DNA of 64,000 nucleotides from NCBI GenBank assembly GCA_964016885.1, contig OZ024747.1, positions 34,162,001 through 34,226,000 on the forward strand, given 5' to 3'. The translations under genes and the position numbers were made by a program. Each line of letters starts with the position of its first letter. Positions within the stretch are counted from its first letter, which is position 1. The notes beneath the pieces are model-generated. The model worked only from the letters and a program-made list of their open reading frames with translations, was not told the DNA's origin and searched no databases. This stretch comes from Eledone cirrhosa. Lineage: Eukaryota. This document shows positions 1-64,000 of the stretch, in pieces.

Positions 1-1447
1 CAGTGATATATGTATGCAGTTTGGAATTAGTAAATGTGGAGTCATTGTGATGAGGAGGGGTAGGTTGAGCAGAAGTAACGGGATCCAGATACCAACAGGT
101 GAGATGATAAAGGAAATTGACTCTGAGGAAGGATACAAGTATTTGGGCGTTCTGGAGGCTGATGGCATAAAGAACAAAAAAATGAAGGAATTGTTAAGAA
201 CTGAATACATCCGGAGAGTAAGGAGCGTATTGAAGTCACATCTGAACAGCAGAAATGCCATAAGCGCAGTAAATTCCCGAGCTGTGTCTATTATTAGGTA
301 CAGTGCGGGAATTCTGAGATGGAATGTTGCTGAACAAAAAGAAATGGATAGGAAGACTAGGAAGCTATTGACTATCTACAACATGTTCCACAAGAGGAGT
401 GATGTCGATAGACTCTACCTAAGGAGATCTGAGGGTGGAAGATGTCTTATCAGCATAGAGGACCGTGTTCAGATGGAGAAAAACAACCTATAAAAATACG
501 TGACCTCTAGTAAGGAGCCAATGCTCAAAACTGTAGTGAAGGAGGGGACAGTAGGCGAGGGGATGTCCAAGGAGGAAATAAACATCAAGGAGGAAGAGCA
601 GCCTTAAGGGAAAATCCCTTCATAGTACCTTCTTTGAGAAAACTGAATTTAGAGATCCACAGACATGGAACTGGTTGAGAAGAGGAGACCTCAAAAAGGC
701 TACAGAAGGAATGCTAATGGCTGCGCAGGAGCAGGCCCTCAAAACGAAGTGGTTGAAGCACCATATTTACAAGGAGGAGGCTAGCCCACTGTGCAGGATC
801 TGTGGAGAGAGAGAGGAGACTGTGGCTCACATTGTGTCCGAGTGTAAACACCTAGCCCAGACCCACTATAAGGGCTGGAGACACGATGTGATGGGCAGGG
901 TGATCCACTGGCACCTGTGCAAAGTAAACAATTTACCACATTCCGAGAAATGGTATGAGCATAGGCCAGAGGCGGTGATGGAGAACAATCAGGTGAAGGT
1001 GCTGTGGGATTTTAGGATACAGACGGACAAAAAACTGGAACACAATAGACCTGACCTGGTGGTTGTGGACAAAGAAAAAAGATCGTGTTTGATTGTGGAT
1101 GTGGCCTGCCCTTTCGACACGAGAGTGCAAGAGAAGGAGAGGGAGAAAATTAACCGATACCAGGACTTAAAGTGGGAGGTGAAAAGGATTTGGAACTGCC
1201 ATGAAGTCAAAGTGATCCCGATTGTCATAGGCGCACTGGGGACTATCTCCAAAAGTTTCCAGGGATGGTTAAAGAAAATCGGCCCCTTCACGCTTTTTGG
1301 AACGCTTCAAAAGGCATGCTTGCTTGGAACAGCAAGAACCCTCCGATACGTCCTGAATATCTGAGGCTGCAGGTAGTGGCTTGATATTCATTCCAACGGA
1401 CTTTCCAGTTAACCAACATCAATGACTGAGATGCAAGGAATAACAAC

Positions 1448-1505
<58 letters not shown>
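1..1505 (+). mobile_element. R4/Dong-clade RLE non-LTR retrotransposon, family 1, 3' part (cut by window edge), with (TAA)n tail; disrupted
   Basis: ORFs 14-493 and 675-1364 give the RT thumb (YKYLGV), CCHC knuckle CRICGEREETVAHIVSEC and PD-(D/E)xK endonuclease (RPDLVV..DVACPFD..EKINRYQDL). Premature TAA at 491 plus a frameshift; (TAA)n at about 1441-1505. Confidence 0.93.
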
Positions 1506-1506
<1 letters not shown>

Positions 1507-2611
1507 GGGAATCACATGATTGGATGATCAACCTCGTTTTGAAACACGAAAGCATCAAAAGATCATATTCCATTACAAAAGATGCACAAAGATACAGTAA
1601 TCGACTACAAATTTCAGAAGTCCCATTTACTGCTGAAATGGAAAACACAGAAAAATCAAAGCAGGTAAAAGTAACTGCAAAGAAAGAACTGCTACAGAAA
1701 CTGGCTAAGAAATGGCAAGAAAAGCCTTTGTATGGAAAATACCCAGAGCGAGTTAACAATCCTGATGTTGACAAAACTTTAACCCATCAGTGGTTGGCAT
1801 CCTCTGGACTGAAATCGGAGACTGAAGGACTGATTATATCGGCACAAGATCAGTGTCTGCCAACAAAAAATTACCAAGCCAAACATAATAAAAAATGGGT
1901 GCAGCCCATTATGCCGTGTATGCAAAAAACAACCAGAGACCATTGACCATATAATTTCAATGTGCAGTCCTATAGCTCCAACCGAATACCTAAACAGGCA
2001 TGACAGAGCTGCACAATACATACATTGGATAATGTGTAAGCATTTTGACCTGCCCCGTCAAAAGAATTGGTGGGAGCATCAACCACCTCCCATACTTGAA
2101 AAAGATCACATCTCAATCTTGTGGAACTTTAGCATCCAAACAGACCGAAAAATAGATGCAAATAGACCTGATATAATATTGAAGGACTTTCAAAAGAGGG
2201 TATGCCTGCTAATTGATATGTCTGTTCCAATAGACAAGAATGTATCTATAAAAACATTTGAAAAATTGAGCAAGAATGGAGATAGAAATTTGAAAGATGT
2301 GTAAATTGAGAACTAAAACAATACCAGTGGTTGTAGGCGCTCTGGGAATGATACCTAAGGGGTCTAATGACTACTTATCAAATCCCAGGAAACCCGCGTA
2401 TAGGAGAAATACAAAAGATAGTACTAATGGGAACTGCCCATATACTAAGGAAGAGTCTGTCAATATAAGTACATCACAAGTCTAAACACTAAAGATGCAT
2501 GTATGAACATGTATGTTCTTTCTTGAACATGGCGGACCTTGTTGTCTCTTGAGGTCACTGGTTGTGACTTGGTGATAACTCGTATGAACATAAAGCAAGA
2601 TAAATGCAACT

Positions 2612-2670
<59 letters not shown>
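1506..2670 (+). mobile_element. R4/Dong-clade element, family 2, 5'-truncated, with (TAA)n tail
   Basis: ORFs 1422-1946, 1960-2304 and 2297-2485: LKSETEGLIISAQDQCL, RHD, RPDII..IDMSVP..EKLSK, PVVVGALG. Starts directly after the previous TAA run; TAA run at about 2613-2670. Confidence 0.92.
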
Positions 2671-2672
<2 letters not shown>

Positions 2673-2989
2673 ACTAAAACAATACCACTGGTTGTAGGCG
2701 CTCTGGGAATGATACCTAAGGGGTCTAATGATTACTTATCGCAAATCCCAGGAAACCCGCGTATAGGAGAAATACAAAAGATAGTACTAATGGGAACTGC
2801 CCATATACTAAGGAAGATTCTGTCAATATACTAACATCACAAGTCTAAACACTAAAGATGCATGTGTGAGTGTGTATGTTCTTTCTTGAACATGGCGGAC
2901 CTTGTTGTCTCTTGAGGTCACTGGTTGTGACTTGGTGATAACTCGTATGAACATAAAGCAAGATAAATGCAACTGTAATAATAATAATA
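2671..2989 (+). mobile_element. R4/Dong family 2, very short 5'-truncated copy (about 300 bp) with (TAA)n tail
   Basis: Near-identical to about 2312-2620 (PVVVGALGMIPKG plus 3' UTR); flanked on both sides by TAA runs. Confidence 0.92.
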
Positions 2990-3751
2990 AAACATTACCC
3001 AGCCAACATAATAAAAAATGGATGCAGCCCATTATGCCGTGTATGCAAAAAACAACCAGAGACCATTGACCATATCATTTCAATGTGCAGTCCTATAGCT
3101 CCAACCGAATACCTAAACAGGCATGACAGAGCTGCACAATACATACATTGGATAATGTGTAAGCATTTTGACCTGCCCCATCAAAAGAATTGGTGGGAGC
3201 ATCAACCACTTCCCATAGTTGAAAAAGATCACATCTCAACCTTGTGGAACGTTAGCATCCAAACAGACCGAAAAATAGATGCAAATAGACCTGATATAAT
3301 ATTGAAGGACTTTAAAAAGAGGGTTTGCCTGCTAATTGATATGTCTGTTCCAATAGAAAAGAATGTATCTATAAAAACATTTGAAAAATTGAGCAAGTAT
3401 AAGGACCTGGAGATAGAAATTGGAAAAATGTGTAAATTGAGAACTAAAACAATACCAGTGGTTGTAGGCGCTTTGGGAATGATACCTAAGGGGTCTAATG
3501 ATTACTTATCGCAATTCCCAGGAAACCCGCGTATAGGAGAAATACAAAAGATAGTACTAATAGGAACTGCCCATATACTAAGGAAGATTCTGTACATCAC
3601 AAGTCTAAACACTAAAGATGCATGTGTGAGTATGTATGTTCTTTCTTGAAGATGGCGGACCTTGTTGTCTCTTGAGGTCACTGGTTGTGACTTGGTGATA
3701 ACTCGTATAAACATAAAGCAAGATAAATGCAACTGTAATAATAATAATAAT
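2990..3751 (+). mobile_element. R4/Dong family 2, 5'-truncated copy with open endonuclease domain and (TAA)n tail
   Basis: ORF 3083-3649 (RHD...RPD...D...EKLSKYKDL...IQKIVLIGTAHILRK); same 3' UTR as the two preceding copies. Confidence 0.92.
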
Positions 3752-4180
3752 AGGGAAGAAGACACACATAGTGGATAGAAGGTCGAGAAATCGCTCCCGT
3801 AAGTTTTGATTTTTTAACATATTTAAATCAATCGTGAAATAACAATTCTTAGTACAAATGTTGCATAAAACATCCAGCTTGTGTCCCAAAAAATTCGGAT
3901 CCACAATATATTGTTATATTGCTCAAATATTCAATTTTGTATTATACATTTTATATTCAAAAAGAAAATGGTTATAAATGGAAGGAAACCCCCTCCGTCT
4001 ATACTTATAGAACAGCCAAATAACAGCAATTTCACCAACATCAGAAACTAGATACACCACCTACCCCATCACCCCTCTGTGTACACTAAACACAACAGCC
4101 CGATAACAGCAATTTCACCACCACCACCACCACCACCACCAATCTCAGCATAATAATAATAATTACTATTACTATTACCT

Positions 4181-5065
4181 CAAGTTTTAGTTTTAACAAA
4201 ATGTTTAATTCCAATATATGGGTAAATGTCAACACATATACGCGACTAACGATAATTTCACTAATGATAATTTCACCACCAATACCACCACCACTACCAC
4301 GATGAAAATTCTGGTCAAGTCGACTCAAATTTCTACTTCAACTTCAACACCATCACTACAGTAATACGACCACATCACCACCACCGCTGCCTCACTATCG
4401 CTACCGCCGCTATTCTCTCCCACTACCTCCTGCTAGTTGCTGCTAGCACAGCAACGCCACCGCCGCCGCTGCCTCAATATCACTACCGCCGCTATTCTCT
4501 CCCGTTACCCCCTGCTACATTGTAGAATTCTCACTAAAAGAGGAAAACATCGAAATATATAAATAGACTGAATTGATGACCCGGTCAAGATAAAAATAAA
4601 AAAAAACAATAATCAAAATCAAGTTTTAGTTTTAACAAAATGTTTAATTCCAATATTATGGGTAAATGTCAACACATATACGCGACTAACGATAATTTCA
4701 CTAAAGATAATTTCACCACCAATATCACCACCACTACCACGATGAAAACTCTGGTCAAGTCGACTCAAATTTCTACTCCAACTTCAACACCATCACTATA
4801 GTAATACGACCACATCACCACCACCGCTTCCTCACTATCGCTACCGCCGCTATTCCCTCCCACTGCCTCCTGCTAGTTGCTGCTAGCACAGCACCGCCAC
4901 CACCCCCGCCACCGCTGCCTCAGTATCACTACCGCCGCTATTCTCTCCCGCTATCCCCTGCTACATTGTAGAATTCCCACTAAAAGAGGAAAATATCAAA
5001 ATATATAAATAGACTGAATTGATGACCCGATCAAAATAAAAAAAAACTACAAAAATCAAAATCAA
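4181..5065. repeat. Tandem duplication, 2 x about 439 bp
   Basis: CAAGTTTTAGTTTTAACAAAATG... starts at 4181 and again at 4620; units align along their length and contain CCA/CCG-rich internal subrepeats. Confidence 0.9.
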
Positions 5066-5391
5066 AGCAGCAGAGCAACAGCGAAAAACGTAAAGGAAAT
5101 AAAAATGAAGAGAAAAACAAACGGACGGACAGAGAAGGGAAGGGAAAAACTAAGTCAGACATTCAAACACTACATTACAATGAAACTTATGCTTATTCAT
5201 TTTTGGGGTTTTTTCTGCCTATTTGTTTGTTTGTTTGTTTGGGTTCGTCTACAGCGTGATAATGCCACACAAAAGTCACGTGGAGTGACGAAACCACCGG
5301 ATACAAGTAATTCACCGGTCGTTATGTAACCATACATTCACCAATCCTCGATATGAGTGCGTAAATTTCGAACCTAAACAGTTAGAATAAT

Positions 5392-8300
5392 GGTGTAGTG
5401 GAGACTGGAATGTCATGTGACAGACTCTCACCCAGCAGGAGCTCCCTGGTCCAGCAGCAGGGACCTGGCTGTCATTCAAATACTGCTGGTGATGGAGGAA
5501 GAGGGAAAGGGACCAGAACCAACTGGACGAAAGAATTGAATAGAACTGTTATGCAATGTTACCTGAAGAGTAACCCCAAGGAAAAGGGCTATAGTAAACG
5601 GATGCATAACATCTGGAACGAGATTGGTGGATTTAAATTAGATGAACAAAAATTGGCTTGGCAGGCTCGAGTAATAAGAACTAATGGATGGATAAGCGAG
5701 CTGGAACTGGAGGTACTGAGCAGAGAGATTAGGTTGGAAATGGAGTGTGGAGTATGCCAGGCAAACGAGCCAGTGGGAAATGAAGGTCAAGAGGTTGAGA
5801 AAACGGAGGAACCATCCGAAGCAGACAATGATCTGAATGCTGAAATAAATAATACCTGGAACAAAGATACGGCCATTAAGGAAATTAATGCTGACGGGCT
5901 AGGACAATATTTGGTTGATATCCTAAACTTAGTGGTAGATGAAATGAATAATGATAGTGCGAAGACTATGAACCTAAGATTTGTAGAAAGGAAAAGGTTA
6001 AAAGAAACAGCAGCTAAGGTAAACAAAGTCATCCCATACCTTGAGGCGAGGAGCCTTCACCAGTGCAACAATATCTTCAAAGCAACAGCAAATGCGGTGA
6101 GGAAATTACTTGGCATAAAAGCGAGAGGAAGCAACGAACAAGAAAGATCAGAACCTTGGTGGAAGAAACGACTGAATAGTCAGATCAGGGAAATGAGAAA
6201 TGACATTTTAAGCTTGAGTCCCTACTGAATGGGACACTAAAAAACATAGGCACTAAAAATAGACTGGAAATAAAGTACAAAACTAGGAGGAAAAAGCTAA
6301 ATATTATCATAGAGGAACTGAAGCAAAGAGTGCAAAAATTAGGCGATACGAGAGCAGAGTCAGTAAGTATAGACAGAACCGCATGTTTGACCACAACCAG
6401 AAGATATTGTTTGGAAAGCTTGAAGGGAAAGAAAGAAGCAACGACTTGATCATTGAGGCGGAACAAACTAAGACATTCTGGAGAGGAATATGGGAGCAGG
6501 ACGTTAAACATAATGACTAGGCAGTGTGGATTGAGACAGTATAAAAGGAGATTAGTTAACAGGCACACCAACAAACTGATTTGAATATCACAGTTGAAAC
6601 TCTTAAGGAGCAGGCCAAAAAACTAACTAACTGGAAATCACCAGGCCCAGATGGTGTGCAGGGGTATTGGATTAAACATATAACAACCCTCCACCCGAAA
6701 CTGACAAACATGTTCAATGACTGCTTGATGTCAGGTGAGGTACCAGAGTGGTTGACAAAAGGTACCACAGTTCTGCTAATGAAAGACCGAATCAAGGGTA
6801 ATGATGTTACCAACTATAGACCTATCACATGTCTGTCCGTAATGTGGAAACTGTTAACAAGCATTGTGTCTGAGGAAATCTACCATCACCATCACACAAA
6901 CAACTTGTTACCGGACGAACAGAAATGATGCCGAAAGAAGTCCCGTGATACAAAGTACCAGTTACTTATTGATAAGATGCTTATGAGGAATTGCAAGAGG
7001 AGACACACTGGTCTCATTCTTGGATCACCAAAGGCCTAGAGATCTTTAAGTTGGCAGATAACATCAGACAATTGTTGAGCAAATGTATGAAGTCCTGGAA
7101 AACAGAGTTAACATCAGCTTGAGAATCCTTGGGAGGCGCGAAGATCAAGAGAGGTATCTCCCAGGGAGATAGTCTGTCCTGTCTGTAGTTTTTCCTTGCC
7201 ATGATGCCCTTGACCATTATACTGCGAAAAGTGACAGCAGGATACATTTTGGGAAAGGGAGAGCTCACCATCCATCACCTCCTCTTCATGGATGATCTTA
7301 AGCTCTTCGGGAAGAGTGAGAAGGAGTTGGATGTGCTTGTTGTCACTGTCTGTATTTTCAGCAATGATATATGTATGAAATTTGGTATTAGTAAGTGTGG
7401 AATCCGTGTGATGAAGAAACAGAATCTAGGTACCAACAGGTGAGATGATAAAGGAAATTGACACCGAAGAAGGATACAAATATTTAGGTGTTCTGGAGGC
7501 GGATGACATCAAGAACAAAGAAATGAAGGAATTGATAAGATCTGAATACATTCGGAGAGTAGGAGCGTATTAAAATCACATCTGAACAGTAGGAATGCCA
7601 TAAGTGCAGTAAATTCCCGAGCTGTGTCTATTATTAGGCACATTTTGAGAATTTAGAGAAGGAATGTTGCTGAACAAAAAGAAATGGATAGGAAGACTAG
7701 GAAGCTATGCACTATCTACAACATGTTCCACAAGAGGAGTGATGTCGATATACTCTACTTAAGGAGATCTGAAGGTGGAAGAGGTCTTATCAGCATAGAG
7801 GACTGTGTTCAGATGGAGAAAAACAACCTACACAAATACGTGACTGATAGTAGGGAGCCAATGCTCAGAATTGTACTGAAGGAGAAGACAATAGACCAGG
7901 GGATATCCAAAGAGGAAACAACAACAAGGAGAAAGTACAACCTTCATGAAAAATCCCTTCATAGTACCTTCTTTGAGAAAACTGAATTCAGAGATCCACA
8001 GGCATGGAACTGGTTGAAAAGAGGAGACCTTAAAAAGGCTACAGAAGAAATGCTAATGGCTGCGCAAGAGCAGGCCCTCAAGACGAAGTGGCTGAAACAC
8101 CATATTTACAATGAGGAGGCTAGCCCACTGTGTAGAATCTGTGGAGAGAGAGGAGACTGTGGCTCACATTGTATCCGAGTGTAAACACCTAGCCCAGACT
8201 CACTATAAAGGCTGGAGACATGATGTGATGAGCAGGGTGATCCAGTGGCACCTATGCAAAGTAGACAATCTACCACATTCTGAGAAGCCAGAGTCGGTGA

Positions 8301-8782
8301 TAGAAAATAATGAGGTGAAGGTGCTGTGGGATTTTAGGATACAGACGGACAAGAAACTGGAACCCAATAGACCTGACCTGGTGGTTTTGGACAAGGAAAA
8401 CAGATCGTGCCTGATTGTGGATGTGGCCTGCCCATTCGACACGAGAGTGCAAGAGAGGGAGAGGGAGAAAATTAACCGATACCAGGATTTAAGTGGGAGG
8501 TAAAAATGATTTGGAACTGCCATGAAGTCAAAGTGGTCCCGATTGTCATAGGCGCACTAGATACTATCTCAAAGAGTTTCCAATGATGGTTAAAGAAAAT
8601 TAGTCCTGCCCCGCTTTTTGGAACACTTCAAAAGCATGCTTGCTGGGAACAACAAGAACCCTCCGATACGTCCTGAATATCTGAGGCTGTAGGTAGCGGC
8701 TTGATATTCATTTCAACAAACTTTCCAGTTAACTAACATCAATGACTGAGACTCAAAGAACAATAATAATAATAATAATAAT
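5392..8782 (+). mobile_element. Near full-length but decayed R4/Dong family 1 element
   Basis: ATG at 5410; N-terminal W..ELN..VM.CY motif, EPWWKKRL, WKSPGPDGVQGYWIK, NYRPITCL, RGISQGDSLS, HLLFMDDLKLF, CCHC knuckle and RLE domain. Many stops and frameshifts; the D..KA.DS RT motif is deleted near 7015; (TAA)n at 8761-8782. Confidence 0.93.
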
Positions 8783-9628
8783 CATAGCACCTTCTTTAAG
8801 AAAACGGAATTCAGAGATCCACAGACATGGAACTGGTTAACAAAAGGAGACCTTAAAAAAGCTACAGAAGGAATGCTAAGGGCTGCACAAGAGCAGGCAC
8901 TCAAAACGAAGTGGGTGAAACAACATATTAACAAGGAGGAGGCTAGCTCACTGTGTAGGATCGGTGGAGAGAGAGAGAGGAGACTGTGGCTCACATTGTA
9001 TCCGAGTGTAAACACCTAGCCCAGACTCACTATCAAGGATGGAGACATAATGTGATAGGCAGGGTGATCCACTTGCATCTATTCTCAGAATGTGGTAAAC
9101 AATTTACCACATTCTGAGAAGTGGTATGAGCATAAGCCAGAGTCGGTGATAGAAAACGATCAGGTGACGGTGCTGTGGGATTTTAGGATACAGACGGACA
9201 AGAAATTAGAACACAACAGGCCTGACCTGGTGGTTTTGGAAAAGGAAAAAACATCGTGCCTGATTGTAGATGTAGCCTGCCCATGTGACACGAGAGTGCA
9301 TGAAAAGTAGAGGGAGAAAATTAACCGATACCAGGATATCAGGTGGGAGTTAGAAAGGATTTGGAACTGCCATGAAATCAAGGTCGTTCCGATTGTCATA
9401 GGCGCACTAGGTACTATCTCAAAGAATTTCCAAGTATAGTTAAAGAAGATTGGTCCAGCCCCGCTTTTTGGAACATTTCAAAAGGCATGTTTTCTTGGGA
9501 ACAGCAAGAACCCTCCAATACGCCCTGAATGTCTGAGGCTGCAGGTAGCGGCTTGATATTCATTTCAACAAACTTTCCAGTTAAATAACATCAACGTCTG
9601 AGACTCAAAGAACAATAATAATATTAAT
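8783..9628 (+). mobile_element. R4/Dong family 1, 5'-truncated decayed copy
   Basis: Homologous to about 621-1445 and 7960-8765; begins right after the TAA run and ends in a short TAA tail. Confidence 0.9.
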
Positions 9629-9642
9629 ACTATATATATATA

Positions 9643-9910
9643 TCACCTTGACCGACCAGCCTATCGGGCGTCTATTCGGCGCCGTTGGTCACAGCACATC
9701 ATAGTGTTTTAGCGATAAGATAACGCCATCCCCCTGGCTGGGCGAGCAGGCTGGTACCTCTTCATCTCATTTCTACAGTTGAGTAAACTGGAGCAACGTA
9801 AAATAAGTTGTCTTGCTCAAGGAAATAACCCATCGCCCGGTCCGTGAATTGAACTTACAACCTTTCGATTGCAAGCCCAATGCTCTAATCACTAGGTCAT
9901 GCGCCTTCAC
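9643..9910 (-). mobile_element. tRNA-derived CORE-type SINE (octopus OR2-like)
   Basis: Minus strand: A box TGACCTAGTGATTAG, B box GTTCAATTC, then CORE-like TCCTTGAGCAAGACAACTT...CCAGTTTACTCAACTGTAGAAATG. Confidence 0.8.
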
Positions 9911-9920
9911 TATATATATA

Positions 9921-10196
<276 letters not shown>

Positions 10197-11137
10197 CGAT
10201 ATTAAATAAATGGAAACTATATTTATAAAACCATATTTATTTCATTATATATATTTCAGGGATATCATATTAACAATATGTTATGCCTTCTTCAGACAAA
10301 ATACAATATAGACAGATTTATAGATAAATAGATTTGACATACCGTTCAACATCGACTTGTATTTGAAAAAGTTGATTTGGCAGTGAAAAATTGTAAACAG
10401 AAAGAAAGATAGAAAGAAGGAAAGAAAGAAAACGAAGAAAAAGAATAAATGCATGCAACAAAATAGAGAGATGGAAAGATAGATAAAGAGAAGAACTTCA
10501 TGTAAAGAAACAGAGAGAGATATATAGAGAGAGGAAATAGATAGAGATAGATATATATAGAGAAAAGTAGGTAGTTGAACATCCGTTGAATGACGTATCA
10601 ATGATACATTTATTTATTTATTTATTTATTTAGCTCTAGTATTAATGTAAGGGAGATATATGTGGTTAGGAAAGAAACCAGCCGTTATATAGAGAGAAAA
10701 AATGAAAAGTAACCAGACATAGGCGAGGCAGAATTTAAAAACCCTATGTTTCAATGTAGAAATATTAGTTCGTATAAAAACCAGGCACTATAATGTAAAT
10801 ATCAGTATTCATGAATGAGACACGTATCTAAATGTGTGAAAAGTAATGATCTTATGTCTAGTTTTAAAAATTCATATGTTTATATGATAACTACAAACAT
10901 CGATGTGAATTTACGTGATCAACTCTGCAAACTCCTATTTCACGCGGAGAACATTCTCATTGTGCTATAAAAATTTAAGTATACATATATGTGTATATAT
11001 ACACATATATATAGAGTCTATATTAATTTTAATTTTAACAATACTATTCTTGTCTTTACTCTACATGATTATCTATCAAGCAGAAATAGAGAACAGATTT
11101 CAATATATTAATAAAAAATATCAGAAACAAAAACAAA

Positions 11138-11173
<36 letters not shown>

Positions 11174-11553
11174 AATAAAATAGAAAACTAAAAAATATTA
11201 CATATTAAAAATAAAAATATTAAAAATATTTAAAAATATTAAAATAATAAAAATAAAAATAAAAACATAGTATGCCACGCAAATCGACCACAAAGATCAA
11301 CCCTTCAAAATTAATTGACAATATATTGCCAAGTTCATTATAAGCATCAGAGTCGAAAACAGATAAAGCTAAAAATTATTTACCAAATCGCGTCTAGCAG
11401 AAATCATTTCAAAAGTTTAGGATGCCCATTTGGTCTACATATGTTCTTATATTTAATATAGAAGTTTATCTAGTGTAACGTTTATTCGATATATATCGAA
11501 TAAACGTTAACATGTTAAAAGATATTTTTTCAGCTCTTGTCTTATACGGAGAA

Positions 11554-11635
<82 letters not shown>

Positions 11636-11739
11636 CTCTTTGTATGTTAATATACGCGTGTGTATGTGTGTGTGTGTGAGAGAATGTGTGTGTGTGTGGG
11701 GGGGGGGGGTGATAGAATGTGTGTGTGGGTGGATTAGTA

Positions 11740-12240
11740 TTTATTTCTGTTAAGATGGTGTACATTATTCGATATTTTCAGTAAAATCGATTCTCTCAAT
11801 AGAACATCAAAAACCTTAATAATAAAAGGTGTGAAATGATATATAGTATTGGCATAATACCAAGGTGTGTGTGAGTGTGTCCAGATTTCACGTACTGCAA
11901 GGGGGATCCATTAGGCCTTGCCGTATTGGAATACCTGTGCACAAATATGTATCTGGAGTGTGTCCAGAAATTGCATACCTGTGCACAAGTTGTATACCTG
12001 TGCACAAATTGTACACATGTATCTGGAGTGTGTCCAGAAATTGTATACCTGTGCACAAATATGTATCTGGAGTGTTTCCAGATTGTTCGTACTGCAAGGG
12101 GAATTTATTAGGCCTTGCCGTATTGGAATACCTGTGCACAAATATGTATGTGCCCATCAGTGTGCAATACATGTGTGCGTTTATGTATGTGTGTGTATCG
12201 GCACGTTTACATCTATAGACATCAAAAGGTATGCAAATTT
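11740..12240 (-). mobile_element. Neptune-type PLE 3' UTR fragment with internal minisatellite expansion
   Basis: Aligns with about 51820-52130, downstream of the Neptune GIY-YIG ORF; TACCTGTGCACAAA units repeated several times in 11930-12150. Confidence 0.75.
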
Positions 12241-12264
12241 GTCCCCCTCGCTTTACGCGATTAC

Positions 12265-12370
12265 TGGTCCCAGTAACTTATTTTAGTTATTGCTCGCACC
12301 AACCTGAGGTATCTGATTTTTAATGCGATGAAATACCAATCATGGTTGGAAAATCACTGACGAAGGACTA
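12265..12370 (+). ncRNA. Candidate non-canonically ordered, pseudoknotted hammerhead ribozyme with kink-turn, copy 1
   Basis: GGTA-TC-TGATTTT (12308-20) ... TGCGA-T-GAAA-TACC (12324-37) ... AAAATCA-CTGACGA-A-GGACTA (12350-70). Stems GGTA/TACC, TGATTTT/AAAATCA, TCGCA/TGCGA, CCAAC/GTTGG and TGGTCC/GGACTA. Confidence 0.7.
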
Positions 12371-12426
12371 TGTTTATCATTTGTAACCCATGTGCAAACA
12401 ACGCAGTACTCTTCTTTCTTCTCATG

Positions 12427-12470
<44 letters not shown>

Positions 12471-12539
12471 GAGAAACAGACAAACGCAGCCGAGGTAAAT
12501 AAATATAAAAAACATGAGAAGAAAGAAGAATACTACGTA

Positions 12540-12586
<47 letters not shown>

Positions 12587-12590
<4 letters not shown>

Positions 12591-12790
12591 TTGCCCAAGG
12601 ACATAACGCATCGCCTGGTCCAGAGTTCGATTCTGGACCAGGCGATGCGTTATGTCCTTGGGCAAGACACTTTATTTCACGTTGCTCCTTCTACCTGGAG
12701 TTGCGACCGATAGATAGTATTAGCAATTGGAAAGACCAACGGAAACATTGTTCCCTCGGTCCGATTTGACGAAAGTCGATCGTCTTCCTA
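12587..12790 (+). mobile_element. 5'-truncated CORE-type SINE with a perfect 38-bp fold-back at its B box
   Basis: 12587-12624 is the exact reverse complement of 12632-12669 around loop GTTCGAT; body homologous to the SINE at 9643-9910. Confidence 0.85.
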
Positions 12791-12880
<90 letters not shown>

Positions 12881-12886
<6 letters not shown>

Positions 12887-13432
12887 GAGAAGAAAGAAGA
12901 GTACTGCATGGTTTGCACATGGGTTACAAATGATAAAAATAGTCCTTCGTCAGTGATTTTCCAACCATCATTAGTATTTCGTCGCATTAAAAATCAGATA
13001 CCTCAGGTTGGTGCGAGCAATAACTAAAATAAGTTATTGGGACCAGTAATCGCACAAAGCGAGGGGGACAAGTGAACAACATAGAAGGATAAAAACAAAC
13101 CAAAGAAAGGAAATAAACAAGCAACATGGTAGTCCTGGTCAACAAAAGCTGGGTGGATTTCATGAATGAAAGGAACAGATGTCCGACGTGAGTGAGATGT
13201 AAGCAAGAAGAGGCCCACTGTTAGCCAAACGGGAGGAAGTGAGAAGGGGAGAACAGAGAGTGAGTGAGTGGAAGTGCGAGGAAGAGGTCAGTCGAGAGAA
13301 AGTGTAACTGACAGAGGGGGCGAAAGAAGGTGAGGGAAACAGAGAGAGCGGGGAAGCAGTAAGAGAGAAACAGACAAACGCAGCCGAGGTAAATAAATAT
13401 AAAAAACATGAGAAGAAAGAAGAATACTACGT
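12881..13432 (-). mobile_element. About 550-bp non-coding pLTR/retrozyme-like element with 27-bp terminal direct repeats, carrying the unusual hammerhead
   Basis: AAACATGAGAAGAAAGAAGARTACTRC at 12881 and 13404; flanked by (TA)n; partial copies at 12241-12432 (opposite strand), 12467-12540 and 31741-32112. Confidence 0.8.
12940..13045 (-). ncRNA. Candidate non-canonically ordered hammerhead ribozyme, copy 2 (intact box C/D kink-turn)
   Basis: Reverse complement reads TGGTCC..TCGCA CCAAC CTGA GGTA TC TGATTTT TAA TGCGA C GAAA TACT AAT GATG GTTGG AAAATCA CTGACGA A GGACTA. Confidence 0.7.
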
Positions 13433-13504
13433 AGTATATATATATATATATATATATAAATGAAAAGTATAGCAGTTGTTGTAGCGAGAAGCTAACAGTG
13501 TTCC

Positions 13505-13566
<62 letters not shown>

Positions 13567-13736
13567 AAATTAAGATAAATTGAATTAAATTAATTTAAAT
13601 CAAATTAAATTAAACAGTCATGCCAGGTAGACATATCACCCGTAAAATATGCTCCAAGATTCTAATGAGTAGAACCGAGCATTTTACCCCCTGTGATTGT
13701 TTCATATGTTTATTTATATGTCAATTAATTTCTAGT

Positions 13737-13784
<48 letters not shown>

Positions 13785-13915
13785 GTGAGGTTTTTTATTT
13801 ACAAATTGAAAAATAACCGGTGTCCTACACGAGTGAAAGTATAAAGAAAAAAAGATGAAATCGAAAATGCTACTGGAGTCTTATTTAAAAAAAATATATA
13901 TATATGCATTTGGTT

Positions 13916-13953
13916 CCTTTACCGGTTTCGCAGTTCTTCTGCTTTTCAAAAGG
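13916..13953 (-). ncRNA. Minimal type I hammerhead, U3-A8 core variant
   Basis: Reverse complement CCTT TTGAAAA GCAG-AAGAA-CTGC GAAA CCGG TA AAGG. Confidence 0.72.
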
Positions 13954-14787
13954 TGAGTTGAGATGGAGGGTCTGTGGTTTTTCTCATATCTGGTTGGTCT
14001 CTGAATGTAACTTGTTTTATATGGAAAAAGTGGCTCGAAATGCCAGGTTTTTCGAGAAGTAATTTGATTGGTTTGTCAATAATTATAATAAATTTCGCGC
14101 CAGTTCGCGTTACATTACTTCTTTAAATAAGAGCGGGGTTGTCACGGGTTGTTTTTTCATATATGAGTGTTTGAATTTCTTTTTACTTGAAAAAAGGGGC
14201 TCACGAATTTTTTTTTGGTTGGTTATAAATGAAATTATGACTGTCACGTGAACAAGTTTTCATTAAATTTTCGTGCCCTTATTTGGAAACCGATTCTGTA
14301 GCCTTTTTAGAGAATTTTATGATATGTGAAAGATAATGGTCAAGAGAAAGGGATGGGAGAATTGTTCTGGTTCAGTGAATATGGTTAGTTCGCTGGGGTG
14401 TCAGAATTCAGATTTTCTATTGAATAAAGATATGTATGTTTATTTGTGTGCTTGTGTGTGTGTGTGTGTGTGTTGTGTGTGTGTGTGTTTGAATTTCTTT
14501 ACTTAAAAAAAGGTGGCTCACGAAGGCTTTTTTTAAAATAAACGTGATTTGATTGGTTATAAATGAAATTTGGCTGTCACGTGAACAAGTTTTCATTACA
14601 TTTCCGCGCTCTTATTTGGAAATCTATTCTGTAGCCTTTATAGAGAATGTTATGACAAGGGAAATATAGTGGTCAAGAGAAATGGGATTGGGAGAATTGT
14701 TCTGGTTCAGTGAATATGGTTAGTTCGCTGGGGTGTCAGAGTTCAGATTTTCTATTGAAGTAAAGATATGTATGTTTATTTGTGTGC

Positions 14788-14854
<67 letters not shown>

Positions 14855-15295
14855 TATTGGAAGATGATTCTATTAGTAGAAATGGGGGAGAGAGTTGTGT
14901 GTGTGTGTATATGGGTGTTATGTGTGTGTGTGTGCGAGTATGTTAAGATGGAGAGAATATATATTTTGTGTGTGTGTATATATGTGTGTAGGAAAGTGGT
15001 TCTATTAGTAGAAATGATGGAGGGAGTTGAGGGTGTGGGGGTTGTTATGTGTGTGTATGGGTGTTATGTGTGTGGGAGTATGGTTAGCATGTTAAGATGA
15101 AGAGAATATATATATATATATTGTGTGTGTGTGTAGGAATATTTTTGAATGAACATATTTTCCTTACTTATTCGTATTTGTTCTGTTGTATTGTCGGTGC
15201 AAACGTATGTTAAGGTTTATTTAGTTCGGGTTTTTATTTTCTAAAGTAGGTGTTATGTGTGTGTATGTCATATTATGGTGCTGACATAATGTATA

Positions 15296-15778
15296 TTAAA
15301 CCATATTTAATGCTGGTCTATATTTTTGAATAAACACATTTTCCTTATTTATTCGTATTTGTTCTGTTCTATTGTTAGCGGAAAGGTAAAATGGGAAGAC
15401 TTGGAATTTGGGTGTCTGATTACTTGCGCAAATGTCTAGATGTGCACTTAGTGGTATGTGTCTCGTGGTTGGATCTCGTAATTGTTGGCGATGAACTGTC
15501 ATTCTGTTTCTGAGTGTGGGTTTAGTTTGTCCTATATAATCTTCATTACATCCTTTACATTTAATGGCATAAAGTAGATTTTTTGATGAGCAAGTGAAGT
15601 GATTTTTTACAGTAAAATTTTGTCCTGATTTAAATGTATACGTGTTGCCTTCAATGAGGTGAGTGCAGGTTCCACAATTAGAGCGACCACATTTTTTGAT
15701 ACTTGGTTGTGGGTTTGTGGTAGGTAATTTGGCATTGGTGAGTAATGTTTTCAGTGATTTTGGTTGTCTTTTGGCTTT
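15296..15778 (-). pseudogene. Neptune PLE C-terminus: Cx4CxxC linker plus GIY-YIG endonuclease (open frame, 5'-truncated)
   Basis: Reads KKCGRSNCGTCTHL...FTCSSKNLLYAIKCKGCNEDYIGQT...RMTVHRQQ...LSAHL...KENVFIQKYRPALN. Confidence 0.9.
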
Positions 15779-16109
15779 TCAAATAAGGGCACTAAAATTT
15801 AATGAAAACTTGTTCACGTGACCCATAATTTCATTTATAACCAACCAAAAAAAGCCTTCGTGAGCCCCTTTTTTCAAGTAAAAAGAAATTCAAACACACA
15901 TATATGAAAAAACAACCTGTGACACCCCCCTCTTATTTGAAGAACTATTGTAATGCGAACTGGCGCGAAATTTATTATAATTATTGACAAACCAATCAAA
16001 TTACTTCTCGAAAAACCTGGCATTTCGAGCCACTTTTTCCATATAAAACAAGTAACATTCAGAGACCAACCAGATGTGAGAAAAACCACAGACCCTCCAT
16101 CTTAACTCA

Positions 16110-16147
16110 CCTTTTGAAAAGCAGAAGAACTGCGAAACCGGTAAAGG
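16110..16147 (+). ncRNA. Minimal type I hammerhead, U3-A8 core variant
   Basis: CCTT / TTGAAAA / GCAG-AAGAA-CTGC / GAAA / CCGG / TA / AAGG. All three stems pair; palindromic stem III (ACCGGT). Confidence 0.75.
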
Positions 16148-16230
16148 AACCAAATAAATATATATATTTAAAAAAAAATAAGTCTCCAGTTGCATTTTCG
16201 ATTTCATCTTTTTTTCCTTATATATATATA

Positions 16231-16795
16231 CTGTATGCGTATGTCCGTCGGGGCATACGTATGTACTGGCCTAAATCTTCACTATTTACTTTTACTATTT
16301 TAATAACCTCTGTCATTTGGGTTTTCAATTTTTATTTACATCATTCTTAAACTCCGAGGCTGGAAATCATTCTGTTATTTTAAATGGAATATTACTCTAA
16401 CGACTCCATTTATACCATAAACTTGGTCTTGTCTTTTGATGTAATAGTTCTTCCCGCTCCACATAACGACGTATTGTCCTCGCTTTTTTTTCCCGTTTAT
16501 TGCCAGGGAACGTCTACACGAACCAGAATATAGTCTTCCTGTTTTCGTTCGGTTGGAACGTTTCTCGAAATATTTACTTCTGCATTCACAGATTACTCTC
16601 AGTTCAATTTGAATGGGAAATTCCTGTTTCATCGATTTTCTCCGTACCCATGGACGTTTGTACCATAAAAGTCAACCCAACGCCTGCTCGGGTCATTCTG
16701 CATGACTGTAAATTTTCGCTGCATTCCACCAAGCCGTTTATTCGACTACAACTACTTAATTAAATATACAACGACCGACCACTTCCAATTTATAT
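16231..16795. repeat. Unclassified interspersed repeat; a diverged inverted relative lies at about 17400-17830
   Basis: 16300-16590 aligns in reverse complement with 17430-17830, which has an internal tandem duplication of about 140 bp. Confidence 0.65.
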
Positions 16796-16798
16796 AGT

Positions 16799-16873
<75 letters not shown>

Positions 16874-16919
16874 TATACTATATATATATATATATATTAG
16901 AAAGTGAAAAATAACAGAT

Positions 16920-17245
16920 TTATACATATATATATAAGGATAAAATAGGAAATCGAAAATGCAACTGGAGTCTTATTTTTTTTAAATATATATATTTATT
17001 TGGATCCTTTAACGGTTTCGCAGTTCTTCCGCTTTTCAAAAGTAGAGTTGAGATGGAGGACCTGTGGTTTTTCTCACATCTGAGATGTGAGAAAACCCGC
17101 GGACCTTCCATCTCAACTCTACTTTTGAAAAGCAGAAGAACTGCGAAACCGTTAAAGGAGCCAAATAAATATATATATTTAAAAAAAAAGACAATAGTTG
17201 CATTTTTCAATTTCATCTTTTATCCTTATATATATATATATGTAT
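16920..17245. repeat. Fold-back palindrome of the Neptune pLTR end (arms about 160 bp, centre about 17082), with a slightly decayed U3-A8 hammerhead in each arm
   Basis: CTCACATCT-G-AGATGTGAG centre; arms match 16060-16230. Confidence 0.88.
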
Positions 17246-17256
17246 ATATATGTATA

Positions 17257-17368
17257 AATCTGTTATTTTAATAAATATTTGCTCTACGGTTCTTATATAT
17301 TTGATATATATTTATCCTTATCGAATATATAAGAACTGTGGAGCAAATATTTATTAAAATAACAGATT
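17257..17368. repeat. Short fold-back (arms about 44 bp) of a repeat also present at 32460-32567
   Basis: AATCTGTTATTTTAATAAATATTTGCTC... pairs with ...GAGCAAATATTTATTAAAATAACAGATT. Confidence 0.8.
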
Positions 17369-18479
17369 AAAGTTTAAGCAAAGATCGCTACTTTCACCTT
17401 TAACGGTATTTTCTGAAACTAAAAAAAATCAATATGTGAACGCAGAAGTAAATATTTCAAAAAGCGTTGCAACCGAAGGAAGACAGGAAGACGATACTTT
17501 GGTTCGTGGAAGCGTTCCCTGGCAAATAACGGATAAAAACGAAGATAATACGTAATTAATTGGAGCGTTGAAAACAAGTACAAGCAAAGAGAAAACCACG
17601 TTTACGGTATAAATGAAGTCGTAGACTAATATTCTATTAGCTGGTTCGTGGAGACGTTATCTGGCAATGAACGGAAAACACGAAGATAATACGTCATTAT
17701 GTGGAGCGGTGAGAACAATTACGCGCAAAAACAAAACCACGTATGTGGGATAACTGAAGTCGTAGGCTAAAATTCTATTTAAGAAACCGAATGATTCTCG
17801 GCTTCAGAGTTAAGAATAAAGTAAATAAATTACAGAGGTAATTGAAATTAAATATATACATGCACGCATCCATATACGTACATACACAAGCATACGCGAA
17901 AACACCCGCAATGGGTATCCAAATACAAGCACGTACACAAAAATCACGCACGCATATATAGAACCCACGCAACGCCTGTACCCGCACACATACGACCGTA
18001 TACACCAAATACACATACAAATATATATAAAATATATATATATATATATCTGCGTGCGTGTGCGTGTATACATATAATTATATAACTGTATATAAATATA
18101 CACGCATAAATATGCATATAACGCGCACACACATACCTACATGTAAATACACATATGTACACAGACGTACGTCAACCAAACACAAAGTACGCATACGTAC
18201 TCTACATACGTACGAACCCGCATTCTCACACAGACGCAGAACCCACGTATTCACATAACCGTATGTACCAGTATATAATATATACGCCATAACATATACA
18301 AGCAAATATACGTACGAAAATGTATACGTACCTTCACAAAACATACAGGCAATACATACTTACCTATACAAATATGTAATGGTATAAATATAACATATAC
18401 TTAGCTACCACATCAATACGTAAATATCCGCGTATAGTTCGTACTATCCGTTAGGGTATAATGTGGGGCTGTAATACAG

Positions 18480-18910
18480 GAAAGTTTTGTGCAATTTATG
18501 TTTACAAGCTGAAATTGCCTCAGATCTTTTGTTTAAGATGTGGTCTTTGGCATAGTGTATTTCCAGGGCCTCAGTGGCGCAGAGGTCACATGGCCTTTTA
18601 TTTCCGTTATACGATCTAGCCTAAGTTAGGATCTCACAGTGTAACTAATACAGGGTGTGGTTGTCTTTTAGACTCTAGATATAGGCTAAAAGCGACATCA
18701 TATTCCTTCTTAAATGGCTAAGAAAAGAATGGGTATGCATGCAAAGACAGCTACTTGAATCTATTGGCGGTTTACCCTATGTAGGCCCTACGGGACTAGC
18801 GTGTTTCAACCTTACATTTGTAGACAATGTTACTAGAGAGGCATTTCCCGTAAAAGGGAAATGCCTCGACAGATGAATAATGCTTGCATGTAACAGGTTT
18901 ATATTTCTTA
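18480..18910 (-). pseudogene. Decayed Hydra-type PLE GIY-YIG fragment
   Basis: GKCLSSNIVYKCKVETR*..AYIG*TANRFK and a downstream CDLC motif. Confidence 0.75.
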
Positions 18911-19097
18911 TTCCATAGTATATTTATAAATATTTTCGTTATCCTTTGAAGTTCTGAAGAGCCACTCCATTTTTTACCTAAGTTACTTATCTTCATCTGA
19001 ACCAGATCAATAATGATCTATAATCAATTGATCCAGAAACATTATATGGAGTAGCGAAACAAATGTAAACGGACATTATTATTATTATCATTATTAA

Positions 19098-19490
19098 AGG
19101 GCTCTGAATTGGCAGTATCGGTAGAATGTCGGACGCCATGCTTTGACGCATAGAGTTACGGCCCTTGCCATTCTGAGTTCAAATCTCGCCAAGTTTAACT
19201 TTGCCTTTCATCCTTACGGGGTCGATAAAATAAAGTACCAGTAATACATTGGGTAATTGCTGTCCTTGTGCCAAAAGTAGAAACAATTATTATCATTATT
19301 AACGGTGGATTGGCAGTTCGGTAGAGGGTCGGACGCCAAGTTTTGCAGCAAAGAGTTACGGCCCTTTATGGTCTATGTTCAAATTCCGCCGTGGTTAACT
19401 TTGCCTTTCATCCTTACGGGGTAGATAAAATAAAGTACCAGTAATGTACTGGATATTTGCTGGCCTTGTGCCGAACGTAGAAACAATTAT
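19098..19490 (+). mobile_element. Two tandem tRNA-derived Meta-domain SINEs
   Basis: Each has an A box TGGCAGTATCGGTAG, B box GAGTTCAAATC, central TTTGCCTTTCATCCTTACGGGGTCGATAAAATAAAGTACCAG and an ATT tail. Confidence 0.82.
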
Positions 19491-19789
19491 TACATATTAC
19501 ATTAAATGTCTCTAGATATTATATATCCATTACTGTATATACTATAAGTAAACTATACTAGTTATATTAAAAGGTGGTAACTTTATGTTTAATTCTAATA
19601 GTTATTGTAGAGTATAAGGTTAGAGATAAATAGGAGATGTGTAGAGGAAAAAGGTGATAAAAGATTGTGTTGCTGTGGGGGCTGATACGTCCTAGAGGTG
19701 AAGTGTTAATGGTGGTGCGGAATTCGAATCTGACATTGTTATATACTAGCATCTAGGTTTAAAATTATGGAACTAGTGTCGGTAGTGGT

Positions 19790-20410
19790 GCTGACATGAG
19801 GAAAATACCTCTGATTTTCTATTTAGGAGGTCCAGTTTCGAAAATATTATAGTACAAGTCTCTAGAAGACAGAAGTTACACAATTTATACGGTGGTTTAT
19901 ACGATGTGGACCTACCTACTACCCCCATTGAATTTTAAATGGTCTATTCTTAGTTTTCAGAAAGTGTACATAGCTAGATAAAGAAGTGGAGTTAGCTAGG
20001 TTGTGTTTTTTGAAAGAGTGGTGGTGCGAGTTGTATCTCATCTTGAAGCAGTTCGAAGTAGAGCCAATATATGTTTTAGAACAGATGTTTGCGTTGACCG
20101 TGCGTGAGTAAATGATGTCTTTGATTAATAACAATAGGAATGACAATAGGAATGACAACCATCATTACCCTAATGCTATCCCTAGCAACCAGACTTCTAC
20201 ACAACATAGTAACCGGCAAGCAAACATCCAGAATAAATGTAACTTTAGAACTAATAGAACTTACCCCTTAGGTAATAATTGCTTAATCAAAGACATCATT
20301 TACATGCACGGTCAACGCAAACAACTCTTCTAAAACATATATTGGCTCTACTTCGACTGCTTCAAGACGAGATACAAGTCGCACATCCACTCTTTCAAAA
20401 AACGCAAACG
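19790..20410. pseudogene. Two inverted Hydra-type PLE GIY-YIG fragments (19790-20105 minus; 20112-20410 plus)
   Basis: KTYIGSTSNCFKMRYNSH..STSLSSYV on minus; KCNFRTNRTYPLGNNCLIKDIIY..TYIGS on plus. Confidence 0.8.
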
Positions 20411-20461
20411 ATTGTCAGCAATTACATTTTTTGAACACAACTTTGATAATTGTCTAATTTA

Positions 20462-20531
<70 letters not shown>

Positions 20532-20744
20532 AGGAGTTGAGTTTTATTGTAGTACAATAAAGCAATGCAGATATCGGATAAGTAGCACTCTACAGTTTGT
20601 AGGACTGGAGTATATATAATATATAAGATCAAAAGATGGTTACAAGAGTTCCATGTATTTTATTATGCGCATTTCAAAAACATATGTGTTGATTTAAAAC
20701 TGCACTATTCACAAGTGTTTTTTAACCTTCATATCATGTCTCCC

Positions 20745-20815
20745 TATTTTATCTGACGAAAACGCAAATGTCATCGCATTATGATATTTGTTTTTGAAAT
20801 GCGCATAATAAAATA
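20745..20815 (+). ncRNA. Type I hammerhead with palindromic minimal stem III in a PLE pLTR
   Basis: TATTTTAT CTGACGA [hairpin] GAAA TGCGCA TA ATAAAATA; same family at 34225-34306 (+) and 32611-32681 (-, GAAA>GAGA). Confidence 0.85.
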
Positions 20816-20965
20816 CATGGAACTATTTTAACCATCTTTTGATCTTATATATATATATATATATATAAAAAAACATAAATTATCGAGATTCGCATTTTGG
20901 CCCACGAAATAACGAAATAACGAAAAACAACCTCCGAGATGTGAGGCAAGTGCTCAATGATTCAT

Positions 20966-20999
<34 letters not shown>

Positions 21000-21026
21000 G
21001 TAATTATATATATATGTATATATATA

Positions 21027-21114
<88 letters not shown>

Positions 21115-21119
21115 TTATA

Positions 21120-21174
<55 letters not shown>

Positions 21175-21177
<3 letters not shown>

Positions 21178-22107
21178 AATTAATATATCTACCGACATGT
21201 GTATACAGATGCTTACCTACGCTAGCAGATATATATGTTTTGTCTTAGTAACTTTGTAGTTCAATGCAGGGGAATGCAGAACAATTATATGAAAGACGTA
21301 AATAAGAAAGTTATGAAAATTGACTTACTTACTAAAATTTCACTCCAACTAATTAGTTTCTGTAAGGGGATAAATACAGTTACGCAATACCTGTAGAGAA
21401 ACCTTACGTCATCAGGGAGTCTATTCTCAGCTAACCCACCAGGCAATGCGGGGACACTGGAAGCTTATATAACAATAATTCAGTGGATGGAAAAAATCGA
21501 AAAAATCGAGCGGGGCTAGATTTAAGCACTGAAAAATTCGCTTCCTCCTTGGTCAAGTGGCAAATTCAAAAGAATTAATCACGTGACACTGAGGTTAACC
21601 AGCTTGGAGTAGGGGTGCTATTAAGACGGAGCCTAGCTACTACTATCAGTCACAGTAGTAATTTGGCAAATTTTGCTCAACAAATAATTTGGAGAAGAAT
21701 ATAAAAATTAATATATCTACCGACATATGTATACAGATGCATACCTACGCTAGCAGATATATATGTTTTGTCTTAGTAACTTTGTAGTTCAATGCAGGGG
21801 AATGCAGAACAATGATATGAAAGACGTAAATAAGAAAGTTATGAAAATTGACTTACTTACTAAAATTTCACTCCAACTAATTAGTTTCTGTAAGGGGATA
21901 AATACAGTTACACAATACCTGTAGAGAAGCCTTACGTCATCAGGGAATCTATTCTCAGCGAAGCCACCAGGCAATGCGGGGACACTGGAAGCTTATATAA
22001 CAATAAATCAGTGGATGGGAAAAAAGCGAACAAATCGAGCGGTAACTAATTAGTTGGAGTGAAATTTTACTAAGTAAGTCAATTTTCATAACTTTCTTAT
22101 TTACGTC

Positions 22108-22112
<5 letters not shown>
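21175..22112 (-). mobile_element. PLE pLTR partial tandem (unit about 528 bp) with a short inverted tip
   Basis: 21180-21510 repeats at 21708-22040; 22043-22112 is inverted; a relative lies at 34840-35245 (+). Confidence 0.85.
21342..21420 (-). ncRNA. Type I hammerhead with extended stem II and palindromic stem III
   Basis: Reverse complement ACTCC CTGATGA C GTAAGG...CCTTAC A GAAA CTAATTAG TT GGAGT; second copy at 21870-21948. Confidence 0.85.
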
Positions 22113-22146
<34 letters not shown>

Positions 22147-22147
<1 letters not shown>

Positions 22148-22285
22148 CGAAGGAAATGTGGTAAGGAACCAGGTGGACCATAACGCACCAAAGTACTCAA
22201 TACTTGAGGTAGTAGAGTGGGTAATAGGAACCAGTAAGACCCCGACAGCTGAGCTCAAGCCGTTTCGACGGCTAATTCTGGACTA
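22147..22285 (-). mobile_element. Hydra-type PLE pLTR terminal fragment (contains the 3' half of the U3-A8 hammerhead)
   Basis: Matches the reverse complement of 59915-60053. Confidence 0.85.
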
Positions 22286-22494
22286 TTATATATATATATA
22301 ACTTTGATAATTGTCTAACTTATTTTCCTGCTCTGTAAAACACCTGATGTTCTTACATTGAGCTATTTCTCTGACTGGTAATAAGGTATTAGGAAATTAC
22401 TGATTTTCCTGTTTATAGTTGTTTATAGTATATACATAACTATAAATAGTATCATTATTATTATTACTACATACATTATTATTATTACATACAT

Positions 22495-22890
22495 GTGGAT
22501 TGGCAATATCGGTAGAGGGTCGGACGCCATGCTTTGCAGCAAAGAGTTACGGCCCTGTATGGTCTGAGTTCAAATCCCGCCGAGGTTAACTTTGCCTTTC
22601 ATATTTACAGGGTCGATAAAATAAAGTACCAGTAATACACTGGGTAATTGCTGGCCTTGTGCCAAAAGTAGAAACAATTATTATTATTACATACATAAAG
22701 GGCGGTGAATTGGCAGTATCGGTAGAGGGTTGGACGTCATGCTTTCTAGCATAGTTATGTCTCTTTACATTCTGAGTTCAAATCCCGCCGAGGTTAACTT
22801 TGCCTTTCATCCTTACGGGGTCGATAAAATAAAGTACCAGTAATGTACTGGGTAATTGCTGGCCTTGTGCCTAAAGTAGTAACAATTATT
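22495..22890 (+). mobile_element. Two tandem Meta-domain SINEs
   Basis: Same A/B boxes and central domain as 19098-19490. Confidence 0.82.
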
Positions 22891-23559
22891 ACATACATAT
22901 ATATGCATATGTGTATGTGTGTGTGTTTACCAAGTCGTTATTAAGTATCTATATTGGCTCTTGATTGTATATAGAGATACCTTACCACTTCTTGACTATA
23001 CCTCATTGTTTATTTCATTCTTTTCCTTCTGTGAATGTAATCTTTTTATCTGTATCCAAATGTCTCTCTAATAATTGATACTATTTATATCACAAATGCT
23101 AAATTTTACAAACCTACACATACATAGAAGATGAAGTTTACAAGTTGTTATACATGCAAACACACGCTGACACACACACACACACACATACACCCCACGC
23201 ACACGCACATATAAACGTGGAGGCACTCGAGAGTGTTTGTAACAATTTGTGAAAATCCAGCTTTTGTGATTTTAATAGCATCAATTATTAGAGTGACATT
23301 TAAACACAAACCTGAAGATGATCTAAACATAGATTTCCATAAAGAAATTGATACTTTCGTAAGAGGAAATAGTAAAATACAGAAAGAAAGAGGGAAAGGG
23401 CGAGATAGAGAAAGGAAGAGGGGAGAGAGAGAGAGATAGAGGAATCAAGAGGGGAGAGAGGAATATAGAGAAATATAGTTAGGAGAGAGTGAGACAGAAC
23501 TTTTAGGAGACAAGAACAAAGGATGATGCGAAAGAGAAAGTGGGTGGAAGATAGAGATT

Positions 23560-23765
23560 GCATCGCCATTCCATCTCCGATTCCAGGCCAACTGAGTGTT
23601 GTATAGATCTCAAATTCATCACAAATCGGGGCCAGGGGCATGTATCGAAAATCTTAGTCGCACTGATGGCTTTGAAATCTGGAATTGGTGATCAAACGAC
23701 CTTGCTTCTTGGATGGTCCCCAGTTCACGTGCTTTTGAACAAACTAATCTTAAAGTTTCCATGTT
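23560..23765 (-). pseudogene. Possible decayed start of an L1/Tx1-type AP endonuclease
   Basis: METLRLVCSKARELG...; DEFEIYTTLSWPGIGDGMAM resembles the N.RGL ... GVA motifs. Weak. Confidence 0.35.
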
Positions 23766-24654
23766 GGCTGGAAGGAGTGATGCAAAAGAGATGTGATGGG
23801 TGGTGCTTACCATACATGTACTGTTACAGAACAGGTAGTTCGAACTCTACATCTAGATCGGATGTTTTGAAACCTTCAAAATATTTCAAGAGGCTTTTAC
23901 ATTAGGGGTTTTTACGTCCTTTTCGATTTTATTTGGTTTAAAGTTGAGGAGCACTTCCTCGGTAATCCCAGACAAGATTTTCCGTCGAGTATTTCTGACT
24001 TCGAGGAGGGTATCACTATCATCTATGACCAGGCAGGCTAGGATCCACCGGATATCCAATTGTTAACATCATGTCTATATTGAATGTTTCTGTAGTTTCT
24101 GCAACCTTTACTGCAAATGTCTTGGCGCTATTATTAATGCCATTTATTTTATTGATTTAGTCCATATTACTCTAATTTTTATTTGTTTTTGTTATAGTTT
24201 TGCATTTGTAGTGCTGCCGACAATGCTCGTTCTAGCGTTGTTGTTGCATTTGTTTGTACTGAGCTTTTCTATCCTGGCGTTGGTGGCGCTGGAGGCGTTG
24301 ATGTTAGTTTACAGTTTTTAATGCTAAGATCTGTATATCATAATTTCCGCAAGTTTCCCGTGCTGTATATTTGTTGTTATTTCTGTTGCTGCAGCTGAAG
24401 TTTTATGAACTTCGGTTATTCCATGTTGTGGACAGCATGCTGTTTTCTTCTGCGGACGAAACTTTAACATCAACGATGTTTTTCCTCCAAATTCTTAAAG
24501 GTGTGATTGTAAAACCCTGGCTAGTTTAACTGTACCACAATAATAAATGTAATGTTTAACGAAATACAGGAGCGATCTGTAACACATTGGGTCGAAGAAC
24601 GAAACTAATAATGGTTTCTGATTAATGGTTTCACTAGGTCAACAATTATGGGGG

Positions 24655-24830
24655 GGGGGTCGATTAAATCGATTCCAGTGCATCACTGGTACTTTATTTT
24701 ATCGACCTCGTAAGGTTGAAAGGCACAGCTAACCTCGGTGGGATTTGAACTCAGACTGTCTAGGGCCATAACTCTATGCTGCAAAGCATGGTGTCCGACG
24801 CTCTACTGATACTGACAATCCACCGCCCTT
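24655..24830 (-). mobile_element. Meta-domain SINE
   Basis: Reverse complement of the family consensus (GGCGGTGGATTGTCAGTATCAGTAGAG...GAGTTCAAATCCCACCGAGGTT). Confidence 0.8.
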
Positions 24831-26009
24831 AATCTTAGATAAAATAATTATCTGAGAATGCGGCTTAGATGTCAATAATAACAGGAAAAAGCGACTTATT
24901 TTCTAATATTTTAATAATTTTTAATGAATTTATTGTAATTTTATAGATTACATTGTTTTTATATGGTTTTATTCTTATTATATGTAATTATTTTTAGTTT
25001 TCGGTTCTTGTTTTGATTTACTTTTAACATATGTTATTAAGTGCGAGAAATGGGTTCCACCCTGCTTACCCCCATGTCGGACAGAATATATGTTCCTATA
25101 ATTTTCGTGTCTTTTAATATTTTTCCATGAAAAATTTCCATTACTCACGATTGTGTTAGGACATAAAGTTCTTTGTTTTCATTTTTTTTCTCATATCTTT
25201 CTTTGTAGCGAATGTAATACAGTTATTTAAATCATGAGCATAATTGAGATCAAAAAGTTTTTTAATATTTGGCCACCAATGTTTAATTTTGTGAAGGTAC
25301 GGGTCCGTTCTAGTGGTTAGTGTTGTTGGACACGGCATAATGAGGCTGTAGTTTCGCTTCCCAAAACGAGTGGCACAGTGTGTGCTTGTGTAATTATATT
25401 TTATTTCTCGTTGCTCCTTCTGCCAAAAGTTTTCAACGGCGTTTATTGTCAGCACTGGAAATATTAATAATCCCTTTGCTTCCTTGCTGGCTGTTGTTTT
25501 AGTTCTATATAATTCAGGCAACTTTATCTGCCTGGAGGGCGAGAGATTGGCGGAATTTATATGCCGTCGGATTAAATGACTTGATATATGTTCCGATTCA
25601 CTGTGCTCTGAATTCACATCCCACTGAGGTCAACTTTGAATTTTTCTCTGCCGAGGTTAAAAAATAAAGTATCAGTTCACTAACTAAAGTATCAGTCCAT
25701 TTTCTCTATCTTTCTTTATCATTCTTCCTTAATCTCTCCTGTATCTCTGAAAGTAATCGGTTCTGTTCCGGCCTGGTGACGGTTGTGCTCCTCCAGCTTT
25801 AAAATGATTAAGAGTGTTTTTGGACGGCACACTTACGACTCCATCCGGACGTATGTGCTCTTTTCTCTTTTTTTTTTTTTGCTTGGGCAAAAATAAAGCA
25901 AATAAATTCACGTCCGTTAAAAGTTGCACAGAGAGGAGCCTCTCTCTCAAAGCTGACTATGATATGATTACTTTTCACCTTATTTATGCATTTGTATTAC
26001 ACTACACGA

Positions 26010-26365
26010 AGCGGTGAATTGGCAAAATCTTTAAAATGTCGGATAGAATGTATTGCAGTATTTGTTTTGGTTCTATGCTCTCTAAGTTCAAATCACGCCG
26101 AGGTCAACTCTGCCTTTCATCCATTCAAGGTCGATAAAAAATGTACCAATTAAGTACTGGGGTGGATTCGTCCTCTATATGACTTCCTTACTTCTATTAC
26201 AAGAAATATAAAAGAAGAATCTATCCCAGTACTAGACTAGTACTTTGTTTCATCGATATTGAAAGTCAAAGTTGACCTCGGTGAACTCAGAGAGCAGAGA
26301 GATGAGACGAATACCGTAAAGAATTCTATTTGATATTCTAACGACTCTGCCAATTCTCCGCCTTA
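26010..26365. mobile_element. Two older Meta-domain SINEs in tail-to-tail orientation (26010-26165 plus; 26225-26365 minus)
   Basis: GCGGTGAATTGGCA...AAGTTCAAATC...CCTTTCATCCATTCAAGGTCGATAAAA, plus a reverse-complement copy. Confidence 0.7.
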
Positions 26366-27254
26366 ATCCAAGATATATAATCCTGTTACACATTTAACCA
26401 GACGCAATAAAAATTGAACAGAGAATAATTTGTTTATAACTCTAGGGTTTATACGTGTTTCTGTTTTCCAAATATTTCATTTTTGTCCTTTTTCTCACGT
26501 GTTACATATTTCTTCTCTCCATCTGATATTTCTCATATTACTTTTCTGTCACTTCTATTTTCATTTACCACCTTCTTTTCCTTTTCATATTTCTCTATTA
26601 TATACATTTTCATTGCTTTCTTCCATTATGTCTTTTATTACTTTTATTTCGAAAAGTTTTGTTGTGTTTTTGCATTTTGCATATTGTGTTTATGAGTTTT
26701 CTTTCGCCCTCCTTTCTACGTTTTCATTAATTTCGTCTTTTATACTTTTCTTTGCATTTTTTCTGAAATACAGATCAGCATTTGAAAATGTTAAAATGCA
26801 AGGCAACAAATAAAAGAAACAATCTAAAATGAAAACTGTATCATAATTCAGAATTTAAATTAATACTAAATTAAGCTTTTATAAAGAATCAACAAATTAT
26901 TGATGTGACAAAGAAATTAACGATCTTGTTTCCCAAAGTATTTACAATTACTGTTCGTTCTTTATATTGATGTGCCTTTAAATATTTATAGTAGCGTTGA
27001 CTCCTATTGTTGTTAAATCCATCATCATCATCAGCAGCATTGCAATTTATATTATCAATATTTATTACAAATTCGCAGAATTGTTTCAATGGTGAAAAGA
27101 AATGCCATGTCGACCATAATCACGGTTCTTTTACTCTGTGTTCATATCACTCCGAGGTCAACATTTCCTTTTCACTCTTCAGCATTGTAGTGTTAAAGTA
27201 TGTCTCGGGCCCAGAGACTCATTAAGTTCATCTCAAGCTTAAAACCTATTGTTG

Positions 27255-27402
27255 GCACTCATTTCAGCTGAGTATACAGAACCAACGTAGAATAAGATAT
27301 TTTACTCAAGAACACATCACACAACGCACAATCCAATCCAGGAATCGAACCAATGATGTTATGATCATGTGTCCAACACACTTACCACCGTGCCATGCGG
27401 CT
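27255..27402 (-). mobile_element. Decayed CORE-type SINE
   Basis: Reverse complement has B box GGTTCGATTCC followed by TGTTCTTGAGTAAAA...CAGCTGAAATGAG. Confidence 0.6.
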
Positions 27403-28004
27403 CTACATTCAGTAACACCATTGAGGACAAGGACTTACGCCAACGTTTATTACAAAAACCTATTTTATTTTATTTTACCATTATCAGCATGGGAGGATGA
27501 GACTGTCATACTTTGTGGGTCATTTATTCCTGGCGAGATCGTGGGTCGTATTAGAAACCCAGCGCAATTTTAAAGTAAATTGAGTTAAGCAGCAACATAA
27601 TAATGTTTTTAATGCGTGTATGCGCGCGCACAAAATACACTCATATGCACACACGTACACATATTCACTAAACGTGCACGTGATCTATAGAAAAAGGTGG
27701 ATTATACTCAATTGGCGCTCAATAGCTGATGTAGAGATATTAACATAGAAAGAAATTAACAAACTATAGACATCTAACATTTTATTGATGAATAATAATT
27801 AAATGAATAAACGAATAGTAAGGCGATTATTCTGCTGTGTTCACGATACTTAAATAAACGAAGTGTCGATATTTATTGTATGTCTGCCTCACCTCTAATC
27901 TGGCATGCAAAGAATATTACACACACATATACACATATACATATGCGTGTGCGTTTGCACTTGTATGTATTTACATATCACTAAACATATATATATATAT
28001 ATAC

Positions 28005-28250
28005 AGTGGCGGACTGGGTAAAAAAATATTGGTTGCCAGATGAACGGCGCCCACCTACATATAGAATGGTATCATTTAATTTTAGTTATAATGAATAAAT
28101 AACATTTTAATAAAATCCATAAGTGGAACGAAAACAGAGCAATCACATTTTTGCGGAAAAATATCTTACCTTCTCCAATAAAAATTATTAGGTATTTTAC
28201 GACATCCAGAGACTTTCAATAATGACGTTTGGTCTTTCACACTCACTCAC
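28005..28250 (+). mobile_element. Possible hAT-like non-autonomous transposon end
   Basis: Begins CAGTGGCGGACTGGG right after (TA)n; no partner TIR found. Confidence 0.35.
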
Positions 28251-28255
28251 TCACT

Positions 28256-28321
<66 letters not shown>

Positions 28322-28610
28322 TAGCCGAATTACCCGCGCCTTGCTTCGTTTCACACATATTTTTTGTAAGAAAATGATGATTGGTTTTAAATTTATGGAG
28401 AAATCTCTGCATTTCAATATTACTCAATGTAAAATGTAATGCATGAAAAATTAGAAAACATTCTTTTTTGTAATATATCAATTCAAATTTACATTATTAA
28501 ATCTTATTCTTATTTTGTTTCTTGTAAATAATTTAGTAAGTGGGCAAACGTCCTAAGCTATGTCAATGTTATTGGACAAGCTTCGTCTCTTAATTTATAT
28601 ATATATATAT

Positions 28611-31232
28611 ACTAGCAGTGGTACCCGGCGTTGCACGGGATCAGGTATTTTGGAAGGCGGACCACCAACAGACCTAATCGTGAAAAAACTGCATGCCTGG
28701 ACAATATGTAATGAAAATAAACCGAATAATTTGAAGGTTGGATAATCTTTAAGATTTTCCTCCATGAAGCAGGAAAAATGCAGGTTTTCACCTAATGGAT
28801 CAAGGGGATCAAGCTTTAGGGATTCAAACTCACACACACACAGACAGACATCCTCAGTTTTATATATACATATATACTTGCAGAAGTACAAGGCGTTGCC
28901 CGGGTGTAAGTCGACCTTTGCTCTTGTGAAAATGTGTGAAAGTTACTTCCCGCGCACCACAGGTGCAAAAACCTTCGAAGGAAAAAAACAGAGCTTAGTA
29001 GACGCAGGTGTGTAATTGAGCATAAATAATGGATCAATTGTAGGTTCACAGTGTATCGTTGAAATTGTTCTTTACACGACTGACAAAGTCAAATTCACTT
29101 GAAATTGAATTTTCAGTTGAAAGCAGGGTGAAAAAGTCGAGTTTTTCACATTTTTGTTTTTTTACAATTTTCGCGCTCACATGTGCAGAAGAAGAAATAA
29201 ATGGAACTTTATCTGAACCGCGGCATAATGGCGAGTCTTTTGCGATAGTTTTCAAGAAAATCGGATGTTCCTGTAAAAAGTTTTCCCATGTACAACTTTG
29301 CCTTGTTTTTTGCGCAAAGTCGAACACCCGCATCAGTTTTATTGATTTTTTACATGAATGCGTGACCTTTGAAGTAGATTTGAGTAGCTAAAAACCTGTC
29401 CCGGTAAATTTGCGATAGGTGAAAAAAAGTTGATCAAAATTGTGTCTAGGGTTATTGCCCTTTGCAACAGCCGCAAGTATGGTTTGTTAATTTGTTGTGG
29501 AACTAAATCGACTTTGGTCAAATCGGACCGAGGAAACAATGTTTCCATTTGTCTTTCTAGCTGGTGTACCCGGTTACACTGGATTTAAACGGGTCTGCGC
29601 TAAATTCCAGCAGGATGCTTTAACCGAAATAAATGAAGAACAAACGTTTATTTTTGTGCTCCAATCTGTGATATTGGTATTTTGAAAAAATAGTCCACAA
29701 ACATCCATGGAGCATGTGAAATGCATGTATCAGGTTATGAGAAAAAGGGTTTTCGATTCTCCATTCATAAGATACCAAAAAATTGCACGCAAATAAACCG
29801 GGATTTCAAGGCACTGGCCATTTCATAGCTGAAAGGTAAGAATCAAGTGGAATAATGTTTTGCGACATTGTCAAATGTACAACCGTACAAAAGCAAAGGA
29901 TATAGCCATTGAAATCTAGGTAGACCAAAGAATATCAGAGGATTATTTTCATTGTGATTGGCGTCTAGCCTACAAAGTGAAGTTAAATGATTGTGGTCGA
30001 TGTTGTATCAATAAAAAATAAAAGCATACGGAAGACTGAACACTTACGAATTAAGTGAAAATCACGTTGATATTCCTATCGGAGCAACATGTGCCGAAAA
30101 ACCTGACGGACTGTTGTGTCGATATTGAAATCGTAGAAATTGCGAATCCCGAACTCTAAAATGTAATGGATAGGCCTTGGAGGTGAAGAGGAAGAATTGG
30201 TACAATTGTTTTGCTGAACATGTTGACCATTAATTTAAATAGACTTACGCAACATCACTTATGGACTACAATGAGGGCCGGTTAAATGCGGCAGAAAAAT
30301 AAGCCATGCTGATGATGTTTAGGGGCGTCGCAGCGAATCGATGTGGCGTTGTGAGTCAATTGTGAGGGCAGTGGAAGTCACGCTGATCGCTTTAAAAGAC
30401 GCGATGTTACACAGGTTGCTTCTCGGTCATAATTGACAGAAAGGCATGTGAGGAGAAATGAAAGAGTTGCTATTCATCCTTTGCTTAGCATGATGAACAT
30501 GTAATTAACAAGATTTACCATGGACTATCGTGCACGTTGGTATTGTGTTTAGCCTGCAAAAATCGGTGGTCAAATGGGGCAACAATAAGCCATGCTGATG
30601 ACGTTTAAGAGGGTGGAAAGGAATTGATGCGGCATAGATACCCATGGGAGTCTTGAAGGAGCACGGCGGTCAGGAAAAAGAAAGGGCCGAGGATGGGATG
30701 GTGGCTGATAGTGCATGGCCGGAGTCGCGACAAATGGAAGCAAGAGGAATAGCGATTTTCGGTTGCCGGATTTTTGCCTCTGGGGGTCCTATTATCGAGT
30801 TTTTGAAAATCTCAAGTAATCCACGTTGGTCTCTGCATCAAAATACATACCTACGTCAAATTTCATTGGAATCTGACAAATTTCGTAAATATCGATTTTT
30901 GCATCTGGTGATCCAACTATCGATTTTTCGAAAATCTAATGTAGCCCACGTTCATTCCCAGATCGAAATACACACTTGCGTCGAGTTTCATCGAAATCGA
31001 ACGATTTTTTAAGATATCGATTTTTGAAAATATCGATTTTTGAAAATATCAATATTTTGGCTTCTGGGGGCACGATTGTCGAATTTTCGAAAATTTCAAG
31101 TAGCCTATTCCAATCAAGAGGTCGAGTTTTATATACGTGTCAAGTTTCATAAAAATCGGATGAACGGTGTAGCCTGCAATTTCGGGACAGCAAACATACG
31201 AACAACGCCCAACTTCACTTGATATATAAGAT
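28611..31232 (+). mobile_element. Tandem Helentron/HINE (DINE-1-like) non-autonomous elements (28611-28875 and 28876-31232); a further 5' end at 28320
   Basis: 5' ends ACTAGCAGTGGTACCCGGCGTTGCACGGG and ACTTGCAGAAGTACAAGGCGTTGCCCGGG; repeated AAGTTTCAT..AATCGG subterminal motifs; 3' ends CACACAGACAGACA..TTTTATATATA and ACTTGATATATAAGAT. Confidence 0.65.
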
Positions 31233-31357
31233 ACATATTGGGGGGGGGGGGGGATCCGAGTGTGTATATGTATATATAGATTTATATATATATGTATACA
31301 CATATGTATACATAACATGTTTTTAACTTATAAAAAAATCCCTAAGGGTCTAATTGA

Positions 31358-31394
<37 letters not shown>

Positions 31395-31430
31395 CTTAAC
31401 AATGTAATGAGAATAAAAAGAAAGCAAGAA

Positions 31431-31522
31431 CAGTTGTCTACTGGGGGTCTCGGATATATCAAAGCTTTAAAGACAATATGTCTACCCCAAGAGCGTTCAA
31501 TAACTTGATAAGTTATTGGGAA
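31431..31522 (-). ncRNA. Divergent, core-broken relic of the kink-turn/pseudoknot hammerhead architecture
   Basis: Reverse complement TCCC AATAAC-TTATCAA-GTTATT GA ACGCT CTTGGGG TAGA CATA TT GTCT TTAA AGCTT T GATA TATC CGA GA CCCCCAG T AGAC AA CTG; same order of helices, different stem sequences. Confidence 0.45.
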
Positions 31523-31951
31523 AACGGAGGAGGGGGATGGAGGGGAAAAGGGAAAAAAGGGAAGAAAAGAGAAGAACAGCGAAAAAAAGAACAAACCGAA
31601 GAATGTGTGAGCAACTTAAGGTAACAAAGTCCACATCGGTAACTGAACGTAACATTGAGTGCGTGTGGGTGAACGAAAAGAGACGTCTGACTCCAGCGAG
31701 TGTAAGTGAGTAAAGGACTGCCAGAGGGTGTATATATATATACTTCCACTCACTCACTCACCGTTTCTCCCCTTCTCACTTCCCCCCGTTCGCTACGAAA
31801 ACGATTTCCTTCTTTCTTACATCAGATTCATCGCTCATATATTCACCCAGCTTATACTGATAGAATAACTATGTAGCTTGTGTTTCTTCCTATCTTCGGT
31901 CAGCTTTCCCCTGTTTGTTTACTTGTCTCACTCGCTTTACGAGTTTTAATT

Positions 31952-32052
31952 GTCCTAATAACTTATTTTAGTTATTATTGCACCAACGTGAGGTATATGA
32001 TTTTTAATGCAATGAAATACCAATGACCGTTGGCTAATCACTGATGAGGGAC
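31952..32052 (+). ncRNA. Candidate non-canonically ordered hammerhead ribozyme, copy 3 (diverged subfamily)
   Basis: GTCC..TTGCA CCAAC GTGA GGTA TA TGATTTT TAA TGCAA T GAAA TACC AAT GACC GTTGG CT AATCA CTGATGA G GGAC; compensatory changes relative to copies 1 and 2. Confidence 0.72.
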
Positions 32053-32111
32053 TCATTTTATAACATGTTATCCATGTGCAACCATGCAGTATTCTTCTCC
32101 CCATATTTTTC

Positions 32112-32148
<37 letters not shown>

Positions 32149-32234
32149 TGAGATTCTACAGGACTAGAACTTTTCATTCTTTAGAAATCATCAGGAATCT
32201 GGCTATCCCAAAATAAAATTATTTTTGAATAGCT

Positions 32235-32285
32235 AGATTCCTGATGATTTCTAAAAAATGAAACAGTTCTAGCCCTGTAGAATCT
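32235..32285 (+). ncRNA. Type I hammerhead in a PLE pLTR fragment; inverted twin at 32151-32200
   Basis: AGATTC CTGATGA TTTCTAAAAAAT GAAA CAG-TTCTAGCC-CTG TA GAATCT. Confidence 0.8.
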
Positions 32286-32367
32286 CATCTATATTAAAAC
32301 TGTTATACTCTGCTATGTATTGAGTACCTTACTTACTGTGGTTACCTCCGATTCAACACGGAATAAC

Positions 32368-32437
<70 letters not shown>

Positions 32438-32569
32438 ATAATAATAAATTTGAAGACTATGATCCAAAGAGGGCTCGATAAGGATAAATATATATAAAAT
32501 ATATAAGAACCGTAGAGCAAATATTTATTAAAATAACAGATTAAAGTTTAAGCAAAGAATCGCTCCTTA

Positions 32570-34435
32570 TATATAATATAAGATCAAAAGATGGTTAAAA
32601 GAGTTCCAAGTATTTTATTATGCGCATCTCAAAAACAAATATCATCATGGGATGATATGTGCGTTCTCATCAGATAAAATAGGGAAACATAATATGAAGC
32701 TTAAAAAACACTTGTGAGCAGTGAAGTTTTAAATCAACATGTGAAAAATAAGGTAAGATGGATATATGAGATTGGGAAAAAAAGGAGGGGTGTGTACGAA
32801 ATGGTAAGGAAGAGGAAGAAAGAAAATAAAGGATGAAGTGGGAGGAGTATAGGAAGGAAAGGTGAAAGAGGAGGAGAAATGAGTGATAGAGAGAGGGAAA
32901 TAGCCTTTACAACTGAGAAAACATTGTTTCACAGAGAGAAATTAAAAAACCTTTGGAAGATAATAGATAATTTGAAATTAAAAGTTAATGAGGTTTATGG
33001 ATGTTGATGTTTATGATTAAAGAAAAAGGAATTAAGAATAGTATTAAAGGTTTATATATTGAAGGGTTTAATAATATGTGCGAAAAAAAGAATTTATTAA
33101 TATGTATTATTAAAATAAAATATTAATGATATTAAGTATATAATGTGAAAGAAGGAGAAGAATAAATTAATTATGAACATAGAGGAATTAGTTAGATTTT
33201 AAGTTTGTTTTTATGTATTGTAATATGTAAAAGTAAATAATAGGTTTAGAACGAGCACGGAAGGAGAGAAGAAAAAAGAAAATTTAAGGAAGAAAAAATA
33301 TCTAACGTCAAAAGGTATATATGTTTACAAAAATGTCCTAATGGTAATATTATTATGTATTAAAAAATATAGTTTGTATGGCCAATGATATGAGGAAAAA
33401 TGAAAAAATGGAAAAATGGAAAATGCTGTAGAGAGTAATAATATGAATTGAGAAGTAATTGGGAAGTAAAAGTTACAGATTAAAGATTAGAAAGTAAAAA
33501 AGAAAAAAAAGGAGAGAAAGGAAAAGGATAAAAGAAGAAAGATAGGGGGACCTCTAACGATATAGAATGAGTAAATTGTATACTGAAATAAGGTAGAAAG
33601 ATGGGTATATTTGTAATAGATATAAAGGCCTTTGAGAAAAAGAAGATTTTAAACTAATTATGTATTGATATATTAGCTGTATACTTTATGGAAAGTTCTA
33701 TGGGATTTATGCAAGCAGAGCGAGAATAAATCCCTACGTCTATTTATTATAGAATTAAAATTAGATATAATGGTAAATTTCTCGGCTAGGCAGAGATTAT
33801 ATGTTCTGGATAGGGAAGAATTCTAGTAAGGTAGGGGTTGCAAACCTTCCGCCAAAAGATCTTATAGTTAATATGTTTGTCTTTTAAGGAGTTCCGAGAA
33901 TGCCAATTCCTTCTTCTTTAATCATAAACATCAACATCCATAAACCTCATTAAATTTTAATTTCAAAATCTTTTAAAATTATCTATTATCTTCCAACGGT
34001 TTTTTAATTTCTCTGTGAAACAATGTTTTCTCAGTTGTAAAGGCTATTTCTCTCTCTCTATCACTCATTTCTCCACCTCTTTCATCCTTCCTTCCTATAC
34101 TCCTCCCACTTCATCCTTTATTTTCTTTCTTCCTCTTCCTTACCATTTCCTACTTTATTGTTCATATGTTGATTTAAAACTTCACGGCTCACAAGTGTTT
34201 TTTAAGCTTCATATCATGTTTCCCTATTTTATCTGATGAGAACGCAAATATCATCCCATGATGATATTTGTTTTTGAAATGTTTTTGAAATGCGCATAAT
34301 AAAATACTTGGAACTCTTTTAACCATCTTTTGAACTTATATTATTTATACTCCAGTCCTATAAACAGCGGAGTGCTACTTATCCGATATTTGCATTGCTT
34401 TATTGTTTCTACAAAAAAACTCACCTCCTACATTA
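32570..34435. mobile_element. PLE 3' region bounded by inverted pLTRs of about 450 bp (32570-33035 / 33905-34345)
   Basis: The same peptide (MKQCFLSCKGYF..) appears on opposite strands; each arm has the TGCGCA-type hammerhead. Confidence 0.8.
34225..34306 (+). ncRNA. Type I hammerhead (TGCGCA stem III family)
   Basis: TATTTTAT CTGATGA ... GAAA TGCGCA TA ATAAAATA, with an 11-bp local duplication before GAAA. Confidence 0.78.
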
Positions 34436-34504
34436 TATATATATATATCAAGTAAGAATATTTTCGAAACAGCGAGTTGATTTGAAATTATTAGAAATGT
34501 TAGC

Positions 34505-34703
34505 TATCGCCGTATTTTGACTAAAGCAATTAAAGAAATTATTTAGCCTGATAGTGGGGTTATGAACCCTCGGAGAAATGGAAAAAGATGAGTATTGAGG
34601 TATATGTACGTCAATAGTCATCTTTTTCCACTTCTCCGAGGGTTCTTAACCCCACTATCAGGCTAAATAATTTCTTTAATTGGTTTAGTCAAAATACGGC
34701 GAT
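34505..34703. repeat. Near-perfect palindrome, arms about 95 bp
   Basis: TATCGCCGTATTTTGACTAAA... pairs with ...TTTAGTCAAAATACGGCGATA; centre near 34604. Confidence 0.9.
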
Positions 34704-34719
34704 ATTTTCTCCGATATTG

Positions 34720-34766
<47 letters not shown>

Positions 34767-35114
34767 AATTAGTATATCTAGTAACATATATATACACACA
34801 CATATCTGTGTGTATATATATGTTACTAGATATACTAATTCTTTATAATTATCTCCAAATTATTTGTCGAGCAAAATTGGCCAAGACTGCTGCTATGGTA
34901 ACAGTCAGGCTGCTCTCTTCTTAACAAACCACTTTCCACTGATTGACCTCGATGTCACGTGATTGATTCTTTTGAATTTGCCAGCGACGCAGTAGGCAGT
35001 GATTTTCTCAATGGATAGGAATTTAGTCCACGCTTTGCTTTTTTCCATCCACTGAATTATTTTTGTATAAGTTCCCAGTGTCCACGTATTGCCTGGAAAC
35101 TTAGCTGAGAATAT

Positions 35115-35196
35115 ACTTCCCTGATGACGAAAGGCTTCTCCGTACACTTCTTCGGAAAGTATGTTTATTCCCTTTCAGAACTAATTAGTTGGGAGT
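35115..35196 (+). ncRNA. Type I hammerhead, relative of 21342-21420 (one A of GAAA lost)
   Basis: ACTTCC CTGATGA C GAAAGG...CCTTTC A GAA CTAATTAG TT GGGAGT. Confidence 0.7.
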
Positions 35197-35243
35197 GAAA
35201 TTTTAGTAAGTAAGTTAATTTTATAATTTTCTTATTTTACGTC

Positions 35244-35307
<64 letters not shown>

Positions 35308-35565
35308 CACCTTCACCACTAATTGATTTGACAGATGTCTTTAATTTATTGGTACCAAACATTATTTGGTCAGTAGATCGTGTGTATGTGTGAGTATATA
35401 TATATATTTTTTTTTTTTTCTTGTGTGTGTCTATATATGTATGTTTACATGCATGAATGAATATACTAAGCTTTAGATTTAGTAGAATGTACAACCACTG
35501 ATTCCAGCTATTAGCACTATCATATATTTTGGTTTCTATTATTATTTTTTTTTTAATTTGCAGCT

Positions 35566-35730
35566 TTGGTCGGACGCCATGCTTTGCAGCATAGAGTTAC
35601 GTCCCTTTATGATCTGAGTTCAAATCCCACCAAGGTTAACTTTGCCTTTCATCCTTACGGGATCTATAAAATAAAGTACCTGTCACGCACTGGGGTCGAT
35701 TTAATCGACTCACCTCTCCCTACAAAAATT
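35566..35730 (+). mobile_element. 5'-truncated Meta-domain SINE
   Basis: GAGTTCAAATCCCACCAAGGTTAACTTTGCCTTTCATCCTTACGGG. Confidence 0.78.
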
Positions 35731-36679
35731 AGGCATTATTTTAATTTTTAAAGATTTATACTTCCTTTTAGACTTCAGATATTTTTTGAAAGCTAAGCAT
35801 TGGCCCCTAAAATACAACGGGGGGCTCTGCAATGCTACCGTGGGCCCTCTGGGGCAACCTGGTAACCTGGCCAGTCCGCGACTGTACATGTATAAAGCCG
35901 GCCATTTATCGCTCGTATACAGGAAATTGACTGGCCAGTCTGCTGATATGCAAATCTGGCTGATCAGTGGATCTGCTGATATGCAGATCTGACTGATCAG
36001 ACAGTGTGCTAATATGCAAATCAGGCCGATCTGTCACTGTGTATTTTTGAAAATAGCATATATTTTCACTAGCTCTGACAGTTTGGCAGCTGAACAGTGA
36101 GCTGTGCTGATGAAGGGTGATACCTAGAAACATTAGTGTCTACAGTTCTGTTCGCATGCCAACATCAGAGCAAGAATGGAGTGTTCATTCTACTGACAAG
36201 GCTATACAATTGAGGCTTGTTTGCATAATTGCAAACGGATAGAATGTCATTATTAATATTCGAAAAACTCAAATTACATTTATTGTATTCAGCCAAATAG
36301 AGCGAACTTTTCTTTTTTATATATATATGGCTTCTACATGACTAGAATTGTTTCATTCTGGAGAAATCATCAGGATGTCGACTGTCCAAGTAATATGGTG
36401 GTATTTATATATTTTCTGGTGGTAGGAGAGGGTGGTGATTGGATGGGTGTAGGTCATGACGGAAAATGCCACAATGAGTATAAATATTTACATATATCAC
36501 ATATGAGGGCACGTAAATATACTAAAGAAAATGAATCCCTATGAAAATTGAGAAAATGATAGACGTTTTTAATCTATTTTCGGGTTATTCAACCCTGATC
36601 AAAAGACGTGTATATCACCCAATCGACCACAAGAAAATATTTATTTGATTTGTATATCAACTCATTCGTACATAGTACT

Positions 36680-37400
36680 TCTTTCCTTTTCTTTTTCTTT
36701 TCTTCTTCTCTTAATCTCTTCTTATCACTTCCTTCCACTCCCTGTCGTCTTGCTTTTCCCTTTTCCTCTTTCGCGTACCCCAAGGCAGCCCATCGAGCTT
36801 TCATAGCCTCAGTACCCCAACCCCATTAAAACTATATATAGCAATGGCCGAAAACGCAATACCAGCTAAAAATTTAGCAACTGTTTTAAACTCTAGAGAT
36901 TTTTTAATTATTTTTACTATTTAATTTTATTATTTAAAATCTTTTTATTCATCTTTTAATCTCAACTTATTAACCTTTAATTCTATAACGTCCCCCTCTC
37001 AGTATCTTTTTTCGCCTGCTTTCTCACTAGCCTAATTTCCTACACACTCCTTATAATTTGCTGTATAGAATTCACTTTCAACGCTTGACAGGCTCCACCT
37101 ACCCCCTCATTATTCTACAGACAAGTTCAGCCACCACGCCCAACCCTACCCACTGCAATGAAAGATTTAATTGTGTTTACAAGAAATGTTAACCAGTCCT
37201 TTTGACAATCTTCCCGTATAAGGAATTACGGTGTGAAAATTTCAGCTATTTATTACCACGCTAAAAATTCTAATTTAGTCCAGAAATAGCCTTCGAAACG
37301 GCTTGAGCACTGTCGTCGAGGTTAACATTTTTCCTATTACCCACTCTACTACCCTAAGTATTGAGTACTCTGGTGCGTTATGGTCCATCTGGTTCCTTCG

Positions 37401-37402
<2 letters not shown>
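36680..37402 (+). mobile_element. Older solo pLTR of the Hydra-type PLE family
   Basis: Aligns with 51230-51500 and 59800-60053; hammerhead remnant TAGCCTTCGAAACGGCTTGAGCACTGTCGTC at about 37290-37317. Confidence 0.75.
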
Positions 37403-37457
<55 letters not shown>

Positions 37458-37859
37458 TAAGCAAGCAGACCAATCAAAGTCGAGAGGAAAATGATTAGTT
37501 ATGAAAATTTTAAGCCAGTAGAGATATGGTTAGTCTGCTCGAGGCGTATAGTTTGCATGACATGCGAAAAAATTGAATAATTCGTAGAAAATATGTCAAA
37601 ATGATTATATGAGGAGCTAGTAAGATGTATTAAATGTAAGAGAAAACAACAAAAATTGTTGAATACGTATATTTACTGGCTGACATCTTGTTTTGGAAAC
37701 TGGATGATTAATTTGTACATGGAGTAAATTATTACTGATCCGAAAATCGATAAATGTACAGTGAAAATTAATACTAGATTTAGCGCACTCATCAGACCAA
37801 AAATAAAGATATAGACATATCTTCTACGAATTACTCACTTTTCTAATTACACATAATTA

Positions 37860-39180
37860 TTATGCATAATTCTTCATCCTACTTTAGACTTTATACAGAA
37901 TTATACCGGCATTATCATAAACTCGGTGAGATCCTAACTTATATTAATTGTCCCTCAGCCCCCCCCCCCTCATCTGTTCTTAAATCCACTGTAAAGTCTA
38001 TTTCACACAGAATCTCTAGGCTATCCGCAAATGAGAATATATTTAATGTTATTTCTTTATGCTATAACAAAGCTATTTCTAAATCAGGCCATACGGATAA
38101 AATGTACTACTTACCTTCTGTTATATCCACCCAACAATTAAGTAATAATAATGTAATCACACAGAATAGTATCCATAGTAAGAATAGATTTAAAAGCGCT
38201 AATATAAAAAGGTGTACTCCTGGTAATGACCCGCTACCTACTCCTAGCAATACATTTAGAATTAGCTCTAATAGAAAACCTAACCAGTTGCTTTCCTTTA
38301 ACACTAAATATTCATCCGTAGCTACCCTTGAAAATTTAAAGAATAATTAAAACTCACTTATAAACCCATCTATTATTCCTAGTAGCACGCGCTGTAAGAG
38401 ATCTCCTAGTGTATCCTGGCCAAATCCTCCCTTCTCGGGTAATGTAGCTTCTAACCTTCTTAGAATGTTCTTCACCATCCTGCGTAATAACTTTCCTCCT
38501 GACCACAAATACTATAAACTTTTTAACAAAAATGACGTTAAGATTTCTTTCTCTAGCACCCTTAACTTTGCCAATTATATCACCTTTAGTAACCATAAGA
38601 AATTAAATGACCATAGAGCATCCCTTTCTGATGATATACTTCTACCTAATAACTATCTACATATAAATAATTCTAACTATAATTCTACTCCTGTTAAACC
38701 CCTTATGTCCTCGCCTGTATCCTCTAGTCCTGCACCTTCACCTACACTATCTACTAATGTTAACCGTAAATGTAATTGCAGAAAATCTGACAACTGCCCT
38801 CTGAATAAGAATTGCCTTACTAATAACATAATGTATAGATGCACTGTTCAGACTTCTAATGACACTAAAACTTACATTGGAGCTACTGCTAACTCTTTCA
38901 AGACTCATTTTAATTCTCATACAAATTCATTTAGGAATAGTAGCTTCTACTTCACTGGCTAGACATGTAAATGCACTTAAACTCTCCACTATTGAATACT
39001 CTCTTGTTTGGGGTGTTTTAGCCATATCCTCCCCATACAAAGGACATAAGGACCATTGCGATCTTTGTCTGAACCTTATTTCATAACCTTATATAAACTC
39101 CACCCAATTAATGACTGCAGTGAGATAGTTATTAATTGCTATCACTGTTTGAAATACTTATTCGCTAATAGATATCATCT
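37860..39180 (+). pseudogene. Decayed Hydra-type PLE: RT thumb plus CxC linker plus GIY-YIG
   Basis: SISHRISRLSANENIF; NPPFS; NFPPDHKYYKLFNKNDVKISFS; KCNCRKSDNCPLNKNCL; KTYIGATANSFK; CDLCL. Confidence 0.88.
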
Positions 39181-40974
39181 CCCATCTTATATTAATATCA
39201 TTTCTTATTAACTCCACTTTACATCTATCTCCTTTAATGTTGACCCTTTATCTCACAACCCTTCTATAGTTAATGGCGCTATAATCTTTTCGTTTTTAAC
39301 ATACCCCATTTTTTAAATATATTACTATTTGCACATAACTTTCAACCCATTTAATTTAATTTTCTTTAATTTTTTCAATCGTGCTTAGTACAATTCAAAT
39401 ATTCCCCAACATGATTTTCTTATGTTTTTAAAGTGATTTCTCACCGATTTGACCTTCATACGTCCAGTAATAATCAAATATATTTCTTGGATCATTTATT
39501 TCTAATATATATATATTTTTAATTTATTACCCCTTCTAACTCCTAACCTTATTATCAATTTTCAAAACAAAAATTTAGATAACATTACTGTTTATCTATC
39601 TCCCGTGTTTACTAATTATTTTCCTTAGGACATCTTACCTATGATCTTATCTAACCACCAACATTATTGACATCTTAACGGTTTTTGCCACATGCACCTT
39701 TTTAAAATGTAGACAATGTCTATCCAAGTATCGCTTCTATTGTAGGATCCTCTTTTCGGTGATATGTATATATATATATTGAATGAACATGTTTATATTT
39801 TAATGTTGGGCTCTGTACGAAATCTGCTGTATACAGGGTTCTGTCGGGTTAAAAAGAATACTCTACAAATGCCATATGTCAATACGACGCCCCTCTGAAT
39901 CCATGCATACATATATAGACAAAGCCATTCCAGACGTAGCCATTCTTTATTTTTCATATGCAGAACAATTTCCAGCACCGTTCGTTTTATTTAAGTAATA
40001 AAATGGTAAGATGTTATTTAAGAGAGATTAGGCTGCTATTTCTATATCAAGTAACTAAGCAGAGGCTCCTTTGAGGGCTCCCCCTCTACGTTAGTTGCTG
40101 CATATTTTGTTTAGACCAAAGACAATTAGCCGTTTCTTTTTCTTTTTAGATATGGTTAATCAATGATTTTATTATCTCAGTGTGATACACAAATTCGACA
40201 ATTGGGTATATTTTGGAGGTCATTTGGCTGCTGTTCCTTAGAGGCCAAAGAATCAGGTTACCTGGTATTCAATAATTCGAATTGGTCACGTGGATTACAC
40301 AAAGATTACAGGTTTTTTCCCCGCATATAACGAACATTAGTTTGTATTAACGACTGGTTACTGGGAAAATCTACATGCTGAATCATATGTAACCAGAGAG
40401 TCAATGCATTTTTATTGCAAGATTCACAGATAACTATTTGAACATTCATTTATTTGTGAGAGCTCAATAATCATTTACTGCCAAGCTTTACAAAATGACC
40501 ACATGCTCGCGAAATGTGGTTTCAGCCAAACAGTGGTGTGGGTGGTCGTCGAATTTTTCTTTTTCTTAATGCAGGTTGGATTCTTCGCTATCGCGTTCCA
40601 TATGAAATTAATGCATTCATAGAATAGATGTGCGGGAGTCCAAATCTTCCTGTAATTCCATTTTGGAATCTTTTTGACTGATCCCAACACTAACCTGACC
40701 ATAGTACACGAATTACTGGGTTGATTTTCTCGTGACACCAGTTCAAGATTAAACAATCTTCACTAACCGATCATAGTTAATAATATTATTTTTGTATAAG
40801 TAGCTAATAGTTTGGTAATTGCACTGGATTTTCTATACGAAAGTCGTATCTTGGTAAATCGTTCTCATTTTCCCGTTAGGGTAGAATATATGAGTAATTG
40901 CTCATGTATTGATATAATGTAAGCAATATCTTGATACTTGCCAGTGTCTTGTTATGATGAAGCTTAATCATGGT

Positions 40975-41130
40975 AAGATACGTAGCTTAGTTGTTAGAGA
41001 GTTGGATTCGCAATCGTGAGTTTGCTAGTTCGACTCCCGGATCGGGCGATGCTTTATGACCATGGGGAAAACATTTATTTCACGTCGATTATACTGCATG
41101 GTTTTGCGACCGCTAGATTGCACCAGCAAT
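40975..41130 (+). mobile_element. Decayed CORE-type SINE
   Basis: TAGCTTAGTTGTTAGAG...TAGTTCGACTCCCGGATCGGGCGATGC. Confidence 0.6.
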
Positions 41131-41349
41131 GGAAGGACCAATGGAAACATTGTCTCCTTGCTTCAATTTGTCCCCCTCCCCCCCCACACACACACTTAGT
41201 GCACCGAAGCAGAATCTTGATAATTGCCCAGGTTTTTGTAATCATGTAATACGGTTTCACTTATTAGAACAAAAGTAATTTCTTCTTAATTACCTTTGTT
41301 TTATTAAAAGCAAGAAATATCGTAAGACATGGGATTATTTCAAGGTAAA

Positions 41350-41620
41350 AATCGTCATCATAATCACCAAATTCCTCTTGCGATCTCGACCGAAATAGAC
41401 TCAACGATAGATCTCCACGTTAGGCTGTCGCTCATAGCAGTAACTAGACCCTGAATGCCAAAACCACCATCCTTGGCTATGGTATCTGGATATGAAAGCT
41501 TGCTGCATCCCCTTCGTTTTGAGGCAGGTGCAGGTTTCTGAAACACGAAAGAAGACATAACTTCATTCGAGGCCCGATGACAAAAGCCAGTAAACCTCAC
41601 CCCACGTCTACGTACAAATA
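41350..41620 (-). mobile_element. RTE-clade LINE 3' tip
   Basis: RRGCSKLSYPDTIAKD...LVTAMSDSLTWRSIV followed by a TGA-type repeat tail. Confidence 0.65.
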
Positions 41621-42976
41621 AGTTCTTTCATTGTTTTTTCAAACCCAATGCAAATGTATTGCTGTATCCCATGATTGGAAGCTGTTGTCTTAAATGCTTC
41701 AGTTATTAGTTAATAGTTGCAAGAAATAAGTCAACAGATTTCTGGTGGTGTACCTCAGTATTCTGCATATATAACTTATAATTCGGTTGACTAGTTTCAT
41801 ATCTTACTTTTCAGCAAAATCATTTACTGATGTATGGAGGTTGTAGTATCAGTGGGTTGGAACTTTCAAATCAGGTCGTAAACTTTGCTTGAAGGCAGAT
41901 TGACTTCTCACGTTTTCACAAATGCAAATTGGAAAGAAATAATATCTAAATGTGGAAAATAAGCTTAAAAAGAAAACAAATTAAATTTAACATTATTATG
42001 AACAGAGGCTATCAGAAGAATCTAAACATAATTTGCCACTGTCTGTAATAGAAAAGAGAAATTAAATTCTCATTGATATAGAATCATGGGAAAGTTTTGG
42101 TTTCCTTTATTACTTTATTTTTTCCTTGAACTTACACATAATTTGAGGAGAGCCAGGCATGTGATAAGACTTTATACCAATATAACAATTTCCAACTTTT
42201 AATAACCTCCTTTATGTATACAACTTTTCATAAATCATAATCTACTTTCAGGGTTTCAACATCTTTATATAGTCTATTACAATTTATATGGCTTCCCTGA
42301 TTCTAATTTTAACATCTCAGTGATTCTATCCGACCTACAATTATTTTTACAAGAAATCAATACAACATTTTGGTGTCTCAAATCAAATCTCAACCTATTT
42401 GTTATGTACTATCTATTATGACTTCCCTTTACATTTTTAGTTCAGTTTATTCTGCAATGTTAGCCATTTATATATAGCATTATATACAATATATTTGACG
42501 TCAGTGCCGTTTAACCATGGTTTAGTTCACGGTATATGTCTATAAATTTCAGATGGAAATAAAAGTAAAGATAATGATAATAGTGATATTTAATATATGC
42601 CTATGTAGAGATATTGTTTAGTCTAAGAGAACTGACGACCAGTTTGGGTTTTGCCCTGGACGTTGACACAATATTCTATCTGGGGCAGTTCTTCGAAAAC
42701 TCGGGAGAGAATTGTCAAGAGCGTGGAGATCCTCTGGCACAAAAATAGCAACATACAAAGAAGACGAAGGCATAGAATCTGATGCTGAAAAGTTCATAAG
42801 CTGACCAAGATACTCTCATGTAACGACGAACTGAGGTTTATGTTTCCACATAGTCTCTAGAAAGAAACAATGTCATTATTAATAGAACAGTTGAAATTAA
42901 TGCATACAACAGTTCACAGCTGTAGCATCAATCCTTCATAGTCAGCATATAAACTGTTCAGCCGAGCTACGTATAT

Positions 42977-43068
<92 letters not shown>

Positions 43069-43329
43069 CCGATTAGGAAGAGAAATTTTTTTTTTCCCGT
43101 TATTTTTTTCCGTGGCTAGAAAATGTTTAAAACAAATTATTTTACTTTCTGTGAAGTGTCAAAACATTAATTTATTTATCTATTTATTAACAATTACCGG
43201 TTTTAGCATTTTATGCATTTTCAAATTATGTGAGTGGGAGAGAAAAAAAGGAATTTGTGTTTGTACAAAATGTAGAACAGAAATTAAGGTGATGTTAAAC
43301 ATGTTAGAGGAAGTAATGGAGGTAATAGG

Positions 43330-45815
43330 AAAGAGGAAATAATATTATTTACAAACATGGATTGATGGAAAACGTTCCTTCTTTGAGGAGACAAATGGCC
43401 GTCCGGGACTGGATGTGTTTTCCCTTTTTAGAGAATTAATATGTAGGGGAGGTAATTCACAGTGTGAGGTTAGGGTAGGAGAAAGAGAGGAGAGGGAGTA
43501 ATTCATTTATTTAAGAAATAGGAATAGGCAGGGTGTGAGGGAGGTAACTCCTTAGAGAACACAGAAATTTGAGATATGGGTAACGTAGAAATAGAAGTAA
43601 AATAGGTTGACACTAGTGTTCACTGTTCATTCTAGTTTTAGTTTAGTCCGAAGTTTAGTCCATTTAGAAGGGGTTGGAATTTTTTAATGAAGTACGTTTC
43701 CTTATTAGTGCGTTGGATGAAAGAAGCGTTGTCTATGACATTGTAGAGGGGGAAAATTATAACGTTTGGTAGTTGGTCAGGTGCAGAGTTGGCGATATGT
43801 TCACTAAGAGCAATCTTTCTGTATTCCTGTATTTTGATTTGTGATCTATGGACGGTCATACGTTGTCGGAGGCTATTTTTTATCTGTCCTATGTAGTTCT
43901 CAGACAACCTGAGCAGGTCAAAACATAGATTAGGTTTTCAGATGCACATATAAAGTATTTAACTGTGAAATGTTGTCCTTGTTTAAAGTGGAATGTTGAA
44001 CCTTCTATTAGATGTATGCATATACCACCGTTGAGTCTTCTGCATATTTTTTTACTGTATGGTTCTTTGTGAGGGCTGGCTGGATTTGGGCTTGTGTGAG
44101 GATGTTTTTATGGTTTTAGGTTTTCTTTTGATCTTTATGATGTTGTGTGTTTGGAGCATTTTATTCATTCTTGGGTCTTTATTTAGTAAAGGATCGTGTC
44201 GAATGCCTCATTGTTGTGTGTGGAGATGTATGGTAGAGTTTTCTGTTTCGGTCCATCCTTGGTTTGAGGTGTCTAAGTTCCTGGATATTGAGTTTTAGGG
44301 CACGTTGGAATCCATTGTTGATTAGGGAAGGTGGGTAATTTCTGCTGATAAGAGTGTTATTAAACTCTTCTAATCGTGTGTAGCATGTGTATTTATCAGA
44401 AACTATTGTGCAGATCCTTTTGGCTAGGTTATAAGGAATTTTCATTTTGGTATGGCGAGGGTGGAACGAGTTAAAGGGAAGATATTGGTTGGAGACTGTG
44501 TGTTTATAGTATATGTCTGTTTCTATTTTGTTGTTTGTTTTCTTGATGAGGATGTCAAGGAAAGGGAGTTGTTCGTGGCAGTATTCCATTGTAAATTGAA
44601 TGTTTGTGTTGAGTCTATTTAGAACGGTTTTAAACTCAATAAGTCTTTCTATACTTCCATGCCAGAGGATGAAGCAGTCTTCCAAATATCTCTTCCAGGT
44701 TTTTCTATGTGGATGTAGAAGGGTTTTCCATATTTGTCTAGAAATTTTCGGTAGAGAGTGGTTTCCAAATATCCCATGAAAAGGTTGGCGTATGACGGTG
44801 TTACTTTCGTGCCAATGGCAGTCACACATTTCTGTCTGTAGTATTGGGCATCGAATTCGAAGTAGTTATTCTCCAAGATGAATTTGAGGCCATCCATCAC
44901 AAATCCTTTAAAGATGCGCCGTGGAAGTTCATTAGGGTAATTTTCAACCCATAATTGGATTGCCTTTATACCTAGGTTGTGTGGGATATTGGAATAAAGA
45001 TTGATTACATCAAAGGGTACTAGTAGGGTATGTTCATTATTAAGTGTTATTAGCAGGTGGTTGAGCATATCTAGGTCGTCCATATGTAGCTTTTAATGTG
45101 TTCAGGAATGGTTTAAGCAGTATATCTAGGAAGTTGCTTAGGCGGTGAGTTTCAGAAGTGGTACCTGCTATTATGGATCTTAATTTGAAGTCATTAGGAG
45201 GGGGGGACATTGATGAAAATGTCTGTGGCTACTTTGCAGGCCTTGTTCGCTTCTTCGCTTTTGTGTATCTTTGGGATACCGTAGAAAAGACTGGGTCTGC
45301 TTTTGAAGTTAGTGATATAGTTGTACTCCTTGTCGGTAATACCTTCTTAGTAACGGGTATTTAGCGATTTTAGGTTTCTCATTATTTCTGTTGGCTGTAG
45401 TGTTGAGCCTTTTCGTAGTATGCTTCGTTTTCTAGAGTTGAGAGTACTATGGTTGTGTAGTATTCTGTCTTCATAAGGACTACTGCACGCCTCTTTGGTA
45501 GTGTAGTATTCTGTCTTCATAAGGACTTACTGCACGCCTCTTTCATTGTTAGGGTTTTTGTCGTTCTTTAAACTGTTAAGACCATTCCATTCTTTTTTGT
45601 TGAGGTTTGGTTTGTGTTTATGTCTGTGTAGGTGATGGTATGGGTAATTAGTAATGTGTTTGTAGAATTAACCGAGGAATTTGTTCTTACCTTTTGGTGG
45701 GGTATAGTTGCTTCTATTTCTGGCTATAGTCGTCCTCATTGTATTTGTCGTGTAGTTGCTCGCTAAGTCTTAGTTTTCTACAGAATTCTGCAATATCTTC
45801 CTCCATTTCAGGTTA
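43330..45815 (-). mobile_element. Decayed Neptune-type PLE (RT plus GIY-YIG)
   Basis: FDVINLYSNIPH, AIGTKVTPSYANLFMG, WKRYLEDCF (decayed YxDD), LPFLDI, HPRHTK, ENYIGQ..LRQRMTVHRSQI, FQPLLN. Confidence 0.92.
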
Positions 45816-46499
45816 TTTTGGGCGATATATACTATAATAAAGGGAGGAGTGCAGGACAGCGTCCGATTTATATCTTTTAATCCAGTTAGTAAAATAAGTT
45901 GGATTACTTTGAATACATAATGAATGAATATTACATAATTTATGGACTAAATTTCGTAACTCTTGATTACATTTTTATAATTTAATTGCTTATTTAAAAT
46001 TAACTTCTTTTAAATGTTTCAAATTTCTAAACTGTCCGCATATCACCGCCACCACCACCACCATTTCAACTACCATATATATAGAAAGAGAGTGTGTGTG
46101 ATAAGATTGATACATATAGATAGATAGAGTAATTATGTGACAGATATATACATATATATATATACAAAGAGAGAGAGAGAGAGAGAGAGTGAGAGAGAGA
46201 GACAGAGAGAGTGAAAGAGATAGATGAAGAGATTAGGATTTTTTCAACACGCTGACGCGTATGTATGCATATATACATATAATTATATAATATAATCGCG
46301 CAAACACAGACAAACTTACAAAAATACACGCTCACGGACATACATTCACACAAATACACATACTTTCACACAAACATATACATGCATTCACACATATACA
46401 TTTCCAAAAACACACATTCGCACATATACATTTACACAAACACACACATACAGTCATGATAGCAACGTTCGATGAATTGGAAATGTGAGGTTAAAACAA

Positions 46500-48130
46500 G
46501 TATGACGTTTTATGTATTTATTACCAACACAGTTTTATTTAAACTCATATGTATTACTCTTCAGAAATGATAGGAAATTAGATAAAGAGGTTGCATGCTT
46601 AAGCTTAGAGTTCTTGAAAGTATGAAGATGGGGATTATACCTCGTCTTAAACCTTTTCGGTGTGGAACCGATATAGGTTTTGGTGTTGGTAGAAGTTGTG
46701 ACAATGCAGGAATAAATAATATTCTTAACAAGACAATTTCTATTAAGAGGGCATACATTATTAAGACTACAATTGCAATTATAATTATTGATTAAGCAGT
46801 TTTGTGGGTAAAGAGTTATTAGATTTAGATATATGAGGGCTAGACTTGCCATTATTATTCCAATATGTCCAAGAAATTAATGTGTTATGAGAGTGGTTAC
46901 TAACATTATTAGGTACAATATTGTTAAGCAGATCAACTGGTTGTGAATTGTTATTTAAGTTATAACAAGAAACATATTTACTAACATTCTTATTATTACA
47001 ACTTGCTATGTGATTAACAATGTTATGTGTGGTAGAGTAAGAGATTTTAATGGTATTTTTATTAATTAAATTATGGTACTTGTGATCAAGTGGGAAATTA
47101 TTTTCAGTAATAGAGAAGAACACTCTAGGTATATTAGTAGAAACATTTAAGTTGAAAGGTGGATTAAAATATGAATTAAGCTTTCTTCTATTCTTTTTAT
47201 TTTTGTTACTGATAAGTGCATCCTTATGATTATTACCTCCAATACTATGTTTAGTATTACAGAAGTTAGGTTTAATGAATAGACAATGCTTTTTATTCCC
47301 AACATTTTCTTGTCTTTAAGATATTTTTACTAGTACCGGGAGGAACTGTAGAGGGGCGTATATCATTATTTAAACTACTACTTTATTAGTTTGAATATTA
47401 GTAGTGTTTTTCTCATAGTCATATTATATGAAATAATTGTTTCTACTTTTTGGCACAAAGCCAGCAATTACCCCAGTGCATTACTGGTACTTTATTTTAT
47501 CGACCCCGTAAGGATGAAAGGCAAAGTTAACCTCGGCGGGATTTGAACTCAGAATGGCAAGGGCCATATTATATTAAATAATATTATGTTGTTTGTTACA
47601 GTCGGTAAAATAGTTTTTAGGCATAAAGCGAATTTTATTTCTAAAGCCAGAACGTGATAAAGATTCATTACGATAATGAGAATGTTGGTTAAAGATATCT
47701 TCATTATAAAATAAATTACTAATTCTATTAAATACACTTTTAATAATTGTGTTTAAGACATGTTGGTTAGAAATGGTATAAACATAAAAAGGTTTTTCAT
47801 TAGGTTTATGGTAAGGTGTAAAGGTTTTAGAATCCAAGCATACGATAACATCAAGGAAATTAACAGTTTTGGTGTTATAATACGTAGGTTAAAACTTTTC
47901 AAGAATTGATTTAATTCCTCCTTAGTTCTTTCAATTTTATATTTTTTATAATCTAAAATAAATAAGGCGTCATCGCGATATAATCCACCCTTCAGGTAAG
48001 AACATGTATTATGAATTTTATTTAAAAGGTACAATCCAACCAAATCTGTGACCTGTGCAGATTCACTAGACCCCATAGTGATATAAACATAATTAGATGT
48101 ATTCTTACAAGTCCATAATTGATCTTCAAA
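46500..48130 (-). mobile_element. Decayed Hydra-type PLE interrupted by a Meta SINE
   Basis: TMGSSESAQVTDLVGLY..GGLYRDDAL; PYHKPNE; FNPPFN; CNCSLNNVCPLNRNCL; KTYIGST. Confidence 0.88.
47432..47566 (-). mobile_element. 5'-truncated Meta-domain SINE nested in a PLE
   Basis: Reverse complement of the family 3' half, from the B box to the tail. Confidence 0.82.
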
Positions 48131-48897
48131 TTTGATATATATGCATGTATATATAAATATATGTGGATGTATATATATGTAAACACACACAGATATGTAT
48201 ATATCCAAATAAAGTAATGTTGGTCCAGTGAATAGTTCAAGGAATTACATATTCATAAGGTGGAGATTTCACAGCTCTATCGTCAATCCTTTATAGTCAT
48301 TGATTCAACGTGGGGTATGAAAATAATGCATTGACGTAATCACATAAATGTATTTATTAAAATTATATTCTGCTTTTTAAAAAATTTACATATTGCAATT
48401 AAGATGTTATGTGCTTTTTTGATGTGAATATTACGATGTAGATTTTCAATAGACCTACCAGAAGGCTATAGATATATATAACATTTTAAACGATAACCTG
48501 ATCAATAAATATAGAAATGTTTAATTAATATAAATATATATATATTTATTTCGACCATTCAGAAATAAACTAATAAATTAATAATTGATTATGAAAAAGG
48601 AAAACCAATCAATACATACATTAATATAGACAAATAGTTATTTAGATAATCGTTTCAAAACACAAAAGAAAATATTCACCAAACAATTTCCTGAGAAAAA
48701 TACAGAAGATTGAATTCAAATAAAATTTCTTTTTAACGACAAATTAAATAAACAATATTTTGCAATGTAAAAAACATTGGTCAATATACTGCAGTATATC
48801 ATACATAGATTCATAAAGTGTTGTTGATACACACACACACACATATATATATATATATGTAATCAATGAATTTACCAAATTTGCATATTTAATGATG

Positions 48898-48975
<78 letters not shown>

Positions 48976-49093
48976 AGAAGGGAAGAGAGGTTCTATACAA
49001 AAGAGTGGTTATAGAGAATATTGTGTGAGTATAAAATAACGCACATGGCATCAATCTTCGGAGATACTTCGGAGTGAAGGGATTACTAATTCT

Positions 49094-49169
49094 ACAGCCA
49101 CTGATGAGCAAAGAATTGGTAATTTCCTTCGCTAAAATTGCGAAACAGCCACTAAAGCTATCTGGGTGT
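49094..49169 (+). ncRNA. Type I hammerhead, slightly decayed, in a pLTR-like fragment
   Basis: ACAGCCA CTGATGA GCAA...TTGC GAAA CAGC-CACTAAA-GCTA TC TGGGTGT; one mismatch each in stems I and III. Confidence 0.7.
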
Positions 49170-49371
49170 TACGGCAGATGACCTACATTGGTTTGTTTTT
49201 TACTTTTTCTTGATTTATTATTTCAAATTGAGTCTGGCAAACCATATAGTTAATAGTCAGTTTATTGTTCAGCCTAGCGAACTTGGTCCCTTACGATATG
49301 AACACATGTATGTTTATATCTGTGTTTATCTCTCTTTTATATTCAATTATAAATATATATATAGGAAAAAA

Positions 49372-51525
49372 GTATGAGCCCGACAGCAGAGCTCAAGCCG
49401 CTTCGACGGCTATTTCTGGACTAAATTAGAATTTTTAGCCTGGAGAATAAATAGCCGAACTTGTCAAGGGGGTACTTCCTTATATGGGAAGATTGTAGTT
49501 GTCAAGAGGATTAGTTTAAATTTGTTGTAAACACAAATAAGTCTATCATGGCATTTGGTGGGATGTAGGGGTGGCTGAACTTGCCTGTAGAACAATCGGG
49601 GAGTGAGTGGAGTCGGTCAAGCATTGAAAGTGATATGTATACAGCAGATTCTAAGGATAGTGTATGAAATGGAGGAGGGAGGTTATAGATTAGGTAATTC
49701 GAATGAGAGTAGGAGACAATAAAAGATAATAGAAATAAATTAAAAAAATATATAAAATTAGTGAGAAATGAATAACATTTATTTTTTTAAATCACAATGC
49801 TATCTTACAATTACAGGTTAATAAGTTGAGAATAGAAAAAAATTGTAGAAATGGAGTAGTAATAAAACTGATATAAAATTAAAGGGGTCTAAAACATCTG
49901 CAATAAGTAGTTAGTAAAACGTATTCGGCCAATTCTATCTTAAATTTCCAGGGGTGAGGGAACTGATGCTACAGAGGCCCGCTAGGCGGCATCGTGGTAG
50001 GCGAAAGGGGAAAAGCAGACGAGGAAGAAAATAGGGGGTGGAAGGAAGTGATAGGATGAGACAGGGGGAAGAAGAAGACATAGAGGAAAATAAAAGAGAT
50101 ACATCTACCTATGTAAGCTGGGGTTTCCCCTAACTTATTCGGCGATTGAGGGCCTGGTTGTAATTAGGCGCATGTTCGTCGAATATCTGCTCATTAGCGG
50201 ACACACGAGATATGCGGAGGGAGATGTTTTTAACCAGGTTATTGGTGATGTTTAAAGGATGGTTAGATCGGAGGTGCATGTAGTGCAGGTTGTCGTTTGG
50301 TTTCCGGTATGCGTAGTACATATCATTTTTGAGGTTAAGGGAAATTAACTCGGGTTAGGGACGTTTGTAGGGCGATTTTAAATCGTATACAGTCCCGGAA
50401 GTGGTTGATTAGTTGTTTACGGACCCGATCTGTACTACTTACAACCAGGCCCTCAAGCGCAGTGGCTTCCGGGAGGAAATATCCTTTTATCCAGCTTCCC
50501 TTAGCGGAACCAGCAAGCGACACCGCCGCTCACGCAACGTGACGTGCTTCAATCCTCCCCATAATGCCGAGGTGGCAACATATATCGGGAAAATCTTCTT
50601 TAAGCTCCTCAAAAACACTTTCCACTACAAAACCGCTACCACAACATAATCAACAAAAATACCATCAAACTCTCGTACAGCACCACACCTAAATTCGCAC
50701 TAAACATCGTCTCCTCAAACAACAAAAACTCAACCCCTATGGAAGAAACAACCATCAGTGGAGAGCCAGCCAGGAGGTGTAACTGCCCTGATAGATCTAC
50801 GTGCCCCATCAATAACAAATGCCGAGAACGTAACGTCATCTACCAGTGCAACGTGAGGACGGACACCTCCAACAAAGCTTATATAGGATTAACCGCGTGA
50901 GACTTCAAGACCCGGCTCTACCAACACCGACATACTTTCCAAAACCCGGTCCGGCGATATGCCACTACACATTCGGGCCACAACTGGGACCTCCAAGATA
51001 ATAATATAACCTACAATCTCACTTGGAGCTTACTGTCCAGAGCTAACTCTTACACGAGAGGACGCCGTCCGTGTAACTTACGCTCAGAGGAAACATTACA
51101 AATGCGGTTTTCGAAGGACCAACTCCGAAAAAAGAAAGACGAACTTGTAACCGCATGCAAACACAGATTGCGTAGGACTTACCTCACCCTCAAACCCCAT
51201 AACGACCCGGGTGGGTAGAAACGGGCTGATATGTCTTCTTCTTCTCCCTGTCTCATCCTATCACTTCCTCCCCACTATTTTCTTCCTCGTCTGCTTTTCC
51301 CCTTTCGCCTACCCCGATGCAGCCCATCGAGCCACTGTAGCATCAGTTCCCCCACCCCTGTAATTTTAAGATGGAATTGGCCCAATACGTTTTACTAACT
51401 ACTTATAACAGATGTGTTAGACCCCTTTAATTTTGTATCAGTTTTGTTACTACTCCATTTCTACAATTATTTTCTATTCTCAACTTATTAACCTGTAATT
51501 GTAAGATAGCATTGCGATTTTTCTT
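49372..51525. mobile_element. Hydra-type PLE with complex inversion: pLTR (-) 49372-50120, RT fragment (-) 50135-50345, GIY-YIG part (+) 50436-51217, pLTR (+) 51230-51525
   Basis: Coding parts are closely similar to ORF 58242-59210; 49780-50095 is inverted relative to 51230-51525; decayed UUGACAA hammerhead at 49377-49473. Confidence 0.88.
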
Positions 51526-51529
51526 AAAA

Positions 51530-54500
51530 AAGTGGCGTTGAAGGTATTAAGATTTGTTTGGTTGTTGAATGTCACGCGAATAAGCACTATAAATTTCGTG
51601 CCAATTCGTGTTTCAAAAATTCTATTTTGATTGGTCGGTAGAAGTCACGTGAATGTTTAAAATGATTTTAGCGTGAGCTGGTTCTGCGCCAAATGTAGAT
51701 TTGTCGAAGAGTGTACTTTTCCGCTTGATTGAGTTGCAGTCATGTTGAGAGGTCAACAATTCAGGCGTCTATTAAGACAGATATATGTGTGTGTGTGTGT
51801 GTGGATGGACCAGTATTTTTGTGGTACTGGTAAAAATGGAGTATCTTATTTGATATTTTCAGTCATCTGCAAAAACGATTCTTTCAGAAGTACATCAATA
51901 ACATCAAAAATTAAAATGGTAAAATGATGTATAGTATTGTCATAACAACAAGGCGTGTATGAGTCCAGCCTGTACGTACTGAAAAGGGAATCCATTAGGC
52001 CTTGCCATATTGTATACTTGTGTACAAATATTTATGCACCCATCAATGTACAATACATGTATGCGTATGTGTATGTGTGCGTGTCGGCACGTGTATATCT
52101 ATAAACATCAAAAGGTATGCGAATTTGTGTATATTTGTGTTGCACCATAGAACATGTGTATTTACGTATGTCATTGTTTTTAGATGTGGATAGAAATGTA
52201 TGTAGGATGTATGCTGATTTAGGTATGTATGTCAACATGTGTATGTTGTGGGTTCGTCTTAGGAAGACGTGTTTAGACGGGGTCCGTATTTGTTAATAAA
52301 GTGATATTCCTTGCTGATGCTCTGGGTGTGGGTGGCATTATCTTTTCATTTGTAGAGGGGAAAGATTCTAAAGTTGAGATGATTTTGGACGGCACAGGTA
52401 TCAATGTGTTCACTCAGTGGTATTTTTCTATATTCCCGTATTTTGATTTGGGATCTATGGACAATCATGTGTTGGCGGAGGCTTTTTTTATTCTGGCCTA
52501 TGTATTGTTATCGACAGCCTGAGCAAGTTAATACATATATTAGTTTTTCTGATGCGCATTTTAAAATGTTTTTTTTACTATAACACATTGTCCTTGTTTG
52601 AAATAGAATTCCGAACCCTCTATTAGGTTGATGCATATACCACAGTTGGGTCTATCGCATTCTTTTACTGTGGGTTTCGTTGTTGTGGTTGGCAGTACTT
52701 TGGCATATGTTACGATGTTTTTCATTGACTTAGATTGTCTTTTGCTCTTTATGATATCGTGTGTTCGAAGGATTTGGTTCATTCTATGGTCCTTTTTTAA
52801 TACAGGGATGTTCTGGAGGATGGTGTCAAAGACCTTATTGTTGAGGGGGTTGTGTGTGGAGATGTATGGAAGAGCTTTTAGTTTCGGTTGTCTAACTTTA
52901 GGGTGTCTAAGGTCCTGGGTACTGAGTTTTAGGGCACGCTGGATTCCAGGTGTTGGATTCCAGGTATCCCATGACTAGGTTGTCATAAGTGGGGGCCGCT
53001 TTCGTTCCCATAGCGGTCCCAGATTTCTGCCTGTAGAATTTGTTATTAAAAACGAAGTAATTATTCTCCAAGATAAATTTGATTCCTTTTATCACGAATT
53101 CTTTTTTGATGCGTTGTGGGAGTTCATTGTGGTAATTATCCAGTCAGAATTGGATAGCTTCTATTCCTAGGTTGTGGGGGATGTTGGAGTATAGGTTGAT
53201 TACATCGAACGTCACTAGTAGGGTTTGTTCAGAAAGGGGCATGTTAGGGAGGTGATTGAGCATATCTAGGTCGTTCCTTATATAGCTTTTGATGTGTTTG
53301 AGAAAAGGATTGAGAAGGTATCAATGAAGTTGCTAAGGCGGTGGGTTTCGCAAGCGGGGCCTGCTATTATAGGTCTTAATTTGAGATCATTGGGTGTGGG
53401 GACATTGATGACTAAGTATGTGGCATCCTTGCATGCCTACTTATTAATTTGCTTTTATGTACTTTAGGGATACCGTAGAAAAGGCTGGATTTACTTGTGA
53501 AGTCTGTGATGAAGCTGAAATCCTTGTTAGTGAGTCCTTCTCTGTATGGGTTGATCAGAGTTTTTAGGTTTCTCATAATTTTCTGTTCAGCCGCTTCGTA
53601 GTATGATTCGTTTTCCAAAGTGGAGAGCGCTAAGTTGATATAGAATTCTGTCTCCATTAGGACTACTGCACTCCCTTTATCAGCCTCTTTAATTGTAATA
53701 GTTATGTCGGTTTTTAATCTATTTAATTCATCCCATTCTTTCTTGTTGAGGTTTGGCTTGTGCTTTTGTATGTGCAAGTGTTGGTAAGGGAAGTTTGTGA
53801 TGTCTTCACAGAATTCGTCCAGGATTTTATTTCTAACTTTTGTTGGGGTGTAGTTGCTTCTATTTCTGGCTAATGATTCATCCTCATTGTACTGGTCGAA
53901 TAGTTCCACACTGTGTCGTCAACTTCTACAGAATTCTGTGATGTCTTCGTTCATTTCATAGTAGTTTGGACGGAGGTGGGGTCAGTGCGAATTTAAGACC
54001 CTTGGAGAGTAAGTTGATAAGGTTTGGAGTTAGTTCTGCACTAGTTAAATTGATAAATGTTATTACTCTCGGTTTCTCCTCCCTGTCTTGTGTTATTTTG
54101 TTTGCCTGTATCTGTGTGCTGTGTCTAAAAAATGGTTGGGGTAGAAGGGTTGTCTGCTGATGTTAAGTGGTCTCTTTTTTTTGTTATATTCCTTGTTTTT
54201 GTAAAAAGTGGTTAGGGTTCGTGGTTATGGATTGAATGGGGTGGTCTTGTATTGCGAGTATGGATGTGTGTTTCTATGTGCCATGTTGGATTGTGGTATT
54301 ATAGGTGGCCTATGTTGTTGGTTGTATCGTGTGGTGTGGGTTGTGTTGTGTATTTTTGAAGCGAGAGTTGAGAAAATGGAAATTAACTTGCTGTCCTCTT
54401 GTGGCGAGGAAGTTGTTGCGTCTATCATGGTAGTGATATATTTCCCTGTTTGACGATGAGGCATCCGCGTAGTAGTTTAGTGATTTGGTATGGTATCTCC

Positions 54501-54860
54501 TGGAAGGGGGAAAGTTGTATATGTCATTCTGGGGGTGATGATTTCTACGGTTTTTGTTCCTCCTCATGGAAGCGAGGTTGGGAAGTTCATCTTCGGTGTG
54601 GTGCTTCCTTATTCTTTTGTTAGTAGTTGGGGGCTTTGCGAAGTTGTTGTGCAGTTGGGTTATGGGGTTTCCTATTTTTATGAACGGGTTATTGGAGGTG
54701 TAATCCGTTTGAAAAATCGATTCATAGCTTAGGAATCAAGCGGTACTTTTTTTCACAGCGTTGAAGGGATTTCAGCTCCTCTCTGTTGCAGTCCTCTTTC
54801 CATAATTTAGAGATCTTCTCTACGTTGGGGCCTTCAGTCTTATTGTAGATTTCAAGGAGG
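51530..54860 (-). mobile_element. Long decayed Neptune-type PLE with an internal RT deletion near 52945
   Basis: IKEADKGSAVVLM, FYGIPKVHK, GTAMGTKAAPTYDNLVMGYLE, ECDRPNCGICINL, YIGQ; the YxDD region is missing. Confidence 0.92.
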
Positions 54861-55019
54861 ATCTCTTCCTCGATGGTTTTGATTTTTTACTCACTTGTCT
54901 CGGCCCTCAATTTAAGAAGTTCAATTTCTGTCTTCACTTTTTCAAATATATATATATATAAAGTGAGAGAGAGAGTGAGAGATAGATAGATGGATAGATA
55001 GATAGATATATAGATAGAT

Positions 55020-55081
<62 letters not shown>

Positions 55082-55333
55082 TGTGTGTTTGTTATCTAAC
55101 CTGAACGTATTTTCGTTGTTTTGGTGCATTATGTGACTATGCCCGCCTGCCGCAGTTTTCAATTTGTCAAGCGATCTAACGTATGTTAATTACTCGTGGA
55201 TGATATACCCTATTGAATGCTTTGCTACACAAACCTAATTGAATATGGCTAGCTTGGCCACCGCCGAAACTTCGATTCTACTAATCTTCCATTCGTATAT
55301 ATATATATATATAAAGTTATGAAACGAACGGAG

Positions 55334-55420
<87 letters not shown>

Positions 55421-55431
55421 TGTGTGTGTGT

Positions 55432-55600
55432 GTTGGATTTAAGGCATGTTTGTCAATTGCAAATACCTACTATAAGTAGGGCCAAGAGCTGTGCTTTAGT
55501 TGTCAGAGATTATATGACACGCAACTGTTATATAGACTTTGACAACAGGCCTACTTGCATCCCGACAACAATAACCTTAGGATACACAGACACACACATA
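55432..55600 (+). repeat. Terminal repeat of a (CA)n-associated element (see 60560-61550)
   Basis: TTGTCAATTGCAAATACCT...GACAACAATAACCTTAGGATA matches the reverse complement of 60812-60945. Confidence 0.75.
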
Positions 55601-55714
55601 CACACACATACACACACACACTCACACAGCCACTCACACACACACACACGCGCGAGCGCACACGCGCACAGGCATACACACATACACACACACACTCACA
55701 CACACATATATATA

Positions 55715-56985
55715 TTATCTTGTGATGCTAATCTCCACCATTTGCAGACTGCGCGTCAACATGAGATATCTCTCCACAAAGTTCGATCACTAGCAGCAGA
55801 GTTCAAAGAGCAAAGGTCAAGTCCAGTCCACAACTTGACATTATCAAGTCCTTGTTTTGGCTGCCCACCTCTACTTCTCTTATCAGTCAACCTTCCTTCC
55901 AAGCATAACCTACTCACACCGCGAGTTGATCATTTTATATGACCGTATAATTTGAGTACTCTTGACTTGACAATTGATGTAATTGGTCTACGTTTGGTAA
56001 TGTTCAGCAGTTCACTGATACAGCTTCGGTCGCTGAGCCGCTTGCCAGTCATAAGTCTCATGATGTGGTGCTGGAATGTAGAAAGCTTCTGAAGTGACCT
56101 TGTCAGTCAAGTCCATATAACACATCTGGTAGCATGTAAGTTTCAAAGGTCTTAGCCTTCAAATCTTGAAAGCTGCCCAACTTAGAGCGATGCAATACCG
56201 CGCAGCAACCATTCCAATGTTGTTTGATGATAGCCTGTGACCGAGTTATACAAACTCCGTAACTTGAGCAATTTTCTGGTTGCAGATTGTGAGTTGGAGA
56301 TTCGCATTGTTTTTATCAGTTGTCCTACACTTTATTTTGGAGGTGTTGGTGTGTAAGCCAGCCTCCAGCGAATGTTGGCCAGTACATTCAGAAAGAATTG
56401 CAGATCACTTCTAGAGTAACTCATGATGGCCGGATTGTCTGCATAGCTAAGAATTTATGGGATTTTACCTCGTATTTGAAAGACAGAGGAGCATTCTTCT
56501 TCAGTTTGGTAGATAAGTGCAGCTATAACTATACAAAAAAGAAGTGCTGATAGTACATCCCCCTGCTTATCTCTCTTCAAGATGTCTATACAGCATGTAG
56601 TCTCCAAATCTGTTTTGATATATGCTGTTGAGTTGGTGTAAGTTTATTTCAGTAGGTTGATTTCCAGGTTGATACGCAGCTTGTGTTTCAGGAAATGAGG
56701 CGTAAAGATCTGACTTCATTCGTGCTGCGATGATACTCATGAAAGGCTTGTAAACGAGACTCAATAGGCTGATAGGACGATATTTCGCCTAATGAAATCT
56801 GCTACTTGTTTTGTAGAGTAGAACTATCAATGCTTCCTTGAACATGTCTGGGCTTTTCCCTATAGTGATAATACAGTTAAAAAGATGTTGAAGTGCTTTT
56901 GATAATTGGTTCACCTACAGCTTTGATGAATTCTGAGTATATGTTGTCCAGTCCAGGGCCTTTTCCACGTTTTAGATTTTATATA
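55715..56985 (-). mobile_element. Decayed RTE-clade LINE (RT to C-terminus, internally deleted)
   Basis: KRGKGPGLDNIYSEFIK, YRPISLLSLVYK, ETQAAYQPG; C-terminal RQPKQGLDNVKLWTG..ASDRTLWR. Confidence 0.85.
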
Positions 56986-57088
56986 TGAGTATCGTTAAAT
57001 TTGCAAATTTACTTATAATAATCTGGTAATTTCATTGATTATATAACAATGAAATATATATATATATATATGTATATGGACCAGTAAG

Positions 57089-57182
57089 ACCCCGACGGCT
57101 GAGCTCAAGCCGTTTCGACGGCTAATTCTGGACTAAATCAAAATTTATCCTGGTATTTAAATAGCCGAGCTTCTCAAGGGGT
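57089..57182 (-). ncRNA. Type I hammerhead, U3-A8 core variant
   Basis: Reverse complement of 59868-59961. Confidence 0.78.
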
Positions 57183-58241
57183 AATTCCATATATGGTCAA
57201 AGTGATTGTCAAAAGTTAGTAGTAATTCTGTGATTGCAAATTAGTAGGGGAGATGGTGGCTAAACCTGCCAGTAGGAGAAAAAGAGGAGGGGGTGGAGTA
57301 GACCCAATCATGCGTTGGTAGTGCCAGCTACAGCTGGGCATGAGGTCAAAGAAGATACTGGGGAGGGGGAGGGGGAGGAAGTCGAAACGGTAGGTAGAAC
57401 AATGAGGGGTAAACAAATATATATGAAAGAAAAAATACTGAGAGTGATGAAAAGCGAATAAGTCTCTAGCTATTGTTAGGCTAGATAAATAAATAAATAA
57501 ATAAAGAAAGAAAGAAATAAAGAAAGAAATAAAGAAATAACGAAATAAGTAAATAAACTAGGTGGGACGAAATAGGCAAGGACCCTTTTCAGAGGTATAA
57601 GTACGTAAATCATACGGTGACGGGTCAACAAATGGGGCCAAAATACTAAAGAAACTACCACGAAATAAATAATAAAGGTTTCTATCCAGGGCACAAGGCC
57701 AGCAACCACCCAGTGCAGCAAAGTAAACTAGTACGAAAAAAATATATACTAATGCTAACTCTAAAGGTACCGCCGCGCTACAAAAGATCTAATACAAGCT
57801 ACATGAGAGTTCGTACGAAGTAAAGGTAGATTACGGAAAAATAAATTCAGAATCCTACCCGCCCAAGTGAAAAGAAAGAAATACTGAAACGAGAAAATAA
57901 GGCATAAGTGCCACTAAGAAATATAGAAGGCACGGAAAATAGGGGGAGCGGTCGGAAAAAGGGGGCAAGTATCCGAAGTCTAACACAACTGCTATAAAAA
58001 GCGGAGTCCGCCAAATCTAGGGGGTGGGGGTACTGAGGCTACAAGGGGCCAAAGGGCAGCCTCGGATGGGCGAGAAAAGACGCCGACAAAGAAGAAGAAC
58101 TGGGGTAGAAGGACTAAGGAGGGATGGGGGAAGAAGGAAATAAAGGAAGCGATAGAAGAATAAAAAGAAGATCTTACGTCTCCCTTGGCAAGCAGGGTTT
58201 ACCCATTGCAAAATCGGCAAGTGGGGTGTTATAGCCCTAGT

Positions 58242-59380
58242 CTACACCCCCGGGTCATTATGGGGTTTGAGGGCGAGGTAAGTCCTACGCAATCTATGTT
58301 TACATGCAGTAACCAGTTCATCTTTCTTGTTTAGGAGTTGGTCCGTCGAAAACAGCATTTGTAAAGTTTCCTCCGAGCATAAATTGCACGGACGGCGTCC
58401 TCCCGTGTAAGAATTGGCTCTGGACAGTAATCTCCAAGTGAGATCATAGGTGATGTTGTTGTCCTTGAGGTCCCATATGTGGCCCGAAAGTGTAGTGGCG
58501 TGACGCCGGGCCGAGTTTCGGAAGGTATGTCGATGTTGGTATGGCCGGGTCTTGAAGTCACATGCGGTTGGTCCTATGTAAGCTTTGTTGGAGGTGTCCG
58601 TCCTCACGTTGCACTGGTAGATCACATTGCGGTCTCTGCATCTATTGTCGAGTGGGCAAATGGATCTATCCGGACAGTTGCACCTCCTAGTCGGCTCTCC
58701 ACTGCTATTTAGGTTATTTCTTCCATCGGGGTTGAGTTTTTTGTTGTTAGAGGAGACGATGTTTTGTGCGAAGTTTGGTGTAGTGCTGTAAGAGAGTTTG
58801 ATGGTATTTTTGTTAATTATGTTGTGGTAGCGGTGTTGTAGTGGGAAGTGTTTTTCAATGAGCCTAAAGAATAGTTTCCCGATGGGAGTTGTCACCTCTG
58901 CGTTGAGGGGAGGATTGAACCATGTTACATTGCGTGAACGGCGGTGTCTCCTGCTGGTTCCGCTAATGGGAGCTGGACAGTAGGATATTTCCTCCCGGAA
59001 ACCACTCAGCTTCAGGGCCTGGTTGTAATAAGGCGCATGTTCATCAAATATCCGCTCATTAGCTGACAAACGGGATATGCGGAGGGAGATGTTTTTGACC
59101 AGGTTGTTGGTGATGTTCCTAGGATGGTTTGATCGGCGGTGGATGTAGTGCAGGTTGTCATTAGGTTTCCTGTATGGGTAGTACAGGTCGTTTTTGAGGT
59201 CGAGGGTCACGTCCAGGAAGTTTACTCGGGTCAGGGACGTTTGTAGGGTTATTTTAAATCACCAGTCGCGGAAGAAGCTGATTAATTGTTTCCGGAACCG
59301 ATCTGTACTACTGGGGTTGTACCCTTTAAGGGTAAGGAGCCCATCATCACGGTACAATCCACCACCGAATGCATTGTACT
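58242..59380 (-). pseudogene. PLE polyprotein 3' half: RT motif YRDD, thumb, CxC-x4-C-x5-C linker, GIY-YIG endonuclease
   Basis: GGGLYRDDGLL upstream (one stop) joined to the 322-aa ORF: WFNPP, CNCPDRSICPLDNRC, VIYQC..AYIG, CNLC, LLNKKDE. Confidence 0.92.
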
Positions 59381-59465
59381 GAATGGATTGTACCGTGATG
59401 ATGGGCTCCTTAAAAGGGTCCTTGCCTATTCCGTCCCACCTAGTTTATTTACTTATTTCGTTATT

Positions 59466-59513
<48 letters not shown>

Positions 59514-59867
59514 TATTTATTTATCTAGCCTAACAATAGCTAGAAACTTAGGTCGTAGATCTTACTTTTATACTCTTTTCTCTTTACACTTATTCGCTTT
59601 TCATCAATTTCAGTATTTTTTCTTTCATATATATTTTTTTACCCCTCATTGTTCTACCTACCGTTTCGACTTCCTCCCCTCCCCCTCCCCAGTATCTTCT
59701 TTGACCTCATGCCCAGCTGTAGCTGGCACTACCAACGCATGATTGGGTCTACTCCACCCCCTCCCCTTTTTCTCCTACTGGCAGGTTTAGCCACCATCAA
59801 CCCGACTAATTTGCAATCACAGAATTACTACTAACTTTTGACAATCACTTTGACCAAATATTGAATT

Positions 59868-59961
59868 ACCCCTTGAGAAGCTCGGCTATTTAAATACCAG
59901 GATAAATTTTGATTTAGTCCAGAATTAGCCGTCGAAACGGCTTGAGCTCAGCCGTCGGGGT
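59868..59961 (+). ncRNA. Type I hammerhead, U3-A8 core variant
   Basis: ACCCC TTGAGAA G..CGGCTA...TAGCCG.C GAAA CGGCT-TGAGCTC-AGCCG TC GGGGT. Confidence 0.8.
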
Positions 59962-60064
59962 CTTACTGGTTCCTATTACACACTCTACTACCCTAAGTAT
60001 TGAGTACTTTGGTGCGTTATGGTCCACCTGGTTCCTTACCACGCTTCCTTCGTTATATATATGT

Positions 60065-60177
<113 letters not shown>

Positions 60178-60559
60178 TATATAAATTACAGAATAATTAA
60201 AACTTTGTTCAAAACATTTTATTGCTGACAATCGTTTCTTCCAAACTTTCCGGTGATTCCAAACGAAAGTTTATATATATATATATATAGTATAAAAGAG
60301 AAAACATAGGTAAGCATTAAGAAAAGGATTTTATCCAGGTATTTACGACCGTTTCATTGATAAGTGCAACCTTATATTGCTATACTGCAAATAGCAGCCA
60401 CTCAATGATAATTGTTGTTCACGTCCAAATGTTCAAAATAGTGAGTAAGTTACTCTTAAAAAAAGTTCTTACTATATATATATAGAGATACTGGCTTTCG
60501 TAACTACGAACTGGATCACAATAAGCAATTTCCTGCTTCCCTAACTATATATATATATA

Positions 60560-61550
60560 GACTCTGACAACCGGCTTACTTCCACCCCAACAACGATAAC
60601 CTTAGAATACAGACACACAGACACACACACACAAAGGCATAGACATACAAACACTCAAACACACACACACATATATATCTATGTGTGTGTGTGTGTGTAT
60701 GTGTGTGTGTGTTTGTGTCTGTGTGTGTTTGTGTCTGTGTCTGTCTGTGTGTGTGTGTCTGTGTGTGTGTGACTGTATGTTTCTGTGTGTGTGTGTGCGT
60801 GTGTCTATGTGTCTATATCCTAAGGTTATCGTTGTCGGGGTGAAAGTAGGGCTGTTGTCAGAGTTTATATAACATTTGCGTGCCCTGACAACCAAAGCCC
60901 TTGACCCTTCTTGCAGGAGGTATTTGCAATTGACAAAGACGTCTAAAATCCACGACTCCGTGTAAACAGAACTCGTAAGCCTTTGGTGGCTGTCTTTCTA
61001 ATATTGCTTCTGATTTCAAAACTAGGACTCAAAAATGGTCCTCCTTCATCGTAATCATAGAACCCATATGTGAAAGGAAACTCAGGAATTATTTGCTTGA
61101 AGTTAGGCCGAGAAGTAAGTTCAATAGGACGAAGAGAGAATGTTGCACAATATAATACATTATGTACAGATATATCTGTGAGAAGGTTTCTTGGCTTTCC
61201 TCCGATCATCGCCATGCAGTGTTGGCGCTTGGACGTAATTGTTAGATAAAGAACCCTTTAAACAAAACCGTGGTTAGCAGAGTGATATGAGCTACTACCA
61301 CATACGAAATGAGTTGAACCTCTCGCCGAAGGCAATGTTCGCAACATGAAATAAGTGTTAGGTGAGTGAATATTGCGGAATAGTATAGGGTGCATGCATG
61401 AGAAACACCTAATGCCTATGTAGTAATTTTGTAGAGTATGCATTATTATTGTCTCGTTAAATTTTTGGGCTCTCCTATTGCAGGGATTGAAACAGACACC
61501 GTAATCCATATACCATAAACCTAAAGTTAATCTAAATGAATTCAAATTCA
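60560..61550 (-). mobile_element. (CA)n-associated retroelement 3' end, possibly an RT-terminal (Naiad-like) PLE, with inverted tip
   Basis: 60560-60615 is inverted relative to 60812-60865 across a CA/GT run. Decayed frame FRLTLGL..FNPCNRRAQKFN..YSAIFTHL..NHGF resembles a PLE RT thumb with no downstream GIY-YIG. Confidence 0.4.
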
Positions 61551-61589
61551 ATACCTACTTTCAGTATTAATCGTTTTAGTTAGGGCAAT

Positions 61590-62197
61590 AGATTGACAGT
61601 GACGACAGAGCGTCAGTCAACATGCTTCAAGGCATATAGTTACGGCTCTATATTGTTCTGAGCTCAAATCTTACCGAGGTTTGCTTTGCATTTCAACCTT
61701 ACCGGCTCGATTTAATCAACTTTCCCCTCCCACCAAACATTTGTTGGCCTTGTATCAAAGTCAGAAACCATTATTAAATCGTTTCAGACATAAATATAAA
61801 TGTTATATTATCAAGAACGATTGTTGTGTCTAGGTAGTCATGTAGATTGTTGAAGGTGCTACAATGTATAAATGAGGCATTTGATCCTAAATTGATTTTC
61901 TTACTTAAAAAATATTGTATATAATTTTCCGTTTACTCAAGTAAAACATTTTATAATGGAATATATGGCCCACACCAAACTTACTTTGCATATAATTGTG
62001 TTACACCATATGCAATTCTATATTGTATTTTTATAGTTTTTATTCTAGAGTTACCGTTTATCGTCAAGTATTACAGATTATCAAGACGGATAGCATGCTT
62101 TGCAACATAGTTTTACGTCTATGTACGTTCTGAATTCAAATACCGTCAGGGTTAGATTTGCCTTTCCTCCTTACGGAGTCGATAAAATGAAGTACCA
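61590..62197 (+). mobile_element. Two old Meta-domain SINE remnants (61590-61772 and 62085-62197)
   Basis: TCTGAGCTCAAATC..TTTGCATTTCAACCTTACCGG and TTCTGAATTCAAATACC..CCTTTCCTCCTTACGGAGTCGATAAAATGAAGTACC. Confidence 0.65.
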
Positions 62198-62561
62198 TCC
62201 ACTAACATCACACTCTGGTAGTTTTTGTTGTCGTACCATAGGTTGACCGTATCTACATGTTAAATTGTTCTCTCTATTCTGTTCTACAGTTTGCTCCTAC
62301 ACATGTGGCATACTACATTCGATTTATTTTCTAAAATATTATTCAATTTGGCCCAGCTCCTTTGTGTACTCTGATCCTGTCTCTTTGGTTGTATCCATAT
62401 AGTGGATGAAGTGTTGTATGTGTAACTTTTTAATTTTTCAGGAAAGTACGTGCGGGACACGGGCAACACCACTCTTATAAAATGCACTATCAACATGATG
62501 TTTTTTTACTATCTGAAATTGCAAATCTTTGGTAGATCAGGTTGATGGAGGCAAATGTTTA

Positions 62562-62605
<44 letters not shown>

Positions 62606-62706
62606 GTATATATATATATGTAAAACGTAAACAGAAATAACAACACAATCGGCACAGTATATGGAAGGTATATATTAGATTAACGCTTGATATAGCTGGA
62701 AGAGGG

Positions 62707-62742
62707 TCTTAACGTTTTGGACGCTAGTTCTTCATCAGAAGA
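62707..62742 (-). ncRNA. Decayed minimal type I hammerhead in a pLTR fragment
   Basis: Reverse complement TCTT CTGATGA AGAACTAGCGTCC AAAA CG TT AAGA; G12 mutated, palindromic AACGTT stem III. Confidence 0.55.
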
Positions 62743-62879
62743 GATAATGAAACATACAATAGATTGAGGGGACGGGCGGGGTGGAATTGGAAAAATGTCT
62801 TTAGATAAAAATAACAGGTCTATTTATGTTGACATCTCTTGCAAAAAAAAAAAATATATATATATTTATTTATACATAC

Positions 62880-62935
<56 letters not shown>

Positions 62936-64000
62936 TGCAGTACTGGTACTGAGGGGGGGGGGGTGAGACCAATTATCGATGAATGGGGAAAGGCAGAGTG
63001 GGTATGGAGGAATTCCAGCACTCTTGAAAAGGCTAACTGAACACTTAAACTGTAGGCATATACTGTATATATACATGTACTGTACATATACATATACTGT
63101 ATATATACATGTATACAAGGTGTAACAAGTAAATTGAGGCAAGTTTAAAATGGGTATGTTTTTAATTGTATAGATTTTGTTGAATTCTAAATTCTAAAGC
63201 TTGAATGATCACTTATTCATAATTTGTTCAATCTGAAATAAGAAGTAGTATGTTAATAAACAATTAAACCGTAGAAGTGTGTGTATATATATCCATCTAT
63301 ACATACACACACAGACATGTATATATGCATGTATCCACATATATACATGTATAAGTTATATGTATATATTTACACTCAATCACATACATGCATATGTACA
63401 TACATACGAATGTATGTGTATGTGTGGCTATAAACATAAGTAAGAAAGCAAAACCAGAAATATTTCTAGGGAGTGTAATGTATGCGCAACTATTTTCCTT
63501 TCTTGAGTGTGTGATTGTATTTGCGTGATTTATAGAACGTAAAAACAATGCAAAACGAATTTAAAGAGAAAATAACAATTAACATTTCAAGTAAAACTAA
63601 ATTTCGAAAACAAACTCTCAGTTTTGTTTTTGTCTTTACTATGCATGTTTGAAAAATTAAACACTGCTTCGTAAATTATTTTAAATATTCCGTAATATAA
63701 TTTGCAAATAGAAAGTGGTTTTTCTACTTGTAACTTTTTCTTGTAATGAATGTTGGGTGTCATATAAGCATGAAACGTGAAAAAAAACAACCCTTCTTCT
63801 TGCCGAGTTTACATTTGTCTTTAATTTACAGGTTTGTTTGCACTTATGTATTTGGGCTTATAAAGTTTACTTTTCTACAAAGCTGTTTCTCTTTCAAATC
63901 GATTGCATCCAAGAATGACAAACGACTTTCAATTGAAACCTGGCCAGCAGAAACTGTATGGAATCTTATTTGATGTATTTACAAATCTTTGCACCAGTTA

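Follow-up and report, generated by a model that had tools for sequence, protein, structure and literature searches.

To our knowledge, non-circularly permuted RNAs are known from one paper, and their SGC form has been seen only in environmental RNA. Eckert et al. 2023 named this block order SGC and demonstrated cleavage in vitro; according to the main portions of that paper, the published SGC RNAs come from metatranscriptomes only, none is placed in the genomes of known organisms besides one GCS candidate, and the joining of the distant helix ends is an open point (PMC10085705). Hammerhead variants with extra helices are mentioned in a passage of PMC13725137. Animal retrozymes are described, in excerpts of the two sources, as circle-making tandem repeats tied to Penelope-like elements (PMC7229834; bioRxiv 10.64898/2026.07.22.740005). 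Naiads, which encode GIY-YIG plus a reverse transcriptase, are reported in the relevant sections of PMC8557442 without hammerheads, with partial cores flagged in the metadata; Naiad_Obim and Naiad_Ovul both prefer (TA)n (PMC8557442). In the literature searched, which covered few subscription papers, no SGC-order ribozyme is reported from an animal genome.

The window analysed here is a stretch of 64,000 nucleotides from Eledone cirrhosa (contig OZ024747.1, positions 34,162,001 to 34,226,000). Three copies of a 101-102 nt motif in it look intact, and a fourth is decayed (Table 1). A descriptor search of the window returned exactly copies 1 to 3, and Rfam at gathering score gave no match within it. 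Copy 4 lies head to head with copy 3, with a short (TA)n tract between them. The initial annotation had read copy 3 as a hammerhead in the order C-B-A; this reading is supported, and the order is that of the published type SGC. We put at roughly three in four the probability that copy 3 is part of a non-coding repeat, present in high copy number, that specifies a predicted SGC-order hammerhead RNA cutting after A31997 and likely spreads as a retrozyme by means of a Penelope-like reverse transcriptase. The RNA is likely self-cutting because the hammerhead parts are present and the helices are kept by paired mutations across subfamilies.

Table 1 Features in the window and predicted parts of copy 3 (position 1 is the first letter of the window)
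Feature	Position	Strand	Remarks
Copy 3, predicted permuted hammerhead	31952..32052	+	block order cleavage site, GAAA, CUGAnGA; from sequence and descriptor search
5'-truncated retrozyme-like element carrying copy 3	31742..32134	+	(TA)n end at ~32113-32134; shared right end
Copy 1, subfamily B	12267..12368	+	k-turn-like loop G1b changed to C
Copy 2, subfamily B	12942..13043	-	tail to tail with copy 1
Copy 4, decayed, older subfamily	31431..31523	-	GAAA and CUGAnGA damaged; profile match E=2.5e-14
Helix a, 5' strand GTCC	31952..31955	+	partner GGAC 32049-32052; 94% paired
7-bp hairpin at junction between helices a and b	31956..31977	+	both partners change in 5 of 7 pairs
Helix b (stem II), 5' strand TTGCA	31978..31982	+	partner TGCAA 32008-32012
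Helix c, 5' strand CCAAC	31983..31987	+	partner GTTGG 32029-32033; arm past k-turn-like loop
K-turn-like loop, non-bulged strand GTGA	31988..31991	+	bulge AAT 32022-32024; bulged strand GACC 32025-32028
Stem III strand GGTA, U16.1 (31996), H17 (A31997)	31992..31997	+	predicted cut after 31997
Stem I 5' strand (31998-32003) and invariant TAA linker to b' (32005-32007)	31998..32007	+	
Position 11.1 (32013), GAAA (32014-32017), stem III strand TACC (32018-32021)	32013..32021	+	
Stem I 3' strand (private T at 32035), CTGATGA (32041-32047), variable base 32048	32035..32048	+	

The repeat is abundant and has a defined architecture. An exact pattern matched at least 10,630 copies (5,313 + 5,317) over the 3.0-Gb genome versus 0 + 1 in the control; a second pattern, whose matches partly overlap these 10,630, found 617 + 615 more diverged matches (1,232) versus 2 + 6 (8) in the control. 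Forty 10-kb stretches at round coordinates (400 kb) contained 7 matches in 5 stretches, and extrapolation from these gives a genome total of roughly 50,000 copies, with wide error. About a dozen subfamilies were sampled. All sister loci have a common right end at (TA)n and differ in their left ends; the (TA)n lies 70-79 nt after CUGA in 25 of 35 copies of subfamily A and 28 of 31 of subfamily B. Units follow one another in tandem at a spacing of 510-575 nt (630-637 nt in subfamily C), the longest array comprising five in a row at a spacing of 533, and copies often stand head to head. A full unit, pyrimidine-rich, measures 529 nt in locus L004 (copy at L004:1513-1613), and the monomer is weakly structured (-68.8 versus -62.7, sd 4.3). 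ARAGORN found a tRNA in none of six loci, so no tRNA-derived SINE head is indicated, and no upstream reading frame or coding sequence is shared among 280 copies. The element consists of non-coding tandem units with a predicted hammerhead in each, which is the hallmark of a non-LTR retrozyme; (TA)n targeting, partial tandems and inverted truncated copies are all present.

Positions within the motif follow the conventional hammerhead numbering, and the loop is compared with the box C/D k-turn consensus. From 5' to 3', the strands are arranged as a, hairpin, b, c, k-turn strand, stem III, U-H, stem I, TAA, b', X, GAAA, stem III', a 3-nt bulge, GA, c', stem I', CUGAnGA, N and a'. The hammerhead core (CUGAnGA, GAAA and UH, with H not G) is present, as is the S, G, C order with crossing stems. 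Stems I and III, which flank the cleavage site, are 95-99% paired, with double changes in both. U16.1 occurs in 176 of 181 copies without internal change, and H17 is C in 94, A in 79, U in 8 and G in 0. Nested folding of copy 3 yields helix a, the hairpin, c and III only (z=-1.55). The loop of copy 3 has the k-turn features of a 3-nt bulge followed by G1b.A1n and A2b.G2n; in subfamily J these are missing, and a larger loop takes the place of the k-turn. Among 181 copies, G1b is found in 172 and A2b in 179, both counts being partly preset by the search patterns, and A1n in 168; position 2n is G in 139 and U in 38. The k-turn strands of subfamilies B, D and K read CUGA/AUGAUG, with U.U at the third position, and are box C/D-like. 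At the base of stem II, the base at 32013 (X) pairs with that at 32048, after CUGAnGA, in 135 of 181 copies (p=0.005); in subfamilies J and L its partner is an upstream G, and in subfamily G it pairs with neither base (C.A there). A conserved G10.1-C11.1 pair is lacking, and the assignment of the closing pair 10.1-11.1 is doubtful. The hairpin is longer in loci L192:1435-1560 and L217:1502-1619, of subfamilies J and L, where a G-C pair formed with the upstream strand adjoins GAAA.

The helices vary in sequence and retain their pairing. Helix a occurs as GTCC/GGAC, ATCC/GGAT and TTCC/GGAA; helix b as TCGCA/TGCGA, TTGCA/TGCAA, ACGCA/TGCGT and GCGCG/TGCGC; helix c as CCAAC/GTTGG, CTGGC/GCCAG, CTAGG/CCTAG, CTGGG/CCCAG and CTACG/CGTAG; stem III as GGTA/TACC, GATA/TATC, GACA/TGTC and GATG/CATC; and stem I as TGATTT/AAATCA, TGGCCT/AGGCCA, TAGTCT/AGACTA and TTGTCT/AGACAA. 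For covariation we aligned 181 of 200 distinct sequences, 19 rows with other spacing (subfamily J and one relative) being dropped, and applied our own G-test with APC and a tree-based null. When all positions were compared against all, 2 of 5,050 pairs reached E<0.05, namely the k-turn pair 31988-32028 (E=0.01) and 31985-32031 (E=0.02) in helix c, the helix with the strongest covariation; non-partner pairs ranked 4th, 6th and 7th. With p x 35 < 0.05 as threshold, 8 of the 35 proposed pairs passed: one each in helices a and b and in the k-turn pair, three in c and two in stem I, with no single significant pair in stem III or the hairpin. The outer pair of helix a appears as G-C, A-U and U-A (p=0.0003), the first pair of helix b as U-A, A-U and G-C (p=0.0012), its last pair often being mismatched (107 of 180 paired), and stem I pair 31999-32039 as G-C, U-A and A-U (p=3e-5); stem I pair 32002-32036 has p=0.0013.

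Counts of events on the tree agree with these tests. On internal branches, defined as those with four or more leaves, 57 changes kept pairs and 11 broke them, versus 93 and 217 on terminal branches (p=2e-16), and compensatory doubles numbered 18.9 versus 0.96 under the null, with a maximum of 4 in 400 simulations. In a control that preserves the history of every column and shuffles the partners, 19.9 co-changes were counted overall versus 3.3, and 4.0 versus 0.9 for the hairpin; single helices gave p values of 0.002 (c), 0.011 (III), 0.03 (a), ~0.04 (b) and ~0.08 (stem I). The initial annotation had held that a lack of significant covariation in the crossing helices of a larger alignment would speak against it; in an approximate form of this check, 13.2 same-branch co-changes were counted over the crossing helices (b, c, k-turn pair, III and I), versus 2.1 with shuffled partners (p=0.002). 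Furthermore, in 29 real copies chosen from different subfamilies, pairing holds in 95.9% of cells and both partners have changed in 22 of 33 pairs, a result equalled by 0 of 500 shuffles, and slid partners pair in 26-49%. All 11 fixed core positions and the TAA linker are free of internal-branch changes, and N7 and H17 vary. The collection procedure accounts for part of this conservation, as the patterns used to gather many of the loci themselves specify core sequence (CUGAnGA, GAAA); U16.1, H17 and all 5' partner strands stand in no pattern. The helices are conserved by selection on pairing, and the crossing helices covary as a group.

The genome-wide data also place the earlier comparison of copy 3 with copies 1 and 2, both of which exist, in context. 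The changes from TCGCA/TGCGA to TTGCA/TGCAA, from CTGA/GATG to GTGA/GACC at the k-turn pair (relative to copy 2), from C to U at N7 and from C to A at H17 (31997) are all in the sequence, and CTGA.GA, GAAA and U16.1 are unchanged across copies; a further double change, C-G to U-A, affects the hairpin closing pair 31956-31977. As support for pairing, however, the C-G to U-A change at 31979-32011 is real but a single event (p=0.16), and three copies from two subfamilies are insufficient by themselves to establish the covariation that the genome-wide test shows. The two GA steps had been called invariant, yet the bulged-strand GA of copy 1 reads CA, and the A-U starting state given for 10.1-11.1 holds for copy 1 but is A.C in copy 2. 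The flanks are indeed more diverged, with copies 2 and 3 being 85% identical in the ribozyme, 66% over 150 nt upstream and 75% over 55 nt downstream. The shortening of stem I to 5 bp is correct for copy 3, but reflects one private change at 32035, its sole difference from a sister sequence with a 6-bp stem I that is common to 27 copies. Rather than an old diverged copy, copy 3 is a member of a separate young subfamily with 29 other loci at 98% identity.

The life cycle that we propose starts from features seen directly in the copies, namely the block order, the conserved helices, the tandem units, the fixed (TA)n 3' end and the variable 5' truncation. Transcripts spanning two units would be cut at successive ribozymes, after H17 as in hammerhead and retrozyme biology generally, to give a 529-nt monomer, which by the same analogy might be closed into a circle. 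A Penelope-like reverse transcriptase, whose autonomous source is likely a Naiad element, would prime from nicked (TA)n on the CACATATAT stretch ~115 nt past the cut site, and by running round the template could produce insertions that extend across the cut site and are 5'-truncated, tandem or inverted. The insertions start ~115 nt beyond the cut site and extend back across it over as many as several units; this requires a circular or uncut template. Stems I, II (helix b) and III are predicted to radiate from the core and rejoin at a second junction. As c' abuts stem I', b abuts c (0-1 base between) and TAA connects stem I to b', the three arms would have to meet at this junction. The k-turn-like loop would bend the stem III arm back toward the far ends of stems I and II. 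Ordinary hammerheads have a contact between loop I and loop II, and we postulate that this bend would replace it. The bend is a possible answer to the question of how helix ends are joined, as framed in the relevant section of Eckert et al. (PMC10085705).

Penelope-like sequences and other hammerheads were also seen around the copies. Broken canonical Penelope-like frames (reverse transcriptase, then GIY-YIG) stand head to head with copies at L110:4985-5915, L091/L092 and L078; in L110, frame and element are joined without a spacer, as if by one copying event from two RNAs. A 2.9-kb spacing in L091/L092, two loci that are duplicates of each other, was considered as an autonomous element and rejected: it contains a canonical Penelope-like frame that is broken, lies on the opposite strand and has an ordinary hammerhead of its own. 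Nor was adjacency to Penelope-like fragments accepted as evidence, given how common these are in control DNA. An ordinary-order hammerhead repeat at L091:5769-5866 (-) and 6293-6390 (+), which recurs in L055, L094, L098, L100, L101, L107 and L255, has CTGATGAAGGACTA and the GGAC/GTCC helix in common with the permuted element. It is a possible relative or ancestor of that element; an ordinary Penelope-type hammerhead containing this GGAC/GTCC helix may have been rearranged into the permuted form. At least six other repeat families contain ordinary CUGAnGA-stem II-GAAA halves (examples at L019:642, L260:9075-9214, L028:1936, L043:1956 and L155:1236), with 11 distinct matches in the 400 kb of control DNA. 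Within the window, tblastn places Penelope-like reverse transcriptase or GIY-YIG fragments at ~44047-44819 (-), 15479-15691 (-), 50524-51197 (+), 58263-59294 (-) and 38396-38944 (+), some of them inside large inverted repeats. At 35121-35195 (+), CTGATGA is followed by a hairpin and GAAA, and 35121-35158 fits a loose hammerhead pattern. A short inverted-repeat (MITE-like) family that contains CTGATGA...GAAA by pattern is found at 32146-32290, 30769-30901 and 36351-36373, adjoining copy 3.

Several other readings of these data have to be weighed. Covariation is blind to whether bases pair within a unit or between identical units, and with tandem copies being common, the same helices could form between neighbouring units as a domain swap or dimer, the working ribozyme then having the ordinary block order; dimeric cleavage is known for repeat-borne hammerheads (excerpted from PMC7229834). 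We consider this unlikely, given that all partners lie within 101 nt, that the 3-nt linker between stem I and b' and the block spacing are fixed across subfamilies, and that, in the sections concerned, published SGC RNAs cut as single short transcripts (PMC10085705) and Naiad consensus ends have one copy each (PMC8557442). The selected structure might instead serve the reverse transcriptase for recognition or priming, with little or no cutting, a role to which we assign a rather small chance. In its favour are the weak or missing closing pair of stem II and the insertions reading through the cut site, which imply an uncut or re-joined template. Against it are the conservation of the catalytic positions and of the not-G rule at H17, and the fact that natural hammerheads tolerate a mismatch at the base of helix II and remain able to cut (PMC7229834, in part).

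It is improbable, in our view, that the ribozyme acts as described but in units that are pLTR-derived pieces, produced when a Penelope-like enzyme, not necessarily that of a Naiad, jumps between templates while copying linear read-through RNA instead of circles. Arrays reach five equal units and no upstream coding sequence unites the copies, against the observation that partial tandems and inverted 5'-truncated copies are, in the part of Craig et al. 2021 concerned, the usual Penelope-like signature; the copy in L110 joined head to head with a canonical Penelope-like reverse transcriptase fragment proves little, since such fragments are common in the 400 kb of control DNA. Covariation as a by-product of subfamily descent, combined with a chance arrangement of hammerhead motifs, has close to negligible probability: although independent events per pair are few and non-partner columns also score high, three tree-aware controls and the low pairing of slid partners relative to real ones oppose it, and the event counts and the partner-shuffle control largely refute it.

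We retain a predicted SGC-order hammerhead in a likely retrozyme that uses a Penelope-like reverse transcriptase as the preferred interpretation, and the element is probably tied to Naiad elements. Read by eye in the part of the PMC8557442 supplement concerned, Naiad_Obim and Naiad_Ovul share at their 3' ends the helix order and hairpin loop of the present element and also have a k-turn-like loop, and three Acropora Naiad entries and about four others (three cnidarian and one arthropod by file order) display the S-G-C order (PMC8557442). This wiring was noted by eye in about 9 of the 54 consensus entries, only where the CUGAnGA term matched. In the Eledone genome, a GIY-YIG family search with 50 loci read revealed no Naiad gene, the order being reverse transcriptase then GIY-YIG where both were seen. 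An exact Naiad ribozyme pattern gave 0 matches over the genome, two Naiad protein-motif patterns gave 0 matches and 1 match that is not a Naiad, and a Naiad motif scan over 1.7 Mb found none. Lone decayed remnants resembling the octopus Naiad ribozyme occur in L382, L401, L402, L403 and L404 (C1, C4, C19, C22 and C17), with no upstream reading frame.

As a tentative proposal, to which we give somewhat less than even odds, Naiads of cnidarians, arthropods and cephalopods and their non-autonomous retrozymes may share a hammerhead wiring outside the six published permutations. In this wiring, the 5' strand of stem II would be uncoupled from CUGAnGA, and the three arms would form a cage closed at the second junction; in the Eledone lineage, a box C/D-type k-turn would close the cage, and host 15.5K could tune cutting versus re-joining of the circle. 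If true, this would explain the hammerhead-less look of Naiad elements. A plain role on offer for the SGC form is the processing of retroelement RNA, and tens of thousands of chromosomal copies in many subfamilies constitute a natural mutational series. Genome surveys of ribozymes and retrozymes would miss such a class, because the descriptors used assume the ordinary order.

Compared with known systems, the element resembles non-LTR retrozymes in its non-coding tandem units with one predicted hammerhead each, its thousands of copies and its low GC, and likely also in its dependence on Penelope-like elements (PMC7229834; bioRxiv 10.64898/2026.07.22.740005, both in part). Retrozymes as described carry type I hammerheads, in the portions covered, and were sought with type I descriptors, whereas the order here is SGC, not type I. 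Their units are mostly 150-450 nt and form highly self-paired circles (PMC7229834, in part), in contrast to units of 510-640 nt that are weakly folded. With Naiads (PMC8557442, in part) the element has in common the (TA)n preference, partial tandems and inverted truncated copies, all of which are shared with other Penelope-like clades, but unlike them it has no reading frame. Nematode Naiad entries show by eye the ordinary C-then-G order (PMC8557442, entries covered), and coral Naiads, like subfamily J, have a larger bulge than a k-turn. The loop itself matches a box C/D-type kink-turn, as outlined in part of PMC6779385, in its 3-nt bulge followed by G.A and A.G, and differs from it in having U at 2n in 38 of 181 copies.

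On sequence grounds, the motif is a predicted new variant of the SGC hammerhead in a retrozyme-like repeat, with a structure that is real and selected. It agrees with type SGC (HRIMA-1 and variants, as presented in the main portions of PMC10085705) in its S, G and C blocks, full core and ~3-nt linker between stems I and II, and with HRIMA-1 in the extra base after CUGAnGA (PMC10085705). A metagenome scan gave 0 matches, and of the 84 matches of a viral scan none has an upstream cleavage block. In the published SGC RNAs, as far as the figures and text covered show, stem II joins the strand before GAAA to the strand directly after CUGAnGA (PMC10085705), whereas here the strand before GAAA pairs with the upstream helix b, and GGAC after CUGAnGA forms a separate helix with the 5' GTCC. 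The pre-GAAA and post-CUGAnGA strands are joined by at most one pair, and the unbroken block C of type SGC is lacking. The SGC helix between the segment before stem I' and that after stem II' is absent as well, the former pairing with helix c instead. Stem III continues here through the k-turn-like loop, and the terms 'kink' and 'k-turn' do not occur in the available text of PMC10085705 or its supplement. Finally, the published SGC RNAs are metatranscriptomic, whereas the Eledone copies are chromosomal.

Follow-up and report, generated by a model that had tools for sequence, protein, structure and literature searches.

The stretch of DNA analysed here, referred to as the window, comprises 64,000 nucleotides of Eledone cirrhosa and is an AT-rich animal sequence dense in microsatellites. 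Within it lies an insertion of a Penelope-like element (PLE) flanked by (TA)n. The open reading frame (ORF) of the element, on the minus strand at 58242-59400, is 5′-truncated and extends from RT5 to the thumb and through a CxCX5C linker to a GIY-YIG-type endonuclease with CxxC and CxH; it contains one in-frame stop codon, near 59260. On its 3′ side are the 3′ untranslated region and the sense end repeat (57074-58241, minus strand), which stop at (TA)n 19 nt beyond the hammerhead cut site described below and carry no tail. The other side of the ORF is occupied by an inverted copy of the 3′ untranslated region and end repeat (59409-60053, plus strand), of which 59409-59976 matches 57592-57074 and the last 77 nt (59977-60053) form a tail that is followed by (TA)n. 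At the inversion junction there is a short fold-back of about 40 bp (59333-59412, no strand assigned) derived from the YRDD region of the ORF and joined to the inverted 3′ untranslated region through a short common motif, an arrangement that resembles the outcome of snap-back priming with a subsequent template switch.

The CxCX5C linker with CxxC and CxH is a mark of the Hydra clade of PLEs (Craig et al. 2021, PMC8557442), and the translated ORF possesses all three, the latter two near its end, and no CCHH. By these motifs, the element around 59868-59961 is assigned to the Hydra clade. Both of its 3′ ends reach (TA)n, the target of Hydra-clade elements, and with the PLEs described in that paper it shares the C-terminal endonuclease, a hammerhead near the 3′ end, the one-sided tail and an inverted 5′-truncated copy, which is the typical PLE layout as drawn there. 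Relatives of the ORF (15 of 2079 candidates) are 595-732 aa long, with E values of 3.6e-73 to 6.6e-57, and possess the RWK or RWR and DKT motifs; the ORF scores 489 bits against its own profile. A Pfam search with eight window proteins gave a GIY-YIG match only for a Neptune-like ORF discussed below and none for the ORF at 58242-59400.

Each end repeat of the insertion carries a type I hammerhead motif. The copy at 59868-59961 (plus strand) lies in the inverted repeat and is antisense to the ORF, so that it is an identical copy, found by sequence match, at 57089-57182 (minus strand), 3′ of the ORF, that represents the sense hammerhead; the copy at 59868-59961 is the inverted by-product. The descriptor scan gives a stem I of five Watson-Crick pairs (59868-72/59957-61) and a core box at 59873-79 that reads U3 U4 G5 A6 G7 A8 A9. 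Stem II begins with G10.1-C11.1 (59880/59933) and continues, after a 2x1 internal loop, with 6 bp (59883-88/59926-31) closed by a loop of about 30 nt. GAAA follows at 59934-37, stem III consists of 5 bp (59938-42/59950-54) plus A15.1-U16.1 with a 7-nt loop, and GUC lies at 59954-56, so the predicted cut is 3′ of C59956. All the core nucleotides of a type I hammerhead are present (U4 G5 A6 A9, G12 A13 A14, A15.1-U16.1 and H17). The first-pass annotation, which had proposed a full-stem hammerhead with a U3-A8 core in a Hydra-type PLE repeat, was accurate in its letters, stems, GAAA and GUC. On inspection, alternative registers of the core, with C59872 as their start, were ruled out for disrupting G5 and A6. 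The descriptor matches the window seven times and 30 shuffled windows five times in total, and none of those five reaches a score of 16; the 59868-59961 motif scores 17, which disfavours an origin by chance. The fold energy of 59868-59961 is by itself unremarkable (z -1.19). No hammerhead family is among the 61 Rfam matches to the window at E<=1, a search that likewise missed the C3-G8 hammerheads of the window.

A second hairpin competes with the hammerhead for the same nucleotides. The annotation had also pointed out that AGCCGU-CGAA-ACGGCU could sequester the GAAA, and this hairpin, at 59927-59942 (plus strand), indeed forms six Watson-Crick pairs (59927-32/59937-42) around C11.1-G12-A13-A14. 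It is incompatible with stems II and III and is the favoured fold of the predicted monomer. It arises from a 5-bp helix common to stems II and III, which allows the 3′ strand of stem II to pair with the 5′ strand of stem III. The RNA thus has two mutually exclusive folds of near-equal predicted energy, as would be expected of a switch: -25.2 kcal/mol for the decoy fold and -23.5 kcal/mol for the active fold, a gap of 1.7 kcal/mol in a model that lacks the tertiary energy of the core. The predicted probability of the decoy in the monomer is 0.81-0.94 (0.81 at 37 C and 0.90 at 20 C), and that of the active fold is 0.10 at 37 C and 0.035 at 20 C. Cotranscriptional folding is predicted to begin with stem II (P 0.90-0.97 up to 59940), which is displaced once 59942 has been made (decoy P 0.98).

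Stem III and its loop (59938-59954, plus strand) form a 16-nt palindrome, perfect except for one extra U at 59942, and are the predicted dimer arm; the self-duplex of 59937-59955 is predicted at -30.7 kcal/mol. In the ensemble of two 94-nt motifs, stem II has a probability of 0.84-0.90, intermolecular stem III 0.99 and the decoy 0.01, and dimerisation is predicted at -13.4 kcal/mol at 37 C, although a model of this kind would pair any palindromic stem-loop with itself. The arrangement of three helices about the core, with helix I open and G10.1-C11.1 paired, is a minor fold in the predicted monomer and the major one in the predicted dimer. When 274-277 nt of context are included, the predicted dimer becomes less clear-cut (stem II 0.13-0.58, stem I at most 0.22). 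The insertion's own two full copies are inverted, so they could not dimerise in cis.

All six decoy pairs are present in four of the five window copies that span the region, and five of six in the fifth. Elsewhere, 0-1 pair is found in 13/13 other hammerheads, and by eye the decoy is absent from all 26 published Hydra rows. The decoy is peculiar to the U3-A8 Hydra-clade family of 59868-59961. The suggestion that it constitutes an on/off conformational switch fared less evenly than the hairpin itself: the decoy dominates the predicted monomer and all but disappears in the dimer, but no covariation accompanies it among six window copies, and the sister copy at 49467 prefers stem II (P 0.79-0.87) over a decoy that is itself weakened there (0.05-0.11). 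Stem II of the window lineage contains two mismatches that most relatives in public sequencing runs lack. A selected switch is possible but unsupported.

Four other copies of the family are present in the window. A 97-bp copy at 10071-10167 (minus strand), with (TA)n on both sides, begins at the first base 3′ of the predicted cut and reaches the tail end, and a 140-bp copy with tail at 22146-22285 (minus strand) has its 5′ end in loop II, at the equivalent of 59915. A decayed hammerhead of a sister subfamily at 49377-49473 (minus strand), adjoining ORF pieces at 50142-51194, retains U3-A8 with C at N7, but A15.1 has changed to G (giving GAAG) and two stem III pairs are broken or weakened. A more decayed sister copy at 37228-37322 (plus strand) has G3 with A8. 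The 3-8 Watson-Crick pair is thus U-A in three of the four window copies that span it, and U3-A8 occurs in two subfamilies about 20% apart. The annotation had held that only N7 varies, which is right for the U3 to A9 box of the 49377-49473 copy and wrong more widely, given the changes at A15.1 and stem III of that copy, the G3 of 37228-37322, and the frequent C3 of the sequencing runs. Two-sided changes, the sign of helix covariation, were seen at none of 23 pairs across six window copies; one-sided variants add pairs to stem II.

Four public sequencing runs (X1, X5, X7 and X13) were aligned to 59780-60050 at 80% likeness; their best word share with the window is 0.48, so the species may differ. 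Position 3 is C in 207 of 498 X13 reads, in 20% of X1 depth (25 contigs) and in one X5 contig, and in none of X7. A>G changes occur at a single place each in X1 and X5, at 59833, which puts G8 below 2% in both; X13 has five A>G places, and G8 is possible there. Because the only A>G place in X1 and X5 is 59833, a sizeable part of the family must have C3 opposite A8. This C3-with-A8 core, in which the essential 3-8 pair is mismatched, is abundant in X1, X5 and X13 under two organism labels. We considered that the C3 reads were C3-G8 copies with one inserted base and rejected this, there being no insertion listed near 59876 and no free A>G place in X1 or X5. A strictly conserved TTGANAA, on which the annotation had relied, is contradicted by X1, where about 20% of contig depth combines C3 with A8. 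The C3-with-A8 core may be an intermediate, with G8A having come first, or a reversion, and at this share of X1 depth it may mean that the core is no longer selected. The commonest kind of change is C>T in X13 and, in X1, C>T jointly with T>C.

The frequent natural variants of the motif strengthen stem II only. At 59881, C>A (42% of X1 depth) creates a 10.2-11.2 pair in stem II, and at 59925, T>A (35% in X1; 2775/4028 X13 reads) lengthens the stem II helix. The 59950 A>T variant (about 30% of depth) removes the last pair of stem III and shortens the palindrome. In X1, depth rises about 20-fold from the 5′ half of the hammerhead to the stretch 3′ of loop II, the jump falling at 59905-59935, and this reflects either many short 3′-end copies like 22146-22285 or diverged 5′ halves. 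Depth steps in X13 coincide with AATT sites, are read as library cut sites, and were excluded from the truncation analysis. The two 3′ ends of the insertion, at the equivalents of 59976 and 60053, recur among window copies, and 99 contigs of X1 and 3538 reads of X13 show loose (TA)n behind 59976. Two such ends would fit the two reverse-transcription start sites of the Anolis Poseidon element PAc (Frangieh et al. 2024, PMC11167929).

Four scans taken together yielded five hammerhead families in the window, two with U3-A8 and three with C3-G8; combining them was needed because a 5-bp stem II requirement missed the Neptune motif and one scan missed an AT-rich C3-G8 family. The second U3-A8 family, which the annotation had placed in a different PLE clade, does exist: a minimal hammerhead of a Neptune-like element has its sense copy at 13916-13953 (minus strand) and an inverted copy at 16110-16147 (plus strand), with an ORF remnant at 15296-15778 (minus strand) whose linker is of Neptune type, which matches GIY-YIG in Pfam and which is assigned to its clade by motif only. 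The same motif recurs at about 17007-17044 (minus strand) and 17121-17158 (plus strand), which makes four copies; this latter pair belongs to a short head-to-head inverted element (16908-17269) without an ORF. Neptune-like remnants at 43663-45824 and 52272-53972 gave no hammerhead in the window scans.

The C3-G8 families lie at 20753/34233/32683, at 21415/21943/35121 and at 36107. The first (20529-20845 and 32568-34432) has a long AT-rich stem II, and its 34233 copy has a duplicated GAAA box; the inverted repeats of 32568-34432 surround the end of a Hydra-type endonuclease (33682-33819, minus strand, iE 7.7e-6). Hammerheads of the second (21175-22111, minus strand; 34811-35244, plus strand) are in tandem, 528 bp apart, with no ORF seen, which suggests partial-tandem end repeats or a retrozyme-like arrangement. 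The third is a single compact hammerhead at 36099-36148 (plus strand) with a descriptor score of 17. Decayed remnants of Hydra-type ORFs occur at four or more additional places (18480-20426, 37886-39074, 46535-48127 and 50142-51194). The window also contains a SINE-like repeat, of a kind reminiscent of octopus genomes, in many copies (19084-19496, 22475-22895, 24659-24851, 35568-35709, 47427-47568 and 62094-62197) and, at 1-9638, several decayed ORF pieces of non-LTR retrotransposons, which we take from their look to have a C-terminal zinc knuckle and a restriction-like endonuclease.

With three of the five families C3-G8, one of them 3′ of a Hydra-type endonuclease remnant, the lineage-level shift to U3-A8 proposed in the annotation does not hold, and the change is family-specific. 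Its corollary, that many hammerheads would be hidden from standard screens, is true of descriptors demanding CUGANGA, which miss both U3-A8 families; Rfam, on the other hand, also missed the C3-G8 families, and a U3-A8 descriptor was already in use in 2014. The Hydra and Neptune-like U3-A8 cores likely arose independently, to judge from the C3-G8 cores of Hydra relatives and from motifs that have no likeness outside the core. C>T and G>A changes are common in an AT-biased genome, so a parallel origin would call for no special selection, and enrichment of U3-A8 through AT-biased mutation is possible.

Within the Hydra clade, U3-A8 is found in none of the published rows: C3-G8 is present in 26/26 rows of File S2 of Craig et al. 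(2021), which represent 25 of the 27 listed families, Octopus bimaculoides included, the other two being marked core-only and 3′ incomplete. The published Hydra hammerheads have a helix III of 3-4 bp and a short loop II, in contrast to the U3-A8 core and longer stem III of the present family, whose hammerhead does not resemble the one of Hydra-1_Obim of Octopus bimaculoides. Five genome-contig loci (L012-L016) contain Hydra-type Penelope elements on contigs of bacterial metagenome-assembled genomes and are likely animal host DNA. Three of them (L012-L014) gave C3-G8 in 8/8 hammerhead matches, with four hammerheads within 1.3 kb in L012, and L015 and L016 gave no hammerhead match. An exact 19-nt pattern found 11 metagenome-contig loci, whose likeness extends over no more than 19-25 nt (GC 0.47-0.65) and which were judged to be chance; among viral contigs, 0 of 114 candidates were confirmed. 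The part of the literature covered contains no earlier U3-A8 hammerhead within the Hydra clade.

The U3-A8 core is itself not new, having been published both from nature and from PLEs. Natural U3-A8 hammerheads with the same compensatory 3-8 covariation as the 59868-59961 motif were reported to be active in vitro (Perreault et al. 2011, PMC3088659), but as far as that paper describes them in its relevant parts, they have no tie to Hydra-clade PLEs and neither a decoy nor a dimer arm, both of which are found here. The PLEs of Schistosoma mansoni provide about 1,300 U3-A8 matches beside about 2,000 C3-G8 (Cervera and De la Pena 2014, PMC4209133). In common with that U3-A8 group, the 59868-59961 motif is a type I hammerhead in PLE end repeats with a short helix I, a long helix II, G10.1-C11.1 and a palindromic helix III region, in a genome that also has C3-G8 families. 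It possesses the self-complementary 15.2-16.2 segment that allows min-HHRs to dimerise, but min-HHRs have a helix III that is absent or only 1-2 bp, against the 5-6 bp of the present motif, and an unpaired nucleotide that separates position 9 from 10.1, whereas here G10.1 is directly 3′ of A9. The large loop II and the decoy are further differences from the Schistosoma motif, and the Schistosoma PLEs belong to the Cercyon rather than the Hydra clade (PMC4209133).

Two other systems bear on how such a hammerhead could work. Type I hammerheads of amphibian retrozymes cleave weakly as monomers and efficiently as dimers through a palindromic helix III (PMC7229834), which is the behaviour predicted here; the amphibian monomer owes its weakness to a helix III of insufficient length, whereas the present helix III is long and the predicted block is the decoy. 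Dimer cleavage is the published mode for both PLE and amphibian type I hammerheads (PMC4209133, PMC7229834). Poseidon PAc of Anolis shares with the present family an end-repeat hammerhead, two reverse-transcription starts that define a tail, AT-rich targets, and a hammerhead that needs help to fold, as is predicted for this one; protein-assisted cleavage is known for that element (PMC11167929). Its core is C3-G8, and the relevant sections of the study report neither reads nor RNA ends at the cut site, in contrast to the one genomic copy that starts there in the window. Mutants of the Anolis core and hammerhead still inserted in vitro. In a pairwise-mutant screen of another hammerhead, the only rescue of the 3-8 pair was the G-C swap, other single and double mutants being low, so cleavage by a U3-A8 core may be weak. 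Taken with the Anolis mutants, the screen also suggests that cleavage may be only loosely required.

The 97-bp copy at 10071-10167 begins at the equivalent of 59957, or possibly one base earlier through CpG decay, and possibly represents run-off cDNA of the 3′ product of ribozyme cleavage, which would have been primed from the tail end. It is one of only two short copies in the window (n=1 for a cut-site start), and a rough, post hoc estimate of such a start by chance is 1-3%. The runs have no depth step at 59957, and no loose end at 59957 is among the rows listed.

We present a hypothetical model in which the 59868-59961 motif is the hammerhead of a Hydra-clade PLE family in which U3-A8 has replaced C3-G8, and which would be a weak self-cleaver acting mainly, on the folding predictions, as a dimer paired through stem III; we give this a probability of roughly 0.55. 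A lone copy would fall into the decoy hairpin, and two copies would exchange the strands of stems III and I to build two complete cores. The U3-A8 pair would have arisen by two GC-to-AT transitions inside the family, separately from the Neptune-like case, and may have been tolerated since spreading would depend only loosely on cleavage. In a tandem transcript the cut would trim the element RNA, and reverse transcription would then start 3′ of the cut, at the 59976 or 60053 equivalent, on nicked (TA)n DNA.

The most serious alternative is that the ribozyme is relaxed or dead and that the family spreads without cleavage, U3-A8, C3-with-A8 and the decoy all being products of AT-biased drift. The C3 share in X13 and X1 with no A>G at position 8 in X1 or X5, the insertion of the Anolis hammerhead mutants in vitro and the lack of cut-site RNA ends in that study (PMC11167929), the misfolding of the predicted monomer and the decayed state of the window's two other full copies all speak for this reading. 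A dead ribozyme would not be expected, however, to keep U3-A8 in two subfamilies so far apart, to accumulate common variants that restore rather than break stem II pairs, or to leave a copy that starts at the cut site, and a second family has also kept a Watson-Crick U3-A8 pair; we regard this explanation as somewhat unlikely. A rather less probable reading makes the decoy a selected on/off switch that holds the monomer off until a partner copy or an element protein refolds the RNA. The loss of the decoy in the predicted dimer, its retention across window copies and absence from other hammerheads, and the protein-assisted cleavage of another PLE (PMC11167929) all agree with it. Stems II and III, though, already constrain the decoy bases, which do not covary, the stem II mismatches of the window lineage are missing from most relatives, the sister copy favours stem II, and a gap of less than 2 kcal/mol is small where tertiary energy is outside the model.

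We consider it very improbable that the motif, by virtue of its 5-6 bp stem III, cleaves efficiently as a monomer in the manner of fungal and protist PLE hammerheads, with the decoy an artefact of the folding program. PLE ribozymes with a long helix III do cleave as monomers (PMC4209133), stem III here exceeds that of the published Hydra motifs, and stem II forms first in predicted transcription, but the decoy is predicted to take over as soon as 59942 has been transcribed, and a monomer would have no need of a palindromic stem III and loop. A host lineage that moved its PLE hammerheads to U3-A8 is scarcely credible: two families of two clades with this core in a single 64-kb window, against 0 of 25 published Hydra families, would seem to point that way, but most families of the window and the Hydra family of Octopus bimaculoides have C3-G8, and the genome of Schistosoma likewise holds both cores side by side (PMC4209133). 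Returning to the weak, dimer-acting hammerhead that we prefer, its most far-reaching form would be dimer-gated, in that the decoy locks the monomer off, pairing of the palindromes activates both cores, and cutting in vivo is recorded as 97-bp insertions reaching from the tail end exactly to the cut site; the conjunction of all three we hold to be unlikely.

The U3-A8 core is itself of small import, since it is already in print for PLEs. What is new is the occurrence of this core in the Hydra clade, a helix III that is long and palindromic and is accompanied by a decoy, a subfamily with C3 opposite A8, and a copy that starts at the predicted cut site. Searches with CUGANGA strings would miss two of the five families of the window. 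A long helix III held off by a decoy would, if true, be another route to dimer-only cleavage. A family that contains both U3-A8 and C3-with-A8 is a natural experiment on the swap of a catalytic pair and on the need of cleavage for spread. For the in vivo role of PLE hammerheads, genomic copies that start at the cut site, of which the window holds one, are a cheap handle, and if the interpretation is true, such insertions would amount to a fossil trace, in DNA, of cleavage by the Penelope ribozyme, which was sought earlier in RNA data without success.
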